Part shown: one piece after another, positions 1 to 64,000 of the stretch | Layout of the letters: each line of letters opens with the position of its first letter | How positions within the stretch are numbered: position 1 is the stretch's first letter | Virus record (IMG/VR): IMGVR_UViG_3300036944_000273 | Coordinates: 938-64,937 of that record | Reading direction: 5' to 3' (one strand) | DNA from: a virus | Lineage: Duplodnaviria; Caudoviricetes | Length of the DNA: 64,000 nt | Made by a program: the position numbers and the translations under genes | Notes under the pieces: model-generated | The model's database searches: none | What the model saw: the letters and a program-made list of their open reading frames with translations, nothing else | What the model was told of the DNA's origin: nothing

Positions 1-494
1 CTTTTATTACAACAGATTCGTCTAATAATTTTTATATTGGTAATCTTGAGCCAAATGATATAATATTTCAAACTAATGGAGCTGCACGTCTTTACCTTAC
101 AGGAGATGGTAAAATGTCTATTCCATATACAACATTAGCATATACAGGTAATATGACTATGTATTGGAACAATAGTACAGGCGTAGTTGGTGTATTAACT
201 TCTTCTCGTAGATTTAAAAAAGATATTGTATCTCTTACATCTGATAAGGCAAAACTTGCTTTAAACTTAAATCCAGTAGAATATACTCGTCTTGAGACAA
301 ATGAAAGAGAGTATGGATTTATTGCAGAAGAAGTAAAAGAAATTGGATTGGGAATGCTAGTTCCAGAAATGGATGGTAAACCAATCACTGTTGACTATGC
401 TAGAATATCTGTTATTGCTATTGCAATGATAAAAGAACAACAAAAAGCCATTCAAGAATTATCTGCCGAAGTACAACTTTTAAAAAATAAATAG
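1..494 (+). CDS. Tail fibre/spike C-terminus with Peptidase S74 intramolecular chaperone (5'-truncated by window)
   Basis: Frame is open from position 3 (FITTDSSNNFYIG...); SSRRFKKDI..LNPVEY..GFIAEEV..VDY followed by a coiled-coil end, typical of S74 chaperones. Confidence 0.85.
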   Translation, partial: FITTDSSNNFYIGNLEPNDIIFQTNGAARLYLTGDGKMSIPYTTLAYTGNMTMYWNNSTGVVGVLTSSRRFKKDIVSLTSDKAKLALNLNPVEYTRLETNEREYGFIAEEVKEIGLGMLVPEMDGKPITVDYARISVIAIAMIKEQQKAIQELSAEVQLLKNK

Positions 495-502
495 TAAATT
501 TG
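495..502 (+). promoter_or_regulatory. Bacteroidota-type -7 promoter box TAAATTTG
   Basis: Matches TAnnTTTG, intergenic, just upstream of ORF 524. Confidence 0.55.
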
Positions 503-523
503 TTTAACTAAATAAAATTAATA

Positions 524-934
524 ATGAAAAAGAAATATGCCGACCTACTAAACTTGGTCCGTTTTATTAACTTCTCTTTACCTCAAGAACAAAATACAGA
601 CTGGTCAAAAGGGCAAAAGAAACTAACAAAAATTGGCGAGCGACTAAAGCCGTACATCGACGATTACAACGAGAAGCGTGATGACATCATGCTTGACAAC
701 GCTCTAGAGATTGATGGTAAGGTTCAAATCAAAGCAGATGGTACCTTTGAGTATAACAAAGAAGGGATCAAACGCAGAGACAAAGCAATCTACAATCTGT
801 TCAACTCCGAGTTTAACTACGAAGTAATCCAAATCCTTAACCCAGACGAGTTAGAAAAATACCACTTCCTTAACGGATGGGTATCTGGCGTAACATTTCC
901 TGAAATTATCACTGAAGAAGAAATAGAATTATAA
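524..934 (+). CDS. Hypothetical protein (possible tail-fibre assembly factor)
   Basis: 136-aa ORF after the fibre gene with an A-rich initiation region. Confidence 0.6.
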   Translation: MKKKYADLLNLVRFINFSLPQEQNTDWSKGQKKLTKIGERLKPYIDDYNEKRDDIMLDNALEIDGKVQIKADGTFEYNKEGIKRRDKAIYNLFNSEFNYEVIQILNPDELEKYHFLNGWVSGVTFPEIITEEEIEL

Positions 935-1191
935 TGGCAAATCTAGAAAAAGAAGAATTAGAGCGTTTGAATAACGCAACCAAATCATTGCGTGAGGCTC
1001 GCAACACAATTGCAGACATTGAAATCTCAACGTACCGCTTAGAGTCTAAGAAGAAAGCTGTCCTATTTAATGCCGAACAAGCTGCCGAGGAGTTGAACAA
1101 CATCCAAGGTGAGCTTCAAGCGAAATACGGCAATGTTCTTATTGACACGCAGACAGGCGAGATTAAAGAAGAGAACCATGATAATTCGTAA
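934..1191 (+). CDS. Coiled-coil hypothetical protein
   Basis: 85 aa, ends KYGNVLIDTQTGEI, a recurring phage motif; stop/start overlap with previous gene. Confidence 0.65.
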   Translation: MANLEKEELERLNNATKSLREARNTIADIEISTYRLESKKKAVLFNAEQAAEELNNIQGELQAKYGNVLIDTQTGEIKEENHDNS

Positions 1192-1396
1192 ATTATCAGT
1201 TGGCGTTGACTATAAGTCATCGATGAATTATATTACCGGTCAGTCAGTTCTGAACGGCAATTATGTTATTCACTTAATTAAGATAACGGATGCTGGATCC
1301 TATCAGATTTTCATTGAACAAAATAAAGAAGTTGTTCTGTGGAAAGAGATAGGTAGCACAGTACCTGTATCGGTCGAGTACAACATAGAATTCTAA
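1178..1396 (+). CDS. Conserved hypothetical phage protein (MIIRKLSVG...)
   Basis: ATG at 1178 is the likely start within ORF 1109-1396; ends VSVEYNIEF. Confidence 0.65.
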   Translation: MIIRKLSVGVDYKSSMNYITGQSVLNGNYVIHLIKITDAGSYQIFIEQNKEVVLWKEIGSTVPVSVEYNIEF

Positions 1397-1400
1397 TCTA

Positions 1401-1985
1401 ATGAAGTCTCCTTTTTATTTTGTCGTCCGATCACGAGACGGCAAACGATACGACAATGAGCGTAACGGAATTATCATTTCTACTTCTAAAGAGGACCACC
1501 TAGCAACAATGCGTGAGGCTGTTGTCATCTCTACTCCTATTGGCTATGAAGGTCCGATAGAGCCAGGTGACATGGTGCTTGTTCATCACAACACTTTCCG
1601 TATCTACTACGACATGCGTGGTAGAGAGAAGTCATCATGGAATTACTTCATGGATGACTTGTTTTTTATTGATGACCCATATGCCTACAAAAAGACGGAC
1701 GGCACGTGGAAAGGAATCGGCAGGTATGTATTTGTTTCTCCCGTTGAGAACGACTACACTGGCATCACTACTGTGGATGCAGAGAAGCCTCTTGTAGGCA
1801 CGATTAAGTTTGCAAATGAAGAAGTACTAAGCCTCGGTATAAACGAGGGCGACACGGTCATATTTGAGCCTGAATCAGAGTACCCTTTTTATGTGGATGG
1901 AGAAAAAGTTTATCGAATGTATACCAAGAATATAACAATCAAATTAAATGAACAAGATAACGGACTTAAAGAAGAGGATAATTGA
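1401..1985 (+). CDS. Tandem GroES-like (Cpn10) co-chaperonin
   Basis: Two GroES-like units: AVVISTP..IEPGDMVLVHH and GTIKF..GINEGDTVIF. Confidence 0.65.
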   Translation: MKSPFYFVVRSRDGKRYDNERNGIIISTSKEDHLATMREAVVISTPIGYEGPIEPGDMVLVHHNTFRIYYDMRGREKSSWNYFMDDLFFIDDPYAYKKTDGTWKGIGRYVFVSPVENDYTGITTVDAEKPLVGTIKFANEEVLSLGINEGDTVIFEPESEYPFYVDGEKVYRMYTKNITIKLNEQDNGLKEEDN

Positions 1986-2229
1986 TTCTGGGTATAAAGC
2001 CGTTGAAGAATTAATTAAGGTTGCAGAAGAGAAGATTGTTACGCATGCTGAGGATGACCTTAGTGCAGACAAGTTAAAGAATGCCGCTCAGGCAAAGAAG
2101 CTCGCCATCATGGATGCGTTCGAGATTCTTAAGCGTGTCGAGGAGGAGAATAACATCATCGAAGGCGTTGTCAATAATCAAGTAAATACAAACAGAGGAT
2201 TTGCAGAGTCTAGAGCTAAGAACAAATGA
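1948..2229 (+). CDS. Putative terminase small subunit
   Basis: Small helical protein directly upstream of and overlapping terL. Confidence 0.5.
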   Translation: MNKITDLKKRIIDSGYKAVEELIKVAEEKIVTHAEDDLSADKLKNAAQAKKLAIMDAFEILKRVEEENNIIEGVVNNQVNTNRGFAESRAKNK

Positions 2230-4439
2230 GTTTACACAAACTTCTTGTTGATGTAATCCCACAGAAAGTTCTTGATAAAAAGAACGCTAAGAATCAGTGG
2301 GAATATGGGTGGGATCCGGAATATGATATGGTTGTCATATCTAAAGATGGAACCGTCGGAGATGTATATGACATACAAGGCTTAAGAGTTGCTTTGCCTA
2401 AGACTCCAAATAAAGTTGACTATAAAGTCAATAAGTGGCAAGCTACTGAACTTCCTAAAGAACTATCCCGTATCAAGACAATCTTTGATTGGAATAGACG
2501 GGACAATTCTTTTAAGAATCAATGGGTTGACTTTATCGAGCAAGAGTTTGATCGACGTGAACTTGGCTATTGGTTTATCAACAATGGCGTAAAGACTTAC
2601 ATTACCGGGCATCACTACATGTATCTTCAGTGGACAAAGACTGATGTGGGTCACCCTGACTTCCGTGAATCAAACAGAATATTCTTTTTATTTTGGGAGG
2701 CATGCCGAGCTGATGCAAGATGCTTTGGTATGTGTTATTTAAAGAACCGTCGTTCCGGATTCTCGTTTATGGCCTCCTCGGTATCTGTTGATATTGCAAC
2801 CCTTGCAAAAGATGCACGTATTGGTATGGTCTCCAAGACTGGACCAGATGCTAAGAAAATGTTTACCGACAAGGTTGTTCCAATTGCAAACAACTATCCA
2901 TTCTTCTTTCAGCCCGTGCGTGATGGTATGACCACGCCAAAGACCGAACTTGCGTTCCGTGTCCCTGCTTCTAAGATTACACGTAAGAACATGGACCAAG
3001 AGCAAGATGAAGAGATAGACGGATTAGATACATCCATTGACTGGCGTAACACAGCAGACAACTCGTACGATGGTGAGAAGCTTCGATTCTTGATTGAGGA
3101 CGAGGCTGCAAAGTTAGAGAAGCCAATGAACATTGAAAATGGTTGGCGTATTCGTAAGACTTGCCTCCGCTTAGGTGCAAGGATTATTGGTAAGTGTATG
3201 ATGGGATCAACATCCAACGCACTTGATAAAGGTGGAGAAAATTATAAAAGATTATATGAAGATTCTGATGTTAGGAAACGCAATAAAAACGGGCAAACGC
3301 TTTCAGGCTTGTATGCTCTTTTTATCCCGATGGAGTATAATTTTGAGGGATATATTGATGAATTTGGCCACGCTGTATTAGAGACTCCTGAGAAACCAAT
3401 TAAGTCGGCTGAGGGAACTTGGATTACCCAAGGCGTTATCGAGTATTGGAACAATGAGGTGTCATCCTTAAAATCAAACCCGGATGCACTCAATGAATTC
3501 TATCGTCAGTTCCCACGTACTGAGTCGCACGCTTTCCGTGATGAGACTAAGTCATCTATCTATAACTTAACCAAAATCTATCAGCAGATAGATTACAACG
3601 ACGGCATGATAGCTGATCGTGTACTAACGAGAGGGTTCTTTCACTGGAAAAATGGTGAGAAGGACACAGAGGTTATTTGGACACCCGACAAGAACGGTCG
3701 GTTCATCGTGTCCTGGATTCCAGATATTGCAATGCGTAATAACTATATAACAAAAAATGGAATCAAATACCCTATTAATGAACACGTTGGTGCGTTTGGA
3801 TGTGACCCTTATGATATTTCGGGTGCTACATTTGGTGGTTCGAACGGTGCTCTTCATGGTCTTACTAAGTTTAATATGGCGAATGCTCCGTCAAATGCGT
3901 TCTTCCTAGAGTACGTTGCTCGTCCACAGACGGCAGAGATATTCTTTGAAGAGGTCCTAATGGCTTGCGTATTCTATGGCATGCCAATACTTGCAGAGAA
4001 TAATAAAGCCCGTCTACTGTATCACTTTAAGAACAGGGGCTACCGTGGATTCTCAATGAACAGACCCGACAAGCATAAGGCTAAGTTGTCTTTTACTGAG
4101 ATTGAGATTGGTGGCATACCATCATCTAGCGAAGATATGAAGCAAGCACACGCTGCAGGTATCGGTACTTACATTGAGAAATATGTAGGGTATGATTTAG
4201 AAGCTACTTACCGAAATCCAGATGAGATTGGTAACATGCCATTCAACAGAACTCTTTTAGATTGGTCTAAATTCAATGTAAACGATAGAACAAAGTTTGA
4301 TGCTTCTATCAGTTCCGGTTTAGCGATTATGGCAAACCAAAAGCATATTTATATGCCTGAGAAAAAAGAGTCAAAAATAAGCATTAAATTTGCAAGATAC
4401 GATAACAGCGGTTCAGCGAGTAGACTGAAAATAATATGA
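2226..4439 (+). CDS. terL: Terminase large subunit
   Basis: Walker A-like LKNRRSGFS, Walker B LIEDEAAK, motif III GSTSN, RNase H-like GCDPYD, AENN, and C-terminal D-ASISS; crAss-like type. Confidence 0.92.
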   Translation: MSLHKLLVDVIPQKVLDKKNAKNQWEYGWDPEYDMVVISKDGTVGDVYDIQGLRVALPKTPNKVDYKVNKWQATELPKELSRIKTIFDWNRRDNSFKNQWVDFIEQEFDRRELGYWFINNGVKTYITGHHYMYLQWTKTDVGHPDFRESNRIFFLFWEACRADARCFGMCYLKNRRSGFSFMASSVSVDIATLAKDARIGMVSKTGPDAKKMFTDKVVPIANNYPFFFQPVRDGMTTPKTELAFRVPASKITRKNMDQEQDEEIDGLDTSIDWRNTADNSYDGEKLRFLIEDEAAKLEKPMNIENGWRIRKTCLRLGARIIGKCMMGSTSNALDKGGENYKRLYEDSDVRKRNKNGQTLSGLYALFIPMEYNFEGYIDEFGHAVLETPEKPIKSAEGTWITQGVIEYWNNEVSSLKSNPDALNEFYRQFPRTESHAFRDETKSSIYNLTKIYQQIDYNDGMIADRVLTRGFFHWKNGEKDTEVIWTPDKNGRFIVSWIPDIAMRNNYITKNGIKYPINEHVGAFGCDPYDISGATFGGSNGALHGLTKFNMANAPSNAFFLEYVARPQTAEIFFEEVLMACVFYGMPILAENNKARLLYHFKNRGYRGFSMNRPDKHKAKLSFTEIEIGGIPSSSEDMKQAHAAGIGTYIEKYVGYDLEATYRNPDEIGNMPFNRTLLDWSKFNVNDRTKFDASISSGLAIMANQKHIYMPEKKESKISIKFARYDNSGSASRLKII

Positions 4440-6865
4440 ACGACCCTTTAATAATGATTAATCCTTCTAGCTTTCCAACGCAACTGGCGACGGATGCAGA
4501 AAAAGCATCAAAAGAATTCGGATTAAAAGTAGGACAGAGTATCATGTGGGAATGGTTTGCCAAGACAGGTAATAACTGTCGCTACTATTCTCAATGGATT
4601 GACTTTCATCGCATTAGATTATATTCTCGTGGAGAGCAACCGATAAGTAAATACAAAGAACAATTCCAAGTAGATGGTGATATGTCACATATCAACCTAG
4701 ACTGGACTCCTGTTCCTATCATCCCTAAGTTTGTTGATATCGTTGTTAACGGGATGAATGACCGTCTTTTTGAGGTTAAGGCATATGCACAAGATGCAAT
4801 GTCTATTGAGAAAAGAAGTAAGCATCAAGAAATGGTTGAATCAAATATGCTTGCCAAGGATGTTCTTATGCAAATTAAAGAGCAGTTTGGTGTAGATACA
4901 TTTGATGTTAACCCTGATGAATTACCTGCAAGTGAAGAAGAATTAAGCCTATACATGCAGCTTAAATATAAGCCTGCTATTGAGATTGCCGAAGAGGTGG
5001 CTATTAATACTATCTTAGATTCAAACCACTACAATGATGTTAGGAAGAGAGTTGATTACGATATCACTACAATTGGTATCGGTATGGTTAAGCATTCATT
5101 TGTACCTGGAACTGGCGTAAGAGTAGAATATGTGGACCCTGCAAATATGGTATATAGTTACACGGAGTCACCAACTTTTGACGACTGTTTCTATTTTGGC
5201 GAAGTTAAGCAAGTACCTATTACTGAACTTATTAAAATCAAACCGAACATTACTAATGAAGAACTTGCAGAAATTCAGCAACTTGGTACAGCTTGGTATA
5301 ATTATTATGGGGTACTTCGCCCTTATCGTAGCGACTTATTTAACAGAGACGTTGTTACTTTGTTGTATTTCAATTATAAGACTGATAAAACGTATGTATA
5401 CAAAAAGAAATACACGGACAACGGAGGATCAAGAGTAATTGAGAAAGACGAGAGCTTCCAAGTTCCAGAAGGAATGGAGGAGCGTTTCGAACGTATTGAG
5501 AAGCGTATCGATGTTTGGTACGAAGGCGTTATGGTTATGGGCTCAAGTTACCTATTGAAATGGGAACTTGCTAAGAACATGGTTCGTCCTAAGTCTGCAT
5601 CTCAGTATGCGTTGCCTCAGTACATTGCTGTTGCTCCACGTATGTACAAAGGAGTTATCGAGTCATTGACTCGTCGTATGATTCCTTTTGCTGACTTAAT
5701 TCAATTAACTCACTTAAAGCTACAACAAGTATTACAGCGTGTTGTGCCAGATGGTGTGTACATTGATGCTGATGGTATCAATGAGGTTGACTTGGGTACA
5801 GGAGCAGCATACAATCCAGAGGATGCATTAAGATTGTATTTCCAAACTGGTAGTGTTATTGGTCGTAGTTCAACTATTGATGGCGACTTTAACCATGGCA
5901 AGATACCAATCCAAGAACTTAATACGAATAGTGGACAAGGTAAGATTACTGCATTGATTAATGCGTACAATCAGTATCTATCTATGATTAGAGATGTAAC
6001 AGGATTGAATGAAGCAAGAGATGCTTCGTCTCCAAACCCTGATGCATTAGTTGGCGTACAGAAACTTGCTGCATTAAACTCTAATACAGCTACCCGCCAT
6101 ATCTTAGAAGGAAGTTTATTTATTACTCGTCGTTTATCTGAGGCGTTGTCATGCCGCGTTGCTGACATCTTAGAATATTCTGATTTCAAAGAGCAGTTTA
6201 CAATGCAGATCGGAAAGTATGCTGTAGGTATTCTTGATGAAATCAAAGACCTATACATGTATGACTTTGGTGTGTTTATTGAAGTGTCTCCAGATGAGGA
6301 TCAGAAAGCACAGCTCGAAGCTAACATTCAGATGGCGTTACAACGTGATCAGATTAGCCTAGAAGATGCTATTGATATCCGTCAGATGAAGAACCTTAAA
6401 CTTGCCAATGAGTTGCTTAAGTTTAAGCGTAAGCAGAAGCAGAAGCAAGACATGGAGCAAGAGCAAGCTAAGATTCAGATGCAAACTCAAGGCAATATCC
6501 AATCTTCTCAAGCATCTGCTCAAGCGGCATTACAGAAGGTTCAAGCAGAAGCTCAAGCTAAAACTCAAATTGCTCAATCACAAATGCAGTTTGATATTCA
6601 ACGCATGCAAGCCGAGGCTCAAATCAAAGAGCAACTTATGAGTGTGGAGTTTAACTACAATATGCAACTAAAAGGCATGGAGGTAGAACAGATTAAGAAT
6701 ATTGACATGGACAAAGAAAAGGCCAAGGACAATAGAACAAAATTACAAGCTACACAGCAATCAAAGTTGATTGAGCAACGTCAAAAAGACCTACCTGCTA
6801 TGAACTTTGAGTCTGATGAAGATTCGTTGGATGGGTTCGATTTAGAGCAGTTCAATCCAAGATAA
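4436..6865 (+). CDS. Portal protein
   Basis: 809 aa following terL; PIIPKFVDIVVNG, IRDVTGLNEARD, Q-rich C-terminal barrel. Confidence 0.88.
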   Translation: MNDPLIMINPSSFPTQLATDAEKASKEFGLKVGQSIMWEWFAKTGNNCRYYSQWIDFHRIRLYSRGEQPISKYKEQFQVDGDMSHINLDWTPVPIIPKFVDIVVNGMNDRLFEVKAYAQDAMSIEKRSKHQEMVESNMLAKDVLMQIKEQFGVDTFDVNPDELPASEEELSLYMQLKYKPAIEIAEEVAINTILDSNHYNDVRKRVDYDITTIGIGMVKHSFVPGTGVRVEYVDPANMVYSYTESPTFDDCFYFGEVKQVPITELIKIKPNITNEELAEIQQLGTAWYNYYGVLRPYRSDLFNRDVVTLLYFNYKTDKTYVYKKKYTDNGGSRVIEKDESFQVPEGMEERFERIEKRIDVWYEGVMVMGSSYLLKWELAKNMVRPKSASQYALPQYIAVAPRMYKGVIESLTRRMIPFADLIQLTHLKLQQVLQRVVPDGVYIDADGINEVDLGTGAAYNPEDALRLYFQTGSVIGRSSTIDGDFNHGKIPIQELNTNSGQGKITALINAYNQYLSMIRDVTGLNEARDASSPNPDALVGVQKLAALNSNTATRHILEGSLFITRRLSEALSCRVADILEYSDFKEQFTMQIGKYAVGILDEIKDLYMYDFGVFIEVSPDEDQKAQLEANIQMALQRDQISLEDAIDIRQMKNLKLANELLKFKRKQKQKQDMEQEQAKIQMQTQGNIQSSQASAQAALQKVQAEAQAKTQIAQSQMQFDIQRMQAEAQIKEQLMSVEFNYNMQLKGMEVEQIKNIDMDKEKAKDNRTKLQATQQSKLIEQRQKDLPAMNFESDEDSLDGFDLEQFNPR

Positions 6866-6875
6866 ATTTATTTAT

Positions 6876-6883
6876 TACTTTTG
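6876..6883 (+). promoter_or_regulatory. Bacteroidota -7 box TACTTTTG
   Basis: TAnnTTTG about 20 nt upstream of the scaffold ATG. Confidence 0.6.
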
Positions 6884-6904
6884 TGCAAATTAAATTAAAT
6901 AATA

Positions 6905-8038
6905 ATGGAAAATTTTCAAGTAAAACTGGTAGACTTTGAAGAGAAGTCTGTCCAAGAAGTAGAAGAAACTCTACTTAAAGTACACGAAGAAAAAACAGGC
7001 ATTCCTCAAATTGAGGAGCAAGAAACTTTAAAAGTAGAAATCCCTGCTGAACCCGACACAGCAGGAGGTTTTAATGGAGATGAGCAATCAAATCCACCAT
7101 CGCCATCATTTGATGACGAAGACGTTCTTTCATATATTAGAAGCAAGTATAATAAAGAAGTCAATTCTATTGACGACTTATTTAAACCAGCTGAAGCACA
7201 ACAGGAATTATTACCTGAAGATGTATCAGCTTTTTTAAAGTTCAAGAAAGAAACAGGTCGTGGGCTAGAAGACTTCTATCGTATTAACAAAGATTTCTCA
7301 ACTGAGAATCCGGAGCGTTTATTAGCTACGTATTTAAAGGAGATTAACCCTGAGTTGGACGACGAGGATATCCAGTATGAAATGGCTGATAAATTTGGCT
7401 ATGATGAAGATTTGGATGACGAGCGTGATATCAAGAAGAAAAAACTTGCATTTAAAAAAGAGCTAACTAAGGCATCGAAGTATTTTGATGAACAGAAGGA
7501 GAAGTATAGAACGCCACTCGAGTCGATTGGCACATCGTCTATCTCTCAAGAAGATCAGCAAGCTTTGGAGTCTTATAAGCAATATGTGAACCAGGCTACT
7601 GCTCAACAGCAGGACCAGGTTAAGAAATCTGAATACTTTGTTCAGAAGACTAATGAATTGTTCAGCAATGAATTTGAAGGTTTCAAGTTCGGAATTGGTG
7701 ATAAAGATTTGTCTTGGAAACCTAGTAATACAGAAGACTTAAAAAACAAGCAGATGGACATATCTAAATTCTTCGGCAACTTTGTTGATGATAACGGATA
7801 TATTAAAGATGCTAAGTCGTATCATAAGACAATGGCGGTTGCAATGAACCCTGACTCTTTTGCAAAGTTCTTTTACGAACAAGGCAAATCTGATGCAATA
7901 GATGATTCTGCAAGGCAGAGCAAGAATATTGACATGGGTAGCGTTCGTACAACAGGACAGCCAATTGACAAAGGAGGATTTAAAGTAACATCATTGGATA
8001 GTGATCACGGCAATAGATTAAAAATTAGAAAACTTTAA
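6905..8038 (+). CDS. Capsid scaffolding protein (putative)
   Basis: Acidic helical protein between portal and capsid; FFYEQGKSDA motif. Confidence 0.7.
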   Translation: MENFQVKLVDFEEKSVQEVEETLLKVHEEKTGIPQIEEQETLKVEIPAEPDTAGGFNGDEQSNPPSPSFDDEDVLSYIRSKYNKEVNSIDDLFKPAEAQQELLPEDVSAFLKFKKETGRGLEDFYRINKDFSTENPERLLATYLKEINPELDDEDIQYEMADKFGYDEDLDDERDIKKKKLAFKKELTKASKYFDEQKEKYRTPLESIGTSSISQEDQQALESYKQYVNQATAQQQDQVKKSEYFVQKTNELFSNEFEGFKFGIGDKDLSWKPSNTEDLKNKQMDISKFFGNFVDDNGYIKDAKSYHKTMAVAMNPDSFAKFFYEQGKSDAIDDSARQSKNIDMGSVRTTGQPIDKGGFKVTSLDSDHGNRLKIRKL

Positions 8039-8058
8039 AAACAAAAACAAATTAAAAA

Positions 8059-9474
8059 ATGGCTGGATCAGTTCAAAGTACCCCAGGCTTTGCTTTACAA
8101 CCGTCAGCGGTAAAAGCTACATTGCCTACAAACTACATTACTAACTTCGACTTCATGAATCAGTATCTTCCAGATACTTACGAGAAGGAATTCGAGCGTT
8201 ATGGTAATCGCTCTATTGCATCTTTCTTACGTTTAGTAGGAGCTGAGATGCCGTCTAACTCTGACTTAATCAAATGGGCAGAGCAAGGACGTTTACACAC
8301 TAAGTACACTAACGTGACTACTGATGGCGTTGTTGGAGACAACACTGCTACTTGGACTGTTAATGATGCTAACGTGACAGTTAACTTCCGTGTTAACCAA
8401 ACTGTATTCTTATCAGCTAACGCTGGGGCTGCTTCTGATCGTGCGGTTATTACTGCAGTTGATGCTGCTAACAACACTTTCGATGTAGCTTACTACTCAG
8501 CTGATGGTCAAGCTATCGCTGCTGCTGCTGCTTCTACTGCTTTCGTTTACGGTTCTGAATTCACTAAGGGTTCTACTGGTATGATTGGTTCTTTGGAATC
8601 TGAAGATGTATTCTTCGAGAACAAGCCTATCATCATCAAGGACAAGTACACTGTATCTGGTTCTGACATGGCTCAAATCGGATGGGTTGAAGTAACTTCT
8701 GAGAATGGTGCTACTGGATACTTATGGTACATCAAATCTGAGCACGAGACTCGTTTACGTTTCGAAGATTACTTAGAGATGTCAATGGTTGAGGGTGTTC
8801 CTGCAGAAGCTGGTTCAGGTGCTTTGACTTACTTGACAGTTGCTGCTTCTCAAGTACAACCTGGTGCTGCTGGTACTGAAGGTTTATTTGATGCAGTTGC
8901 TACTCGTGGTAACGTATGGTCAGGTGGTAACCCATCTACTTTGTCAGACTTCGATTCAATCATTCAACGTCTTGACAAGCAAGGAGCTATCCAAGAGAAC
9001 GTAATTTTCTTGAACCGTCAATTCTCATTCGATATCGATGATATGTTGGCTTCTCAAAACTCTTACGGTGCTAACGGTACTTCTTACGGTTTGTTCGACA
9101 ACGATGAGAACATGGCTTTGAACTTAGGTTTCAAAGGCTTCAAGCGTGGTTATGACTTCTACAAGACTGACTGGAAATACTTGAACGATGCAACTCTTCG
9201 TGGTGGAATCGTAGGTGGAGCTATCAACGGTATCTTGGTACCTGCAGGTTCTACTACAGTTTACGATCAAATCTTAGGTAAAAACGCTAAACGTCCGTTC
9301 TTACACGTTCGTTACCGTGCTTCTGAGACCGAAGATCGTCGTTACAAGACTTGGATCACAGGTTCTGCTGGTGGTGCTCAAACTAGCGACCTAGATGCAA
9401 TGGAGGTTAACTTCTTATCTGAGCGTGCATTATGTACACTTGGTGCGAACAACTTCTTCTTGTTCGAAGCATAG
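8059..9474 (+). CDS. Major capsid protein
   Basis: 471 aa, strong highly-expressed codon bias (ttc/aac/act/ggt), KWAEQGRLH, position after scaffold, followed by a terminator. Confidence 0.88.
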   Translation: MAGSVQSTPGFALQPSAVKATLPTNYITNFDFMNQYLPDTYEKEFERYGNRSIASFLRLVGAEMPSNSDLIKWAEQGRLHTKYTNVTTDGVVGDNTATWTVNDANVTVNFRVNQTVFLSANAGAASDRAVITAVDAANNTFDVAYYSADGQAIAAAAASTAFVYGSEFTKGSTGMIGSLESEDVFFENKPIIIKDKYTVSGSDMAQIGWVEVTSENGATGYLWYIKSEHETRLRFEDYLEMSMVEGVPAEAGSGALTYLTVAASQVQPGAAGTEGLFDAVATRGNVWSGGNPSTLSDFDSIIQRLDKQGAIQENVIFLNRQFSFDIDDMLASQNSYGANGTSYGLFDNDENMALNLGFKGFKRGYDFYKTDWKYLNDATLRGGIVGGAINGILVPAGSTTVYDQILGKNAKRPFLHVRYRASETEDRRYKTWITGSAGGAQTSDLDAMEVNFLSERALCTLGANNFFLFEA

Positions 9475-9483
9475 TAAAATATT

Positions 9484-9516
9484 GGGGAGGAGAAATCCTC
9501 CCCTTATTTATTTTTA
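9484..9516 (+). terminator. Rho-independent terminator
   Basis: GGGGAGGA-GAAA-TCCTCCCC hairpin plus T-rich tail. Confidence 0.85.
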
Positions 9517-9535
9517 AAATTTAAATTATAATCAA

Positions 9536-10279
9536 ATGTCAAAATTAACAATCGAGGACAAGGTCTATGTCCTTAAAAGAAAATCATTCCCAATGTCTTT
9601 GATGTTGTCATCAAAAAACACTTCTCGTAAACCATTATTGTGGTTCGATGAAGAGACAGGACAGAATCGCCCATTGCGTTACGCAACAAATCAGAAGTCC
9701 CCATTTGAAGATGAGCAAGATGGCCACGCTATCTTAGAACCAATTGTCTTTGAAGACGGGTTACTAACTGTACCAAAAAATAATCAAGTATTACAAAAGT
9801 TCTTAGCACTTCACCCAGAAAATGGCGTGATTTACGAAGAGGTAGATACTAAGAGAGATGCATCTGCACAGATTGACTGGATGAACATCCAATTAGATTC
9901 ACAGATTGCAGCTCGTAACTTAGACTTAGCTACTAAAGAAGCTATCGGCCGTATCCTATTAGGTGCTCGTGTTGATAAATTATCTAGCGAAGAATTGAAC
10001 CGTGATATCTTAATGTATGCTCGTAACAATCCAAAAGAATTCTTAGACATGTTAGATGATCCGGAGTTGCGTTTACGTAACATCGCATCTAAATCTTTTC
10101 AAGAAGGCTTATTTGTATTAAAGAACAATAAGAGAGATATCTACTTTAATTTAAATGAGAATAAGAAAAAGCTAATGGGTATCCCATTTGGTGAGGATCA
10201 CGTTAAATTACTGATGGCTTATTTACAAAGTGATGATGGTCTCGAATTGTATAAAATGATCGAGAAGAAATTCAAGTAA
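9536..10279 (+). CDS. Conserved virion-associated hypothetical protein
   Basis: 247 aa directly after capsid gene; LRYATNQKSPF..FEDGLLTV..LQKFL. Confidence 0.65.
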   Translation: MSKLTIEDKVYVLKRKSFPMSLMLSSKNTSRKPLLWFDEETGQNRPLRYATNQKSPFEDEQDGHAILEPIVFEDGLLTVPKNNQVLQKFLALHPENGVIYEEVDTKRDASAQIDWMNIQLDSQIAARNLDLATKEAIGRILLGARVDKLSSEELNRDILMYARNNPKEFLDMLDDPELRLRNIASKSFQEGLFVLKNNKRDIYFNLNENKKKLMGIPFGEDHVKLLMAYLQSDDGLELYKMIEKKFK

Positions 10280-10283
10280 CACT

Positions 10284-10311
10284 AAGGGAGGACAAAAGTC
10301 CTCCTTTTTTT
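10284..10311 (+). terminator. Rho-independent terminator
   Basis: GGAGGAC-AAAA-GTCCTCC plus T-run. Confidence 0.85.
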
Positions 10312-10312
10312 A

Positions 10313-10320
10313 TATCTTTG
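10313..10320 (+). promoter_or_regulatory. Bacteroidota -7 box TATCTTTG
   Basis: Immediately after the terminator and 5 nt before the ATG (near-leaderless). Confidence 0.6.
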
Positions 10321-10325
10321 TCATC

Positions 10326-11018
10326 ATGATAAATTCTATCCGAAACACCGTGATGTCCATTCTTAACAAGGATAATAATGGATATATAACTCCTGAGGAA
10401 TTCAACTCGTTTGCAAAGCAAGCTCAGTTGGAAATCTTCAATCAATACTTCGTGGACTTTAAGAACTCTAAACTAGAGGATTTTAAAGGAATGGAATCAT
10501 CTGGTTACTCTGACATAACTAAACAGATGGACCAAACCATTGACTATTTTTCTAAAAATGTGCCATTGACTTACGACTCAGGAACGCAAACATTTGCTAT
10601 GCCTAGTGGATGGTTCTTGCTTAATGCATTGTATTATAACCAAAAAGAGATTGAGCACGTAGACCAAAGAAATGTTTATAAATTGCTACAATCTAACTTA
10701 ACGGCACCTAACGAATTGTACCCTGCATATGTTATGCAAGGGGACAGTATGACCGTTTATCCATTAAGTATTATTAGTGGTGTTGAGACATATTATGTTC
10801 GATATCCATATGATCCAAAATGGACATATACATTAGTTAACGGTAGCCCATTGTTTAATCAGTCGGCTAATGACTATCAAGATTTTGAATTAACAGATTC
10901 AGATTTTCCTAAACTTGTTATTAAGATTTGCGAATACGCTGGTACAAGTATCAGAGAACAGGAAGTTGTTGCAAACTCTAAACAGCAAGAAGTTTACATG
11001 GATCAAATGGCACAATAA
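10326..11018 (+). CDS. Tail tubular/ring (adaptor) protein
   Basis: NKDNNGYITPEEFNSFAKQAQ N-terminus of crAss-like ring proteins; position. Confidence 0.7.
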   Translation: MINSIRNTVMSILNKDNNGYITPEEFNSFAKQAQLEIFNQYFVDFKNSKLEDFKGMESSGYSDITKQMDQTIDYFSKNVPLTYDSGTQTFAMPSGWFLLNALYYNQKEIEHVDQRNVYKLLQSNLTAPNELYPAYVMQGDSMTVYPLSIISGVETYYVRYPYDPKWTYTLVNGSPLFNQSANDYQDFELTDSDFPKLVIKICEYAGTSIREQEVVANSKQQEVYMDQMAQ

Positions 11019-11914
11019 TGAATCAAGAACAATATTACACCAATGACGGGGTTACACCTACGGATGCAAATTGGGGAACATATCAGAATGTAACATTAAA
11101 GGAGGTTGTTAATAACTTCCAATTAATGTATATGGATGATGGCGATTTATTGAATAATATCAGCCGTTACAAGATTTTATTTCATGCAAAGCGTGCAATT
11201 CAAGAATTGCAATACGACGGCAATCGTCAAGTAAATGTTTTGCAACTAGAGGTAGGTGACAATTTAAAATTTGTCTTGCCTCCAGACTATGTTAACTGGG
11301 TTCGTATCTCACTATTTTGCGGAGGCGTACTTTACCCTATGCATGAGAATTTGCAAGCTAACTCTGCTACAGAATTCTTGCAAGACCAATACTATAACAT
11401 TCTTTTTGATGAGGATGGAAATGCTCTAATTGGTACATCTAAGTTAGACGAGTCTCGTCTTATTGGCTTGAACCAATGCTACTGTGAGCAGAACGATCAG
11501 TGGGGATGGTACTTGGATGGCTTGTGGTATTTTAATTACCCAGGTGGTCAGTATTATGGCTTAAACACAGAGGCTGCTACAGCTAATCCTACTTTTACAA
11601 TTAATAAAGTAGAAGGTGTAATTAACTTTAGCACAGGCGTTCATCGTCAGTCAGTTGTAGTTGAATATATCTCTGACGGCTTATATGGCTTAACAGATGA
11701 GGAAATTCCTGTGCCAAAATTGGCAGAAGAGTTTATTTATTCTTATATTAAATGGGCAATTTTAAATACAAAGGCAAATCAGCCTGAGTACGTTATTAAT
11801 AGAGCACGTAAAGAAAAGGTTTCTAATTGGAGAAACGCTAAAATCAGATTAAGTAATTTACATCCTGGCCGATTGTTAATGAATATGAGAGGTCAATCTA
11901 AGTGGATAAAATAA
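11018..11914 (+). CDS. Second tail ring protein
   Basis: LPPDYVNWVRIS, VVEYISDG; position before the muzzle. Confidence 0.65.
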   Translation: MNQEQYYTNDGVTPTDANWGTYQNVTLKEVVNNFQLMYMDDGDLLNNISRYKILFHAKRAIQELQYDGNRQVNVLQLEVGDNLKFVLPPDYVNWVRISLFCGGVLYPMHENLQANSATEFLQDQYYNILFDEDGNALIGTSKLDESRLIGLNQCYCEQNDQWGWYLDGLWYFNYPGGQYYGLNTEAATANPTFTINKVEGVINFSTGVHRQSVVVEYISDGLYGLTDEEIPVPKLAEEFIYSYIKWAILNTKANQPEYVINRARKEKVSNWRNAKIRLSNLHPGRLLMNMRGQSKWIK

Positions 11915-14900
11915 ATGGCTGAGTTACAAAGGAACTTCCTACAGGGTATAATGAACAAGGATTTAGATCCTCACTTTTTACCCGATGGACAATATCGTGA
12001 TGCATTAAATATTATCGTTGGAGACTCTGATGGGCAATACGTTGCTATCGAAGGATCTAACAATGGTGCTGCACAAAACTATCTAGGAAATACCTTAATG
12101 AACTCGGCATTAGGTTTGACTAATGCAAAATGCATTGGGTCATTAGCCTATGACGCTTCCAACCTTATTTATTGGTTAGTTGCTGCAGATAATGCAGATG
12201 CTATTTATGAATACAATGAGGCATTAGATTTAACTACAATTGTATTAAAAGCCACAAAAGCTACACCTACTACACCGTCATTGTTGAATTTCAATAAGAC
12301 GTTTTACGTAACAGGTATTAATTATATCAATGGTTTATTATTCTGGACGGATAACTATAATCCTCCAAGAAGAATTAATATTGAGCGTGCAAAAAACTAT
12401 GGTGTTGATAATTTTACTGAAGATGACATCAGTGTTATTCTAGCACCACCATTAGATGCCCCAGCTATTGAATTATCCAATACAGGAGATTCGAACAATT
12501 TAGAAGATAAATTTCTTTACTTTGCGTATCGCTATAAATATATTGATAATGAGTATAGTGCTTTGTCTCCATTTTCTCCGGTAGCTTTTTTTCCAAAGCA
12601 ATTTGCTTATGACTATGGTGTGTCTGAGAACATATCCATGACAAATTATTTTAATACAGTTACTTTGACTTATGACAGAGGTGGCGATAATGTTATTGAA
12701 GTTCAGCTCGTTTATAAAGACACAAGAAGTCTAAATGCATATATTATAGATAATATTCAAACAAGAACTTTATCTTCTTCTCAATCTCAAACATATCAAT
12801 TTAAAAACAATAAAGTTTATTCAATACTTGATGCAGATCAAGTAAATAGACTTTTTGATAATGTGCCATTAAAAGCTAAGTCACAAGAATTAATTGGTAG
12901 CCGTTTAATTTATGGTAACTATACACAGTTTTTTAATTTGGTCAATTGTATTGGTGAGCCAATAAATCCTGTGTTTAATTTATCATTAACTGATGAAATT
13001 ATATCAGATAATATTCCAAAGCCTACATTTAAGAGTAATAGAGATTACGAAATTGGTTTAGTGTATCTAGATGATTATGGAAGAAGTACGACAGTCGTTA
13101 TACCTGAAGGCGATAATACTACTGATCTTACAAATACCATTTTTATTCCAGCAGAAAATGCCAATGTAGCTAATAACATTCGTGTTACAATAGACAAGAA
13201 TTTTGAGCCACCTTGTTTTGCTACATATTATCGTTTTTATATAAAACAAAATAAGCAGGATTACTATAACGTATTTCCATTGACTTATTTTACAGAAGGT
13301 CAATTTAAATGGTTCCTAATTAACCAAGCTGATGTAGATAAGATATCAGTTGGTTCTTATGTTTATTTAAAGAATTCATCTAATGTATCAAAAGATGTTC
13401 AATTTAAAATATTAGATATTGAAAGTAAGTCGGCTAACTTTTTAGATAATGATAATATACAACCTGCTGGCGTATATTTTAAAGTAAAGATATCAAGCAG
13501 TGTATTGCCAGATGTATTTACTTATTATGGATATGGCTCTAGAACAGGATCAACAGATCCAGTAACAGGTGATTTTCAGGTAGCCGAAGAAACAATATTT
13601 TACGGTGTAGGTCTAAATAACTTAGAGACATCAAATGGGAATATTTATTCTACAACAATTCCTTCAGGTAAACCAAATGTAGATGCAAGATTTTATGTAG
13701 AGATAAATGGATCTGGAACTCCGGATACATACAGATACTACGTTATGTTTGGCGGTAGTGGAAAGAAATTAGTTGCTTCGGGGATAAATATTGTTGCTGG
13801 AGTTGATGCTGTATTGACATATACGGGTCCAGTCGAATCTTTGACAATATATGGTAATTATACAGTAACAATATCTTGTACGGTTAGATTTGATACAAGT
13901 ACAGGACACACTACAGGTGACTATTGGGTAGTTAATTGTCGTGCTTCATTTGGCACATTTACAGGACCAATTAATATATTTGGTGGAATAGCAATACTTA
14001 GCACATCTACTTGGGCTGCTGTATATGTTACTACACAAAGTTGGACTCTTAGTTCTTTGACTAGTAGTGTTCGTCCTGTTTACCCTGGAGCTATTTTAAA
14101 ATTTGCAGTTCAATATGGCTCAACAGGAACTAAATTAGAAAAACAATTTATATCTAGTGCTTATTACGCAAATATTGAAGAATGGTTTATTGAGGATAAT
14201 GCATATATCAATTTTAGCATTTTAGATAATGGTAGTAAGGATGTAAACTTTAGAAGAATACAAAATCTTCCAGTAAATACTTCTTCTCAGACAGGTACTC
14301 AAGGTGGTTCAATATCTGGTGATAGTTTAGTTTATCCAATGGCAATGTTTATTGGACCTGATTTTAATACTACAGCACCAGATTATTTCTTTGCTTCTTT
14401 AAATGTAGTTCAACAATCAATTTCAACTGTGTTTGAAACTGTTCCTGTTGATTTTAATCAAGATGTTTATTACGAGCTATCGGATACTTTTGCTATTATA
14501 GATGGAGTTCATACAGGTAATTATCAAAATCAAATATTACCTGATCCTGATGTAATACCTCCAGTAACAGGACAGTCTGCTATTGTTGATTTAAATACAT
14601 TTACACAGAATTCAAACTTCAATGCTTTTGCATGGGGTAATAATGTCGAAAGCTATAGAATTAGAGACGACTATAACGCAGCTACAATGGAGTTTAGCCC
14701 TAGAGCTAACTCTACTATCGAAGGATATGAACAGCAAACTCTTGTTCAAGCTTTAACATATAGTGGTGTTTACCAACAAACAACTGCATTAAATAGACTC
14801 AATGAGTTTAACTTATCACTTGGTAACTTTAAATACTTAGATAGATTCTTTGGATCTATTCAAAAGTTATATGCAAGAGATACTGACTTAGTTGTATTCC

Positions 14901-17806
14901 AAGAGAATAAAATATCTAAGGTATTATATGGTAAAAACTTATTAAGCGATTCTACAGGAGGAGGTACAATTGCTTCTATTCCTGAAGTACTTGGTACGCA
15001 GATTGCCTACTTAGGTGAATATGGGATTAGTAATAATCCTGAGAGCTTTGCTATATGGGGTAATGATTTATTCTTTACTGATACTAGAAGAGCAGCAGTC
15101 TTAAAACTTGCTGAGAACGGATTGTTTGAGATATCATCTGATGGTATGAAGAACTGGTTTAAAGCAAACTTGGATAATAATACTCAAAAACTTGGAATAT
15201 TTGATCCATACTTTGAGCATTATGTTTTATCTAACAATGATGTTTCTGTAAACTATTGTGTATTTGATGTGAATGAGCAAGATGTTGATTTTGCTAAAGA
15301 AGCAAAAACAAATGTATATGCATTTACGGTAGATTCAAATAATGAATGGTATATCACAGTGCCTACTAATGATTGGTTAACATTAAGTACATTATATGGT
15401 AATGATACGACATTAATTTATTATAGTGCCACTGCTAATACAGGTAACATTCGTAACCTAACAGTTACAGTTCAAGGATGTGGTGGAACAAGAAATATTA
15501 TATTTAATCAGGCTAGTGGAGTAACTACCACTACAACTACAACCACATCTGGACCTACCACTACAACTACAACCACCACTGGTGGACCAACTACAACTAC
15601 AACGACTACTACACAGATACCTGTATGGTATAGATTAATATCTTGTATTAATGGAGATATAGTTAACTCCATTAGCTATCCTGTAGATTCATTCTCAATT
15701 GGAGATATTGTTGAATTTGGTGGAGCTTATTTTACAGTTGATTTACAATTATTTTCTAATCCAGGTGGTCCGTTAATACCAATCACATCAACAGTATTTA
15801 CAAGTTGTCCTCCTCCTACTACAACAACTACAACAACCACACATGCACCGTATGTGTTAGAAGTTGCTCCTTGTGGAGGTGGGACTAATTACTTTATTAC
15901 ACTTGCTAGTGGGTTAAGTTATCCTGTTGGATTTGCTTTGGTATTACAAAAGACAGGTGTGCCTGCTTTCCCAGGTAATATTTGTTATGAAGTGTTAAAT
16001 GCTGACTCTCCTACTACACCTGATTATTTAGCTGTAAATGTAGTTGGCGAATCATTATCTTGTGCAAGTTGTGTTCCACCGACTACAACCACTACAACTA
16101 CAACTACGTTACCGCCAGTTTGGTATCAAATGACCGCATGTTCTAATGGAGATACTGTTAATTCACAACAATATACTTTAGGCTCATTTTCAGTTGGACA
16201 AATTGTTGAATTTGGTGGAGCTTACTTTACTATTGTTTCTGAATTATATGCAAATCCTGGTGGATCTCAAATACCAATTACTTTAACAGGGTTAACTAGT
16301 TGTCCCGCAACAACTACTACTACCACAACTACTACTCATGCACCTTACGTATTGGAAGTTGCACCTTGTGGAGGTGGTACAAACTATTTCATTACATTGT
16401 CTAGCGGACTAAGTTATCCTGTAGGATTTGCATTGGTTCTTGAGAAGACAGGTGTTCCTGCATTCCCGGGCAATATTTGTTATGAAGTGTTAAATGCTGA
16501 CTCTGCTGCCACACCTGATTACTTGGCAGTTAATGTTGTAAGTCAATCATTGTCGTGTGCCAGTTGTGTACCTGCTACTACAACTACAACTACTACGACT
16601 ACCTTAGCTCCTGTTTGGTATAGAACTACTTCTTGTGCTGACGGGTCTACAGTATATACAACACAGCGTACAATTGGAACATTTGCAATAAATGACCGAT
16701 TGACTTTTGGTGGGGCATTCTTTGTGGTTGCACAAGAGTTAACTACTAATCCAGGCGGCTCTCAAATTGAAATGACAGGTACTGGATTAACAGGGTGTCC
16801 TGCAACTACAACGACCACAACTACTACTACTCTGCCTCCAATGTCGTTTACTTATTCGACTTCTTGTGCTGGCGGAGAAGGAACTGGAGTTATAACTATT
16901 AATAGTATATCAGGCGGTACAGGAACAGGATACCAATACAGTATTCAGCCTACTCCTGGGACATGGTTTAACTATCCTGCAACTAATCAATTGACGGGCT
17001 TAGGAAACGGAACGTATACTGTTGCGGCTAGAGATAGTGTTGGTAATGGGACAAGTACACCTGGTATATCTATATCTTGTATAACTCCTACGACTACTAC
17101 AACGACATTAGCTCCTACTACTACGACTACAACTTGTACTCCAAATGGTACTTTATTATCTACGTTCTGTTCAGGGTTTGATTTGATTGGGGTTTATGCT
17201 AATGGTTCTTGTGGTACTTATAACTCAGTTATTCAGTTTAACTCACCTAGCTGTGGATATGTAACTCCTACAACAACTACTACTTGTACGCCAAATGGTA
17301 CATTGTTATCAACTTATTGTTCAGGTGTTAACTTGGTTGGAGTTTATGCAAATGGTTCTTGTGGAACTTTTGATTCGATTATAGAATACAATTCTCCAAG
17401 TTGTGGATATGTGCCACCAACAACTACAACAACTTGTACTCCAAGTGGTACTTTATTATCTACATTCTGCTCAGGATTTGATTTGATTGGAGTATATGCT
17501 AACGGAAGTTGTGGTACTTACAATTCACCAATAGAGTTTAATTCGCCAAGTTGTGGATATGTAGCACCAACAACAACCACAGCTGCACCTACTACTACTA
17601 CTACTACCGTTCCTCCTGCTGCATGTTATACTTATAATTGGGTTTGTGATAATGGCTTTGGAGCACCTTGCGATTTAAGTTGGACAAATTGCGATGGTAG
17701 TCCTGGTAGTGATTTTGTATCAGATGGTTCAGGAGGATCTGTATGTGCCCAAGTTGATACCTTTGGTATAGGAAATGGTTCTTGGACTCAAGGAGGAAGT
17801 TGCTAA
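11915..17806 (+). CDS. Tail muzzle/stabilization protein (N-terminal part) fused to BACON, poly-Thr/Cys-rich repeats and an SprB-like repeat
   Basis: GIMNKDLD..GQYRDALN, LLFWTDNYNPPRRINI, GEYGISNNPESF, FDPYFEHY (muzzle); BACON-like ~15260-15513; Thr tracts 15524-17608. Confidence 0.85.
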   Translation: MAELQRNFLQGIMNKDLDPHFLPDGQYRDALNIIVGDSDGQYVAIEGSNNGAAQNYLGNTLMNSALGLTNAKCIGSLAYDASNLIYWLVAADNADAIYEYNEALDLTTIVLKATKATPTTPSLLNFNKTFYVTGINYINGLLFWTDNYNPPRRINIERAKNYGVDNFTEDDISVILAPPLDAPAIELSNTGDSNNLEDKFLYFAYRYKYIDNEYSALSPFSPVAFFPKQFAYDYGVSENISMTNYFNTVTLTYDRGGDNVIEVQLVYKDTRSLNAYIIDNIQTRTLSSSQSQTYQFKNNKVYSILDADQVNRLFDNVPLKAKSQELIGSRLIYGNYTQFFNLVNCIGEPINPVFNLSLTDEIISDNIPKPTFKSNRDYEIGLVYLDDYGRSTTVVIPEGDNTTDLTNTIFIPAENANVANNIRVTIDKNFEPPCFATYYRFYIKQNKQDYYNVFPLTYFTEGQFKWFLINQADVDKISVGSYVYLKNSSNVSKDVQFKILDIESKSANFLDNDNIQPAGVYFKVKISSSVLPDVFTYYGYGSRTGSTDPVTGDFQVAEETIFYGVGLNNLETSNGNIYSTTIPSGKPNVDARFYVEINGSGTPDTYRYYVMFGGSGKKLVASGINIVAGVDAVLTYTGPVESLTIYGNYTVTISCTVRFDTSTGHTTGDYWVVNCRASFGTFTGPINIFGGIAILSTSTWAAVYVTTQSWTLSSLTSSVRPVYPGAILKFAVQYGSTGTKLEKQFISSAYYANIEEWFIEDNAYINFSILDNGSKDVNFRRIQNLPVNTSSQTGTQGGSISGDSLVYPMAMFIGPDFNTTAPDYFFASLNVVQQSISTVFETVPVDFNQDVYYELSDTFAIIDGVHTGNYQNQILPDPDVIPPVTGQSAIVDLNTFTQNSNFNAFAWGNNVESYRIRDDYNAATMEFSPRANSTIEGYEQQTLVQALTYSGVYQQTTALNRLNEFNLSLGNFKYLDRFFGSIQKLYARDTDLVVFQENKISKVLYGKNLLSDSTGGGTIASIPEVLGTQIAYLGEYGISNNPESFAIWGNDLFFTDTRRAAVLKLAENGLFEISSDGMKNWFKANLDNNTQKLGIFDPYFEHYVLSNNDVSVNYCVFDVNEQDVDFAKEAKTNVYAFTVDSNNEWYITVPTNDWLTLSTLYGNDTTLIYYSATANTGNIRNLTVTVQGCGGTRNIIFNQASGVTTTTTTTTSGPTTTTTTTTGGPTTTTTTTTQIPVWYRLISCINGDIVNSISYPVDSFSIGDIVEFGGAYFTVDLQLFSNPGGPLIPITSTVFTSCPPPTTTTTTTTHAPYVLEVAPCGGGTNYFITLASGLSYPVGFALVLQKTGVPAFPGNICYEVLNADSPTTPDYLAVNVVGESLSCASCVPPTTTTTTTTTLPPVWYQMTACSNGDTVNSQQYTLGSFSVGQIVEFGGAYFTIVSELYANPGGSQIPITLTGLTSCPATTTTTTTTTHAPYVLEVAPCGGGTNYFITLSSGLSYPVGFALVLEKTGVPAFPGNICYEVLNADSAATPDYLAVNVVSQSLSCASCVPATTTTTTTTTLAPVWYRTTSCADGSTVYTTQRTIGTFAINDRLTFGGAFFVVAQELTTNPGGSQIEMTGTGLTGCPATTTTTTTTTLPPMSFTYSTSCAGGEGTGVITINSISGGTGTGYQYSIQPTPGTWFNYPATNQLTGLGNGTYTVAARDSVGNGTSTPGISISCITPTTTTTTLAPTTTTTTCTPNGTLLSTFCSGFDLIGVYANGSCGTYNSVIQFNSPSCGYVTPTTTTTCTPNGTLLSTYCSGVNLVGVYANGSCGTFDSIIEYNSPSCGYVPPTTTTTCTPSGTLLSTFCSGFDLIGVYANGSCGTYNSPIEFNSPSCGYVAPTTTTAAPTTTTTTVPPAACYTYNWVCDNGFGAPCDLSWTNCDGSPGSDFVSDGSGGSVCAQVDTFGIGNGSWTQGGSC
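15524..17608 (+). repeat. Mucin-like array: about 14 poly-Thr tracts separating Cys-containing modules (A-B-A'-B'-A'', SprB-like, C-C'-C'')
   Basis: Modules PVWY..C..G..FGGAYF..NPGG x3, HAPYVLEVAPCGGGTNYF x2, CTPNGTLLSTFCSGFDLIGVYANGSCG x3; Thr encoded by mixed codons. Confidence 0.95.
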
Positions 17807-17824
17807 AAAATAAAATAAAATAAA

Positions 17825-18757
17825 ATGAATCTAAGATTTGTATCTGCCCAACCTGCCATAAAGTATTACACGTGGCAGGTTGAGACTATGCTTAACAATT
17901 TTGCTGAGATGGGAATCAATCTCAACAATGTTGATGTTGTCTGCTGTAAGGAAGACTCAACAGTTCCAGAAGACTGGTCTAAACTTGCTAACAGATATCC
18001 TGCAAGATTTTTCTTTTATGAAGATACCCGTGAAACTAAAGGGTATATTTCATCAATCAGGCCCAATATATTGAAGCAACATTGGACTGCTCATCCTGAG
18101 TTAGAGCAAGAAGCAATTTTTTATCATGATTGCGATATTGTATTTACTCGTCCAATAAATTGGATTTACAATTACGTTGAAGATAATGAGTGGTATGGAT
18201 CTGATACACGTTGGTATATTGGACATGATTATATTATATCAAAAGGTGAAGATGTATTAGATGCAATGTGTGAAATTGCTAATATCAATAAATCGATTGT
18301 TAAAGAGAATGAATTGAATTCTATTGGTGCTCAATACCTAATGAAGGGATTAACATATGATTTTTGGAATAACGTAGAACACATTTCAGAAAAATTATTT
18401 GTTGATATAACCAATTTAAATAATCAAAAAAAGATACAAGACCCTAAGCATCATGAGTTACAAATATGGTGTGCGGATATGTGGGCTGTTCTTTGGGAAG
18501 GATGGAAGAGAGGATACAAAACACACTGCGAAGATGATTTTCAATTTTGTTGGGCTACTACTCAAGAGTCTGATTGGTTTAAGTTTAATATATTTCATAA
18601 TGCTGGAGTAGTCTCTTCTAAAGAAGGATTATTTTATAAAGGCGAATATGCAAATGACCTGCCGTATAATAAACCATTAAATATAAAAGAAAATACAGCA
18701 AGTTGGCACTATTGGAATGAAATACAAAAGACAGCTAAAAAAAGTTGCTTAATATGA
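17825..18757 (+). CDS. Glycosyltransferase, GT-A fold (resembles GT95/GT96-type peptide O-glycosyltransferases)
   Basis: DxD motif YHDCDIVF, GAQYL, WCADMWA (compare W..EMY of HPAT/SERGT), IFHNAG. Confidence 0.65.
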   Translation: MNLRFVSAQPAIKYYTWQVETMLNNFAEMGINLNNVDVVCCKEDSTVPEDWSKLANRYPARFFFYEDTRETKGYISSIRPNILKQHWTAHPELEQEAIFYHDCDIVFTRPINWIYNYVEDNEWYGSDTRWYIGHDYIISKGEDVLDAMCEIANINKSIVKENELNSIGAQYLMKGLTYDFWNNVEHISEKLFVDITNLNNQKKIQDPKHHELQIWCADMWAVLWEGWKRGYKTHCEDDFQFCWATTQESDWFKFNIFHNAGVVSSKEGLFYKGEYANDLPYNKPLNIKENTASWHYWNEIQKTAKKSCLI

Positions 18758-19548
18758 ATAAGGTAAGTTTTGTATGCACAACCTTTAGAAGATTCACATG
18801 CGTAAAAAGAATATTAGCTCAGTTTGATGCACAGACATATCCTAACAAGGAGTTAATTATATTTAATACTGATGAAGAGTATCCTTATGTATTGGCTGAG
18901 GAAAGGGATGATGTTATAATAGTAAACAATGGTATTGATTACCAAACTGGTTTACCATATACTAATAGAGGATATATTTGCAGAGATGCTATTACACATG
19001 CTACAGGTTATTACTTTATGTTGGCGGATGACGATGATATTTATTTGCCTTGGCATTTGCAACAAGCAGTAGAAGGAATTGAAGAGTTAGGAACAGATGC
19101 TTGGAAGCCAGAGAAGTCATTCTTTGCTACGTCTCATAAATTAGAGCTTGCTATGAATATTATGGAAGCTTCAGTAATTGTAAAGATGGATAGAATAAGA
19201 GAGATTGGATTTAGATCTGACTTAACTGGATACGAAGGTTTAAGTTGGTATACTAAACTAAGAGATGAAGGCCATATAGATGAGCATAATAAAAAATACA
19301 TTCCATCTTATTGCTTTAATTGGTCTGATCCAATAGAAGTAGCTGGACATAAGCAAAGTGGCGATATTAATAATCCTAATAATTTTGAAGAACACAAAAA
19401 GAAAAGTTTAGATGTGGCTGATAAGCCTCTTGTTTTAATACACAGAAACGAATTATTTAATATTTACGATAATTATTATAAATTTATATTTAACAATATA
19501 GAATTATTTGACAAAGAGTTACTTGAAAAGTATATTTTATTAAAATGA
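18754..19548 (+). CDS. Glycosyltransferase family 2
   Basis: VSFVCTTFRR, QTYPNKELIIFN, FMLADDDDIYLP; ATGA overlap with the upstream GT. Confidence 0.88.
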   Translation: MNKVSFVCTTFRRFTCVKRILAQFDAQTYPNKELIIFNTDEEYPYVLAEERDDVIIVNNGIDYQTGLPYTNRGYICRDAITHATGYYFMLADDDDIYLPWHLQQAVEGIEELGTDAWKPEKSFFATSHKLELAMNIMEASVIVKMDRIREIGFRSDLTGYEGLSWYTKLRDEGHIDEHNKKYIPSYCFNWSDPIEVAGHKQSGDINNPNNFEEHKKKSLDVADKPLVLIHRNELFNIYDNYYKFIFNNIELFDKELLEKYILLK

Positions 19549-19555
19549 TAATGTG

Positions 19556-19563
19556 TAAATTTG
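19556..19563 (+). promoter_or_regulatory. Bacteroidota -7 box TAAATTTG
   Basis: 7 nt upstream of ATG 19571. Confidence 0.55.
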
Positions 19564-19570
19564 TAAATAT

Positions 19571-20296
19571 ATGGCTAACTACACAATTACATATTCTCCG
19601 AAAGATAATGGATGGACTTCGTACCATTCTTATTATCCGGATTGGATGGTTACAATGAATAACTCTCTTTATACATTTAAGGGAGGAAATTTGTATAAGC
19701 ATTATAGTAATGAAACACGTAATAGTTATTATGGAGTTTTATATCCATCTACAATAACTACTATATTTAATAACGAGCCTTCTCAAACTAAGCAATTTAA
19801 AACTATTGCTACTAACTCAACTACTGCCTGGGAAACAGCTGTGCTATCTGATCAAGGTGAGGGCTATATTAATTCTGATTACTATGCATTAAAAGAAGGT
19901 ACATGGTACGCTTATATCAGAAGAAATCCTGATGATAACAGTTTGGCTATGATTTCAGCTCAAGGCGTAGGTAATGTTACAGCTTACGCATCTAACGTAC
20001 TTACATTTGCATTTAATATTGGTGATATTGTCAGTGATGGCGATAGTTTATATATGTTAAATGGAGCTAATATTCAGTTTTGCGGTGTTATAACAGCTCA
20101 CACAGATAATACAATAACTATTAATAGAACAGGAGCAATTCCAATTAATGGCAGCTTTATTCTTTATCTTAAGAGCAGCGTTGCTGAGTCAACTCCAACA
20201 AGAGGAACATACCTTGAGGTGCAGTTTACTAATAATGATACAGAGTATACCGAAATGTACATGACTTCATCTGAGGTATTCAAATCATATTCTTAA
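19571..20296 (+). CDS. Muzzle/stabilization protein C-terminal part expressed as a separate gene
   Basis: TITYSPKDNGWTSYHSYYPD..LYTFKGGNLYKH..K.FKTI..KEGTWYAYI..RGTYL, the usual C-terminal segment of crAss-like muzzle proteins. Confidence 0.7.
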   Translation: MANYTITYSPKDNGWTSYHSYYPDWMVTMNNSLYTFKGGNLYKHYSNETRNSYYGVLYPSTITTIFNNEPSQTKQFKTIATNSTTAWETAVLSDQGEGYINSDYYALKEGTWYAYIRRNPDDNSLAMISAQGVGNVTAYASNVLTFAFNIGDIVSDGDSLYMLNGANIQFCGVITAHTDNTITINRTGAIPINGSFILYLKSSVAESTPTRGTYLEVQFTNNDTEYTEMYMTSSEVFKSYS

Positions 20297-20313
20297 TATA
20301 ACTATCTTTGCAA

Positions 20314-20721
20314 ATGAAATTTAATATTAGGTTGCTTAACGACAGCGACTATGATAATACAATAGCTGGATGGTGGAAAGATTGGGGGGGGCAAGCACCG
20401 CCAAAAGATTCATTACCATTAGATGGTACCGGTGGATTTATGGTGTCAAAGGGTTATGTAGATATTTGTGCAGGATTTGCATACTTTACAAACTCTGGAA
20501 TTGCCTTTTGTGAATTTGTAGTGTCCAACTTTAATTATAGAGAAGAAGATAGAAAACAAGCGATTGAAACTCTTATAAATACTATTAGCGAAGCTAGTAA
20601 AAATGCAGGATACAAATATATGTGGGTGTCTTCATTTAATAAAAATTTAGTTAAGAGATACGAGGCTTGTGGTTATATTAAAACGCAAGAAGATTGCGTA
20701 GAAATGATTAAAAAACTATAA
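20314..20721 (+). CDS. GNAT-like acetyltransferase-fold protein preceding ejection proteins
   Basis: ICAGFAY..FVVSN..R..GYKY..LVKRYEACGY; TATCTTTG box at 20303-20310; ATG 20314. Confidence 0.6.
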   Translation: MKFNIRLLNDSDYDNTIAGWWKDWGGQAPPKDSLPLDGTGGFMVSKGYVDICAGFAYFTNSGIAFCEFVVSNFNYREEDRKQAIETLINTISEASKNAGYKYMWVSSFNKNLVKRYEACGYIKTQEDCVEMIKKL

Positions 20722-20722
20722 C

Positions 20723-21541
20723 ATGGGAGTAGAAACAGCAATCGCTTTAGCCGGACTTGGTATCTCAGCATACCAGGGATTTAAAGGTGCTCAAGCAGAA
20801 TCGGCAGCTAATGAGGCTGCTGCTCAGGCAGCAAGTGACGCAAAAAGAATTTCAGAACAAGATAAGTTTGCTTCACTAAAAGTTCCAACATTGGGTGCTG
20901 AATTAGCACAGCAAAACATTCAAGCTCAACAGGCTAGTACTTTGAGAGCATTACAAGAATCAGGTGCAGCTGGAGTACTTGGAGGCTTGACAGGATTAGG
21001 TCAACAATCTCAAGCTCAAAACTTGCAATTGGCTGCACAAGCTGACCAAATGCAGTATCAAAGAGACGCTGCTTTAGCACAGAATGCTCAACAAATTGAG
21101 CAAGGTCGTATGCAGCGTGAGTTTGCTATGAACCAATCTAAATTAGCTGGTGCTCAATCAGCTGCAGCAGAAGGGAGACAACAACAGAATATGGCAATTC
21201 AAGGCGGCTTAAGTGCTTTATCTAATGCTGCCTCTTTAAAAGCTTATACGGATGTTAATACACCTCAGCCGCCAATGATTATTAATGAAAAATTAAATGG
21301 TAAAGGTCAGGTTCCGGTTTCTTCTAATATACAACCAGCGTCTAATGCATTTGCTGCTCAAATAACTTCAATGAGACCTCAAAATATTCAGATAAATAAC
21401 CCAGCATTAAATCAAATTAAGGGGAATAGTTTATCAAGTATTCCAGGATCCGGTGTTCAAGTATTAACTCCTATGGATTGGATGTCAGCACCAAATTCTC
21501 CATACAATTGGATGTATGGTAACGTAACAACAGGAAAATAA
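20723..21541 (+). CDS. Internal virion (ejection) protein 1
   Basis: Hydrophobic Gly/Ala N-terminus, Ala/Gln-rich helices; position. Confidence 0.65.
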   Translation: MGVETAIALAGLGISAYQGFKGAQAESAANEAAAQAASDAKRISEQDKFASLKVPTLGAELAQQNIQAQQASTLRALQESGAAGVLGGLTGLGQQSQAQNLQLAAQADQMQYQRDAALAQNAQQIEQGRMQREFAMNQSKLAGAQSAAAEGRQQQNMAIQGGLSALSNAASLKAYTDVNTPQPPMIINEKLNGKGQVPVSSNIQPASNAFAAQITSMRPQNIQINNPALNQIKGNSLSSIPGSGVQVLTPMDWMSAPNSPYNWMYGNVTTGK

Positions 21542-21548
21542 TAATAAT

Positions 21549-23042
21549 ATGGCAGAATACGCAGGATATGTTGCATCGCCCCCTATAAACTACGGAGAGA
21601 TATCTGACGGATTGGTTAGTAATATTATTGCTATTGACCAAGCAAAAAGAGAACAAGATAGAAAGACGCAAGAATCTTTTGATAAATATTTTGATGAGAA
21701 CGTAAAGACTATAAAAGATTTTGAATATTCTAAAAGTCCTACGTTTAATAGTAAGGTTGTGCCTCTTGCCGATCAATATAAAAAGGTTATTTATAATGCA
21801 AAGAAAACTGGATCAAAGCAACAAGTTGGTTTAGTTACATCAAATGCAAAGACTAGCATTAACAACATCAATCAAGCTATGAAATCTATTAGCGATAATG
21901 TTGGTATTATTGAAAAAACTACCTTGGAGGGCAAAAACTCTGCAATGGGAAATGTTTATTCAGATTATTATGCAGATATTGTTAGCCCTAATAATGGTGA
22001 ATTTACTGTTTTAGATGACGGAACAACAGCATATACTTTATACAATAAAGATGGCAAGATTGAGTCAACTAATAGTATGTTTGATCCTGCTACATTGACA
22101 AAACCTGCTCCTTTTCTTGATGCTCCTGTAGATTATGAAAAGAATTTAACTGATTGGGTAGCAAGTATTGGCACAGTTCAAGATGAGCAAGGACGTATTA
22201 CTACAGTTAGCCCTGCATTAAATCCAGCGTTTGGTAATGCTAAACAAACAAAGATTGCAGAATTAACATCTACTCCGAGAAATGCCGCACGTTTTTTATC
22301 ATCTGTTGCGGGATATAAAGGATTTAAAAATGAAGAATCAAGACAAGAATTAATTGCAAGTGGAGTTCCCAAAGAAAAGTTAATTCAAGTATCATTGGTT
22401 GATGGTATCCCTCAGCCCATTTTAACTGACACACAAAAGAAGGCTGCAAAGGCAATTGCAGCTCAACAAATTGACCAACGTGTTGGTATTAAAAAGATGG
22501 AAGATGAGGAGCCAAGAGATCCTTTTGCATATTATGATTACAAAAAACAACAAGAGGACGCTGCAAAAATGGCTCCTAAAATAAAAGCTGTTAAAAATGC
22601 TGAGGCAATTTATAATGCTTTTAGAACTGCAGGTGAAGCCGGAAAGATGGGTCAAATTCCCGAATTCTCTCCATTAAAAGAAGCAGGCCGATTAAAAGGA
22701 TGGACTAATTTATCGGTATCAAATGTTGGAGGTGAAGTGGTTGTGTATGGAAAGGCTAAAGGTGCTAAAAAATCATCTGATTTAAAAGAACTAGCTAGAT
22801 TAAGTTCTCCTGGCGAAGTTTATGCATTCTTAACTGGTAAAGAAAATATTATTGATGCAAAATCTGATTTTGATGTAACAAAAGATTATATGCAATATAA
22901 TCAACCATCTGAACCTGAGAAACAACAGGAAAATGTTGTAACTTTATCCCAAATTAAGTCACTAAGCACTCAGCAAAGAGGTGGACTTAACGAGCAGGAG
23001 TATGCTGCGTTCTTAAAAAGTCAAGGTTATACAGTAAAATAG
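21549..23042 (+). CDS. Internal virion (ejection) protein 2
   Basis: 497 aa helical protein between ejection genes. Confidence 0.55.
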   Translation: MAEYAGYVASPPINYGEISDGLVSNIIAIDQAKREQDRKTQESFDKYFDENVKTIKDFEYSKSPTFNSKVVPLADQYKKVIYNAKKTGSKQQVGLVTSNAKTSINNINQAMKSISDNVGIIEKTTLEGKNSAMGNVYSDYYADIVSPNNGEFTVLDDGTTAYTLYNKDGKIESTNSMFDPATLTKPAPFLDAPVDYEKNLTDWVASIGTVQDEQGRITTVSPALNPAFGNAKQTKIAELTSTPRNAARFLSSVAGYKGFKNEESRQELIASGVPKEKLIQVSLVDGIPQPILTDTQKKAAKAIAAQQIDQRVGIKKMEDEEPRDPFAYYDYKKQQEDAAKMAPKIKAVKNAEAIYNAFRTAGEAGKMGQIPEFSPLKEAGRLKGWTNLSVSNVGGEVVVYGKAKGAKKSSDLKELARLSSPGEVYAFLTGKENIIDAKSDFDVTKDYMQYNQPSEPEKQQENVVTLSQIKSLSTQQRGGLNEQEYAAFLKSQGYTVK

Positions 23043-23048
23043 CAAAAG

Positions 23049-26000
23049 ATGTCAGATCAAATACCTCAATTACCAGTACCTTCAGCCGAAGAAATTAAAA
23101 AGTTTAAAGCTAAAGTGCCATCGGTAGGGGTTTCAGGTGGAACGGGTTTACCTATTCCATCATCCGAGGATATAAAAAAATTCAAGGCACCTGTAGTTGA
23201 AAAAAAAAAGCCTATGGCTTCTCCTTCAGTTTTGGAGAAACCAGCTGCTTCATCGGTTGCCGGATTACGTCCAATGGCACCTTTATCGGTATCTACTTCA
23301 ACTAAAAAGCCTGAGCAATTAGTTGCACCAACACCTGTCGCTAAACCAGTTCAAGCACCCACACAAAACGTGAGTGTGACTGGCAGCCAAGGCAAGCTTT
23401 TAATTCCTGATCCAATCCAAAAGGTGCCAGCTGTTAAAGAAACAGTTACATCTTTTAAGAAAGTACCTGTATTTAAATCAGATAAAGACTTAGCTTTGAA
23501 TCCAGAGCTAATGCTTAAGGCTATCTTTAAAAATGAGCAGGGTACACTAGGCAAGACGACAAGCGTAAAAGCTTCAGGCGGTATGCGTAACACGGCATCT
23601 GGTACATATCAGATGACTGATGAAACCAAGAGAGACGTATACAATAGAAACAAAGAATTTCAAAACCAATTCGGTAATTATAATTCATTCTTAAAAGAGT
23701 TTAACAAGAACCCTTCATTGGAATTTGAGGCTGCGTTGAGCCACATGACTGACTTGGTTAAGCAGTACGGCAAGTATGCTATGGCTGCTTGGTACTCACC
23801 TAGCCATGCTGCTCAAGCGGCAAATGGTAATGTGCGTGCACTAAATACTGTACCAAGAAAAGATGCTGGAAATAAAATGACCGTTAAGGCATATTATGAC
23901 AATGCAATCAATGAGTACAAAAGATTATCCAAAGGCTTTAAAGGAGAGAAAGACTTTGTTAAAGTTCCTGTAAAAACAGAAGTTATCAAACAACCTGCGG
24001 TGAACGTGCCTTCTCTTGAGAAGTTTAACGTGTTAAACCCTAACTGGTATGGTGGGCCTGTAACTAATGAAGCAAAGCCTGCTGTTGCACCTAAGAAAGT
24101 TGGGGCAATCGAAGATATCAATAACAGATTCTTGTCTTCTGCTTCTAATCTTGCTAGTGGTATTGCTGGCTTGCCTAATGCTGCTAACAAAGCAGGGTTA
24201 ATGATGACTGCCAAACTTCTTGGCATTGACGATGAGTATAATGCTCTACCTGTTCAAGCAAAAAAAGAAGTTGACGCAGTCGTGTCAAATATTGCACAAA
24301 AGGGGGGCGTTCCCTCAGGAGTTGTTTCTAGCCAAGTACAAGATTATTTTATTAGAAAGAGCGATGAGTTTCTTGAGAATACAAATAAGTCTGATAAATA
24401 TATTAATGAAAGATTTGGGGATTTCTTTAAAGCACCATCTGTAGATAAAGCTACTGATTTGTTTCTTGAGATTCCTAGAGGTTTTGCTGGTAGCTTGCCG
24501 TACATGATAAACCCATTACTTGGGGCTATCAGTGCTGGTAGCGAGCAGTACAATAAAGATATAAAAGAAGCAGATGGCAAGTTAGGTTGGGGGCAATTAG
24601 TTAACGCTGGTGTTACTGGTGTCAGCGAATATTATATTGAGAAAATTACAAAGGGTATTTTAAACCGTTCAGTTGCAAGTGCTATTGGTGTCCCAAAAGT
24701 TGCTAAAGAATTAGCTGATGGATTTGTTAAGTCTGTGTTGAAAGACGTTGGAATGGAGTCAGCCGGTGAAGGATTAACTCAATTGATTCAGTCAGTGAGT
24801 AATGATATCACAAAGGGCAACGAGATTGACTGGGTAAAGACTGCTAATGAAACACTCGATGCAGCTATAACTGGTGCTGGTATTGCTGGCGGCATGAGAA
24901 CAACTGGTGCTGGTATTGGATACCTAGCCAAGAAAGTTATGCCTCCATCTGAAAAGAATGAGATTGATCGTAACACTAGAGCTATCATGGACCTCAATAG
25001 CAAAAAAGGTCCTGACAATTCACCTGAGGTGAATGCTGTTATCGATAGCAGAGTAAAAGAATTAGACGATGTCAATAAGAATATTATCAATACTAACATT
25101 GATAAAGTTAAGTCTATGTCAGACGATCAACTTAAAGAGATCGTAAACATCGATAAAGGTATTAGTGATATTTATACACAGCGTGATGCTGTTGTTTCTA
25201 ATGAAAATCTTAACGATGAAGAAAAACAATCATTGTTAGATTATTTAAAATCCAGAGCTACAAAATTAAACGAACAAAAAGATGCCATTCAAAAGCAAAC
25301 AACAAGTGAAGTTCCTATTCAGCCAGAAGCCGGAGCTGGCGTCCAAGTGGCGGAAGGAGAATCCCAAGCAAAACCTCAAGTCGCTGCCAAAGAAGGTCAA
25401 GAAGTAGTAGACATTACAGCCAGTATACCTAAGCAAGATTTGCCTAAGGTGATGGACTTGGTTGGCAAAATTGAGAAAGGCGAGCAAGCGTCTTCTCCTG
25501 AAGACTTGCAGACACAGCAGAACTATGCCAAGGAAGTGGAAGCACTTCTAGCTAAACGTGCTGCTGATGTTAAAGCTGTGGAGTATAGCTTTGATGTTAA
25601 TACTCCTACTAAATTTAACGAATCAGAAATGCCTGAGGTGTCAGTTGATAACATCGACTGGGAAGCAAGCGGTATGGGTAATGTGTATGATGCAATCGAC
25701 TCATATGGTGGCATCAATGATATCACAGTTGTTGACGTTCGTGGCAAGAATGCAGATGGATTGTATGAGGCAAAAGTTCGCGTTAAAGGACAAGATGTGT
25801 CTCGCGAAGGTGTTGTTTTACTTAAGGATCCGAACGCTCAACAGAAGCCACGTGTGGCTCGCAAAAAGAACGTATCGCCTGAGTTCTTGGCAGTAGAAAA
25901 AGTATTGTCAGACAATGGCGTGTATCCTTCATTTGATAACGTAGAAGAAATTGTTAAGATTACTAAAGGTAAGGCTGGCAACATTACTCAGCAAGACGTT

Positions 26001-29000
26001 CAAGATGTAGTTAAGGTATATAATAAGAAAGCAAAAGCAATTGCTGATGCATTTAATAAACAAAAGCCAAATGAAAATATACAAGCTAAAAAGCCTAGAG
26101 CCGATGTCGCTGCCGAGGAAACTACGCAGGGGACACAACCTGAAGCTGGAGCAACTGAGCAGCCTGCACAAGCTATTAGTAAAAGGCAAGAAATCAAAAG
26201 CTCTCTCGAAAACCTTAAAGATGTCGGCCTCCTAAGGTCAGCTATAACTGGCAAGAAAGATATATCTCAAGGAGAGATAGATTCTCAAATGGCACTAACA
26301 GATGCCATGGCTAATGTATGGAGAGAGACAACTGGCCGTGATGACTTCTATGAAAACTTCTTTAATGACGTTAGTCAAGGAGACATAGACAGTATTATGG
26401 AGAAGGGTGGCGTATTGTTCCAAAACATAGAGCTACCACAACGTCCACTTACTCGTGTTTCGTTAGGCGTGTTTGACTTGCTTGAGTTTAAGAAGATGGA
26501 GGGTCAAGAGGTATCTATTAATTCAGTTAAAGACTTAGCTAGAACAAGAGGCAAGCAAATCGAGAAAGATTTAATGCAGACTGTTCTTGACTACGATAAA
26601 TATAAGGAAGCTAAAAAGATTTCATACGACGAGTTTAAGAGCGACGTAGAGATGCAAGTAATGAAGCTTGAGAAGATTGTAACTTCTTCTTATGCTTCAT
26701 ATGGTGCTGACAATCTTGGAGATGATGGTGTATATGGTGATGCAAATACTATTATATACAATAGTCCAATAGATCATGGTGAGTATGGCCACTTTAGAGG
26801 AGACTTTAAATATAGTGGTATTAAAAAAAATATAAGCGATTTTGATAATACTGAATGGGAAATAAAACAAATCCCAGGAACTGATCAATATGTAGCTGTT
26901 GATAAGTCAATGCCTGATAATGTTTCTCAAGATCAATTATCAAACTATATTGGTACAGCAGGGAATAAGGAGTCTGTTGAAAGATGGGTGAGTCAACGTA
27001 ACTTATGGCAAATGACAAATGAGCAGGCACGTCAAGGAGACGTGAACGTAGGCTTATTTGGTCATACACGTGTTTGGTATGACGAAGGCAATCCATATTA
27101 CTTAGCTGAACTTCAAAGTGATTACTTCCAAAAGAACGACCCAAATGATTTGTATGCTAGTCAGGTAGATAGAGAAGAAGGAATAGATTATGCGTATGAA
27201 AAATATAATAAAGAACATCGTCCTGAAGTTTTAAAAGAAATAAAAAAGGCATTAAATGTAAAAATAGAAATTGAAAATAGGGGTAAAGGTGAAGAAAAGT
27301 ATTCTTGGGCAAAAGCATATGTATACAAGGATAATGGCGATAAATTAATAGAATCTCCAGTATATGAGCAATTGAGAGCTGATGGAGGTAGTATGGATAA
27401 CGAAGATTGGGATGAATTTTTACTTAATGAAGTTGGTGGTACTTTGTTATTGCAACGGCCATTTAACAGCGAAAAAACCAAAAAAGAGATTGAGGAATTA
27501 TTAAATAATGATCCAGAATCGTTGCGTACTATTGGATATAGATATAAAAGTTTAGATAAAACTTATACGGAAGCTAAATATGAATTAATTCAACAATACA
27601 GAAACGAGTACACTAAAAACGAAATAGAAAAAATTAAGAACTCTGAGAAGGGCGTATCAATGCTTAAGCAATTTGTGGCATCTCAGAAAGTTCATGAGCT
27701 TAGATTACTTCGTGAGTCATTCCGTAACGCTGCACAAGAAGGAGCTGAGACTTTACGTTTCCCTACACCTTTTACACTTGCTGTAATTGAAGGTTATGTG
27801 AATAAGCCAGGAGAAAATGGAGCTCCGTATGAAATTGTTTCTGGGAATAGCGACAGATTATACCAAGGCGACATCATTGATTATGGTGGGACTGAGATGG
27901 TTGTTGTGGGTCAAGATGGGCTTAGGATAATGGTAGCACCTAGAGATGAAGTGCAGATATATGACTACTATGATTATGTAAACAGCGAAGTAGAATATTT
28001 TTTAGATGAAACTTTATCTTATTTAAGAAGAGATTTTAATGATGTTAATAATATAACAGAATCAGATATTGAGAATTTTGATTTTGAAAATTTAGATTGG
28101 CAAGCAAGTGACACTCAAGATATATTATTAGCTGCTATTAATGATTCAGAGACAGGAATTATATCTTTAAAAGATGTAGAAGAAAAAATTGAAGATGCAA
28201 TTAGAAGCAGTTTTGATAATTTATCTGTTGGTGATTTATTTATGGGAGATGAAATATATTCAGATGGTGATCAAACATATTACGTTATAGAAAGAAGAAA
28301 CCAAGTAGAGACTTTTTATCAGCCAGATGAATATGATGACACTACTGATCCTGATCTATACGAAGCTAATCTAGGCGATGCACAAAAAACAGTTGTCAAT
28401 AAGTATAAGGAGCTTAATAAGATATTTAAAAAAATGCGTCCCGATGCTGAGGTTATTACCGATGACAACGGCATGCAATGGCTTGAGACTAAACTTACTC
28501 CTGAGGATGCCAACAACCCTCTTATTGCGTTCCAAGAAGAAGGCGGTAATATTAAAGGTGCTGTTGACTTCTCGAATGATAATAAGGCATCTGTGTACAT
28601 GTTCGATGGTGCAGACATCACAACATTGGCTCACGAAATGTCAGGCCACTTGGGCCGTAGATTCTTAGAGCAACTGTCAAGTGTAGACGAAGACTTTGCT
28701 AAAGACTATGAGGCGGCAAAAGAATGGGCGGGCGTTAGAGATAATCAATGGACAATTGCTGCAGAAGAGAAATGGGCTCGTGGATTTGAGAAATACTTAA
28801 GAGATGGCAAGGCTCCAACAAAAGCCTTGAAGTCTGTGTTTGATAATCTGCGTGATTGGTTGAAGAATATCTATAAGTATATCAAAGGTAGTAGCATCGA
28901 CATAGAGTTAACTCCTCAGATAACCAAAGTATTTGACAACTTGTTAGGAGCTCGTAGCGAAGACGTAGGCATTAAAGAACTACCTGGCTATGATCGAATG

Positions 29001-32000
29001 ATGGGTGAGGTAGAAGGCATTGTCGATAAGTCATTTAAGCGTGGCGTTTCTTACAATCAAACTTTAGAAAATGCTCTTAGTTATCTATCTACATCAAAAG
29101 TGTATGAGGATGCAACAGACATCCAGCGTGAGGCAATGGTGCGTGAGATTCGTAAGATGTTTAAGCAGAAAGAAAAGAAAGCTCCGACTGTACAAAAGAT
29201 CTTAGGCCAAGAGCCAACATTGACAACTGTTGTTATTGACGAAGCAAAAGAAATAAACAAAAGACTCAAGGCTCTTGATGCTGCGGAGACAGCAGGAAGA
29301 AAGAAGGGATACAAAGAAGGAACAAAGGAATCAGAAGATGCAAAGAAAGATATCATTGATATCGTCAGATCAATGAAGGTTAATAACAAGATTTCTGGTT
29401 CACAGTTTAAGGCTATTGTTAATGCACTTAAAGGTAACCTCCTAAATCCTGTAATCCGTAAGCGTGTTGAAGAGCGTATTGCAAAGATTATTAATCGGGC
29501 AAACTATGCTGATCAATTAGAGCGTGCCAATAAACTTAGCAAAGCAATTAAAAAAGCTTCTAAGTCTAATACATTGCCAGCTAACATAGCTAAGATGGCT
29601 AGAAACTTTGGTAAGATTAAGCCAAATTCTGTGCCAAATATTGAAGAGTATATGGACATGGCAACTTTGGTTTATGACTCTATTGGTAAGCCTATGCGTA
29701 GCATTGCATCAGAAGATATGATCAATGAATACACAGAACTTAGATTGCAAGAAGCTAGAGATGCAAAAAATGATGTCTTGGCAGAGCAATATAAGGCACT
29801 TGTTGATGGTGGTATTTTACCTTCAGGTATGCCATTAAAAGAAATCCAAGATTATATTTTAAGTGTTGAGCAAAAGAAAGCACAAGAAATAAGCAAGGAA
29901 AAAGAAAAAGAAATGCGTGCCAACCTAAAGGCAGTATTTGAAGCTTTATCTGACATATCCAATACAATTGTTACAGAAGGTATAAATCCATTAACAGGGG
30001 AGGAAATAGAGGTTAGTGCTGAAGATAAGAAGATGATACAAGAGTTCACTAATATGGACTTGGATAAACTATCAATTCCATCTGCTTACCGTGCTCAAGA
30101 AGCACTAATGAACTACGTTATCAATGGTAAAAAGTTTGGCATGAGATCAATCTTGGCTAAGTACCAAGGACAAGAAAATGTTAAGATTGCTGTTGATAAA
30201 GGGTTGAAAGCTGCTGATTTTAGATGGGCAGTAGGTGGTAGCTGGTGGGGTTCACGCAAGTGGGCTAAAGAAGTTGAGTCAATACCAGGATTATTTACTT
30301 GGTTATTTAGAGGTAGAAATCGTGGTGGCGAAATGATGAAGCTTATGGGACTTGATGAATTCATGGCTGGTGCTGCCGAAGGAAAGCTTAAGCGGATTGA
30401 GGCTGAGAATGAATACATTGCTAAGTTCTTAAATAAGAAGCCTAACGGCAAGCGTTTTAATAACATCAACAATACATATGAGAGATTAGTGTATGCTTAT
30501 TTATCTCGTACGGTTGATGGAACTCCAGAGCAAAAGCAAGACGAGTTTGATCGACGCAAGAGAATTCTTTTACAAAACGTGCAAGCAATGTATCAATCAA
30601 GAAATAAAGAATTGATTGAAGAAGGTAAAGTATTGGAGAAAGAATTAAATAAAGTCAAGAATGCAAAGACTTCATCTGAGATGCAAGGTAAGTTTGATAA
30701 GATAAATGAGGAGGCTGTACAGTTTATCTCAAATAAATTTGATCAAAACTTTGACTTTGTTGAAGATGTAGCAGAAGGGGTATACAACTTGATACTAAAC
30801 AAAGACGAGCTATATACTCCTGACATGTTTAGAAGTATTGTAGAGAAAGATGTCAATGTAGCTGAAGCTCAGGAGACTGTCGACTTGCCTTTTGATTTAT
30901 TAAACAAGAAGCCTGCAGGCACAATGATGGAGAACAAACGTATCCAGAATTTACCAGGCTACGACGTTGAGAATAAAGATGCATCTAATGTAGAGAAGAT
31001 TCTTAGATTAGACTTTGATGCTAGTTCATTTAATGCACTAGAAAAGGCACTTGTTGACGCAAATACAGCGGAGGCAGTACAGAAGTATAGTGCATTTGTT
31101 AATTCAAAAGACTTTATTAAGTTATTTGATAACATTAAGGACCAGCAATTATTTAAGGAGATTGTAAACTTCTATATAAATAACGAGCGTGGTAAGATTG
31201 GTTATAAGTCTGATTGGAAAGCTGTACAGAACTTTACAAACAGAATTAAATCTTTATCTACATATCGTGCACTAGGATCACTTACTGCAATTGTTAAGCA
31301 GTCTGCATCAGCAGCAATTAACACGGCAATTAACTTATCTAATGATCCATATGCAATGAAGCAAGTTGCTAATGCGATGTTCTTTAATTCAGACATCCAA
31401 GATTTTATTAGCAGAAATAGAAGTGAGATTAATCTACGTGGTGCGGAGTCAACAGCCGACATTAAATCTGCTGAAAAATTAATCCGTGATTCAAAATATC
31501 AGACAGTTAATGATGTATTAGATACTGTTGATAAACTAGGTAGATTTCAAATGAAGTCTTTGGCAGCAGGTGACGTGCCTTTGGCTCGTGCTTCTTGGTT
31601 TGGTTATTATATACACGCTCTTAAAAAAGAAGGCAAGCCTTATAATAATATAGACTGGGCTACAGAAAATATTGACAAAGATGCTCTTGCTTATGCTAAC
31701 AGAGAGGTGTCTCTTAATCAAAATGCTAGTATGCCATCTACTATGGGTAGAGCTTTTGCTAGTAAGAACCCGGCTACTAAACTTATTATGGCTTATGTAT
31801 TCCCATACACAAGTTTCTTGTTTAATGCTAAGAGTAGATTGAAGACTGACATTACGGTGTTAACTAGTAAGTTGGCTACTGCGGAAGACAAGCAAGCTGC
31901 AGGCCGATCAATGGTTGCGACATTAGCTGAGTTACCTGCATATATAATGATGCAAACAGCTATCAACTATGGACTAGTTACATTAGCTAATATGTTCCTT

Positions 32001-32495
32001 GGATACGAAGAAGATGAGGAAGATGAGAAATTAAGATTAAAGAGATACTCTGAGTTGGCGGTAACAAGAATCATAACAGACTTATTATCACCGACTCCAA
32101 ACGTAGGTGACGTTGCTACTGTTGCTGCATTCAATGCATTACTAACAAAGATGCAAGAGGAACCAGAAATGGATCAGGAAGATAAGATGGATATGTTTAA
32201 GCTTTTTGAAAGCAAGCCAGACTCAATGGCTGGGGCAATGGCTGAGTTGTTATTGCAACCAATTGCATCGACAGGTAGACGTGCTGCTGATATCTATACT
32301 ACAATTGACATGGCTGTCGGAGACTATTATGTAACCGATACTGGCAAGGAGATAGAGTTTACAGAAGAAAATAAGAAGTTCTTAAAGATAGCTGCTACTA
32401 TGCAAGTAATGGGTAGCTTGAACTTACTACCATCGGAAGCTGAGTCGCTGGCCAAGAAGATGGTCAAGACGATCGAAAAGAGTGCTAAGGAATAA
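23049..32495 (+). CDS. Giant ejection / large polyvalent protein with lysozyme-like domain
   Basis: 3148 aa; transglycosylase-like AIFKNEQG..ASGTYQM..AAWYS (~23510-23920); GHTRV..LAELQSD; zincin-like TLAHEMSGH..EEKWARGFEKY (~28630). Confidence 0.8.
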   Translation: MSDQIPQLPVPSAEEIKKFKAKVPSVGVSGGTGLPIPSSEDIKKFKAPVVEKKKPMASPSVLEKPAASSVAGLRPMAPLSVSTSTKKPEQLVAPTPVAKPVQAPTQNVSVTGSQGKLLIPDPIQKVPAVKETVTSFKKVPVFKSDKDLALNPELMLKAIFKNEQGTLGKTTSVKASGGMRNTASGTYQMTDETKRDVYNRNKEFQNQFGNYNSFLKEFNKNPSLEFEAALSHMTDLVKQYGKYAMAAWYSPSHAAQAANGNVRALNTVPRKDAGNKMTVKAYYDNAINEYKRLSKGFKGEKDFVKVPVKTEVIKQPAVNVPSLEKFNVLNPNWYGGPVTNEAKPAVAPKKVGAIEDINNRFLSSASNLASGIAGLPNAANKAGLMMTAKLLGIDDEYNALPVQAKKEVDAVVSNIAQKGGVPSGVVSSQVQDYFIRKSDEFLENTNKSDKYINERFGDFFKAPSVDKATDLFLEIPRGFAGSLPYMINPLLGAISAGSEQYNKDIKEADGKLGWGQLVNAGVTGVSEYYIEKITKGILNRSVASAIGVPKVAKELADGFVKSVLKDVGMESAGEGLTQLIQSVSNDITKGNEIDWVKTANETLDAAITGAGIAGGMRTTGAGIGYLAKKVMPPSEKNEIDRNTRAIMDLNSKKGPDNSPEVNAVIDSRVKELDDVNKNIINTNIDKVKSMSDDQLKEIVNIDKGISDIYTQRDAVVSNENLNDEEKQSLLDYLKSRATKLNEQKDAIQKQTTSEVPIQPEAGAGVQVAEGESQAKPQVAAKEGQEVVDITASIPKQDLPKVMDLVGKIEKGEQASSPEDLQTQQNYAKEVEALLAKRAADVKAVEYSFDVNTPTKFNESEMPEVSVDNIDWEASGMGNVYDAIDSYGGINDITVVDVRGKNADGLYEAKVRVKGQDVSREGVVLLKDPNAQQKPRVARKKNVSPEFLAVEKVLSDNGVYPSFDNVEEIVKITKGKAGNITQQDVQDVVKVYNKKAKAIADAFNKQKPNENIQAKKPRADVAAEETTQGTQPEAGATEQPAQAISKRQEIKSSLENLKDVGLLRSAITGKKDISQGEIDSQMALTDAMANVWRETTGRDDFYENFFNDVSQGDIDSIMEKGGVLFQNIELPQRPLTRVSLGVFDLLEFKKMEGQEVSINSVKDLARTRGKQIEKDLMQTVLDYDKYKEAKKISYDEFKSDVEMQVMKLEKIVTSSYASYGADNLGDDGVYGDANTIIYNSPIDHGEYGHFRGDFKYSGIKKNISDFDNTEWEIKQIPGTDQYVAVDKSMPDNVSQDQLSNYIGTAGNKESVERWVSQRNLWQMTNEQARQGDVNVGLFGHTRVWYDEGNPYYLAELQSDYFQKNDPNDLYASQVDREEGIDYAYEKYNKEHRPEVLKEIKKALNVKIEIENRGKGEEKYSWAKAYVYKDNGDKLIESPVYEQLRADGGSMDNEDWDEFLLNEVGGTLLLQRPFNSEKTKKEIEELLNNDPESLRTIGYRYKSLDKTYTEAKYELIQQYRNEYTKNEIEKIKNSEKGVSMLKQFVASQKVHELRLLRESFRNAAQEGAETLRFPTPFTLAVIEGYVNKPGENGAPYEIVSGNSDRLYQGDIIDYGGTEMVVVGQDGLRIMVAPRDEVQIYDYYDYVNSEVEYFLDETLSYLRRDFNDVNNITESDIENFDFENLDWQASDTQDILLAAINDSETGIISLKDVEEKIEDAIRSSFDNLSVGDLFMGDEIYSDGDQTYYVIERRNQVETFYQPDEYDDTTDPDLYEANLGDAQKTVVNKYKELNKIFKKMRPDAEVITDDNGMQWLETKLTPEDANNPLIAFQEEGGNIKGAVDFSNDNKASVYMFDGADITTLAHEMSGHLGRRFLEQLSSVDEDFAKDYEAAKEWAGVRDNQWTIAAEEKWARGFEKYLRDGKAPTKALKSVFDNLRDWLKNIYKYIKGSSIDIELTPQITKVFDNLLGARSEDVGIKELPGYDRMMGEVEGIVDKSFKRGVSYNQTLENALSYLSTSKVYEDATDIQREAMVREIRKMFKQKEKKAPTVQKILGQEPTLTTVVIDEAKEINKRLKALDAAETAGRKKGYKEGTKESEDAKKDIIDIVRSMKVNNKISGSQFKAIVNALKGNLLNPVIRKRVEERIAKIINRANYADQLERANKLSKAIKKASKSNTLPANIAKMARNFGKIKPNSVPNIEEYMDMATLVYDSIGKPMRSIASEDMINEYTELRLQEARDAKNDVLAEQYKALVDGGILPSGMPLKEIQDYILSVEQKKAQEISKEKEKEMRANLKAVFEALSDISNTIVTEGINPLTGEEIEVSAEDKKMIQEFTNMDLDKLSIPSAYRAQEALMNYVINGKKFGMRSILAKYQGQENVKIAVDKGLKAADFRWAVGGSWWGSRKWAKEVESIPGLFTWLFRGRNRGGEMMKLMGLDEFMAGAAEGKLKRIEAENEYIAKFLNKKPNGKRFNNINNTYERLVYAYLSRTVDGTPEQKQDEFDRRKRILLQNVQAMYQSRNKELIEEGKVLEKELNKVKNAKTSSEMQGKFDKINEEAVQFISNKFDQNFDFVEDVAEGVYNLILNKDELYTPDMFRSIVEKDVNVAEAQETVDLPFDLLNKKPAGTMMENKRIQNLPGYDVENKDASNVEKILRLDFDASSFNALEKALVDANTAEAVQKYSAFVNSKDFIKLFDNIKDQQLFKEIVNFYINNERGKIGYKSDWKAVQNFTNRIKSLSTYRALGSLTAIVKQSASAAINTAINLSNDPYAMKQVANAMFFNSDIQDFISRNRSEINLRGAESTADIKSAEKLIRDSKYQTVNDVLDTVDKLGRFQMKSLAAGDVPLARASWFGYYIHALKKEGKPYNNIDWATENIDKDALAYANREVSLNQNASMPSTMGRAFASKNPATKLIMAYVFPYTSFLFNAKSRLKTDITVLTSKLATAEDKQAAGRSMVATLAELPAYIMMQTAINYGLVTLANMFLGYEEDEEDEKLRLKRYSELAVTRIITDLLSPTPNVGDVATVAAFNALLTKMQEEPEMDQEDKMDMFKLFESKPDSMAGAMAELLLQPIASTGRRAADIYTTIDMAVGDYYVTDTGKEIEFTEENKKFLKIAATMQVMGSLNLLPSEAESLAKKMVKTIEKSAKE
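23200..23243 (+). promoter_or_regulatory. Candidate -1 ribosomal frameshift signal
   Basis: A10 run containing in-frame A_AAA_AAG (23204-23210); hairpin TGG-C-TTCTCC/GGAGAA-A-CCA at 23215-23243. Confidence 0.65.
25282..25407 (+). CDS. Nested out-of-frame small basic protein MPFKSKQQVKFLFSQKPELASKWRKENPKQNLKSLPKKVKK
   Basis: +1 frame inside the giant gene; A-rich upstream; resembles the MPFKS..Q..(P)E.A..W small phage protein family. Confidence 0.6.
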   Translation: MPFKSKQQVKFLFSQKPELASKWRKENPKQNLKSLPKKVKK

Positions 32496-32521
32496 AAATG
32501 GGGACCAAGAGTCCCCTTTTT
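32496..32521. terminator. Bidirectional terminator between convergent modules
   Basis: GGGGAC-CAAGA-GTCCCC with A-run before and T-run after. Confidence 0.75.
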
Positions 32522-32547
32522 AATTTAACAACCTCACGCAAAATGAA

Positions 32548-32901
32548 TTATGAAAGAAAACGCAATTTATAAATTGTAGTATTAATGAGCTCTAGCATAT
32601 TGTCAACTAACTGCTGAAGATATCCTTCAGTAAGCATGCCACGATATTTCTCAATCTCTGTAGCTTTGCCTTTTAGATAAGTAACCATGTCACCACCTTC
32701 TGTAATTTTAAAACTCTTGTACCCTTTAACGATACCATACTCGCCTTGGTAAGCCTCAGCGTATGCATCTAATTGGTCCTCTAGACCATCGTACAATTCA
32801 CCTAAAGCTTTGTGCTCTGCATATGAACTTGTTTGTAGGTGAGCAATATGTGTCACCACTGTAATCTCAAATAATGAGCTTAAAAATTCTCCGCAATTCA
32901 T
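32548..32901 (-). CDS. Ferritin-like four-helix protein (DUF5856-like)
   Basis: HIAHLQTSSYAEHKALGELYD..AEAYQGEYG..YKLRFL. Confidence 0.75.
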   Translation of the reverse strand: MNCGEFLSSLFEITVVTHIAHLQTSSYAEHKALGELYDGLEDQLDAYAEAYQGEYGIVKGYKSFKITEGGDMVTYLKGKATEIEKYRGMLTEGYLQQLVDNMLELINTTIYKLRFLS

Positions 32902-33116
32902 TAGTCTATTAATTTAGAAATAAAACTTCTTGGCACGACATCCTCAGGATTCTTCTTGCCACGTGAAATAGCATTGCTTAATTCAACCTCGCTCAATAGC
33001 AATGGCTTGTAGCCAGCTTGGTCCTTAATCCAAATGCAAACGTACTCATCTTTCTCAAGATGACTCTTCTTTGATTTGTTCTTAACAGTGTTTAGTTTAC
33101 CTAGTCTTGTTCCCAT
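32901..33116 (-). CDS. Hypothetical protein
   Basis: 71-aa ORF; TAACTTTG box on minus strand at 33121-33128. Confidence 0.55.
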   Translation of the reverse strand: MGTRLGKLNTVKNKSKKSHLEKDEYVCIWIKDQAGYKPLLLSEVELSNAISRGKKNPEDVVPRSFISKLID

Positions 33117-33125
33117 AATGCAAAG

Positions 33126-34322
33126 TTACAATTTCTTTTCTAATTCAAAATAATAGTCAGTATGAGATATCTCTCCGCTGAACTTAGGAATAGTCTGAAT
33201 TGAGTAGCCACTATAGCAATCACCAAAGTTATGCTGTACCCATGCAGATGGCGGAGCAAATGTCATGTAGTTACGATAGTCAAACTTCTTTGTTCTGTCG
33301 TATCCCACACGATGCAAGTCCCCCTTCTCTAAATGGATATACTTTGAGCGAATGTTATAATGGTCGATGTAATCGTTAATGAATGACACAGCCTTATCAT
33401 TTAGATTGTAAGGCAAGCCTTTGAACATGTGCTTGGCATCTTTGCCATGCGTAAGAATAAATGTATGGTCACCATACTCAAAGTGCTCCATGAACCGGTT
33501 AAGAATATGAAACTTAACATCGTCCTGTGAATAAGTGCGGTTAAGTATCATCTGTATCGTCATGTTGGCTATGCCTGCAAAACTTCCTGCGTGGTTATCG
33601 TTAGCCACGTTGCGAACAATCACCTCGTTGGCTATGCCTGCTTGGATGCAATTCTCGATAAGATTGAGCTTGCCTTCAACAAACACACGGAACATATCCT
33701 CGTTGGACATATTCTGATCTAGCGGGTGGCCTCCTCTCGTAGTATGACCATTGTAACCATCCAAGCCGTCACCAAGATCGTCGATAACCAAAACATCAAA
33801 CTTGCCGTTTGCTGCGTGCTCCTTGCATAGGGATCGAAATACCTTGTCAAGGTTGTCTTTAAATATCTTTTCATTGTACTCGTAAGCGAATAGTGAGTTG
33901 TTACCAGGGTTAGGCTCAAGTCCAACGTGCATGTCGGAGACGGTCGCTTTAATTGCCACAGGAGAGTCGATAACTGACTTCTCTATAGTTCGGAGCTTAT
34001 CTGGATTATAGTTGCTGACGATGTCACGAATGACGTCTACCATGGCTTCTGCTTGCTCGTTGTCGGAGACTTTAACAAATGCAGAGTGGGTTTTTGTTTT
34101 TACCCAGTAGTGCGACACGTTTGTGATTGGTGCACCTACGTTATCACACTCATCTTTGAGGCCGGAGTGTTCGTGCTCAATTATAGTTCTTGAAATCCTT
34201 TTGCGTAGTGTTTCGGTGTCTGCTTCGAGATTAAACTTTTCTTTTACTTGTCTAGCAATCTCAGCTTTAGTCTTGTTCCCTTCTTGGTACAACTCTAGAG
34301 CGTACTTGATGTAGTCTGTCAT
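33126..34322 (-). CDS. Calcineurin-like metallophosphoesterase with N-terminal HTH
   Basis: SDMHVG, DLGDGLDG, NDNH, THG, GDLH motifs; KAEIARQV HTH-like start. Confidence 0.8.
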   Translation of the reverse strand: MTDYIKYALELYQEGNKTKAEIARQVKEKFNLEADTETLRKRISRTIIEHEHSGLKDECDNVGAPITNVSHYWVKTKTHSAFVKVSDNEQAEAMVDVIRDIVSNYNPDKLRTIEKSVIDSPVAIKATVSDMHVGLEPNPGNNSLFAYEYNEKIFKDNLDKVFRSLCKEHAANGKFDVLVIDDLGDGLDGYNGHTTRGGHPLDQNMSNEDMFRVFVEGKLNLIENCIQAGIANEVIVRNVANDNHAGSFAGIANMTIQMILNRTYSQDDVKFHILNRFMEHFEYGDHTFILTHGKDAKHMFKGLPYNLNDKAVSFINDYIDHYNIRSKYIHLEKGDLHRVGYDRTKKFDYRNYMTFAPPSAWVQHNFGDCYSGYSIQTIPKFSGEISHTDYYFELEKKL

Positions 34323-34476
34323 TCTGTAGTTTAATTAGGTATTCGATTAGAATTGAGGTAGAGTCGTAAAGATCTTCGTACTCTTTATCGATAAGTGATT
34401 CGTAGATTTCGTCGGTCAGTTTATTGATGAAACGTAATGTTTCATTTGTAAAATCAATATGTTCCTTGTCCTTCAT
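34267..34476 (-). CDS. Hypothetical protein
   Basis: 69-aa acidic ORF overlapping the next gene. Confidence 0.5.
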   Translation of the reverse strand: MKDKEHIDFTNETLRFINKLTDEIYESLIDKEYEDLYDSTSILIEYLIKLQNDRLHQVRSRVVPRREQD

Positions 34477-34481
34477 TCAAT

Positions 34482-34524
34482 AAAAAAAACAGGGGAACTG
34501 CCAACCAACTAAACAGCTCCCCTT
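34482..34524 (-). terminator. Terminator-like hairpin downstream of tRNA-like elements
   Basis: Minus strand GGGGAGCTG...CAGTTCCCC-TG-T8. Confidence 0.6.
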
Positions 34525-34591
34525 ATAATCACATTTAACCGTGATAAATTTAGTGAATAAAATAATAAGTTGTATACTTTTTGAAAAAAAA

Positions 34592-34711
34592 TAGTCAGGA
34601 CAGGACTCGAACCTGTACGAAGAGTATGTGTGTCTCTTCTCCTATGGGTTTACCTCAAGGGTTTCCACCTGCCATCGCACGTTGTAGCGTCTACCATTCC
34701 GCCACCTGACT
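34592..34711 (-). ncRNA. tRNA-like element (Leu-type D-arm) with expanded non-canonical anticodon region, 120 nt
   Basis: Acceptor AGTCAGG/CCTGACT, D-arm GCGGAATGGTAGACGC, T-arm ACAGG-TTCGAGT-CCTGT, variable hairpin GAAGAG/CTCTTC; about 46 nt replaces the 17-nt anticodon arm. Confidence 0.7.
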
Positions 34712-34721
34712 ATTTTTTTTT

Positions 34722-34795
34722 AATCGAGTGCCCGATTCGAACGAGCATTACCCTCAGCCTCGAGGAGGGCGTGTTACCATTTACACCAACCCAAT
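34722..34795 (-). tRNA. Atypical tRNA with a 9-nt anticodon loop (identity unclear)
   Basis: ATTGGGT/ACTCGAT acceptor, GTGT/ACAC D-stem, CCCTC-CTCGAGGCT-GAGGG, GCTCG-TTCGAAT-CGGGC. Confidence 0.7.
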
Positions 34796-34898
34796 CAATA
34801 ATTCTAGCGTTTCAATTATTGAGTCTACTGTAATATCGATAGAATGAATATCAAACTCAGCACTCGACCCATTCTCATGAACCACATAAAAATAAATA

Positions 34899-35189
34899 CT
34901 ATTTCCTTTTTGCATTTTTAGCAGCGAGTATGAACTCAGTTAGAGATTCAATAGTATCAAAATAAAACCGGTAATAGTCAAACAACTCAACTGTCCAATT
35001 CTTATTAACAGCCTCGTCGTTTGCACAAGAGATAAGACACATAGAATATCTATCGTCATCATCTCCGAATAAAGAATGCACATAATAGTAGAAGTCATTA
35101 TCTCCACCATGTTCTTCCTTACTAACAAATACCATCTTGAAGTCCAAGTCTACTAAGTCTTGCTCCACTATTGGATGAGTCTTTATCAT
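34899..35189 (-). CDS. Hypothetical protein
   Basis: 96-aa AT-rich ORF within the operon. Confidence 0.55.
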   Translation of the reverse strand: MIKTHPIVEQDLVDLDFKMVFVSKEEHGGDNDFYYYVHSLFGDDDDRYSMCLISCANDEAVNKNWTVELFDYYRFYFDTIESLTEFILAAKNAKRK

Positions 35190-35491
35190 TGCTTTATGAA
35201 TACACCGTTGTTAGTTTTGCCCTTACGATCCTTAATTTCATTCCATGCTACATTCAATACTTCTTGTGGTGTTACCCCACATTGTAATGTCAAGATAATT
35301 AATGTTACAAATGTATCCCCTAATCCATCGATTAGTTCATCACGCTGGTTCTTGCTGATAGCTGAGGCAGCCTCGCCTAACTCCTCAATAACTTTTACAA
35401 ACTGAGACTTAACATAGTCAGGATTAATTAATCCCTTATCGTCAGCCCATCCATGTACGTTTTCAATCAATTGGTCAAATGTCAATTCCAT
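35186..35491 (-). CDS. MazG-like nucleotide pyrophosphohydrolase
   Basis: QFVKVIEELGE..DGLGDTFVTL..AWNEIKDRKG. Confidence 0.85.
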   Translation of the reverse strand: MELTFDQLIENVHGWADDKGLINPDYVKSQFVKVIEELGEAASAISKNQRDELIDGLGDTFVTLIILTLQCGVTPQEVLNVAWNEIKDRKGKTNNGVFIKQ

Positions 35492-35828
35492 AAGTTTTAA
35501 GTAATATATTTAATTGTGTGTCAAACCCTTGGGCTTTCACCTCGTCTAACTCTTGAAGCTTCAGTCCAACTCTAAAAAACTCAAGCATTCTATCGGCCGC
35601 CTCCACGTGTTGCTCGGCTGCTCGATCCCAATCTTCCTTCGTGCAATCTGACATAGGTAGCACTCGGTCGATTTGTTTATTGATAGTTCTTGTCAAGTCC
35701 CATACTCTTTCTTTTACGATGGGCTTATTGAACGGCTTGGCCTCGAAGTCTATGTCCGTTGCTAAGTCATACGTTGCCTGCATCAATGCCAGGAACGTAA
35801 GTGCCTTGTCTTTCTCAGTCGTTGTCAT
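35475..35828 (-). CDS. Hypothetical protein
   Basis: 117-aa ORF overlapping its neighbours. Confidence 0.6.
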   Translation of the reverse strand: MTTTEKDKALTFLALMQATYDLATDIDFEAKPFNKPIVKERVWDLTRTINKQIDRVLPMSDCTKEDWDRAAEQHVEAADRMLEFFRVGLKLQELDEVKAQGFDTQLNILLKTYGIDI

Positions 35829-36051
35829 GAGTGAATTTTTCTAAAGCTTTCTCAAACTGAGACTTAGTAATTCTTTTCCACTCGTGGCGACGAAGACGAT
35901 CTTCAAGTCTGTCCATGTAACTGCCAAGTAATTGGCGTTTACGTCCCTGCCATTGCTTAGAGTAGTAATCGTGGTTCAGGGTGTCGTAGTTAATCTCTAC
36001 TACTTCTGCTCCATCTTTTGATTTGTACCGGTTAATGTTTTGCTTTTTCAT
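35815..36051 (-). CDS. Hypothetical protein
   Basis: 78-aa ORF, ATGA overlap. Confidence 0.55.
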   Translation of the reverse strand: MKKQNINRYKSKDGAEVVEINYDTLNHDYYSKQWQGRKRQLLGSYMDRLEDRLRRHEWKRITKSQFEKALEKFTHDND

Positions 36052-36422
36052 GTGTAACTGTAGTTTATTAAAATACGTTTTAATTCTTTATTCTTAATTA
36101 ATTCTTTACCTTCTAGTAAGCAATCCAGAAACTCATCGACATCAATCTTCTCTAGTGAGTCAACGACAATCATATCTCTATCTTTCTCGTCTTCATCTAG
36201 AGCAATTACTCCATGTCCAATCTCTAGTTTAAAATACTCAACGGTATCGCCAATGATAGGGAATACAATTTCTGTCTCTTCTTCAAACTGATTATCGAAA
36301 TGCGATATGGCATCCATGAACTGGTCGAACACATCATCCTCAAATGATTCAATCCATTTGAATACACTCGTTGGCATGATAACCAACTCAACTCCCTCTA
36401 AATACTTCACAACGGAATCCAT
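36048..36422 (-). CDS. Acidic hypothetical protein
   Basis: Likely start MDSVVKYL; the upstream part of the ORF-track call is a shadow of the VRR-NUC gene. Confidence 0.55.
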   Translation of the reverse strand: MDSVVKYLEGVELVIMPTSVFKWIESFEDDVFDQFMDAISHFDNQFEEETEIVFPIIGDTVEYFKLEIGHGVIALDEDEKDRDMIVVDSLEKIDVDEFLDCLLEGKELIKNKELKRILINYSYT

Positions 36423-36630
36423 ATTCTTGTAGTTCTTTAAGTCTATACTCCTGTAATTTTGATAACCTACCTTCTGGTGTTTTGACCTCAGAGAACAAGA
36501 CTCCTTTGTCAGGGTGCAAAGCCAAGATATCAGGAAGGCCATTCTTGTTTGCCTTGATAATCTTGATGACGTAGTATCCTTCTGCTTCAAGTTGCTTGAT
36601 TCTTTTAGATTGTATTTGTTGCTCAGTCAT
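36388..36630 (-). CDS. VRR-NUC nuclease
   Basis: MTEQQIQ..G.PDIL..FSEVKTPEGRLSKLQ. Confidence 0.88.
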   Translation of the reverse strand: MTEQQIQSKRIKQLEAEGYYVIKIIKANKNGLPDILALHPDKGVLFSEVKTPEGRLSKLQEYRLKELQEYGFRCEVFRGS

Positions 36631-36633
36631 GCG

Positions 36634-37866
36634 TTACGAAGATAAAAAATCTTTCTTGAAATAAGATAAGGTGTAATCCTTTTTTTCTTGCACAGCTTGA
36701 TAAATCTTATCCTCAATACCACCCTTAGAGAATATCCAATAGACATTATTGAACTTACGATCGATCGTTGTCATCCTATCCCTTGACTGCCAATAAGATA
36801 CAGCTGAGAAGTCTATGTTAAAGTATACCAACACATCTGCATTGCGGAGGCTGATGCCCTCACGTCCACTAACAATCTGAAGGGCAATGTTCTTATCGGT
36901 CGCATTAAACTCATCAAGATCATCGGTGATGTTGTCACCATAAACTTGCTTAAGCAAATCCCACTCAGCCTTAAACTTGTAAAAGATTCCAATCTTTTTG
37001 CCACCGAAAGCTTGCAGTATAAACTGAGCCTTGCTATCATCAATAACTTGTCTCTTGCCTGACTCGAGGATGATGGTACCGCTGTACATCTGATGTAACT
37101 TGTTCATCAATTTAGCCCCAGTGTCGGCCAATATTACATCGTCCTTACCTTGGATGACTAAGTCTTTCTTTAGTCTGTCGCATAGTGCATACGTAGATGC
37201 CTTCATCGGAACTCGGTATATACTTTCGGTGATACTGGATTCAAAACCTGCCTCCTCCTGCGTATAGTTAATCATCAATGGATCAACCTTAGCTGATATC
37301 TTTTCTTTTAACGCAGCTGAGTAGTCGTTGACCTTCATTGCTCCAATGTACTTAATCTTTACACTGACGTGATCGTTAGCCCATCGGTAGAAGTTAATGT
37401 ACTCCTTGAATGGATTGTTAGGATGCACGTACAATTGATGGTACATCTGACTATGCGACTCAGGTGTTGGTGTGCCCGACAAGAATATAACCTTAGACTT
37501 ATACTTTTTAACTAAGTCTTTTACTTGCTTGGCACGCTTGCTTGGCTTAGGGAATGCTCCTAAGGTGTGAGCTTCATCACAGATAATTACATCAAAGTTT
37601 AAACCTTTAAGTTTATGCAACGACTCATAATTTAAACACGTAAGTTTAAATGAGCAGTTAAGTGCCTTATGGTCCTTCTCAATACCTGATATAACTTTCT
37701 TCTTAGTTATGAAGAGAACATCGTTAGCAGCTATTGCATCACATATCGTTAGTGATGTTGCTGTCTTGCCTGTCCTCACCTCCATAGCCAAATAGAGCAG
37801 TCCATTTGTACTTAAAATCTTTGCACCTTGGCCTACGATTTTACGTTGGTAATCCCTTAGTTCCAT
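36634..37866 (-). CDS. SF2 (SNF2/DEAH-like) helicase
   Basis: LRDYQ, MEVRTGKT, DEAH, LSGTP, GREGISL, QSRDR. Confidence 0.88.
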   Translation of the reverse strand: MELRDYQRKIVGQGAKILSTNGLLYLAMEVRTGKTATSLTICDAIAANDVLFITKKKVISGIEKDHKALNCSFKLTCLNYESLHKLKGLNFDVIICDEAHTLGAFPKPSKRAKQVKDLVKKYKSKVIFLSGTPTPESHSQMYHQLYVHPNNPFKEYINFYRWANDHVSVKIKYIGAMKVNDYSAALKEKISAKVDPLMINYTQEEAGFESSITESIYRVPMKASTYALCDRLKKDLVIQGKDDVILADTGAKLMNKLHQMYSGTIILESGKRQVIDDSKAQFILQAFGGKKIGIFYKFKAEWDLLKQVYGDNITDDLDEFNATDKNIALQIVSGREGISLRNADVLVYFNIDFSAVSYWQSRDRMTTIDRKFNNVYWIFSKGGIEDKIYQAVQEKKDYTLSYFKKDFLSS

Positions 37867-37870
37867 GTTA

Positions 37871-38128
37871 TTATTTTTTTTCAAAATATTTCATTGCTAT
37901 GTAGTGCATACTGATACTTCCTATTACAGAACCTACCAAGTAAGAAATCATTAATTCTGGTTTATCTAAATTAGAAACAACATTCCTAATTACTAACAAC
38001 CAAATTCCATTACTCAAAACAGATGCAATAGCATGATAAGAAATGCTATTACTATTTCTTGCCCTGCTAATTAAAGTAAAACTTGCATTTTGCAAGATTG
38101 TTAACCCAATCATTTGTAATATTTCCAT
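37871..38128 (-). CDS. Small multi-pass membrane protein
   Basis: Three hydrophobic segments; AT-rich insert. Confidence 0.6.
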   Translation of the reverse strand: MEILQMIGLTILQNASFTLISRARNSNSISYHAIASVLSNGIWLLVIRNVVSNLDKPELMISYLVGSVIGSISMHYIAMKYFEKK

Positions 38129-38129
38129 A

Positions 38130-38318
38130 TTAGCGGTGCCAAGCTCTACGTTTCTTATCTTTTTTATCTTCTAGTGGCCAAAATCTTTCACATTTTTCTT
38201 CACCATCTTCGGGCTGGAAATCTATGTAAGATTGATAATCACTAGGTTCTGCCTTGTATCTATAACATAAGTTACGTGACAGGCATTCTTCGTTCAAACA
38301 CATTGAAATATCTGGCAT
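38130..38318 (-). CDS. Small Cys-rich protein (MPDISMC family)
   Basis: MPDISMC..C....CYRY..C. Confidence 0.6.
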   Translation of the reverse strand: MPDISMCLNEECLSRNLCYRYKAEPSDYQSYIDFQPEDGEEKCERFWPLEDKKDKKRRAWHR

Positions 38319-38319
38319 A

Positions 38320-38568
38320 TCAAAAAAAGTCTGTGTAGATTAAAATAGGTGCGTTCTCAATGTAAGGTACAGCCCTAGCTGTATTATACTCATAGTATTC
38401 AATAGCTTCGTCAGGCTCCATGCCTTGTTCAACAAAGCAATCAACGATGTCGTTAATTGAATACACGAGCCGTTCTGCATTTTGGTCTACGCCAATCACA
38501 GCGTTGTCCAATCCATCCAATATAACAAATGGGTAGTCAGGGTAATTATCTAATATCTGTTGGAGCAT
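38320..38568 (-). CDS. Conserved acidic phage protein
   Basis: DGLDNAVIGV..LVYS..EAIEYYEYN..PI, a widespread phage family. Confidence 0.7.
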   Translation of the reverse strand: MLQQILDNYPDYPFVILDGLDNAVIGVDQNAERLVYSINDIVDCFVEQGMEPDEAIEYYEYNTARAVPYIENAPILIYTDFF

Positions 38569-38821
38569 CTAAGTATCTGTTTATAGCGTTAGTTAATTGC
38601 TTGTAATCTATTGCGTAGGCTGTCTTAATATTAAAATGCCTACGTTGGTACATCCATTTCTCCGGCATCTCAAAAAACTGTATGACTAGATAGTGGTACT
38701 CACCCGATGCCTTAAGCACCATAAGGTTGTGCGAATCATTGACATTAATGAAGGGTAAATCTCTTTCCTTGAGATACTTCTTCGTCTTATTAATCAGACT
38801 TTTTGTTGTGTTATTTGCCAT
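38546..38821 (-). CDS. Hypothetical protein
   Basis: 91-aa ORF. Confidence 0.5.
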   Translation of the reverse strand: MANNTTKSLINKTKKYLKERDLPFINVNDSHNLMVLKASGEYHYLVIQFFEMPEKWMYQRRHFNIKTAYAIDYKQLTNAINRYLDAPTDIR

Positions 38822-38984
38822 TGTATTTTAAGATTGGTATATACTTTGGGTATATGGTTACGCCATTATACTGAGGCTGAATCGTATAACTCCGAGTATA
38901 GTCAGGAGTCTTAACTGGCTCCGGCATATCAGGTGCCTGGCACGATGATACGATGATTGCAAGGGCGATTAGTTTATTTGCCAT
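38811..38984 (-). CDS. Small putative lipoprotein
   Basis: MANKLIALAIIVSS-C lipobox-like signal. Confidence 0.5.
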   Translation of the reverse strand: MANKLIALAIIVSSCQAPDMPEPVKTPDYTRSYTIQPQYNGVTIYPKYIPILKYNGK

Positions 38985-39171
38985 AGGTTTCATCGTAATA
39001 TTGTTTTCCATCAATAAAGTAATATGAATTATTAAAAGATTCTTCTATCTGCTCTTTCTCCATTTGTTTGGCATATTCAATATATTTTCTCATTGAAGCC
39101 ATACCAAATTCGAAATTGTAAAGGTTTATTTTTTCTTCCAACCAATCTACTGCCGTTTGTTTAGTTTCCAT
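38974..39171 (-). CDS. Hypothetical protein (KQTAVDWL..AKQMEKEQI family)
   Basis: Motif common in Bacteroidota phage small genes. Confidence 0.65.
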   Translation of the reverse strand: METKQTAVDWLEEKINLYNFEFGMASMRKYIEYAKQMEKEQIEESFNNSYYFIDGKQYYDETYGK

Positions 39172-39182
39172 TGTCTTGTTGT

Positions 39183-39461
39183 TTAATATACACTTGAAGG
39201 TCTTACAATTTCTAATTGCCTCTTACCAAAGTTATCTGTGTATTCTACATGATAGTCTTGAAGATTAGGTAATGCACCTATAACTACTACCTTCAATGAA
39301 TCTGGCTTTAGATATACAACATCACCTACTTTATACTTCAATGTAGGTTTTGGGCTAGTGAACGGGTGGGTCATGCAAAACCAAATAAAATACCCTGATA
39401 ATACAATCAATAATATTACTCCTAATATTGCTTGTATTGATTCCTTTCTATTCTCAGTCAT
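39183..39461 (-). CDS. Membrane-anchored protein with SH3/KOW-like domain
   Basis: N-terminal TM segment, KYKVGDVVYLK. Confidence 0.55.
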   Translation of the reverse strand: MTENRKESIQAILGVILLIVLSGYFIWFCMTHPFTSPKPTLKYKVGDVVYLKPDSLKVVVIGALPNLQDYHVEYTDNFGKRQLEIVRPSSVY

Positions 39462-39840
39462 TGTCTTGTTGTTTAGCTATTTCAATTAATTTATCAATAC
39501 AAGCATTCTCTGCTCCTTCGTATGTTTTAAACGCTTCGCTATCCCAGTCTCCGTAGCGAACTACATAAATATTTTGCATAAGCCTTGATGGGTGCATATG
39601 AGCATTATACTTCTCCCTAAACCATCTAAATACCTGTTGTTTAAGCGGGGCTGTCGTTTGTGTTTCGTCATCATATATTCTGTAACCATTAAGGGTATTT
39701 AATGTCATTATCCAGCTTATTTCAAGACCTTTCTTATAATCTCTTAGTTCAGATAATTGATAACACCCAAAACATTTTTCATCAAACCCTAATTCCTTCA
39801 AAGCTAATGCTTGTTCGTGTGTTACAAATTCTTTTTCCAT
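39454..39840 (-). CDS. Hypothetical protein (EFVT.EQALALKELGFDE family)
   Basis: APLKQQVFRWFREKY..TYEGAENACIDKLI. Confidence 0.7.
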   Translation of the reverse strand: MEKEFVTHEQALALKELGFDEKCFGCYQLSELRDYKKGLEISWIMTLNTLNGYRIYDDETQTTAPLKQQVFRWFREKYNAHMHPSRLMQNIYVVRYGDWDSEAFKTYEGAENACIDKLIEIAKQQDND

Positions 39841-39841
39841 T

Positions 39842-42214
39842 TTATAAAAGTTCTAATTGTTCTTTGTACTCAATTGTCATCCACTTACCGGCAGCATCAC
39901 GACCCTCATCAGGGTTGCGACCTGTCTTATGCAATGCATATGTCCGTAACCAAGAATTAAATCTCTGCTTAGACAGCATTCTGAACATGCCATTGTTGTC
40001 CATGATGAACTTATCAAACGCCTTGTCAGGTCTGAACTTCTCATTAAACGGCACAACCGTTGACCCAAACTCAGCTATCCACTCAACAAACTCAGCGTTA
40101 GTCTCAGCCCGGAACTTACGCTCCTTAAGGTTGACAAACTCGCACTTGATTAGCCCCGTGTGTAAGTAGCTTCTTAGCACCTTGACCATGTAGTTGTCGA
40201 ATGCACACCAATCTTCTACGTTCCAATCGTTGAATAGCAACCTGCCGAACTCGTCTTGTGGCGTGAAGTCTTTGCTGTAGAATTGCTTGAACTCCATCTC
40301 CCACTTACGTCTCTCAAATGAGTTACCCTTACCTTGGATAGCGTAGTTAGTTGTTATCACTACCTTGGGTGACTTATGGAATGGAATCTTTATCGCATCC
40401 TTGTTCTTACGTTCAATGGTTATACCCTCAGTAATGACAGAGAATAATCGCTCGAAGTCAAAGTTCTTCTTCACGTCATCGAACACGAGCACCTGCGTGT
40501 CTGTTGTCACCAACTGATAAGCAAATGACTTGTCGAACGAGAATGACTTGCCATCAATGGTCACTAGCTTCTTCATGCGACTGATGCCGTTCATGAACAA
40601 GCCCTTACCTGTACCACCCTCAGGGTTCTCAGATATCACCTCGTCATTAATAATCACCGCAGGGCAATACCCACCATTCTTGAACGCATGCAGAACGAAG
40701 CCAATTGTAGACTCAATAGATGCCACACGCTTGTCATCATTACCGCCAATGTTGCGTATGAATGTTTTGTAGTCACACTCATCTGAAGGACAGAATATAA
40801 AGTCTCGCTGTATCACCTGGTCTGACCAAATGTACCCACCAAGATCCTCATAATTAAGTAGTATCACATCATTCTTTGTAACCTTCACCACGCCATTGCG
40901 GTAGTATAGGTACGCCTCATCCTTTGTATCCTCAACAAAATATATTGAGATGGAATCTAGCATCGACAGAAAGTCTTCCCTAAAGAATCGAGTCTTGTCT
41001 GCAAAGAAATTGTACACGCTTAAGTCTTGGAAATTAGTTAGTATATGGTTAAGCACAAAGTCTTTGATGTCATCCTCACTGCACATCTCTATCAGGTTCT
41101 GATTGATACGTACAAAGATGAATCCTTTGTTGCCCTCAGGCACATACTTACGATACCCATTCTCTTCCAAGAATCGCTTAAGGTCGTAGTGTATCAATGT
41201 CACCACGCCCTTGTCGTTCTTAGTCCAAAATATATTCTTACTCTCCTCCTCTTCAATCTTAGTTAAGACTGAATCAATAGTTCCGTCCTCCACCCCGGAG
41301 GCTTTCAATTGAGAACGGACTTCTTTTTTTGGCACGCCACGATTTAACTGCACCTTCACCTCGTTGACCTTGTGTGTGTCCTCAAAGTATTTAGTTGCGT
41401 GTTGGTCCTTAAGCTTGTATGCCGACTCGATGACAGACTGAATCTCCTTGGAGTTAAAGTCTTCTGATGCGAACGCCATCAATCTGTACATGGCCTCAGA
41501 CTTAGTAACCCCGTACTGGTTGAATGCGGAGGCCAAGATGAATAGGTTATTGTTTCTTGACCCCTGCACAAAGCCATACTTGCCTTCCCACCATTTAGCT
41601 AGGCGTGAGATAATCTCATCCTCGTCATCGATAGGTATGGTCGGACGTTGGTCTTTAGTCACGTGGTCAATCTCACCCTCTTCAATTTGATTCCACTCGT
41701 GTGAGTTTAAGTTCACATAGATGGTAGGGTCATACGACTCATAGCATACACGTGAGATGTTCTTGGAAGTTACGTCAAACTCAGGGCAATTGTAATACTT
41801 TTCTAAAGCATTGAAGTATGCCTTATGCTTCTCAGGGTTAGTAGGTATCTTAACCAATACCTTCAATCCATTTCCTGATGGAGATACGAATACGGAGAAC
41901 GTATAGTTGTCAGCAGATAACTCCTCCTTCTTAGCCAGCATCTCTGCGTGCGAGGGGAAATTGTCCATGTCTATACATATCAATCCGCTGTGCTTAAGCA
42001 ATGATGCATCATCACGCTTAGAGAATGTACCGGAGAAACAAATAGCAGGCAAGTCCTGCTTAAGTTTATTACGCTCCTCCTTATTCTTCTCTAATCTGAT
42101 CTTGCGAACAAGCTCCTTAGTCTTTCCTTCCTTGATGCGAACAAGTATATCTAACACATCCTTGTGGAAAGGTACAGCGGTCTCTTTTATGTTGCGAAAG
42201 ATTGTTACTTCCAT
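39842..42214 (-). CDS. Primase-helicase (BT4734/VirE-N + PriCT + P-loop helicase)
   Basis: LPAICFSG..GLICIDMD..FVSPSGNGLKV..DVTSKNISRVCYESYD; GSRNN; GGTGKG Walker A, VFDDV Walker B, ITTN. Confidence 0.88.
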   Translation of the reverse strand: MEVTIFRNIKETAVPFHKDVLDILVRIKEGKTKELVRKIRLEKNKEERNKLKQDLPAICFSGTFSKRDDASLLKHSGLICIDMDNFPSHAEMLAKKEELSADNYTFSVFVSPSGNGLKVLVKIPTNPEKHKAYFNALEKYYNCPEFDVTSKNISRVCYESYDPTIYVNLNSHEWNQIEEGEIDHVTKDQRPTIPIDDEDEIISRLAKWWEGKYGFVQGSRNNNLFILASAFNQYGVTKSEAMYRLMAFASEDFNSKEIQSVIESAYKLKDQHATKYFEDTHKVNEVKVQLNRGVPKKEVRSQLKASGVEDGTIDSVLTKIEEEESKNIFWTKNDKGVVTLIHYDLKRFLEENGYRKYVPEGNKGFIFVRINQNLIEMCSEDDIKDFVLNHILTNFQDLSVYNFFADKTRFFREDFLSMLDSISIYFVEDTKDEAYLYYRNGVVKVTKNDVILLNYEDLGGYIWSDQVIQRDFIFCPSDECDYKTFIRNIGGNDDKRVASIESTIGFVLHAFKNGGYCPAVIINDEVISENPEGGTGKGLFMNGISRMKKLVTIDGKSFSFDKSFAYQLVTTDTQVLVFDDVKKNFDFERLFSVITEGITIERKNKDAIKIPFHKSPKVVITTNYAIQGKGNSFERRKWEMEFKQFYSKDFTPQDEFGRLLFNDWNVEDWCAFDNYMVKVLRSYLHTGLIKCEFVNLKERKFRAETNAEFVEWIAEFGSTVVPFNEKFRPDKAFDKFIMDNNGMFRMLSKQRFNSWLRTYALHKTGRNPDEGRDAAGKWMTIEYKEQLELL

Positions 42215-42247
42215 TGTACTTTTCTTAGATAAATTGGATTATTTATA

Positions 42248-42445
42248 AATTTGTACATTTTTATGTATAAAAAGTGTACAAAATATTTTAAAGTTGGTAT
42301 GGATAACTAATTGATTATTAGTTATTTATATTCTTTAGTGTACAAAATGTAGAAAATAAAAGGGGAAAACGAAAAAAAATAAAAAAGCACTAAGTAAGTT
42401 TTTATATATAGTCGTAAGCCCCCTCTATTTTATACATTTGTACAT
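42248..42445. repeat. AT-rich non-coding element with TGTACA palindromes (copy 1); candidate replication origin
   Basis: Shares ATAACTAATTGAT, TTCTTTA.TGTACAAAATGTAGAAAA(A)TAAAAGG and TTTTATATATAGT with 51256-51530; lies upstream of the primase. Confidence 0.7.
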
Positions 42446-42446
42446 G

Positions 42447-42764
42447 CTAGAACGGCAAGTCATCACCCTCTTCTACTACAGGAGCAGGAGCAGGAGCAGG
42501 CGTTGGCGTAGCAGGAGTTTTCTTAGCTGTTGAGCCACCTTCTGTTGTCCATACTAACTTTCCATTAGCCAAGTAGTTTCTATTAGCCTTAGCCTCACGT
42601 TCTTCCTGGGTCTGAGACTCAATAATAGTTAAGGTGTTACCATACTTATCTGCCTCGTCATTGATAGAGATAGTAATGTTAAGGTAGTTGCCTTTTTCTC
42701 CTTTAACTAACTTGTCCTTGGAGATTTTTGATACATCTAATGATGCTGAAAATAATTGTGCCAT
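42447..42764 (-). CDS. Putative single-stranded DNA-binding protein
   Basis: KGNYLNITI..DKYGN..YLANGK; Pro/Ala linker; acidic tail DDLPF. Confidence 0.75.
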   Translation of the reverse strand: MAQLFSASLDVSKISKDKLVKGEKGNYLNITISINDEADKYGNTLTIIESQTQEEREAKANRNYLANGKLVWTTEGGSTAKKTPATPTPAPAPAPVVEEGDDLPF

Positions 42765-42778
42765 AATTTATTGTTTGT

Positions 42779-42961
42779 TTAATTGTTTCTATATTTTGGT
42801 CTTGGGATCCAACCCCATACTGGAATTACTCTATTATCAAATAAAATCCATACATCTCCGTTCCATCTTCCTAAGTGAACTCCATTATAAGGTCCTGTGT
42901 CGCAAATGTATAATCCTTCTTCATTGGGATTATCGGTATTCCATATTATTTCCTGTTCCAT
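42779..42961 (-). CDS. Small hypothetical protein (DUF551-like)
   Basis: W...P...G.Y...W...W..P pattern. Confidence 0.5.
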   Translation of the reverse strand: MEQEIIWNTDNPNEEGLYICDTGPYNGVHLGRWNGDVWILFDNRVIPVWGWIPRPKYRNN

Positions 42962-43695
42962 TATAAAGTCTCTGATTTAAAATACTGAGTGATGTCATCG
43001 GTAGCATTTGCTCCGAAGAACTTTTGATAAACCTCGATAGCCTTGTATACCTTCTCTCGTCCCTTGTCTAGGAACTCATCACTGCATTCAAATAGACCTG
43101 TCCGACAGGTTTCTTTTTCAACAGCGATGAATACCATAGGCTTACCGAACAATTGATTATATATATATGCTTGACTATCGTAATTATATTTGCGTGCAGA
43201 GAATCGGAAATCATCTAGGTTTCCAGTACTCTTCAGGTCAATGAGTATCTCACTGCCCACAATATCTGACTTGCCCTTCCATTGCACACCACCAATCTCA
43301 CCGACAGCTGGCACCTCATACTCGTTGCCTGCATCACGGATCATGTCATAGAATGTAAAGTTGGCAAGCAAAGCCTTGACCATGCGGTCAATGTCATCAG
43401 CTTCCTTCTGAAGCAGTAACATGTCCACACCATGTGATGCGATGGCCTCCTTGTAGATGTTGGTCGTGCGTGTAGATGCCTCCACCTTAGGGAAGTTCAC
43501 CACCTTCTCAGGCTCAAGGATAGATGCGTGGAAGTAAGACCCTGCAAGCATAGCAGGAGTCTTATCTTTGTCCTTACCAAACTGCATCGGGTTGTATAGC
43601 AACGCACCGATGTCTGAGTTAGATAAGTAGTTCTTGCCGATACCCGAGTAATACTCGGTGTCGTTGCGTAGGGTTTCTAAAATGTTATTGCTCAT
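42961..43695 (-). CDS. PD-(D/E)XK exonuclease (RecE/DUF3799-like)
   Basis: LSNSDI, GSYFHASILEP, KGKSD, IDLKST, YDSQAYIY, FIAVEK. Confidence 0.85.
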   Translation of the reverse strand: MSNNILETLRNDTEYYSGIGKNYLSNSDIGALLYNPMQFGKDKDKTPAMLAGSYFHASILEPEKVVNFPKVEASTRTTNIYKEAIASHGVDMLLLQKEADDIDRMVKALLANFTFYDMIRDAGNEYEVPAVGEIGGVQWKGKSDIVGSEILIDLKSTGNLDDFRFSARKYNYDSQAYIYNQLFGKPMVFIAVEKETCRTGLFECSDEFLDKGREKVYKAIEVYQKFFGANATDDITQYFKSETL

Positions 43696-44092
43696 TTACG
43701 TGTGGGTTTTTAGTTGTCATTTCTGCCCATGTGGCTGCCAATTCTTTAATTCCAAAAATAGATGCAAGATACTTATCACCTGATTTTCCAAAAAAATGAG
43801 AAACTCTCCAATCTACGAAACCATATTCTCTAACCCAAACAATGTCACCTATCTTTGGTAGTTCTTCAGGGCGTTCTTGTGAAAATCCTTCAAGCGTGTA
43901 TTCGGTGAAGGATAACATTATTGGCCCTTTTTCATGATAACGCCCATCTTCGGTGAAAGAAGCATTACCTATTGGGAAAGAACATCTAAGAGGGAAATGA
44001 GTATGATCAGAATCATATTTTCTAAACACCTCGCCCCATCCTCCAAAATAATAGCAAAATACCTTGTCTCCTTCTCTAAATATAGCCTCCAT
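43685..44092 (-). CDS. Hypothetical protein (AT-rich insert)
   Basis: FREGDKV..GWGEV..FTEDGR..LSFTEY. Confidence 0.6.
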   Translation of the reverse strand: MEAIFREGDKVFCYYFGGWGEVFRKYDSDHTHFPLRCSFPIGNASFTEDGRYHEKGPIMLSFTEYTLEGFSQERPEELPKIGDIVWVREYGFVDWRVSHFFGKSGDKYLASIFGIKELAATWAEMTTKNPHVNEQ

Positions 44093-44691
44093 TACTTGCG
44101 TAGTTTATCAATTGCTTTCTTAACTGAATCTGATATCTCATACTTAACCGACAACTTCTTAATGATGTCAGCAGTGGATGTGCCCATGTTGTCAATGACA
44201 AATGTCGACACCTTCTCCCAATTAGCATCGCCCTCTACCAACGCCACCTTAGCCGTAGCTTTAGGCTGTGCCTTTACCGCCTGCATGTTAGAGTCTGACT
44301 CCGATGGGAAGTCCTCCTTAGCGTAGATGTTCAACGCCAAGCCATGTAACGCCAACGCCTTAACGGTCGAACGCTGAATAGTCTTGTTCACCTGCATTGA
44401 TGTAAGATTAGCCAATGGCACAGACTGATTACGCATGTCCATGACAGGCAAGTAGTCAATGTGCTCCTGACCTTGAATGGTCACGCCAACCTTGACCCAC
44501 GCAGTTGAGCCATCCGTGAAGTAGTTCATGCACGTATCACTCTCATAAACCGTGCGTGTCATGTCGGGGAATAACTTCTTGCATTCCGCCCAGGCATGTG
44601 CCCATGATAAGTAAGTTAGATTACCTCTCTTCTCTGTTTTACTCGAGAGATTAAGCGAGCTGAGTTGCTCGAATACTGATTTGTTTGACAT
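44092..44691 (-). CDS. Sak/Rad52-like single-strand annealing protein (DUF1071-like)
   Basis: LTYLSWAHAW, VKVGVTI, LPVMD.RN, VNKTIQRSTVKALALHGLALNIYAKED. Confidence 0.85.
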   Translation of the reverse strand: MSNKSVFEQLSSLNLSSKTEKRGNLTYLSWAHAWAECKKLFPDMTRTVYESDTCMNYFTDGSTAWVKVGVTIQGQEHIDYLPVMDMRNQSVPLANLTSMQVNKTIQRSTVKALALHGLALNIYAKEDFPSESDSNMQAVKAQPKATAKVALVEGDANWEKVSTFVIDNMGTSTADIIKKLSVKYEISDSVKKAIDKLRK

Positions 44692-44716
44692 ATTTGATTT
44701 GATTAAATGTGTGCGA

Positions 44717-44724
44717 CAAAGATA
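44717..44724 (-). promoter_or_regulatory. Bacteroidota -7 box TATCTTTG (minus strand)
   Basis: Upstream of the recombination/replication operon. Confidence 0.6.
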
Positions 44725-44750
44725 AAATTAAAATTGATATATACAAAAAG

Positions 44751-45071
44751 TTATTTATTTTGTTCATCACTTTCTTTATATAGTGCAAAACCTAGTAATA
44801 AGTAATTGTACAAATCAGCCCATCTGCTATCCAATGGCTCGGCCTCAGGTAGATTAGTATTCTTGATATGTGCCTGTATGCTAGACAATTGCTTATCAAA
44901 AAATATTGACCATACCTGCAATGGCGTAATGCCTGCTCGTGATGCCGCCTTCTTGAAATTATTTAGCACATCAGATGACTCCATTGTATACTCAGGTTCT
45001 TTTGCGATTCTGATCTTGCGTGACATTTCATGTAACTCATCAACCACAATTTTAAAATCTTTCTTTTTCAT
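44751..45071 (-). CDS. All-alpha nucleotide-modification-associated-like protein
   Basis: K..EY..LNNFK..K....I..D..ADLYNYL. Confidence 0.5.
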   Translation of the reverse strand: MKKKDFKIVVDELHEMSRKIRIAKEPEYTMESSDVLNNFKKAASRAGITPLQVWSIFFDKQLSSIQAHIKNTNLPEAEPLDSRWADLYNYLLLGFALYKESDEQNK

Positions 45072-45243
45072 AACTTGTCAATTTCTTTTTTAACTCCATT
45101 AAAATATTTTGATGCCTTATCAAGGCTATTCAATTTAATCTCATCAACAATTAGATGAGCCACTTCTTTTATCTCATCAAGATGAGTAAGTGATGTGCTG
45201 AACATAATCTTATGTATCAGCATGTTAGTGTATTCTTTTTCTG

Positions 45244-45795
45244 TCATACTTCTTTAGTTTTAGGGAAGCGTACTTGTACCCATCCCGATTTGATTTTACG
45301 TTGCTTCTTGTAGTCCGTGTATGGATATAAATTATAATACCCAGACTTACTCCTGTTGACTAGCACCTTCACCTTGCAGTGCTCACATGTTAGGTTCATC
45401 GCAGTCTTATTACCTGACTTGACAAAGAACTTATCTATTACCCCAACATCGTTAGCCTCCTTACAATGTGGACAATTAGGGCGGTGCTTTAAGTACCCAC
45501 CCCTATCTCTGTCCATGTCCTCGCCAACATCTAAGTACCCATTATGCAATGGGTAAATCTTTACTGCCCCACTCGTATTGATCCGTATCGTTACTCGCTT
45601 AGTACACTTCTTGCAGAAGCCTGATACAATCCTTAAACTCGAGGTTGTGTCAAATCTCTCAGCTACGTACTTCTTAGTAAACTTATACTCACAATGTGGG
45701 CATCCCAACTCATCTACTCTGACCATCTCTTCTTGGTTAAAAATCTTAAGATTATACATAGGGGCAAAACAAATACAATACCTATAACACCCCAA
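45244..45795 (-). CDS. Double zinc-ribbon protein
   Basis: CPHC..CKKC and CPHC..CEHC units. Confidence 0.6.
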   Translation of the reverse strand: MGCYRYCICFAPMYNLKIFNQEEMVRVDELGCPHCEYKFTKKYVAERFDTTSSLRIVSGFCKKCTKRVTIRINTSGAVKIYPLHNGYLDVGEDMDRDRGGYLKHRPNCPHCKEANDVGVIDKFFVKSGNKTAMNLTCEHCKVKVLVNRSKSGYYNLYPYTDYKKQRKIKSGWVQVRFPKTKEV

Positions 45796-45932
45796 AATAG
45801 AAATTCAATTATACTACGCATCATAAGTCAAATTTTTTAAGTTCTTTTAAATATGTACTCTTCTTCATGCAATATACTCGTGTGCCCAATCGGTCGACAT
45901 ATGAGCTGTCAATCACGTCGGACCAATCACAC

Positions 45933-46286
45933 TCACGCTGTGGCCTTGGCAAGTTTCTTAAGACGTCGGTCTTCTGCCCTGTCCCTGCGAGATAACTTCC
46001 GGATAGAATTAAACTTCCCAGAATCAATGAGTTCTTTTTCATAAGATTTAATTTTGTTAACACCATATATCACGGCCGAATGTGCAACCGGAAAATTATA
46101 CCGCTCGCAGTATCGTTGGATATCACATACCCTGAAGCCTTCCTCCGTGCATAGCAAATAGAAATGAAAGCGTGCGTCTGCAATAGCAGCTAACCTCGTG
46201 TGTAAAAACAAATCTCTTTTAAGTAGTCGATGGCGGTAGCATATCATGCGTGCAAGCTCATCCATTTTTTCAACGTCAGTAATCAT
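45933..46286 (-). CDS. DnaA C-terminal-like HTH protein
   Basis: R...IADAR..Y.L....I......HSAVIYG. Confidence 0.6.
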   Translation of the reverse strand: MITDVEKMDELARMICYRHRLLKRDLFLHTRLAAIADARFHFYLLCTEEGFRVCDIQRYCERYNFPVAHSAVIYGVNKIKSYEKELIDSGKFNSIRKLSRRDRAEDRRLKKLAKATA

Positions 46287-46937
46287 AAAAATTTAATTAT
46301 TAAATATATAATATAACTCCAGATGGCAATCTGACCAATGAGTATCATTCGTCCTTGCCTTATAATTTTCTTCGGGTCGTGTATCATACGTGATAAATAA
46401 AATGTGCCAAGTAAAATATAATGATGCAACAAATGACCCATATAAGTATGGCCCTATAAATTATTTTTTGATCTTCCATTCTTAATTAATATATAAACTG
46501 AGTAAATACATAGTGACAACATTATGGCCTGCCAACTATAGCCTAGCATCATGCAGATAAACACTGCGATTGCTAATAAGTATTGGATAACAATTAATCC
46601 CAACATAAATATTCATTCATTAAGTTATCGAAGTCTCTTACTATTTGTTCAAGTGCATGGCTATGCGTAGTGAATAGCCATGTTGCATTCTCAAATGCCT
46701 GCAGTATAAATCTATTAGTGATAGGGTCTTTATCGAACGTCACTTGTAGCTGACTCCAGTTGCTCAATGGCAGTATAAGTCGTCCTTTCTTTTTGCCCAA
46801 AAGAAGTAATTCGCGAAAATGATTTAAGTTTTGATTCATCTAATTTTTGTTTTGATAATGCTAATTGAAAATCTAAATTCTCTAGCCACTCAACGGGTGC
46901 GTAGGCTATGTTAAAGGTTGCAGGTCTTTCGTCCATA

Positions 46938-47240
46938 TTATTTATTGTTTATTTTTTTATCTGAAAATAGTTTAACAATTTGATCGGAATCAACATTGAG
47001 GTCGTATTGGAAATACCCCTCCATGGGAATAAATACTTCGAACTTATTGTACTTATTGTACACCGATAATGACATCTTCGTACTAATTCTTTTGCCATCT
47101 ACGTAGATGTTCACGTGATAGTAATCCGTGGGCATTAATTCTAATTTAGAAACCTCTACATCTACGTCATGATTTTTTTCTAAGCTATGCTTTATCTCAT
47201 CACAAAGCATTTCAATTTGATTAATATCCATGTTATTCAT
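46938..47240 (-). CDS. Hypothetical early protein
   Basis: 100-aa ORF in a tightly packed cluster. Confidence 0.5.
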   Translation of the reverse strand: MNNMDINQIEMLCDEIKHSLEKNHDVDVEVSKLELMPTDYYHVNIYVDGKRISTKMSLSVYNKYNKFEVFIPMEGYFQYDLNVDSDQIVKLFSDKKINNK

Positions 47241-47574
47241 TATCTAAAAGGTTAAGGATTGGACAAATAGTTTCTTGAATATCTTCAATGGTTGAGTACG
47301 CTTCATCATCTTCATCAAGTGTCTCTTTAATCCAATCAAGCTTGCAGTAGTACACATCGCCAAGTTTATGTGGCTGACCCGTATCCTCGTCTTGCCAATT
47401 GTCCCAATTGACTGCATTGATAGCTTTTTTAATACACTTATGCATATCACCTTTATCGTGAAATCCGCTGGCACTATAGCCACGTCTAACTAACTCAGAC
47501 ACTAAGTCTGATGTACTGAATAAATCTAACTCTGATGCGTTCTTGTTAAGCATCGTTAAGGTTGTTGGTTTCAT
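47233..47574 (-). CDS. Hypothetical early protein
   Basis: 113-aa acidic ORF. Confidence 0.55.
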   Translation of the reverse strand: MKPTTLTMLNKNASELDLFSTSDLVSELVRRGYSASGFHDKGDMHKCIKKAINAVNWDNWQDEDTGQPHKLGDVYYCKLDWIKETLDEDDEAYSTIEDIQETICPILNLLDNE

Positions 47575-47575
47575 G

Positions 47576-47812
47576 TTATTCTATGCGTTTAGTTACTTGT
47601 TCTTCTAATATTCCAATAATTAAATCATTTACCCTATCATCCTGCAATACTTCCTCCATAATCTCACTGCACTCCCATGCAGTAAGGCGGTGATTGGTTT
47701 CATTGCATTCGTTGTATTCGTCAAGTATTACTTGCACCGCTTCCATGTGCCACAATGACCTAGTGGCATAGCCTTTCTTGCTTAATTCAATCTTTAATTC
47801 TTTCGCATCCAT
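47576..47812 (-). CDS. Hypothetical early protein
   Basis: 78-aa acidic ORF. Confidence 0.55.
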   Translation of the reverse strand: MDAKELKIELSKKGYATRSLWHMEAVQVILDEYNECNETNHRLTAWECSEIMEEVLQDDRVNDLIIGILEEQVTKRIE

Positions 47813-47813
47813 A

Positions 47814-48152
47814 TTATAAGTGGTCTAAGTGAATAAATTCTGGTACTTTATAAAACTGCATCATGTAGTCAATGGTCTCACCATCGGTCATGTTTGCATC
47901 GGGATCGATTCTACTGAAAAAATCTCTCCAATCCCTATTGTTCTTCTCTATCGTAATCTGCTTGATGTCTTCGTAGAATATCTCTACGTATCCATCCCAT
48001 CCTACAACTGCATCCATTAAATCTTTGAGTAATGAGGTGCGTTCGTTGTACTTGATGATACCATAGTTATCACCACTATCTAGGAGTCCTTGTACTCCAT
48101 GCTCTTTAAATGCTTGAACTGAATCTAGTCCCATTAAAAAATACTTGTCCAT
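47814..48152 (-). CDS. Hypothetical early protein
   Basis: Likely start MDKYFLMG. Confidence 0.55.
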   Translation of the reverse strand: MDKYFLMGLDSVQAFKEHGVQGLLDSGDNYGIIKYNERTSLLKDLMDAVVGWDGYVEIFYEDIKQITIEKNNRDWRDFFSRIDPDANMTDGETIDYMMQFYKVPEFIHLDHL

Positions 48153-48154
48153 AA

Positions 48155-48355
48155 TTAATTTGCGTTTAATTGATTTAAAATTTCCATCTGCCAATGTGTA
48201 GGTAAATCAGTACACGGAATTACAATCTCATTTCCGTGGCAGTCATTTAAAGCCTCTTGCTTATCAGCATACAATACAATTTCTCCATTTGAGAATTTGA
48301 TTGGATTATCATTTGCAAAATCGTAAATGACATAATCTAATTTTAAATTTCCCAT
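48155..48355 (-). CDS. Hypothetical protein flanked by 21-bp direct repeats
   Basis: CCATAATTAATTTGCGTTTAA at 48149-48169 and 48352-48372. Confidence 0.6.
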   Translation of the reverse strand: MGNLKLDYVIYDFANDNPIKFSNGEIVLYADKQEALNDCHGNEIVIPCTDLPTHWQMEILNQLNAN

Positions 48356-48357
48356 AA

Positions 48358-48567
48358 TTAATTTGCGTTTAAATAGTTTACAATTTTATCTGAATCAAAT
48401 CCCGTGGACTCCACGTAGTCAGTCAACTCATCACCAACCTCGGTGAATACTTTCTGCTCAAGAATCTCACGTGTAAGCTTATCGATAAGCTTCACAATCA
48501 TCACTCCCGAGGAGGATGTAAGAAGGTGGATAATATACTCCTTTGTTTTAAATACTTTGCGTGCCAT
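48358..48567 (-). CDS. Hypothetical early protein
   Basis: 69-aa ORF. Confidence 0.55.
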   Translation of the reverse strand: MARKVFKTKEYIIHLLTSSSGVMIVKLIDKLTREILEQKVFTEVGDELTDYVESTGFDSDKIVNYLNAN

Positions 48568-48699
48568 GTTAAATCTTTTTAAGTTTATGAATAATAGTTA
48601 AGCCAATGATACCATAGCCTAGGAAATCCCAAAAGCCAAAGGGCTCATGGATGCCTACGAATAAGCACCCAATCCCCATGTATAGTCCTAGTAATGTTC

Positions 48700-48933
48700 T
48701 CATTTGAATGAATGTCTATCAGTTGTATAAATTACATTATCATTCTTCCACATGAGCGTAGAGAAGGCCACGCCCTCATCTATCACCTCATACTTACGTC
48801 TAGTCATTTCCTTTACGAAGTCGTAATTAAACTCCACGTATACGTATACATTGCCACTACCAATTGTTATCTCTGAGATTTCAAATGATTTGTCGTCCAA
48901 TAGGACGCTCGCTTGTTTTAATAGTTCTTTCAT
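48700..48933 (-). CDS. Hypothetical early protein
   Basis: 77-aa ORF. Confidence 0.5.
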   Translation of the reverse strand: MKELLKQASVLLDDKSFEISEITIGSGNVYVYVEFNYDFVKEMTRRKYEVIDEGVAFSTLMWKNDNVIYTTDRHSFK

Positions 48934-48946
48934 GTTGTTATGTTAT

Positions 48947-49333
48947 CTATCCAAATATTACGTCACCCATTACTGCCAGCTGGAACCATACGTCCGAGTC
49001 ATCGCCATCGTAGTTGCCCGCTAAGATATTGCTTAGTTGCCTAGGGTAATCTTTGCTCATGATGCTGAACGCCTTAGCCATGCTATCGTAGGTCACGTCG
49101 CCTAGCTTGTCCATATCCTCGAACTCTTCAGTACTCTCTATGTCATACACGGGTAGCTTGTAGTTCTTGTCTGCAAAAAAAGATCTTGTCAAATTATCCA
49201 CCAATGTTTGGCCCTTGATAAAGTGTGTTCGATCGATATCACCTAGGTAATACCAATAGTTTGAGCCACCCTCTAGTGCCGTGCACAATTGGTCGCTGAT
49301 TGCCTCTTCTGAAATGTTAAATGTGATTTCCAT
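48947..49333 (-). CDS. Conserved acidic phage early protein
   Basis: ALEGGSNYW..D.DDSDVWFQLAVMGDVIFG. Confidence 0.7.
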   Translation of the reverse strand: MEITFNISEEAISDQLCTALEGGSNYWYYLGDIDRTHFIKGQTLVDNLTRSFFADKNYKLPVYDIESTEEFEDMDKLGDVTYDSMAKAFSIMSKDYPRQLSNILAGNYDGDDSDVWFQLAVMGDVIFG

Positions 49334-49337
49334 CGTA

Positions 49338-50027
49338 TTAATGTTTAAGGATTTTAATTGATTTTGCTTTACTAGTTGTGCCCATGCATAGCTTACATTG
49401 CTCGCACGTTGCTTTGTTGCCTGCCTCTTTACTAGCTGGACATGTCACGTTCTCACTGCCTATACTATCACCGACAAAGAACGTACGCCACCCCATATTT
49501 TTAGCGGCCTTATCTACCAGTGTAGTCTCTACGCTCGCCATGAAATAACTTTTGGCCCAGGGATTTTTATGCCACTGGTGGGTGTATCCAGTCCAAAATT
49601 TAGCACGCTTTGAAATTTTATCTACCAGTTCTTCACCCAGTAAAACCGGTTCACCATATGAGCCAAAACGTATACCACGCCCCTGGATTGCATCTAACAA
49701 ATCCGCCTCCAGTTCTGGGCTTAGTTCTGGTATACTATCCAGGCCCCTGCGACGTAAACTAGCTAGTTTACTTTGCAGTCCTCGCAAACTATTTGCTTTT
49801 GTCACGTAGCAATCACCGTCGCCAGTAGTGTGGTTATGCACGCAATCACCACAAATTGCCTTGTCGTCCAGGTCACGTACTTTGCCTGGTGTTTTTATCC
49901 ATGCTTCTGGTAGCATGAAGTTTTGAATTAGGTCACCAGTTTTCTGGTTAGTAGTTTGAAATTGGAAATTAAAAACTATTCCGTCTTTACGGTAAAAAAG
50001 ATTTTTGATTTTTGCTTTGCGTCTCAT
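49338..50027 (-). CDS. Gp88-like / radical-SAM-like Cys-rich protein
   Basis: NQKTGD, CGDC..CYV, RFGSYGEP, TGYTHQW, MASVE, CPA..CEQCKLC. Confidence 0.65.
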   Translation of the reverse strand: MRRKAKIKNLFYRKDGIVFNFQFQTTNQKTGDLIQNFMLPEAWIKTPGKVRDLDDKAICGDCVHNHTTGDGDCYVTKANSLRGLQSKLASLRRRGLDSIPELSPELEADLLDAIQGRGIRFGSYGEPVLLGEELVDKISKRAKFWTGYTHQWHKNPWAKSYFMASVETTLVDKAAKNMGWRTFFVGDSIGSENVTCPASKEAGNKATCEQCKLCMGTTSKAKSIKILKH

Positions 50028-50034
50028 ATATATT

Positions 50035-50349
50035 TTATTTTAGTGCTTTCTTTAATGCTTTTAATATTACTGATAGGTCATATTTCAAACCCCTCAATCC
50101 GTAGTCATTGAAATAGTCGTCGTTGGTTACGTCGTATTCCTGGACGTCAATATAATTATGAGAGCCACGTAGGTCGTTCGCCTTGATAGTAACTTTCAAC
50201 CCGTCTACCTGGATAGGCTCGATATCTACGTAGTAAGGCCACGTACCGCCATTGTAGGTGTATGCGTATTCGTCCAGGAGAGCGACCTGGTCTAACAATG
50301 AATTGATTTCAGTAATTCTGTTCCCAATTGACTTTGGTAGCTTGTTCAT
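50035..50349 (-). CDS. Hypothetical protein, first gene of the leftward cluster
   Basis: 104-aa ORF. Confidence 0.55.
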   Translation of the reverse strand: MNKLPKSIGNRITEINSLLDQVALLDEYAYTYNGGTWPYYVDIEPIQVDGLKVTIKANDLRGSHNYIDVQEYDVTNDDYFNDYGLRGLKYDLSVILKALKKALK

Positions 50350-50950
50350 ATTTGCGTTGTTTTGTTCTACATTTCAAATATTGCACTTTTATTTGGAATA
50401 ACAATAACATGTATATAAAATATTTAAATAATTTACATCTTTTTTTTAAAATAGGACAATACGTGCAGTGAAGGCAGTTTTTTAGGTTAAAAATAATTTG
50501 ATATTTTTTTACCTGGACGCAAAAATAAATAAATAGGTTTGAAAATTAGGATATCAATTGAAATTTGATATAGGTCTAATGCAGTCAATCCCTCAACCTA
50601 ATCCATTTTTTAGGCTCGCCTAAATTTTATTTTAGGCCGCAGCTATTCCACTCGGTTCGATAGTTAGCCAAACGTCTAACCAACTTGACGCTTTCGGTTT
50701 CGATTAGATAGTTAGACAAATATCTAAATGATCTTCCGCTCCCATGGCCATGCATACTACTATGCATTGCATAGTACTAGGTCATGCCTACAAAAACCTA
50801 AAAAACTCCTAGGGTTTTGCCAGTTTCCGACCCCCCCCGCCAACTTTTGATCCGTTTTCCTTTTGCCCCCGGCCGCGTGGTTTATGGTGGTTGCCCAATA
50901 TCCATATATATCTAACAAAATTTTTACCTTTGCTAAACAAAAAACATAAA
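50350..50950. other. Divergent non-coding control region; candidate genome terminus/packaging site
   Basis: Transcription diverges here; AT-rich half followed by palindromes, short repeats and a C8 tract; TACCTTTG box at 50925-50932. Confidence 0.55.
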
Positions 50951-50955
50951 AGACA

Positions 50956-51081
50956 ATGGCTAAGAAAATGATCAAAGAGTATGGCGGAAAAGAGAAGTAC
51001 GCATCAAAGGCTGCTATGGCAAAACACGAGAAGATGGAAGGGAAGAAAGTGGAGAAGATGGAGAAGATGAAAAAGAAGTAG
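50956..51081 (+). CDS. Small Lys-rich protein
   Basis: MAKKMIKEYGGKEKYASKAAMAKHEKME...; not in the ORF track (41 aa). Confidence 0.65.
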   Translation: MAKKMIKEYGGKEKYASKAAMAKHEKMEGKKVEKMEKMKKK

Positions 51082-51084
51082 GTT

Positions 51085-51213
51085 ATGGCGAAGGGTAAGT
51101 CGTCGGATACTTCTAGAAAGATTTCCTTTGGCAAGAAGGGTACTGGTAAGGCTAAAAAAAGCTACGGACCTAAAGAAGAAAAACCCAAAAAGTATCGGGG
51201 ACAAGGGAGATAA
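51085..51213 (+). CDS. Small basic protein ending KKYRGQGR
   Basis: 42 aa; the C-terminal motif recurs in aquatic phages. Confidence 0.7.
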   Translation: MAKGKSSDTSRKISFGKKGTGKAKKSYGPKEEKPKKYRGQGR

Positions 51214-51220
51214 GATTAAT

Positions 51221-51248
51221 AGACTTGGCTAGGCCAGGTCTTTTTTTT
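51221..51248 (+). terminator. Rho-independent terminator
   Basis: AGACTTGGC-TAG-GCCAGGTCT plus T-run. Confidence 0.8.
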
Positions 51249-51255
51249 GACTATA

Positions 51256-51530
51256 TTTTTGTACGTTTCGACAAAGCGTACACTTTTGTGTAGACTTTGT
51301 GTACAAAAAATGCTTGCTTTGTATTTTTATACAACCTTATAACTAATTGATATATAGTAAGTTAAGTATATATTTATTTCTTTAATGTACAAAATGTAGA
51401 AAAATAAAAGGAAAAATAGAAAAAATCCTTTCACCCCCAATAGTATTTTATATATAGTAGTAATTGGGCAAAAAAGTTTGCAAGTTTACATGTTGTACAT
51501 TTTAATTGTTTTCAGTATATTTGTACAAAC
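51256..51530. repeat. AT-rich non-coding element with TGTACA palindromes (copy 2)
   Basis: Homologous blocks to 42248-42445 in the same orientation. Confidence 0.7.
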
Positions 51531-51545
51531 AATAAAAAATATAAC

Positions 51546-51821
51546 ATGAAACTTTACAAAAAGAGACCTGATAAGATAATTCGGGTAAACATCATTCGTG
51601 CTGGGAGTGTCACTAAGCATATAGCATTTCACGAATGCGAGTTAGTTGAATGCTTCAATGAGTTAATGGCATTTGTTCACAAGAACATGGATGGTAGCAA
51701 TAAGACTATGCTACAATGTAGGGAGTGGGTCAACTCAAAAAATAAGGCATCGATGAGCTTTTCATTTATGGGTCCAAGTATGGACGAGATTGAGTCGTTA
51801 ATTAATAGCCATTTTAATTGA
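51546..51821 (+). CDS. Hypothetical protein
   Basis: 91-aa ORF; TATATTTG box at 51516-51523. Confidence 0.55.
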   Translation: MKLYKKRPDKIIRVNIIRAGSVTKHIAFHECELVECFNELMAFVHKNMDGSNKTMLQCREWVNSKNKASMSFSFMGPSMDEIESLINSHFN

Positions 51822-51867
51822 TTGGCATAGTAATTGTATATAGATTTGTAACAAATTAAAATAGAAT

Positions 51868-53415
51868 ATGATAGTTAAAAATGTAGAGTCTGGAGAAATA
51901 GCTAGACAGAAATTAATCAAAGGGGTTGACACTGTTGCAAATGCAGTGGGTTCAACTTTAGGTGCGAGAGGTCGGACTGTGTTGATGGAATCAGAACAAC
52001 ACATTGGTGGTATCACAGTTACAAAAGATGGAGTTACTGTAAGTAAAGGTATTAATCTTTTAGATCCAACCGAGAACCTAGCGGTGATGATCATGCGTGA
52101 GGCATCGGAGAAGACTGCCAACTCGGCAGGCGATGGCACGACCACGAGCATGGTGCTGGCACAGGCCATCATCCATGAGGCGATGGGACAGATTAAGCCG
52201 AGCGATAACTTAACTCAAGTATTGCGTGACATTCAAGAGGCGAGCATTGAGGTGCTGGCTAAGTTGGACGAGATGTCGGTTGAGATTACAGACGAGAAGC
52301 TTGAGTCAGTTGCTACAATCTCTGCGAACGGGGATGAGGACACGGGTGCAATTATTGCAGATGCGTACAGTAAGGTGGGGCTGACCGGAGTGGTGACAGT
52401 TGAGCCGTCAAAGGATGCGTTGACATACTCGGAGATTATTAGTGGGATGAAGATAGACAGGGGCTTTGCCAGTAAGTATTTTGTTACTGACCACAAGAAG
52501 CAAGAGTGCGTGCTAGATGACCCATACATTTTGGTGACCGACCAGCCAATTAGTCATATCAATGACATATACCCAATACTTGAGTTTATTCTTGATGGGA
52601 ACAGGTCACTATTAATTGTGGGCGAGATTGAGGAGAATGCGTTGAACACGCTGAACGCTAACAAGATTAAGGCTAAGTTAAAAGTGTGCTCTATCATCCC
52701 ACCGCAGTTTGGCTACAAGAAGCATCAGTTGATGCAAGACATTGCTCATGCGACGGGGGCTAAGTACTTCAGCGAGCAGACGGGTGACAACCTTGCCTTG
52801 GTGACAATTGACGACCTAGGCCGTGCTAAGAAGGTGATCAGTGGTAGGTTCAATACGCTGCTAAGAGATCCGGGTCAGCAGGGTGACGTGGAGGCGAGAG
52901 TAGAAGAGCTGCAGGAGCAGTTAAAGGTGGAGGAGAGTGCAATCGAGAAAGACTTCTTAAAAGAAAGGATCGCTAATCTTGGTGGTGGCGTGGCAGTAAT
53001 TTATGTTGGGGCTCAGTCAGACATTGAGCAGAAGGAGAAGAAGGACCGGGTGGACGATGCGGTGTGTGCTGTGAGGGCTGCACTAGAAGAGGGCATTCTG
53101 CCAGGTGGTGGCGTAGCACTAAAAGATATCTCAGAGTCAATGGCGATAAAGAACAAAGGAGCAGCTATATTAATGCATGCACTGGTGAGCCCAATGAAGA
53201 AGATTGTTCAGAATGCAGGTGGGTCAATAGAAGATATCGCTGGCTGCTCTAAGGAGGGCGTGGGCATAAACGTGGTGACCATGGCTAAAGCTAACATGAT
53301 GGAGGCTGGAATCATCGACCCGACAAAGGTGACCAAGGAGAGTTTAAGGAATGCTGTTAGCGTTGCTACAACTTTACTTTCAACAGATACAGTCATAACT
53401 AACATCAGAGCATAA
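51868..53415 (+). CDS. groEL: Phage-encoded chaperonin GroEL
   Basis: TLGARGR, TKDGVTV, AGDGTTT, GM.IDRG, KERIANL.GGVAVI, VDDA..A.RAALEEGILPGGG, GIIDPTKV; no GGM tail; TAGATTTG box at 51841. Confidence 0.97.
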   Translation: MIVKNVESGEIARQKLIKGVDTVANAVGSTLGARGRTVLMESEQHIGGITVTKDGVTVSKGINLLDPTENLAVMIMREASEKTANSAGDGTTTSMVLAQAIIHEAMGQIKPSDNLTQVLRDIQEASIEVLAKLDEMSVEITDEKLESVATISANGDEDTGAIIADAYSKVGLTGVVTVEPSKDALTYSEIISGMKIDRGFASKYFVTDHKKQECVLDDPYILVTDQPISHINDIYPILEFILDGNRSLLIVGEIEENALNTLNANKIKAKLKVCSIIPPQFGYKKHQLMQDIAHATGAKYFSEQTGDNLALVTIDDLGRAKKVISGRFNTLLRDPGQQGDVEARVEELQEQLKVEESAIEKDFLKERIANLGGGVAVIYVGAQSDIEQKEKKDRVDDAVCAVRAALEEGILPGGGVALKDISESMAIKNKGAAILMHALVSPMKKIVQNAGGSIEDIAGCSKEGVGINVVTMAKANMMEAGIIDPTKVTKESLRNAVSVATTLLSTDTVITNIRA

Positions 53416-53672
53416 TGCGAGTAATTGGACAGAACATACTAGTCTTGCCTCAAGAAGAGGAGACAAAAACAAAAGGAGGCTTGCTTATGTCGGCATCCGA
53501 CACAAAGGAGCTACGCTACAAGAAGGCAACGGTGGCTGCTGTAGGCTCAGAGTCAGGCGGCATCATGCCGGGTAACTTTATTTACTTTGACAAGGCTGCA
53601 GGCCATGGCATACGTGTGAACGATGACCTATATACGGTCATTACAGTTCGGGACGTTGTTGTTGTTCTTTGA
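53415..53672 (+). CDS. groES: Co-chaperonin GroES
   Basis: Mobile loop EETKTKGGLLM, ATVAAVG; coupled to groEL. Confidence 0.9.
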   Translation: MRVIGQNILVLPQEEETKTKGGLLMSASDTKELRYKKATVAAVGSESGGIMPGNFIYFDKAAGHGIRVNDDLYTVITVRDVVVVL

Positions 53673-54174
53673 TAGAACGCTTCATTCTTTTAATGACTCT
53701 AGTGTACTGTCGATCGATGTACCTAGAGTCTTTTTTTTCTGCCAGCTGTATGTCAGTAACAAACTCATTGATCGGCTCTTGGCCTAGTAGCTTCTTATAA
53801 ACGCTACGCATGATGCCTTTGGCACTGGCAGATAGCTCGTACATCGGGGAGAATCCACGGCCACCCTTACGGAACATAATAATTAGTCCACGCTCCATCA
53901 TCTGTGGTACTCTATTTTGATTGAATCCAAATAAGCGACCATACTGCATGAGCGTGCACTCGTCAAATATGTGCTCAGAGTACAGAAATGAGATCAATTC
54001 AAAGTCAGCATAGGACCATTTGTGCTTAATACGCACCCAGGCACGCACAACTTTAATATATTTCAAGAAATCATGCTCAACTTCAGCCCTTTTAAAAGAA
54101 AATGGGCGGTTTCCGTACTCCCTAATCTTAATATTGCGGGGTTTGTACTCTCTTGGCTTAAAATATGTCTTCAT
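53641..54174 (-). CDS. Hypothetical protein (possible winged-helix)
   Basis: 177-aa basic ORF. Confidence 0.55.
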   Translation of the reverse strand: MKTYFKPREYKPRNIKIREYGNRPFSFKRAEVEHDFLKYIKVVRAWVRIKHKWSYADFELISFLYSEHIFDECTLMQYGRLFGFNQNRVPQMMERGLIIMFRKGGRGFSPMYELSASAKGIMRSVYKKLLGQEPINEFVTDIQLAEKKDSRYIDRQYTRVIKRMKRSIKEQQQRPEL

Positions 54175-54638
54175 CGTACGATCAAACCAATAATAATGGC
54201 TAAGAAAGAGGCGATTTCAACCCAAAAGATGGCATTCTTCGTCTTATTTATGGCACAAATGGCTGAGAATGCTACAATAATCACAGTAGGTTGCCATAAT
54301 CCTGACTCAAAATATAGTCCCATGAGGGCACATCCGATGCCTAAAACGGCTCCAAGGTAGTGCACAATGTGGGTATTGGCACCGGTCCATTTAAACTGAG
54401 TGGCTGCACCGACAAAAGCTAGGCCCATACCAGAGAAGAAGTATAGTGGCGTTGACTCGTCAGATTGGAAGACCATGGTGGTGGCGAGGAGCCAGCAGAA
54501 GATTGTAAAGAAATATCCTTGTCGAACGGTATTGAGCTTATAGTGCGACTCGGAGATAGAAGGTAGGATGCCAAATCGGTAGGTGATGTAGGCAACGTAT
54601 GTTACAAAAATTAAAAACTGTGCAAGTGTTAGAATCAT
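54171..54638 (-). CDS. Multi-pass membrane protein
   Basis: About six hydrophobic segments, PSISES.Y motif. Confidence 0.7.
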   Translation of the reverse strand: MILTLAQFLIFVTYVAYITYRFGILPSISESHYKLNTVRQGYFFTIFCWLLATTMVFQSDESTPLYFFSGMGLAFVGAATQFKWTGANTHIVHYLGAVLGIGCALMGLYFESGLWQPTVIIVAFSAICAINKTKNAIFWVEIASFLAIIIGLIVR

Positions 54639-54658
54639 TACGGTATATTTTATTTTAA

Positions 54659-54675
54659 CAAATTTACTATCTTTG
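54659..54675. promoter_or_regulatory. Back-to-back divergent TAnnTTTG boxes
   Basis: TAAATTTG on minus (54659-54666) and TATCTTTG on plus (54668-54675) between divergent genes. Confidence 0.6.
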
Positions 54676-54698
54676 TTTGAATTTTAAAATTATTGAAA

Positions 54699-55028
54699 AT
54701 GGGCAAGCAGAAAGCACCTAAGATTACAGTTGGAGAATTAAAGAAAGTTGTTGGCGGATTAAAGTCAGAGACTCAAACTCTAACTGATAGATATAATAAA
54801 ACTTCTAATGCTATTGGTAATAGCATCGGCATGTCACGTGATTACGAGACATTAAAGATGCAAGAGAATCGTGGTAGAATGATCAAGCACAACGAGGACA
54901 AGATTGGTCGATATAGCAAGTTAATTGATAGTACAACTATTGTACACGACAAAGCTAGATTAGCAGAGAAGGAAGCCGCTTACAAGCGTGACTACCCTTT
55001 ATCAAAAACATTTAATAGCAAGATGTAA
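54699..55028 (+). CDS. Basic hypothetical protein
   Basis: ATG 54699; ends RDYPLSKT. Confidence 0.55.
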   Translation: MGKQKAPKITVGELKKVVGGLKSETQTLTDRYNKTSNAIGNSIGMSRDYETLKMQENRGRMIKHNEDKIGRYSKLIDSTTIVHDKARLAEKEAAYKRDYPLSKTFNSKM

Positions 55029-55381
55029 TGGCAACTAAAAAAACAGAAATACCAGGCAAGTTGGTTAAAGGTGCAGTTAAAGGCTGGACTAATAAAGGGA
55101 TGGCAGATACATTGACCGAAGTAAAGGTTATGCCAAAGACTAATCGCCTTAAGACATTTGCACAAGATGTTAAGTCGGGCTTGAAAGGTGTTAATGCTGC
55201 TGTAGGTGGAGGTTTATTAGGTAAGGTAGCAGCAGTTGCACAAGCTCCTAATATTGTTGGCATTTCTGCAATGGCTCAATCAGGCTACAAGAATAGAAAA
55301 GCTAGTGGTGCTACTCCTGGTGGCAAGAAGCCTTTATTTGGTCGTGATATTCCTCTTCCTGATTCATCATCTTTATTCTAA
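55028..55381 (+). CDS. Basic Gly/Lys-rich hypothetical protein
   Basis: 117 aa; ends RDIPLPDS. Confidence 0.55.
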   Translation: MATKKTEIPGKLVKGAVKGWTNKGMADTLTEVKVMPKTNRLKTFAQDVKSGLKGVNAAVGGGLLGKVAAVAQAPNIVGISAMAQSGYKNRKASGATPGGKKPLFGRDIPLPDSSSLF

Positions 55382-55482
55382 TGAAAAAGATTATTAAGAA
55401 AGCTGCTAAGTATGAGTCTGAGAAATCTTTGGACGGAGCAATGAAGTTCTTAAAAGGAAATGTAAAGAAAATTAAAAAATAA
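55381..55482 (+). CDS. Small Lys-rich protein
   Basis: MKKIIKKAAKYESEKSLDGAMKFLKGNVKKIKK; fills the gap, coupled to the previous stop. Confidence 0.55.
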   Translation: MKKIIKKAAKYESEKSLDGAMKFLKGNVKKIKK

Positions 55483-55483
55483 T

Positions 55484-55618
55484 ATGGCTAAGAAAGTACA
55501 AGAAAAATCGTCAATCAATAAACCAATGCCTACACAAACAATGGGCATTACGGATATTGTAAGAGCAGCTAAAGTAATGAAGGCGGCTAAGAAAATGGCT
55601 CTTAAAAAAATGTTCTAG
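55484..55618 (+). CDS. Small Lys/Met-rich protein
   Basis: MAKKVQEKSS...AAKKMALKKMF, 44 aa. Confidence 0.55.
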   Translation: MAKKVQEKSSINKPMPTQTMGITDIVRAAKVMKAAKKMALKKMF

Positions 55619-55619
55619 C

Positions 55620-55811
55620 ATGGAAAGCTTAGGAGATTTGGTTGCTAAGGTAACCGAGGTTACCGGCATCAAGGCCGTAGTTGAGGCAGTTGCAGGAAAA
55701 GACTGCGGCTGTGCACAACGCCAACAAAAAATGAACGAGATGTTTCCGTTCAATACACCAAAAGAACAGTTCTACGCTGACAAAATAAACAACCAAGAGA
55801 TTGGTCTATAA
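55620..55811 (+). CDS. Conserved small phage protein (LGD..K.T..TGIK..DCGC)
   Basis: Motif recognition. Confidence 0.65.
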   Translation: MESLGDLVAKVTEVTGIKAVVEAVAGKDCGCAQRQQKMNEMFPFNTPKEQFYADKINNQEIGL

Positions 55812-55813
55812 CC

Positions 55814-56479
55814 ATGCCTAATGTACCTTTAGATACTAGATTTGTTGGATTCGCCCCTCAAACTAATTTGCAAGAGCGAAAGAGTGCTTTAATCAACTCA
55901 TTATCTCAGCCATATACAATGGCTGATATTAAAAACTCAATATCTAGCCCAACGTTAGATATAGTTTTAAATAATGGTAATATTGTTTATGCAGATTCTA
56001 CAGTATATACCAACTGTATTCATCCTGTAGTAAATAATACACTCGAGTTTGATTCTTTTTATAACTTACAGATTACAATAGATGCAAATGACATTACAAT
56101 TTCAACTGCATCATGTTTTTTTAATTTAATCATAATCCCTTTAGGTAGTCAAGATTTACAAAGTATTAGTGTCCCAAATTTAGCTGAATGTTTAAGTGAA
56201 TTACGTTGTCAAAATCAAACAAATTTAACAACTATTAATATTGGACAGATAGGACAATTGAGACAAATGAATGCTATTTTTCTTGAAGATAATGCTTTAA
56301 CAGAAGAAACTGTAAATTATATTCTAGCATTATTAGTTAGTTTAGATGGTAATAATAACACAGTATATTGGGATGGTAGTATATATTTAACTGGAGGTAC
56401 AAATGCTGCTCCAGCCGGGCAAGGATTAATTGACAAGCAGACTCTTATTGATAGAGGTGCAAGTGTAGATACTAATTAA
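55814..56479 (+). CDS. Hypothetical structural protein with LRR-like segment
   Basis: TLDIVLNNGN; L..I..L.DNALT..VNYIL..L. Confidence 0.5.
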   Translation: MPNVPLDTRFVGFAPQTNLQERKSALINSLSQPYTMADIKNSISSPTLDIVLNNGNIVYADSTVYTNCIHPVVNNTLEFDSFYNLQITIDANDITISTASCFFNLIIIPLGSQDLQSISVPNLAECLSELRCQNQTNLTTINIGQIGQLRQMNAIFLEDNALTEETVNYILALLVSLDGNNNTVYWDGSIYLTGGTNAAPAGQGLIDKQTLIDRGASVDTN

Positions 56480-56769
56480 TGAAAGCGACAGCTAAATATT
56501 ACGCGACACATCCGGAGGCTCGCAAAAAACGCTTAGAATATCAGGCCGACTATAACAAACGTGCTGATCAACTCAAAAAGCGTATAGAGTTAAACCGGGA
56601 AAACCGCAAACGTGGCACATATGGTGACAAAACTGGACCTCATGCTGGGAAAGATTTAGCACATCACTCAAGTGGTCGTTTAACATATAAATCGCCATCT
56701 AAAAATAGGGGTGATAAAAATGACACAGATGGTGATAAAAGAGCGAGGGGAACTAAAAAGAAAAAGTAA
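56479..56769 (+). CDS. Basic HNH-like protein
   Basis: GKDLAH..S..KNRG degenerate beta-beta-alpha motif. Confidence 0.5.
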   Translation: MKATAKYYATHPEARKKRLEYQADYNKRADQLKKRIELNRENRKRGTYGDKTGPHAGKDLAHHSSGRLTYKSPSKNRGDKNDTDGDKRARGTKKKK

Positions 56770-57074
56770 TGGCAGATATTAAGAACATGTTGGACCGATA
56801 TGGACTAGCTGGTGTTAATAAGCCCAAGCGGCAAACATCAGGTGGCAAGTCGCATGTTGTCCTAGCTAAGGAAGGTGACCAAGTTAAGTTAATTCGCTTT
56901 GGTCAAGCAGGAGTAAAGACTAACCAGACAGCTGGTCAACGTGAAGCTTTTAAATCTCGTCATGCTAAAAATATTGCTAAAGGTAAAATGTCTGCTGCAT
57001 ATTGGGCAGATAAAGTTAAGTGGTCACCAAGCAAAACTGCATCGCCATCTAAAAAATGGGTAAAAGGATCTTAA
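56769..57074 (+). CDS. Conserved basic phage protein
   Basis: KSHVVLAK..VKLIRFGQ..AFKSRH..SAAYWA. Confidence 0.7.
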   Translation: MADIKNMLDRYGLAGVNKPKRQTSGGKSHVVLAKEGDQVKLIRFGQAGVKTNQTAGQREAFKSRHAKNIAKGKMSAAYWADKVKWSPSKTASPSKKWVKGS

Positions 57075-57075
57075 T

Positions 57076-57228
57076 ATGAAAAAGCTAAACAAATTAGGAG
57101 TAGAAAACTCTTTGTGGAATAACATCCGGGCAAGCAAAGGCTCAGGCAATAAGCCTACCAAAGAAATGCTCAAGCAAGAAAAAAAGATCAAAAAGCAAGA
57201 GAAAAAAAGTAATATCTTTGTAGCATAA
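57076..57228 (+). CDS. Small Lys-rich protein
   Basis: MKKLNKLGVENSLWNNIRASKGSG..., 50 aa. Confidence 0.6.
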   Translation: MKKLNKLGVENSLWNNIRASKGSGNKPTKEMLKQEKKIKKQEKKSNIFVA

Positions 57229-57237
57229 ATAATTAAT

Positions 57238-57372
57238 ATGAAGAAGGTAACTAAAAAGACTGCGTTTGATATCAAAGAGGCAAGCAACCAAAAGCTTAAG
57301 CCTGCTGCTCGTAAGCACTATGCAGAAAATGCACAAGCTGCTATGAAGAACCAAATGAAAAAGAAGAAATAA
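57238..57372 (+). CDS. Small Lys-rich protein
   Basis: MKKVTKKTAFDIKEAS...ARKHYAENA, 44 aa. Confidence 0.6.
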   Translation: MKKVTKKTAFDIKEASNQKLKPAARKHYAENAQAAMKNQMKKKK

Positions 57373-57373
57373 G

Positions 57374-57637
57374 ATGGGAGTTTTAAATTATACACAATCG
57401 GGTCGTGCCGCTGCTGTTACTAAATCAGACACGGAATTAATCCCTAGTGTTTCAGGTGGTACAAATGCCGAAGGATGCATTCTTTACATTGGAGGAACAG
57501 GCAACGTGCGTGTTCTAACAATCGGTGGAGATGATGTAATCTTCTACGGTGTGCCTGCAGGTACAACACTACAAGTTAAAGTTAGACAAGTGTTTTCAAC
57601 AAATACATCTGCTACTAACATTGTAGCTCTTTGGTAA
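57374..57637 (+). CDS. Head spike base protein (RcGTA Rcc01079-like)
   Basis: AAAVTKSDT..LYIGGTGNVRV..FYGVPAGT.L.VKVRQV..T.T.ATNIVAL. Confidence 0.75.
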   Translation: MGVLNYTQSGRAAAVTKSDTELIPSVSGGTNAEGCILYIGGTGNVRVLTIGGDDVIFYGVPAGTTLQVKVRQVFSTNTSATNIVALW

Positions 57638-57811
57638 ATGAACGAATCTGATTTCAGACTTGGTATAATCAATGTAGCAGCTTTAGCTATGTCATATTCT
57701 AATCTTGAATCATGGTTTAAGGTAGTACTACTTGGCGTGACCATTGGATATACGATTACAAAATGGGTCATGTTATTTTATAAAAAAAATGAACCAATCG
57801 AAGATAAGTGA
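57638..57811 (+). CDS. Putative holin/antiholin
   Basis: 57 aa, two hydrophobic segments (VVLLGVTIGYTITKW), in the lysis cassette. Confidence 0.55.
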   Translation: MNESDFRLGIINVAALAMSYSNLESWFKVVLLGVTIGYTITKWVMLFYKKNEPIEDK

Positions 57812-58031
57812 TTTCTTAAAATCCAAAGGCGAATATTCACACACGAGACTCATTTCTATAATTGGGTCTTTTGTTGTTTTTGGGGCTTTCATATATGACT
57901 CATCGAATAATGGTTTGCAGGATTTGATGGCCATTGTTATCTCGGGTTCTTTAATTAACGCAACCGCATCTAAATTTTCAAAACATGAAACTATCAGAAC
58001 ACCTAGACCTGGTGGAGGTGACGAGATCTGA
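57789..58031 (+). CDS. Putative holin
   Basis: KGEYSHTRL plus two TM segments, directly before the endolysin. Confidence 0.6.
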   Translation: MNQSKISDFLKSKGEYSHTRLISIIGSFVVFGAFIYDSSNNGLQDLMAIVISGSLINATASKFSKHETIRTPRPGGGDEI

Positions 58032-58431
58032 GTATGCTAAAAGAAATGGCATTAATAATATGCCTAATGCTGAGTATACTGAGAATCTAATTGAACTAGC
58101 AAAGAAAATATTTGAGCCAATTAGGGTTCACTTTAATAAGCCTATTCATATCTCAAGTGGCTTTCGCTCAAAGATGTTAAATGCTGCTATTGGTGGTGCT
58201 AAGAATTCACAGCATACCAAAGGTCAGGCAATTGACATTGACCAGGGCAATAGGAAAGAGAACATGGAGATTTTTGATTTCATCAAAAACAATTTAGAGT
58301 TTGATCAGCTTATTAATGAGTTTGGCTACGATTGGATACACGTGTCTTACAACACAGATGGCAAGCAAGCCAAGCAGGTATTAGATGCCATCAAAGAAGG
58401 GAAAGTAACTAAATACATTACACATAAATGA
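57985..58431 (+). CDS. Endolysin, peptidase M15A family
   Basis: ISSGFRS..GGAKNSQH..GQAIDI..WIHVSY. Confidence 0.9.
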   Translation: MKLSEHLDLVEVTRSEYAKRNGINNMPNAEYTENLIELAKKIFEPIRVHFNKPIHISSGFRSKMLNAAIGGAKNSQHTKGQAIDIDQGNRKENMEIFDFIKNNLEFDQLINEFGYDWIHVSYNTDGKQAKQVLDAIKEGKVTKYITHK

Positions 58432-58880
58432 GAAATCTATTAGCCATCCTGTCAATTTTTTTAATATTCTCTTGCAAGCCTGCAAAGACTGTAACGGTTA
58501 CAAAAGAGATTGTTCGAATTGACACGGTACGTGATTACAAAGTAATTACAAAGTATGATGCGGTGCATGACACGCTAACCATTGAGAACCCATGCGATTC
58601 TTCTGGCATCTTAACGAGTTTCTATAGCCGGATCAAGATACCACAAGGAAAGGTAGTCGTTCGTTCTGTACGTGGCAAGATTCAGGCCATATTAGACATT
58701 GATTCGATTGAAAGTGTTTATGAAAAAAAGTATCGATCATTAGTCGGAAAAAGTGTGCAAAACAAAGAAATATTGGTCGTAAAAAATGTGATACCTAAAT
58801 GGGCTATTTGGTTTATGGCTATAAGTGGAGTTTTTTCTTTCTTGTATATTAGAAATTTTATCCTTAAATTTACAACGTAA
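58428..58880 (+). CDS. Putative unimolecular spanin
   Basis: Lipobox LIFS-C at the N-terminus plus a C-terminal TM (WAIWFMAISGVFSFLYI), after the endolysin. Confidence 0.7.
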   Translation: MRNLLAILSIFLIFSCKPAKTVTVTKEIVRIDTVRDYKVITKYDAVHDTLTIENPCDSSGILTSFYSRIKIPQGKVVVRSVRGKIQAILDIDSIESVYEKKYRSLVGKSVQNKEILVVKNVIPKWAIWFMAISGVFSFLYIRNFILKFTT

Positions 58881-58894
58881 TAAACCGAGTGTTA

Positions 58895-58974
58895 GTGTAG
58901 GACCTAATATTCGATTTAAACAGTTGTAAAACTAAACAGCCCCGACGGTCCTACACGTTGGGGTTTTGTTTTTT
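58895..58974 (+). promoter_or_regulatory. Terminator with an upstream loop-complementary sequence (attenuator/pseudoknot-like)
   Basis: Hairpin GCCCCGACG-GTCCTACA-CGTTGGGGT plus T-tract; GTGTAGGACC (58895-58904) is complementary to GGTCCTACAC (58947-58956). Confidence 0.6.
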
Positions 58975-59505
58975 ATGGAAGATTTAATATGGTTCCCTAT
59001 TGTCGGGTATGAAGGATTGTACGAAATAACTAAATGCGGTAAAGTTAAATCGTTGGATAAAACTAGAATTGGAGTTTGCAAAAGAAATTATAAAGGAAAA
59101 TATATTTCAATTGTAAAAGTTGGAATAGGATATTATTCTGTTTCTTTATTTAAAAATGGAATAAAAAAGAAATGGCTTTTGCATAGATTGGTTGCCATGT
59201 GTTTTTTAGATAAAATAGAAGGTAAAGATTTTGTTAATCATAAAGACAGCAATAAATCAAACAATCATGTTGACAATTTAGAATGGGTTTCTTCAATAGA
59301 AAACAATTGTCATATGCAAAAAAATAAAAAAACAACTTCAAAGTATACAGGAGTATATTTGCATGTAGATAAAAAAAGATATGTTGCTAAAATAAATCAT
59401 AATGGTAAAAAAAATCATTTAGGTATATTTGAAACTGAAGAAATGGCTTATTTGGCTAGGGTTAACTTTGAGGTAGCAAATAATATAGATAATAAGTATC
59501 TTTAA
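58975..59505 (+). mobile_element. NUMOD4-HNH-AP2 homing endonuclease
   Basis: W.PIVGYEGLYEIT..G.VKS; HRLVA..F; VNHKD.NK.NN.VDNLEW; SKYTGV..HLGIF.TEE.A; very AT-rich. Confidence 0.9.
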
Positions 59506-59546
59506 AAATATGTATTTTTGTAAGATAATAAATAAAAATATCTTAT

Positions 59547-62500
59547 ATGTGTGCTAGGATTTCAACGTACCCTAATGATACTAATGTTATTGGAGCTGAT
59601 CGGTGGATAGGCAGCCAATCTGATAATAATGATGTAACCAAGAACTTTACAGCTGATGCGGTTGCATCTTATTTTAATAGATCAGCCATTATTGATACTG
59701 GCCAATTCTCATGGGACTTCATTCCTTATAATAATACACAGCCTCAACCTGAGAAGACTTTTATGAAGGTTGGCTATCTAAACGATAGCATCAACATTAA
59801 TAACCTAGAAGGCGTATTGCGTGTATCTGCACTAACGCTTGGTAATCAACAGCCTGGTGATTTTATTGCAGGTGAGTGGGTGGGCCAAAACATCTTAATC
59901 CATATACCTGGAGCACCTAGTGCGTATTGCATCTATACTGTAGATTCATTGGTTCTAGATGGATCATGGTATTACTTAATGGAGCTTTCGTTTGTATCAG
60001 GAGTCTCATTTACACTTTTAAAAAATAAGCCATTAGTATTTGGCTATTTTGGAGGAGCCAATCTTTCGGAAGTATACTCTGTCTTTGGTAGAACGGGTGA
60101 TATAGTTGCAGAATATGGCGACTACACGACTTCTTTAGTGCCGGAGGGAACAAACCTTTACTTCACTACCGCTCGTGCCCGTGAGTCGATTTCTACCACG
60201 GTAACTGGCTTGCTATATAGTAATTCAACTGGTATATTGTCACTTGACACAGGATACTTTATTCCAACAACTACCCAAGAGGCAAACTGGAACTTAGGGT
60301 ATAATAACTCTATTGTATCTGCTAGTGTAACTGGTACATCAAGTAAGACTTTAACTTTGAACCAACAAGACGGTGGTACAATTACTACCGTTTGGTCTGA
60401 CTACTCCCCTGTCGATTCCGTCTTTGGGCGTACAGGTGCGATTGTTGCGGCTAATGGTGACTATAATACATCTCAGGTTACCGAGCAGACAAACTTATAC
60501 TTCACGGATGCTCGCTCTCGGTCGGCTATCTCACTTACCACAACAGGTACGTCAGGAGCTGCGACATATAGCTCGAGCACAGGAGTATTAAATATTCCTC
60601 AATACCAAGGGGGTGTTACTAGCTTTAATACACGTACAGGTGCAGTTACATTAACATCAGGCGACGTAACAGGTGCGTTAGGGTTCACTCCTTACAATGC
60701 AACCAATCCCGATGGATTTATTACATCTGCAGCTTTAGCTGGATATGTGCCAATCACACGAACAATTACTGTCAACGGAGATACGCAAGCATTATCTGCC
60801 AACGTAAGTTTTAGTGTTGCAGGTGGTGTGACTAGTTTTAATACTCGAACAGGAGCAATTACTCTTACATCGGGTGATGTGACAACAGCGTTAGGTTTTA
60901 CTCCTGAGAATGCAGCAAACAAAGGCATCGCTAATGGCTATGCAAGTTTAGATTCAAATGGCACAGTACCAACGACTCAGCTTCCTGCTTCAATTGTTGG
61001 AGGATTAAATTACCAAGGGGTATGGAATGCAACGACAAACACACCAACCTTAACCCAACCTCAGACAGGTGTCGACGGGTACTTCTACATTGTAAATGTA
61101 GCAGGTGTGCAGTTTGGGATTGACTTTGAGATTGGTGACTGGATTGTTAACGGAGATAATATATGGTCCAAAATTGACAACACGGATAAAGTGGCGTCAG
61201 TATTTGGTAGAACAGGTATTGTTACTGCACAATCTGGCGATTATACAACAACATTAGTAACAGAAGGTACAAACCTTTACTACACAGATACACGTGCAAG
61301 AGCATCTATCTCTCTAACAACAACAGGGACAAGTGGGGCAGCTACGTATAACACAGCTACAGGTGAATTAAACATCCCTAACTATGCAGCAGCTGGAACA
61401 GGCTTGCCTGCAGGGGGAACAGCAGGTCAAATCTTATCTAAGATTGATGCAGTAGATTACAATACAGAATGGATTGATAACTATGCTACTCAAGTTAAAA
61501 ATGAGGTAAAGTTAGGTGCGGCATTAACTATTGGTACGCCTGTTTATGTATCAGGTGCCAATGGTACAAATATAATTGTTTCTGCTTCCTCAAATACAAC
61601 AGAAGCCGGGTCATCTAAGACATTTGGTCTACTTGAGATAGGTGGTGCATTAAATGATATTGTCAAATGTGTGACGTATGGCTTAATTGATGGGCTAGAC
61701 ACATCTGCTGCTAATGCAGCTGGTGATCCGGTTTGGTTGGGACCAAATGGCACATTATTATATGGACTTGCTAACAAGCCTTATGCACCTGCTCACATGG
61801 TGTACATTGGAGTTGTAACAAGAAAGCAGTCTAATAACGGAGAGATTTTTGTTAATATTCAAAATGGATTTGAGTTAGATGAGCTTCACAATGTGTCAGC
61901 AAGAACTCCATCTAATAATGACATTTTATATTATAGCACAGCTACATCATTATGGCAGACGGCCTCAATACCAACTGTATTAGGGTATACGCCTGAGCAG
62001 CAATTGACATTTAGCTCTCCCCTATCAAGAAGTGTTAATACAATCTCAATTCCTGCAGCCACATCTAGTGTAAATGGATATTTAACATCTACAGATTGGT
62101 CAACATTTAACAGCAAAGAACCTGCCATTACAGCAGGCACAACTGCTCAGTATTGGAGAGGAGATAAGACCTTCCAAACATTAAATACATCAGTTGTTCC
62201 TGAGGGAACAAATCTTTACTTCACCAACTCACGTGCTAGACTAGCTATCAGTTTAACGAACACAGGCACGAGTGGTGCAGCGACGTACGACAACGCAACA
62301 GGTATATTTAACATTCCTACCTACCAAGGTCAGATTACTTTGACTACGACAGGTACGAGTGGCCCGGCAACATTTAGTTCTAACACATTAAATATTCCGC
62401 AGTATAGTGTCAACCCATCAGCTAGAAATGAGAATACATTTACAGCTACTGCAGGGCAGACAACATTCACCATTACAGGTGGCTACACGGTAGGCTTAGT

Positions 62501-63857
62501 TGACGTATATGTCAACGGTGCTAAGTATGCACCTGCTGACTTTACAGCGACGAACGGCACGACAGTCGTGCTAGGTGTGCCTTTACTTGTGGGCGACATT
62601 GTTGACATTATTAACTACACTTCTGCGATTGCTGTCCTTCCGACATCAAGAGATGTGATTGACTACACAGCAACGGCCGCTCAGACTACTTTCACGGTTA
62701 GTGGAGGCTACACAGTTGGCTTGTTAGATGTGTATGTGAACGGAACGAAGCTAACGTCTTCTGAGGTGACAGCGACGAACGGCACAACATTTGTGTTAAC
62801 AGTTGCTTCGGTGGTTGGGGATCAGGTGCAGGCCATTAGGTACAACTCTTCGGTGACAGGTATCTCGGGAAGCGGTACGGCAAACTATGTGCCTAAGTTT
62901 ACTGCGACAGGGACGATTGGGAATAGTAGTATAATAACTGATGCCTCCAATAACGTATTAATAAATACTACAAGTTCTACTGGTGCAATTAATACTGATG
63001 CAAATAGATCAAATTTAGTATTAGGAGCCGCAACAAGTAGTAAAATTTCTTTTAATAATGGTTCAACAACAGCAACCGGTTTTATATATAATAGTACAAC
63101 TGAAACATCTATAGGATATCCTTTAAGTGGTTCATTTAGCGTGCAACAAGTTGGAGGAGGAAATAGGATGACTATTAATTCTTCAGGAACTGTTTACATA
63201 AACGCAACTTCAGGAGGATATAGTGCACCTAGATTATATGTTGATAATGGAGCTACTACATCAATTGGATTTGTAATTGTTTCTGATAATGCAGGTAGAT
63301 TAGCTAGATTTAATAATAGAGATTATAATGACACAAATACAGGTAGCTCTTTAAGGTTTGGATTTGGTTCTGGAACTGGAGATACATTTGCGACCATAAA
63401 TGCTTATAAGTCTGGAGAATCTACTACTGGTAATTTAATCTTAAATCAAGGTGGCGGCCAAGTTGCAATTGGTACAACATCTGTAAAATCCGTATTAGGT
63501 TCTAATACTAAATTAACAGTAGCTGGTTCAGGAAGTAACGGCGGAGGAGTTGCGGGGGCTTCGGTTGGCTCGATTGCTGGCTCTGGTACTGGTGCCGTTG
63601 GATTAGACATTTCAATTGATGCTTTAGATGGCGGATTAACTTTAATCTTTTTAGCAAGTAGAAATACTGCAGCAGGAACTAGTACAGCATCTGCCGTTTA
63701 TATTATTAGTTTCTATTATTCTGATAACAACTTTCCTTCTATATCTTACTTAGGTGGAACATCTAATTTTGTATCATTTGGTTCAAGTGGAGGAAAATTA
63801 ACAGCAACAAATAGTGCAGGTGGTAACTGGAATTATAGTTGGTTTGCTAGTAAATAA
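59547..63857 (+). CDS. Long fibre protein (tail or head fibre) with repeated modules
   Basis: SVFGRTG...EGTNLYFT.ARAR repeats, VTSFNTRTGA x2, KGIANGYASLD, TATAGQTTF..VYVNG x2; TATTTTTG box at 59513. Confidence 0.8.
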   Translation: MCARISTYPNDTNVIGADRWIGSQSDNNDVTKNFTADAVASYFNRSAIIDTGQFSWDFIPYNNTQPQPEKTFMKVGYLNDSININNLEGVLRVSALTLGNQQPGDFIAGEWVGQNILIHIPGAPSAYCIYTVDSLVLDGSWYYLMELSFVSGVSFTLLKNKPLVFGYFGGANLSEVYSVFGRTGDIVAEYGDYTTSLVPEGTNLYFTTARARESISTTVTGLLYSNSTGILSLDTGYFIPTTTQEANWNLGYNNSIVSASVTGTSSKTLTLNQQDGGTITTVWSDYSPVDSVFGRTGAIVAANGDYNTSQVTEQTNLYFTDARSRSAISLTTTGTSGAATYSSSTGVLNIPQYQGGVTSFNTRTGAVTLTSGDVTGALGFTPYNATNPDGFITSAALAGYVPITRTITVNGDTQALSANVSFSVAGGVTSFNTRTGAITLTSGDVTTALGFTPENAANKGIANGYASLDSNGTVPTTQLPASIVGGLNYQGVWNATTNTPTLTQPQTGVDGYFYIVNVAGVQFGIDFEIGDWIVNGDNIWSKIDNTDKVASVFGRTGIVTAQSGDYTTTLVTEGTNLYYTDTRARASISLTTTGTSGAATYNTATGELNIPNYAAAGTGLPAGGTAGQILSKIDAVDYNTEWIDNYATQVKNEVKLGAALTIGTPVYVSGANGTNIIVSASSNTTEAGSSKTFGLLEIGGALNDIVKCVTYGLIDGLDTSAANAAGDPVWLGPNGTLLYGLANKPYAPAHMVYIGVVTRKQSNNGEIFVNIQNGFELDELHNVSARTPSNNDILYYSTATSLWQTASIPTVLGYTPEQQLTFSSPLSRSVNTISIPAATSSVNGYLTSTDWSTFNSKEPAITAGTTAQYWRGDKTFQTLNTSVVPEGTNLYFTNSRARLAISLTNTGTSGAATYDNATGIFNIPTYQGQITLTTTGTSGPATFSSNTLNIPQYSVNPSARNENTFTATAGQTTFTITGGYTVGLVDVYVNGAKYAPADFTATNGTTVVLGVPLLVGDIVDIINYTSAIAVLPTSRDVIDYTATAAQTTFTVSGGYTVGLLDVYVNGTKLTSSEVTATNGTTFVLTVASVVGDQVQAIRYNSSVTGISGSGTANYVPKFTATGTIGNSSIITDASNNVLINTTSSTGAINTDANRSNLVLGAATSSKISFNNGSTTATGFIYNSTTETSIGYPLSGSFSVQQVGGGNRMTINSSGTVYINATSGGYSAPRLYVDNGATTSIGFVIVSDNAGRLARFNNRDYNDTNTGSSLRFGFGSGTGDTFATINAYKSGESTTGNLILNQGGGQVAIGTTSVKSVLGSNTKLTVAGSGSNGGGVAGASVGSIAGSGTGAVGLDISIDALDGGLTLIFLASRNTAAGTSTASAVYIISFYYSDNNFPSISYLGGTSNFVSFGSSGGKLTATNSAGGNWNYSWFASK

Positions 63858-63876
63858 TATAGAAAATAAATAGTTA

Positions 63877-64000
63877 TGACAAAAATATCGAATCAATATA
63901 GTTTAACCAATGTCCTCACCGCTGATACGGTTAATAATAGGTTAGGCATAAATAATGGCAGCCCAACCGTAGCTTTGGATGTCACGGGGGCGGGGAAGTT
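63877..64000 (+). CDS. Start of a further fibre gene (3'-truncated)
   Basis: MTKISNQYSLTNVLTADTVNNRLGINNGSPTVALDVTG, a fibre repeat motif. Confidence 0.7.

Follow-up and report, generated by a model that had tools for sequence, protein, structure and literature searches.

The giant virion gene analyzed here carries near its 5' end a run of ten adenines (A10) that is kept in nearly all related virus records and very likely functions as a recoding site of some kind. Judged from the sequence, we favor the reading (probability roughly 0.58) that A10 is a conserved programmed recoding site, at which slippage of RNA polymerase would give rise to a second protein of 85 amino acids (aa). The DNA under study, hereafter the window, is a stretch of 64,000 nucleotides from a virus of the Caudoviricetes; all features described below lie on its plus strand.

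The A10 run and the −1-frame ORF of the giant gene

The giant open reading frame (ORF; 23049..32495) encodes in its zero frame a product of 3148 aa (P0001) and closes the structural block as its last gene. Upstream of it, PHROG matches to terminase, portal, and virion proteins were found, and a match to the Pfam crAss muzzle C-domain at 19571-20296 (E=9.1e-14) was the sole crAss-specific signal; the nearest named terminases are those of Elemovirus, Pachyviridae, and Pervagoviridae. The giant protein itself matched no Pfam family and no PDB sequence, and its only match in a PHROG search was to phrog_9880, whose function is not annotated. Altogether, 39 homologues of 2039 to 3385 aa were found. 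The gene had initially been labeled an ejection gene; a place among the virion structural proteins agrees with the GenBank notes on the giant protein of relatives (for phi18:3 from MS/MS), and the part concerning ejection is conjecture. At its N terminus, a module common to both putative products (23070..23189) contains a 14-aa motif twice, as LPVPSAEEIKKFKA (23070-23111) and as LPIPSSEDIKKFKA (23148-23189), with an internal-repeat score of z=11.5. The same kind of tandem duplication was seen in 30 of the 37 complete N-terminal modules of relatives.

Shortly behind this module, the A10 run, the candidate slippage site, occupies positions 23200..23209 and is flanked by G on both sides (G-A10-G, 23199-23210). 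Codons 51 to 54 of the giant ORF read GAA AAA AAA AAG (E51 K52 K53 K54), and the slippery heptamer A_AAA_AAG that had been claimed is indeed present in the zero frame at 23204-23210, within the run and the G that follows. Throughout the 64-kb window, A10 is the sole run of A or T of at least 10 nucleotides (the runner-up is a T9 at 34713), compared with an expectation of 0.48 for A runs of at least 10 under an iid model. A TGA stop in the −1 frame (23198..23200) overlaps the start of the run and shuts this frame upstream, so that the −1-frame ORF (23201..23305) lacks its own start codon. It encodes KKK followed by a 31-aa tail rich in aromatic residues and Gly (AYGFSF...IGIYFN). From 23207 on, the −1 frame translates as KAYGFSFSFGETSCFIGCRITSNGTFIGIYFN and runs through 31 residues to the TAA stop at 23303-23305 given in the initial annotation. 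The predicted shifted product thus has 54 + 31 = 85 aa and would, also in line with that annotation, combine the common N-terminal repeat module with a strand-like aromatic/Gly tail. Against the A4 profile (32 tails), the window tail scored 40.1 bits (E=3.4e-11).

Conservation of the run among related viruses

Runs of 10 to 12 A were present in the 5' part of the giant gene in 44 of the 46 related virus records examined, comprising the window, 25 records taken directly from 51 IMG/VR loci, and 18 of 20 further records that were scanned whole. This answers in the affirmative whether the slippery site is conserved. The A10 run is usually unique within its record. Over 40 unique sites, the length was A10 in 34, A12 in 5, and A11 in 1, and the phase of the run relative to the zero frame was 2 in 28, 1 in 7, and 0 in 5. 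The giant ORF was in frame in all 44 IMG/VR-type records bearing the run, window included. Two complete relatives (G008 and G009) have neither run nor tail, and in another (G018) an A11 run is followed immediately by a −1 stop. In two near-identical contigs derived as DNA from other runs, A10 was intact, with no indels, and the sole change within 23200-23305 was 23236 A>G, which causes E63G in the zero frame and is silent in the −1 frame.

The run also occurs in cultured phages. Elemovirus gp72 (Flavobacterium) carries A10 (NC_055855.1, 41734-41743) and a tail that matched the profile with 42.4 bits (E=5.9e-12), and gp101 of the Cellulophaga phage phi38:1 (Pervagoviridae) carries A10 at the site (KC821614.1, 67520-67529). 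For phi38:1, infection transcriptomes and proteomes have reportedly been published (Howard-Varona et al., ISME J 2017 and 2018). In the Pachyviridae phages phi13:2, phi18:3, and phi46:3, the run is A9 as deposited, and the N-terminal module and the giant ORF are in different frames. Short or divergent tails, namely those of phi38:1, phi13:2, and MW202828.1, escaped the A4 profile, and their family likeness was judged by eye. From these comparisons, the putative recoding site extends across a large group of viruses that resemble podophages and are related to phages of Flavobacteriia.

Phage searches by blastn and tblastn with the 5' and 3' parts of the gene gave no matches to closer relatives with DNA; viral contigs (queried with the single protein or with N-terminal alignments) and metagenome contigs yielded 0 confirmed cases, and genome contigs 0. 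A search of RNA sequencing runs likewise turned up none containing the stretch. Since no closer DNA relatives were found, the codon-level tests described below used more distant clades instead of the window's own clade.

Selection on the −1-frame peptide

The −1 peptides of 19 clades less than 50% identical to each other gave an alignment score of 33.8 versus 20.1±0.34 for shuffles (z=40), while the same bases read in the zero frame gave z=5.7; sites and pairs are phylogenetically related, and the z-scores and counts in this section overstate independence. Conservation of the aromatic −1 peptide, suggested at the outset as a check, was thereby confirmed. Per-site differences at positions 1/2/3 of the zero-frame codons were 0.18/0.28/0.22 within the overlap, as against 0.33/0.23/0.51 downstream of it, so that position 3 (0.22 versus 0.51) exhibits the suppression of synonymous variation expected of an overlapping frame. 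Changes silent only in the −1 frame were enriched 1.52-fold, versus 1.03-fold for changes silent only in the zero frame. Within the window's own clade, evidence for selection is of protein-level kind, plus the one substitution at 23236 (A>G): conservation was 0.82 for residues 51-85, compared with 0.56 for the N-terminal module, 0.54 for the next linker, and 0.64 for the domain at 150-300.

The −1 frame was open for a median of 34 codons, and for at least 18 codons at 37 of 40 sites, against a background over 47,102 codons with a median of 4 and 6.9% reaching at least 18. As a counterpoint, S/T-rich linkers with T-ending codons tend toward −1 frames that are poor in stops and rich in F/Y/C/W, and in stretches rich in S/T/P/A/G/Q/V, 27% of −1 frames stayed open for at least 18 codons. 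Synonymous reshuffling still kept the −1 frame open in a median of 5% of trials per site, and the FYW content of the −1 frames was only 297 observed versus 203 expected. By these statistics, the run and the −1 frame far exceed chance. Independent initiation of the −1 ORF was considered and rejected, since at 37 of 40 sites the stretch from the upstream −1 stop to the run contains no ATG, GTG, or TTG. These comparisons indicated that the −1 peptides form a conserved family under purifying selection, built of aromatic-Gly units and basic at the end.

AlphaFold2 modeling of P0044, a one-frame variant from another clade, gave three strands at low confidence. None of 32 tails had a Pfam match below E=0.1, and the best match of PDB sequences to the tail profile was to antibody heavy chains, with E=0.42. 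In the initial annotation, the end of the tail had been likened to an outer-membrane beta-signal, whose terminal residue is aromatic, usually F. We rejected this assignment, since the last residue is aromatic (F/W/Y) in just 1 of 39 tails (that of the window ends ...IYFN) and K or R is found within the final four residues in 37 of 39.

RNA structure and the slippage mechanism

The stimulatory structure of a dnaX-type signal is stable and lies 5 to 8 nt 3' of the heptamer. The window does contain a local hairpin at 23215..23243, 4 nt past the heptamer, with 9 bp including a C/A mismatch and a 9-nt loop. Its arms, TGGCTTCTCC and GGAGAAACCA, were predicted to pair in a 60-nt fold (−15.7 kcal/mol, z=−1.26), and a 51-nt fold retained only a 6-bp core (−14.3 kcal/mol, z=−1.55; 16 of 200 shuffles were equally stable). 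The hairpin is real, therefore, and not exceptional. A conserved 3' structure was not found among the 40 sites (mean z=−0.53; z<−2 in 1 of 40), and an Rfam search of 23000-23500 returned no family and no frameshift element. Hence, the hairpin described initially is present in the window, but it is weak and not kept in relatives; it was rejected as a conserved stimulator and is probably no part of the recoding signal.

The RNA:DNA hybrid of bacterial RNA polymerase measures 9 to 10 bp, and runs of 9 A or T slip highly efficiently in vivo, according to Atkins et al. 2016 (PMC5009743). Comprising A10-12 at 40 of 40 unique sites, the run always exceeds the minimum of 9 for a transcriptional slippage site, and does so independently of phase and downstream structure. 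What had been an aside on transcriptional slippage at A10 proved the best fit, as length is fixed, phase varies, and 3' structure is not conserved. This pattern suggests that the site probably works by RNA polymerase slippage on the A run rather than by dnaX-type ribosomal frameshifting.

Ribosomal −1 frameshifting on unslipped mRNA, at A_AAA_AAG (23204-23210) and with the 3' hairpin as stimulator, is possible, though we regard it as unlikely. It would give the identical product. The Escherichia coli dnaX −1 frameshift relies on A_AAA_AAG with an upstream SD and a 3' stem-loop, and the window resembles it in having the identical heptamer in frame, a hairpin 4 nt downstream, and a truncated product with a common N terminus; moreover, all runs contain an in-phase A_AAA_AAN, and every run of at least 9 an in-phase A_AAA_AAA. 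Unlike in E. coli dnaX, however, the stimulators (3' structure) are not conserved, and it is run length rather than heptamer phase that is kept: ribosomal slippage needs no more than a heptamer, but 34 of 40 sites have a run of exactly A10, and all three phases are represented. In addition, the heptamer of most relatives is A_AAA_AAA and not the more shift-prone A_AAA_AAG; in the window, a short spacer leads to a weak hairpin (z=−1.3 to −1.55), and Rfam detected no frameshift element. The dnaX-type architecture originally proposed thus did not hold up among relatives.

We consider it improbable that A10 is a DNA-level contingency tract, i.e., a mutational hot spot whose length changes switch genomes between the giant protein and a short-only state. 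Lengths of 9, 10, 11, and 12 do occur across lineages, the deposited Pachyviridae sequences have A9 and an out-of-frame N-terminal module, and the protein library held ten one-frame "fused" variants, consistent with gain of one A or loss of two. In contrast, the giant ORF was in frame in all 44 records with the run, and no indel was found in the contigs from other runs. The fused variants were singletons on one or two contigs, short ones in every case except one, and could stem from misassembly. Viability without the giant virion protein is unlikely, and staying under selection requires regular expression of the conserved −1 peptide.

Least probable of all is that no recoding takes place, with the A run kept for KKK or as a recombination junction of N-terminal cassettes (the N-terminal modules of phi13:2 and phi46:3 differ, while their DNA 3' of the run is identical) and the open −1 frame a by-product of the stop-poor linker composition described above: among other KKK triplets of the giant ORFs, 0 of 48 are all-AAA, although AAA makes up 61% of Lys codons elsewhere, and composition alone can produce neither the order-specific −1 conservation nor the codon-position pattern and the excess of −1-silent changes.

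Comparison with known recoding systems

Shigella spa13 and mxiE are programmed transcriptional slippage sites, and T7 10A/10B is, like lambda gpG/gpGT, a phage structural-gene frameshift. In the two phage systems the shift is ribosomal and extends the protein, whereas here it would truncate 3148 aa to 85 aa; unlike the gene for lambda gpG/gpGT, the present one is not a tail chaperone gene. Shared with lambda gpG/gpGT would be the setting in a phage structural module and the production of two proteins with a common N terminus at a fixed ratio (PMC5009743).

Among the closest known parallels is dnaX (tau/gamma) of Thermus thermophilus, where transcriptional slippage takes place at an A9/T9 run (PMC5009743). 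Both cases involve a homopolymer of at least 9 with no RNA structure needed, and in both the slipped mRNA gives, or would give, a truncated protein with a common N terminus, the run setting the ratio (PMC5009743). The shifted frames of Thermus dnaX stop almost immediately, whereas here the −1 frame encodes a conserved peptide family of 20 to 50 aa; furthermore, the present gene specifies a phage virion protein of giant size, with a run of 10 near codon 50. In potyviruses, P3N-PIPO is produced when the polymerase slips at GA6 and a short ORF inside the giant polyprotein ORF is entered (PMC5009743; PMC7618844). The phage site is similar in that a start-less short ORF within a very long ORF would be reached by one added A, in that the product would join an N-terminal part to a trans-frame tail, and in that synonymous variation in the zero frame is suppressed. 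P3N-PIPO depends on an RNA virus replicase and A6, whereas the present case concerns a DNA phage, presumably a multisubunit or phage RNA polymerase, and A10.

Predicted products and implications

The giant gene probably yields a small second protein as well, and a slippage mechanism with a set ratio of the two products is what we infer. Most transcripts and ribosomes would stay in the zero frame and give the 3148-aa virion protein. RNA polymerase would slip on the A10/T10 hybrid and add one A to the mRNA, placing a fraction in the −1 frame; ribosomes slipping by −1 on A_AAA_AAG may contribute. The resulting 85-aa product would consist of the two-repeat N-terminal module, KKK, and the 31-aa tail, which is cationic, rich in aromatic residues and Gly, and predicted to fold into a small beta-meander. 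As a guess, the short protein would dock via the common N-terminal module wherever the giant protein docks, and the tail, equally a guess, would add a membrane-binding or nucleic-acid-binding part.

Bolder, and in our judgment doubtful, is a generalization to all Flavobacteriia podophages: in their giant virion genes, the A run would universally act as a "three-way switch" and as a junction between cassettes. From one start codon, RNA polymerase slippage would then produce both the giant protein and small proteins of a new class, in which an exchangeable N-terminal cassette for docking is joined to a cationic, aromatic tail folded as a beta-meander; this tail would insert in the host envelope or bind nucleic acid during ejection or assembly; in the Pachyviridae (A9 as deposited), the giant protein would likewise depend on slippage.

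No description of this recoding site was found in the literature searched, supplements and subscription papers lying outside its coverage. With length conserved and phase not, the site offers a natural case that separates transcriptional from translational slippage. The A-run site occurs in cultured phages of three named groups, Elemovirus, Pervagoviridae, and Pachyviridae (A9 as deposited), and the reading is directly testable because cultured phages and hosts exist. If true, it would explain why the gene appears as two ORFs, one short and one long, in deposited Cellulophaga phage genomes, reveal an unannotated family of small proteins from the largest structural gene, and extend the recoding events known from phages by one that is widespread and strongly conserved.

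An A10 run and an overlapping frame in the giant gene

The window comprises almost the entire 64,937-bp IMG/VR virus record. Terminase, portal, and virion proteins (PHROGs) are encoded upstream of the giant open reading frame (ORF; 23049-32495, plus strand, 3,148 aa), which is the last gene of the structural block, and one window ORF carries a crAss muzzle C-domain (Pfam, E = 9.1e-14). Judged by terminase, the nearest named phages were Flavobacterium Elemovirus, Cellulophaga phages of Pachyviridae and Pervagoviridae, and MW202828.1. For the giant ORF, neither a Pfam family nor a sequence relative in the PDB was found, and its sole PHROG match was phrog_9880 (function unknown; residues 1827-2094). 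Corresponding giant proteins of relatives are labelled structural in GenBank notes (for phi18:3, from MS/MS), and we infer that the protein is an "ejection protein." An HExxH motif (HEMSGH, residues 1862-1867; 28632-28649) within the phrog_9880-matched region may mark a zincin-like protease domain; this region had no Pfam match. Residues 185-192 (GTYQMTDE; 23601-23624) and their surroundings, likewise without a Pfam match, were invariant or nearly so among homologues and resemble a lytic-transglycosylase-type motif. The window also encodes a full-length Cpn60/GroEL-type chaperonin (51868-53415; Pfam PF00118, E = 1.1e-52).

Positions 23199-23210 read G-A10-G, with the A10 (23200-23209) being the sole A or T run of at least 10 within the 64-kb window. 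Since codons 51 to 54 of the giant ORF (E51 K52 K53 K54) are GAA AAA AAA AAG, the heptamer A_AAA_AAG lies in frame at 23204-23210, as the initial annotation had claimed. Translation of the −1 frame from 23207 yielded KAYGFSFSFGETSCFIGCRITSNGTFIGIYFN and confirmed its stop codon (TAA, 23303-23305), which sets the predicted product at 85 aa.

Conservation of the run among relatives

Searching with residues 1-600 revealed 39 homologues of the giant protein, and DNA of relatives was taken from 51 IMG/VR loci. The 5' end of the gene was present in 25 of these, every one with a single run there, A10 or A12. Twenty of the remaining 26 records were scanned whole, the other 6 being near-duplicates by their ORFs; in 18 of the 20, the strand of the gene carried A10 or A11 shortly before the matched part, and the ORF holding the run continued for no fewer than 503 codons beyond it. 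The run thus occurs in 44 of 46 records, window included (40 unique sequences). In one relative, G018, A11 is followed by an immediate −1 stop.

Among the 40 unique sites, the run was A10 in 34, A12 in 5, and A11 in 1, and its phase relative to the giant gene's (zero) frame was 2 in 28, 1 in 7, and 0 in 5, the extra A's being one or two from the preceding codon (GTA, TTA, TCA, GAA, or CAA) or one from the following codon. Although 61% of Lys codons elsewhere in the same giant ORFs are AAA, none of 48 other KKK triplets was all-AAA (∼11 expected). Slippery runs are thus kept out of the rest of the gene, whereas the one at this site is fixed; the A-run is under selection as a run.

The −1 frame as coding sequence

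After the run, the −1 frame had a median open length of 34 codons and reached at least 18 in 37 of 40 sites, compared with a background median of 4 codons and 6.9% reaching 18 (27% in S/T/P/A/G/Q/V-rich parts of the giant ORFs). Redrawing the codons with the zero-frame protein fixed preserved an open −1 frame in 5% of trials (median per site) and lowered its aromatic residues from 297 to 203. The −1 peptides form a family (alignment A4 of 32 tails) with [YF]G[FIV]x[FW], then [YWF][FY][FIL]G[FYWI], often [WY]xFG[IF][FI], and a basic end. Across 19 clades less than 50% identical, their mean pairwise score was 33.8 versus 20.1 ± 0.34 for shuffles (z = 40), while the same bases gave z = 5.7 in the zero frame and z = 10.3 in the +1 frame.

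Differences per site at zero-frame positions 1/2/3 were 0.18/0.28/0.22 in the overlap versus 0.33/0.23/0.51 downstream (17 related pairs), showing suppressed synonymous variation, with differences in the overlap peaking at −1-frame position 3. Enrichment was 1.52-fold for changes silent in the −1 frame alone and 1.03-fold for changes silent in the zero frame alone (346 differences, 20 pairs); pairs and sites are kin to one another, and these conservation statistics therefore overstate independence. In 37 of 40 −1 ORFs, the interval from the upstream −1 stop to the run contained no start codon (ATG, GTG, or TTG), so that the peptide is reachable only via the zero frame; in 11 sites, including the window (TGA, 23198-23200), this stop and the beginning of the run overlap. 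These comparisons indicate that the −1 frame is a gene.

The window's own clade was compared at the protein level, codon-level tests coming from other clades. Overlapped residues 51-85 had a conservation of 0.82, higher than the N-terminal two-repeat module (N-module; 0.56), the next linker (0.54), and the 150-300 domain (0.64). Contigs of two other sequencing runs that span the site each showed 7 differences and were free of indels. Within 23200-23305 the sole change was 23236 A>G, from a low-depth contig: it causes E63G in the zero frame, leaves the −1 peptide unaltered, and retains the hairpin pair in the form of G-U.

Mechanism of recoding

Taken together, the sequence evidence points to a real, conserved recoding site. 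Ribosomal −1 slippage at a heptamer within the run is possible, and every run holds an in-phase A_AAA_AAN. The hairpin claimed to accompany it (23215-23243) was predicted by folding in the window, but is unremarkable (60-nt fold, −15.7 kcal/mol, z = −1.26; 51-nt fold, −14.3 kcal/mol, z = −1.55, equalled by 16 of 200 shuffles). Nor did it prove conserved: no conserved stable structure was found 3' of the run at the 40 sites (mean z = −0.53; z < −2 in 1), and Rfam gave no match at the site. A length that stays at 10 in each of the three phases is consistent with recognition of the signal by RNA polymerase. As described by Atkins et al. 2016 (PMC5009743), the polymerase hybrid is 9 to 10 bp, and the enzyme slips efficiently at A or T runs of 9 or more. 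Transcriptional slippage is thus most likely the mechanism: RNA polymerase would slip on the run, and one added A would bring the tail into frame.

Published descriptions of the site were not found in the crAss-like/Crassvirales, Cellulophaga phage, slippage, and frameshift literature (supplements and subscription journals lay outside the search), nor in the accessible part of PMC7886860 (crAss-like, frameshift).

Features of the short product

In 30 of 37 complete N-modules (22 to 79 aa), a short motif is duplicated in tandem; the motif varies from clade to clade. The tails are rich in F (13.8%), S (12.7%), and G (11.8%), with a mean net charge of +4. An outer-membrane beta-signal, to which the tail end had been likened, is ruled out, because the last residue is aromatic in 1 of 39 tails and K/R occurs within the last four residues of 37. 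No known family matched the tails in Pfam or among PDB sequences; we can only guess that they bind membrane or nucleic acid.

The A4 profile matched ten of 1.84 billion proteins (67 to 115 aa), each at the C-terminal end. All ten consist of N-module, KKK, and tail in a single frame; being singletons on 1 or 2 contigs, they could reflect errors in run length or rare variants. AF2 modeling of P0044, a one-frame variant from a clade other than the window's (single sequence; mean pLDDT of 72), gave four helices (pLDDT 78 to 86), disorder in the KKK linker, and three strands (pLDDT 56 to 59).

The site in cultured phages

Elemovirus elemoD 13-5B gp72 carries its A10 at codon 57, and its tail matches the A4 profile (42.4 bits, E = 5.9e-12); 68 of 68 Elemovirus records match the first 420 nt of the giant gene at 95% identity or higher. 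Some Elemovirus genome records (MT497103.1 and MT497081.1) start at giant-gene nt 170, exactly the first base of the A-run, suggesting that the homopolymer interrupts assembly or read coverage. In phi38:1 gp101 the A10 is at codon 33, and the 24-aa tail contains two aromatic-Gly units; MW202828.1 has A11 and a divergent tail. The Cellulophaga phages phi13:2 (NC_021803.1, 66118-66393), phi18:3, and phi46:3, of Pachyviridae, have A9 as deposited. In these records the N-module therefore stands apart as a short gene of its own, labelled "structural" or hypothetical, and the giant gene is annotated from an internal ATG. Here the giant frame requires one additional A and the aromatic tail two. Either A9 is a homopolymer miscall, or the giant main product truly depends on slippage.

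Possible module exchange and genomes lacking the run

EKKKP and the following "linker" were strikingly conserved in many homologues, even with unrelated N-terminal modules in front. At the DNA level, unrelated two-repeat N-modules precede the same DNA 3' of the A-run (phi13:2 versus phi46:3, and across loci L002-L073). The A-run looks like a junction for the exchange of N-terminal cassettes.

Two complete genomes, G008 and G009, lack both the run and the −1 peptide: their giant genes (L074, 6890-10501, and L030, 138-5963, respectively) contain no A-run and no match to the A4 tail profile. These natural "knock-outs" could show what stands in for the short protein.

Follow-up and report, generated by a model that had tools for sequence, protein, structure and literature searches.

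Does the short reading frame at positions 25282..25407 constitute a gene of its own, or is it a chance frame inside a very long coding sequence? The window, that is, the whole stretch of 64,000 nucleotides that was analysed, comes from a complete, podovirus-like genome of 64.9 kb (64,937-bp record), and it contains a giant gene of 3148 codons (23049..32495, plus strand) in its virion module. The original prediction put a small gene inside this giant one, and the ORF list and translation agree with it: on the plus strand an ATG at 25282 opens 41 codons closed by a TAG ending at 25407, the 41-aa peptide is identical to the one quoted, and its frame relative to the giant ORF is +1, as (25282-23049) mod 3 = 1. 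The A-rich lead-in and the locally high GC content that had been claimed are likewise present, with 70% A in the 20 nt before the ATG (99.5th percentile among the giant gene's 20-nt windows) and 49.2% GC in the ORF against 38.0% in the whole giant gene (98.8th percentile of 126-nt windows). The length of the ORF is ordinary, since, of the 83 same-strand ATG ORFs that lie out of frame in the giant gene, 8 are at least 41 aa long; it is the conservation of the small ORF, and not its length, that goes beyond chance. Three other long +1 ORFs of the giant gene have no conserved counterpart, one weak match in the closest relative excepted, and the third sense frame is closed within about 8 codons in many loci. 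A search with the A1 profile finds exactly one copy of the small gene in the 64,937-bp record (E 9.3e-26), and a single copy per genome was found in 6/6 carrier records checked.

The host gene, the final one of the plus-strand structural block, is mosaic and has about 1150 aa at its C-terminal end in common with relatives (tblastn profile). In relatives it is annotated only as 'structural protein', and not as the ejection gene of the original prediction. The only PHROGs match of the giant protein is phrog_9880, an entry with no assigned function, at aa 1827-2094; Pfam returned no family for it nor for three other large ORFs, and the giant gene of a syntenic phage (G007) has no significant BLASTP similarity to it. 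One conserved block of the giant gene (28980..29858, plus strand, aa 1978-2270) was used as census seed and as control for the substitution analysis. The segment that lies over the nested gene (25281..25403, plus strand) corresponds to giant aa 745-785 and begins DAIQKQTTSEV in the frame-0 translation. The nested block forms an island of conservation, with frame-0 identity of 0.34-0.56 compared to 0.10-0.19 in the flanks. On either side of this island lie mosaic modules of the giant gene.

The comparison with relatives shows in which of the two frames this conservation resides. More than 397 related places exist in IMG/VR, from which 80 loci were fetched, and an intact ATG-started ORF is present in 80/80 of them; the same +1 frame and an invariant ATG are found in 63 distinct related giant genes. 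A stop follows 36-66 codons after the start in all 51 giant-nested loci among the fetched 80, and the first 36 codons align without gaps in the 49 distinct giant-nested loci. Over these 49 loci the mean pairwise amino acid identity is 0.759 in the +1 frame versus 0.495 in the giant frame, and nucleotide diversity at small-ORF codon positions 1, 2 and 3 is 0.212, 0.142 and 0.395, which means that the third positions of the giant gene vary least. In 63 distinct blocks the +1 frame gives NN/NS of 0.325 (bootstrap CI 0.24-0.42) and the giant frame NN/SN of 0.97 (CI 0.75-1.27), these statistics being pairwise over related sequences with intervals bootstrapped over codons that ignore phylogenetic non-independence, and with NS sites close to saturation (p 0.68). 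The control block in the conserved giant domain shows the reverse (NN/NS 0.785, 0.57-1.14; NN/SN 0.344, 0.25-0.45; 13 sequences), and the class hosted by scaffold-position genes gives 0.445 (0.23-0.90) for the +1 frame and 0.88 (0.49-2.39) for the host frame (11 sequences). These values point to purifying selection on the +1 frame that is separable from the host frame, and the host-frame segment, at NN/SN 0.97, is without sign of selection of its own. Its composition, the hypervariable flanks and an NN/SN near 1, which are the only basis here, suggest that it may be a disordered linker.

An independent census was seeded with the conserved giant-gene domain (6-sequence alignment A3) and not with the small ORF. 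Among its 32 loci the small gene is intact in the +1 frame in 23 and broken in none, so that a frame interrupted by stops in close relatives, the outcome that would have spoken against the original prediction, was not encountered; in 2 of the 32 it stands free immediately behind the giant gene, and in 7 there is no match at all. In those 7 relatives the small gene is therefore dispensable or replaced. Five whole records were without the small gene when searched, one of them rated 100% complete. Standard annotation had been expected to overlook the gene and does so: the cultured Flavobacterium phages MT497067 and MW202828 annotate the giant CDS alone there, and among the matches listed for annotated relatives one feature lies beneath the match in 40/40 rows.

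How could such a nested gene be translated? The putative initiation region (25262..25281, plus strand) is A-rich and predicted to be unstructured, and lies within the giant coding sequence. We compared the start site in 62 distinct related loci with control ATGs of the same genes. The A fraction at the start is 0.58 versus 0.35 at the controls, the MFE of the start region is -2.5 versus -8.7 kcal/mol, and other ATG triplets nearby number 0.21 versus 1.12; A occupies -3 in 73% and -6 in 68% of the loci. The ATG is invariant in the nested loci although the preceding base varies. For Flavobacterium johnsoniae, lack of structure, A-richness, A at -3 and -6 and few nearby ATGs are the initiation determinants named by Baez et al. 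2019 (PMC6847099). The predicted internal start thus has features of Bacteroidota initiation sites, and we infer that the small gene would be initiated independently of its host. Among the sequencing runs listed for this DNA, two DNA metagenome runs contain the stretch and may be its source, three others contain small shares of it, and none is an RNA run.

The original prediction named a family of free-standing small phage proteins, and such a family exists: in 14 of the 80 fetched loci the small gene is not nested, and phrog_1375 is matched. At E<=1e-3 the family comprises 3215 cluster representatives (50% identity), most of them 42-90 aa long and starting with the motif at residue 1; the motif also forms an N-terminal module in many proteins of 100-380 aa. 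Free-standing homologues open with the same M-P-F-K-S. The match of phrog_1375 to the 41-aa protein here is weak (E 0.003); it matches 17 of 28 aligned relatives (best E 7.5e-7) and six verified free-standing or fused members (E 2e-4 to 6.5e-7, the free-standing ones at 1.5e-5 to 6.5e-7), covering profile positions 17-63 of 70. This PHROG entry is without assigned function and holds nothing on nesting. In a two-Cys subfamily the cysteines are residues 12 and 22, with basic surroundings; the cultured elemo phage MT497067 has this variant in the +1 frame of its giant gene. One database protein of 1075 aa without genomic context (P0030) ends with the motif in frame (residues 1034-1074). Pfam has nothing for the 41-aa protein or its free-standing relatives, a distant blastn with 24800-25900 as query matched nothing in the phage collection, and tblastn of one free-standing member against the same collection returned only 7 Streptomyces phage records, each with 63% query coverage. 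ESM Atlas yielded unnamed viral clusters only, apart from a lead to DUF3008 (PF11450) in 15% of one neighbouring cluster at a score of 0.86, which is below the 0.9 line. The small-protein motif of DUF3008 is presumably similar, and membership was rejected by hmmscan, which found no hit at E<=10 for the 41-aa protein, none at E<=1 for free-standing members and 0 of 88 among small members at E<=1. The string 'MPFKSK' was not found in the full-text literature.

Three arrangements occur among the relatives: the small gene lies inside the giant gene, lies inside a scaffold-position gene (likewise in the +1 frame), or is free-standing. In one locus (L109) its ATG overlaps the stop of the giant gene by one base, in another (L062) the order is portal, small gene, scaffold, and further free-standing copies adjoin portal or connector genes. 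In the 'mid' class the small gene begins 70-166 nt inside the scaffold-position gene. The corresponding gene here (6905..8038, plus strand, 377 aa) is recognised by synteny, between the portal and a capsid-like gene, and it has no nested copy according to the A1 profile search of the whole record; its product shares 35-36% identity with the 378-428-aa sister hosts (E 1e-60 to 3e-61), and neither Pfam nor PHROGs matched the scaffold-position hosts. As far as gene order can tell, the small gene in this phage group always lies inside or beside apparent head or virion genes. Some free-standing copies are found in replication or nucleotide-metabolism surroundings (L078, L081), and genomes of unrelated types have verified free-standing copies too, among them GC-rich contigs where SD sites are present and one contig of 219 kb. 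Nesting was observed solely within one syntenic phage group, in two host genes.

One could argue that the conserved block makes no protein and is instead a nucleic-acid element (for instance a packaging signal, a regulatory RNA or a joint for recombination), or that it is a by-product because the giant protein is constrained, and the position of the island between mosaic modules would suit such an element. However, variation in the block has a three-base period with the +1 third positions freest, the amino acid identity is above what the nucleotide identity would give in other frames, and the start and the stop 36-66 codons on are kept in 51/51 giant-nested loci. Additionally, stand-alone homologues are recognised elsewhere at the protein level in unrelated DNA flanks, and a by-product is at odds with an NN/SN near 1 in the giant frame, so this explanation retains next to no probability. 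A product made across the two frames is somewhat easier to imagine: by +1 ribosomal frameshifting or transcriptional slippage close to the A-rich stretch, the giant protein would be cut short and end in the basic peptide. Several loci do have short runs of A ahead of the ATG, and the in-frame C-terminal motif of P0030 would fit a fusion or frameshift product, but this protein is a single case that lacks genomic context, and it would also result from an indel within a run of A. Inspection by eye and by consensus found no shared slippery heptamer, the 70 nt upstream being hypervariable save for their A-richness, whereas the ATG is invariant in all nested loci, free-standing members start at exactly the same Met, and the start carries initiation-site features with competing ATGs depleted. 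We therefore hold the trans-frame product to be very improbable.

The remaining explanation accepts the gene and differs on its history, namely that the small ORF was born de novo inside the giant or the scaffold gene and later escaped to free-standing genes. According to the review PMC8227390, viral overlapping genes usually originate by overprinting, and our tree fixes no root. Against this stand the great breadth of the family, whose 3215 representatives mostly have the motif at residue 1 and include many N-terminal modules, the free-standing copies in unrelated genome types (GC-rich contigs with SD sites and the 219-kb contig among them), and the restriction of observed nesting to two hosts within a single syntenic group, in which the host frame has no constraint of its own. 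Birth inside the host is thus improbable. The quick tree itself (50 columns, unrooted) is poorly resolved, with 4 of 84 inner branches starred, and does not single out one architecture as ancestral.

Taken together, we consider it highly likely that 25282..25407 is a real protein-coding gene of a pre-existing family, which overlaps the giant virion gene in the +1 frame and would be expressed by internal initiation at its own ATG. On a late mRNA, ribosomes would start at this ATG without a Shine-Dalgarno interaction, in the Bacteroidota manner and by way of the A-rich unstructured region, and would produce the small protein. The overlap itself would have arisen when a neighbouring ORF grew over the pre-existing small gene. 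Because the family is broad and free-standing arrangements exist, we think that the small gene was probably engulfed by the growing ORF of its neighbour. A Lys-rich gene of this kind leaves only one alternative sense frame free of stops, and that frame reads as an acidic, unconstrained linker, which may be why the host tolerates the overlap. The host-frame segment is acidic here (net -4); overall the charge of the small protein comes to +11.9, and the host-frame segment averages -6.5 in giant genes and -16 in scaffold-position genes.

The 41-aa protein here is basic with a net charge of +11, and the family product in general has about 41-45 aa, a charge of about +12 and a Lys-rich tail. The AF2 model (pLDDT 73) predicts helices at 6-15 and 17-26. 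From the gene neighbourhood and the charge, which are all that we draw upon here, we offer the tentative guess, itself rather doubtful, that it may be a basic protein made late and associated with the head, where it would bind packaged DNA or the acidic proteins of assembly, or else an N-terminal head-targeting module. Modelling a complex of the small protein with the scaffold-position protein gave no verdict either way (score 0.00, in a run made without controls). As one frame encodes a basic micro-protein and the other an acidic unconstrained linker, the 126-bp stretch might even be a portable dual-coding cassette that can be inserted into, or swallowed by, head-protein genes; the basic peptide may then bind its own acidic segment or packaged DNA, and the island may be a recombination joint. 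This idea is speculative and has a small chance of being right. If it were true, the dose and the site of action of the peptide would be tied to the carrier protein, and the island may shuffle mosaic halves of giant genes.

The closest architectural parallel that we considered is lambda Rz1 in Rz, likewise a small gene wholly within a larger one, in the +1 frame and missed by gene callers, and likewise embedded or separate in different phages. The likeness is in architecture only. The 41-aa protein has no Cys, lipobox, signal peptide or hydrophobic leader, the two-Cys subfamily has no lipobox, and the host is a 3148-aa virion-module gene or a scaffold-position gene and not a membrane i-spanin in a lysis cassette, so that an o-spanin was rejected. 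For spanins, the pertinent sections of PMC6139136 propose that embedding can come about when a stop codon is lost and the ORF becomes longer, and report no family that mixes embedded with separated members. The family described here does mix them, and unlike Rz1 it has two non-homologous hosts in syntenic sister phages. In phiX174 the genes B in A, E in D, and K similarly draw two proteins from one DNA stretch in different frames. Those overlapping genes are thought to have been born de novo in a tiny, space-limited genome, whereas here a widespread pre-existing family was apparently covered by the host ORF in a 65-kb genome. The T4 prohead-core and internal proteins bear an N-terminal capsid-targeting sequence, and they are brought to mind by small proteins that occur among head genes and by an N-terminal module with varied C-termini; this likeness is one of description, and the family here differs in having no evidence of sequence similarity to them and no protease site.

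Our findings would add a well-supported gene, so far unannotated, to the aquatic Bacteroidota phages of a widespread group that includes cultured Flavobacterium phages, and they bear on the coding capacity that gene callers overlook within giant phage ORFs. If the proposed history is right, this would be a clear case of a pre-existing small gene that became nested in two different hosts and was not born in them, which bears on the origins of overlapping genes. With 3215 clusters at 50% identity, the small-protein module marked out here is also very abundant, and its position links it to head assembly.

Our comparative data imply that the 41-codon frame nested within the giant gene (ATG at 25282, TAG at 25405-25407) encodes what appears to be a real, conserved and unannotated protein. 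Its translation is identical to the peptide of the original prediction, and the computed frame relative to the giant ORF is +1, as had been proposed. The length of the small ORF is ordinary by itself: among the out-of-frame ATG ORFs on the same strand of the giant gene, 8 of 83 have 41 codons or more. The local GC-richness and the A-rich leader that had been pointed out are both borne out: the small ORF has 49.2% GC against 38.0% for the giant gene (98.8th percentile of 126-nt windows), and the 20 nt before its ATG are 70% A (99.5th percentile), compared with a mean of 50% across 47 gene starts of the window. The three other long +1 ORFs of this giant gene have no conserved counterpart, one weak match in the closest relative excepted.

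The 64,937-bp IMG/VR record of the window, which spans its bases 938-64937, has a completeness rating of 100%. Its plus strand carries a terminase (2226-4439), a portal (4436-6865), a 377-aa gene at the scaffold position (6905-8038), a capsid-like gene (8059-9474) with further virion genes after it and, at the end of the virion block, the giant ORF of 3148 codons (23049-32495), which is followed by replication genes on the minus strand. A Pfam search of the giant protein gave no family, its one PHROG match (aa 1827-2094) is of unknown function, and its relatives in cultured Flavobacterium phages and in MW202828 are labelled "structural protein" or carry an uninformative name, so that the ejection role named in the original prediction is putative. 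The giant gene is strongly mosaic: the middle of the protein (aa ~1021-1678) is common to only two loci (L030:11053-12942 and L035:11020-12204, 42-44% identity), the C-terminal ~1150 aa are common to many loci at 25-36% identity, and the nested gene is positioned at a junction between such modules. The window also encodes a GroEL-like chaperonin of 515 aa (51868-53415, plus strand; phrog_5725, E 1e-129), and a GroES-like gene is found at L079:7447-8037, a locus with a free-standing copy of the small gene. From the Flavobacterium phage relatives and the 38% GC we infer a host in the Bacteroidota.

A tblastn search of the phage collection with the 41 residues returned 80 records, 68 of them Flavobacterium "elemo" phages, and 70 of the 80 are 56-58% identical over 80% or more of the query; a blastn search of this collection with the 1.1 kb around the small ORF gave no match. 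In the annotated phage records MT497067 and MW202828 the match is bounded by an ATG and a stop and again lies +1 to a giant CDS, of 3694 and 3859 codons respectively; this CDS is the sole annotation there, so that annotation indeed overlooks the small gene. Scanning IMG/VR with the family alignment gave at least 397 confirmed relatives, and architecture was counted on 80 loci kept from these. The small ORF is intact in all 80: 51 have it in the +1 frame of a much longer open frame, 760-4205 codons in length and often truncated at a contig end, with a slightly variant N-terminus in three; 15 have it within ORFs of 378-428 aa, to which it stands in the same frame relation; and in 14 it is not nested. 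An independent census, in which IMG/VR was searched with the conserved giant-protein block aa 1978-2270 and six frames were scanned with the small-family HMM, covered 32 loci, several of which are duplicates or come from contigs of earlier loci and thus do not represent 32 independent genomes. A +1 frame broken in close relatives would have counted against the original prediction, but the frame is not broken there, the small ORF being intact within the giant ORF in 23 of these loci. It stands free directly after the giant gene in two (L109 and L114); in L109 the giant stop and the small-gene ATG have one base in common, and the small gene is the final one before the strand switch. The small family was not found in the remaining seven loci, one of them 5'-truncated, and whole records of five (L098, L096, L092, L099 and L100), one rated 100% complete, gave nothing at E<=1. 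The small gene is not universal among giant-gene relatives, and in the phages without a match it is either dispensable or replaced by something unrecognisable.

The alignments also show which frame is under selection. In 49 distinct giant-nested sequences, gap-free over codons 1-36, pairwise identity averages 0.759 in the +1 peptide, compared with 0.495 in the giant-frame peptide and 0.750 at the DNA level. By codon position of the small ORF (1, 2, 3), nucleotide diversity is 0.212, 0.142 and 0.395. In the giant gene, then, constraint is highest at third positions and lowest at first positions, a pattern that constraint on the giant protein could not yield. In the frame-0 codon alignment the nested block has an identity of 0.34-0.56, compared with hardly alignable flanks (0.10-0.19). 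Sites were further classed as nonsynonymous in both frames (NN), in the giant frame only (NS) or in the +1 frame only (SN), NN/NS reporting on the +1 frame and NN/SN on the host frame. The giant-nested block (63 sequences) gave NN/NS 0.325 (95% CI 0.24-0.42) and NN/SN 0.97 (0.75-1.27), from raw proportions of 0.221 (NN), 0.681 (NS) and 0.228 (SN). A control block in a conserved giant domain (13 sequences, leaving out L094 and L099, which are out of register by one residue, and a further row that is too short) gave 0.785 (0.57-1.14) and 0.344 (0.25-0.45), and the scaffold-hosted block (11 sequences) 0.445 (0.23-0.90) and 0.88 (0.49-2.39). The sequence pairs behind these ratios are phylogenetically non-independent, and NS sites are near saturation. 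Since NN/SN is near 1, the host-frame segment looks like a tolerated acidic linker.

The nested ATG is invariant, the base before it varies, so that the giant-frame residue is Asp, Asn or Tyr, and A-richness is the sole common feature of the 70 nt upstream. At 62 distinct loci the internal start was set against control ATGs, which are the other ATG triplets of the giant gene concerned. The minimum free energy from -30 to +30 is -2.5 kcal/mol at nested starts versus -8.7 at control ATGs, less stable than 95% of control windows (paired Wilcoxon p ~8e-12). Likewise, the A fraction from -20 to -1 is 0.58 versus 0.35, A occupies -3 in 73% versus 36% and -6 in 68% versus 35%, and other ATG triplets within ~25 nt number 0.21 versus 1.12. 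Three of these features, namely little structure, an A at -3 and a scarcity of AUGs nearby, are described as start determinants in Flavobacterium johnsoniae, whose phylum is described as lacking Shine-Dalgarno sites (PMC6847099). The A enrichment has a three-base period (-2, -3, -5, -6, -8, -11 to -14; 25262-25281 in the window and the matching positions of the 62 loci), which restricts the giant frame to xAA codons (Lys/Gln/Glu) in this stretch and so constrains the host a second time, besides the overlap. Two giant-nested loci, unlike the rest, have an AGGAGG-like sequence at Shine-Dalgarno distance (L028:9980-10000 and L050:9980-10000); Bacteroidia ribosomes are reported to ignore such sites (PMC13000453), and the two phages may infect other hosts, or the resemblance may be due to chance.

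The original prediction also placed the peptide in a family of free-standing small phage proteins. A word-indexed protein search recovered such a family, 27 proteins of 40-54 aa that all start with MPFKS and share a motif extending to a Leu-Pro-Lys-Lys tail. The small protein has no Pfam match at E<=10 and matches phrog_1375 (function unknown) at E 0.003; of the 28 aligned family members, 17 match this PHROG, with a best E of 7.5e-7. A profile search of 1.84 billion cluster representatives gave 3215 matches at E<=1e-3 and 190 at E<=1e-10; among the 150 listed, the majority are 42-90 aa long with the motif at residues 1-41, and many are longer (100-380 aa) and carry the motif as a module at the N-terminus. 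The remainder of the longer members has no Pfam family in 30 of 36 scanned and unrelated domains in six. DUF3008, suggested by a weak ESM Atlas lead, was rejected (0 of 88 members at E<=1), and a full-text literature search for the N-terminal motif returned no paper. A subfamily that includes the copies of cultured Flavobacterium elemo phages (L001:12001-12129, L002:12001-12132, L088, L103-L105, L110) has two conserved cysteines (KACYA.N.PKWDC.KW), absent from the window version, which suggests a disulfide or a metal site. One protein of the profile search (P0030, 1075 aa), known from protein sequence alone, has the motif in frame at its extreme C-terminus (residues 1034-1074), abutting a giant-protein-like N-terminal part; it could be a true fusion or split form, or could result from a frameshift or from an indel within an A run. 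In Streptomyces phages (e.g. ON108647.1:27333-27413), the first 27 residues of a free-standing member have a match where two annotated genes meet or overlap, which may be another overlap or a start-site mis-call.

The gene occurs as one copy in changing locations. A profile search of the whole window record found exactly one copy, the nested one. The 15 scaffold-nested loci are syntenic with the window (terminase, portal, acidic protein of 378-428 aa, capsid-like gene and others), and their small ORF begins 70-166 nt after the start of the gene that separates the portal from the capsid-like gene. This host gene is homologous to window 6905-8038 over the C-terminal ~275 aa (35-36% identity, E 1e-60 to 3e-61), and the window gene has no nested ORF inside. 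All five such records examined for copy number have a single copy; one, 98% complete, has a syntenic giant gene of 2608 codons with neither a small-gene copy nor significant similarity to the window giant protein. Free-standing copies lie between portal and scaffold (L062), immediately upstream of the portal (L060, L071), among connector genes (L076), after virion structural genes (L082), near the terminase or in nucleotide-metabolism and replication neighbourhoods.

We consider it probable that the small gene was engulfed, i.e. that the host ORF would have extended over a pre-existing gene. Such an extension fits the breadth of the family and the free-standing copies in unrelated genome types, as well as the orders "portal - small - scaffold" and "giant - small" that exist beside their nested counterparts. 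The recurrence of one nesting frame is explained by stop codons: at many loci the third sense frame stops within ~8 codons of the small-gene start, and the sole sense frame remaining open is one base upstream of the small frame. Read in this host frame, the Lys codons of the small gene become Glu/Gln-type codons; the mean charge is +11.9 for the small proteins versus -6.5 (giant) and -16 (scaffold-position) for host segments from the same DNA. In a quick tree of 88 peptides (50 columns) architectures cluster, with 5 changes versus 22.9 with shuffled labels; the tree is unrooted, and one group (SH-aLRT 84) holds 61 giant-nested and 11 scaffold-nested rows, with three divergent giant-nested rows outside it.

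AlphaFold2 on the family alignment (mean pLDDT 73) gave two short helices (6-15 and 17-26), with a flexible tail rich in Lys. The position among late head genes, the coupling to the giant gene, the charge and the use as an N-terminal module on varied proteins lead us to propose, tentatively and with some doubt, that this basic protein is head-associated and would bind DNA or acidic assembly proteins, or that it would serve as a targeting module. The 198-aa fused form at L081:6360-6956, with the motif N-terminal, lies among replication genes (primase, exonuclease) and does not fit a head-associated role. In architecture the nearest analogue is the lambda pair Rz/Rz1, in which Rz1 is embedded in the +1 frame, and spanins are described as embedded, overlapped or separated and as under-annotated (PMC6139136). 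A spanin identity was rejected, as the small protein has no lipobox or signal peptide and the host genes are not lysis genes. Unlike the spanin families as described there, the small family mixes nested and separate forms and has two different host genes. A small gene embedded in a larger one is an arrangement of known kind and this instance is new, and the nested gene is open to direct testing in cultured Flavobacterium phages.
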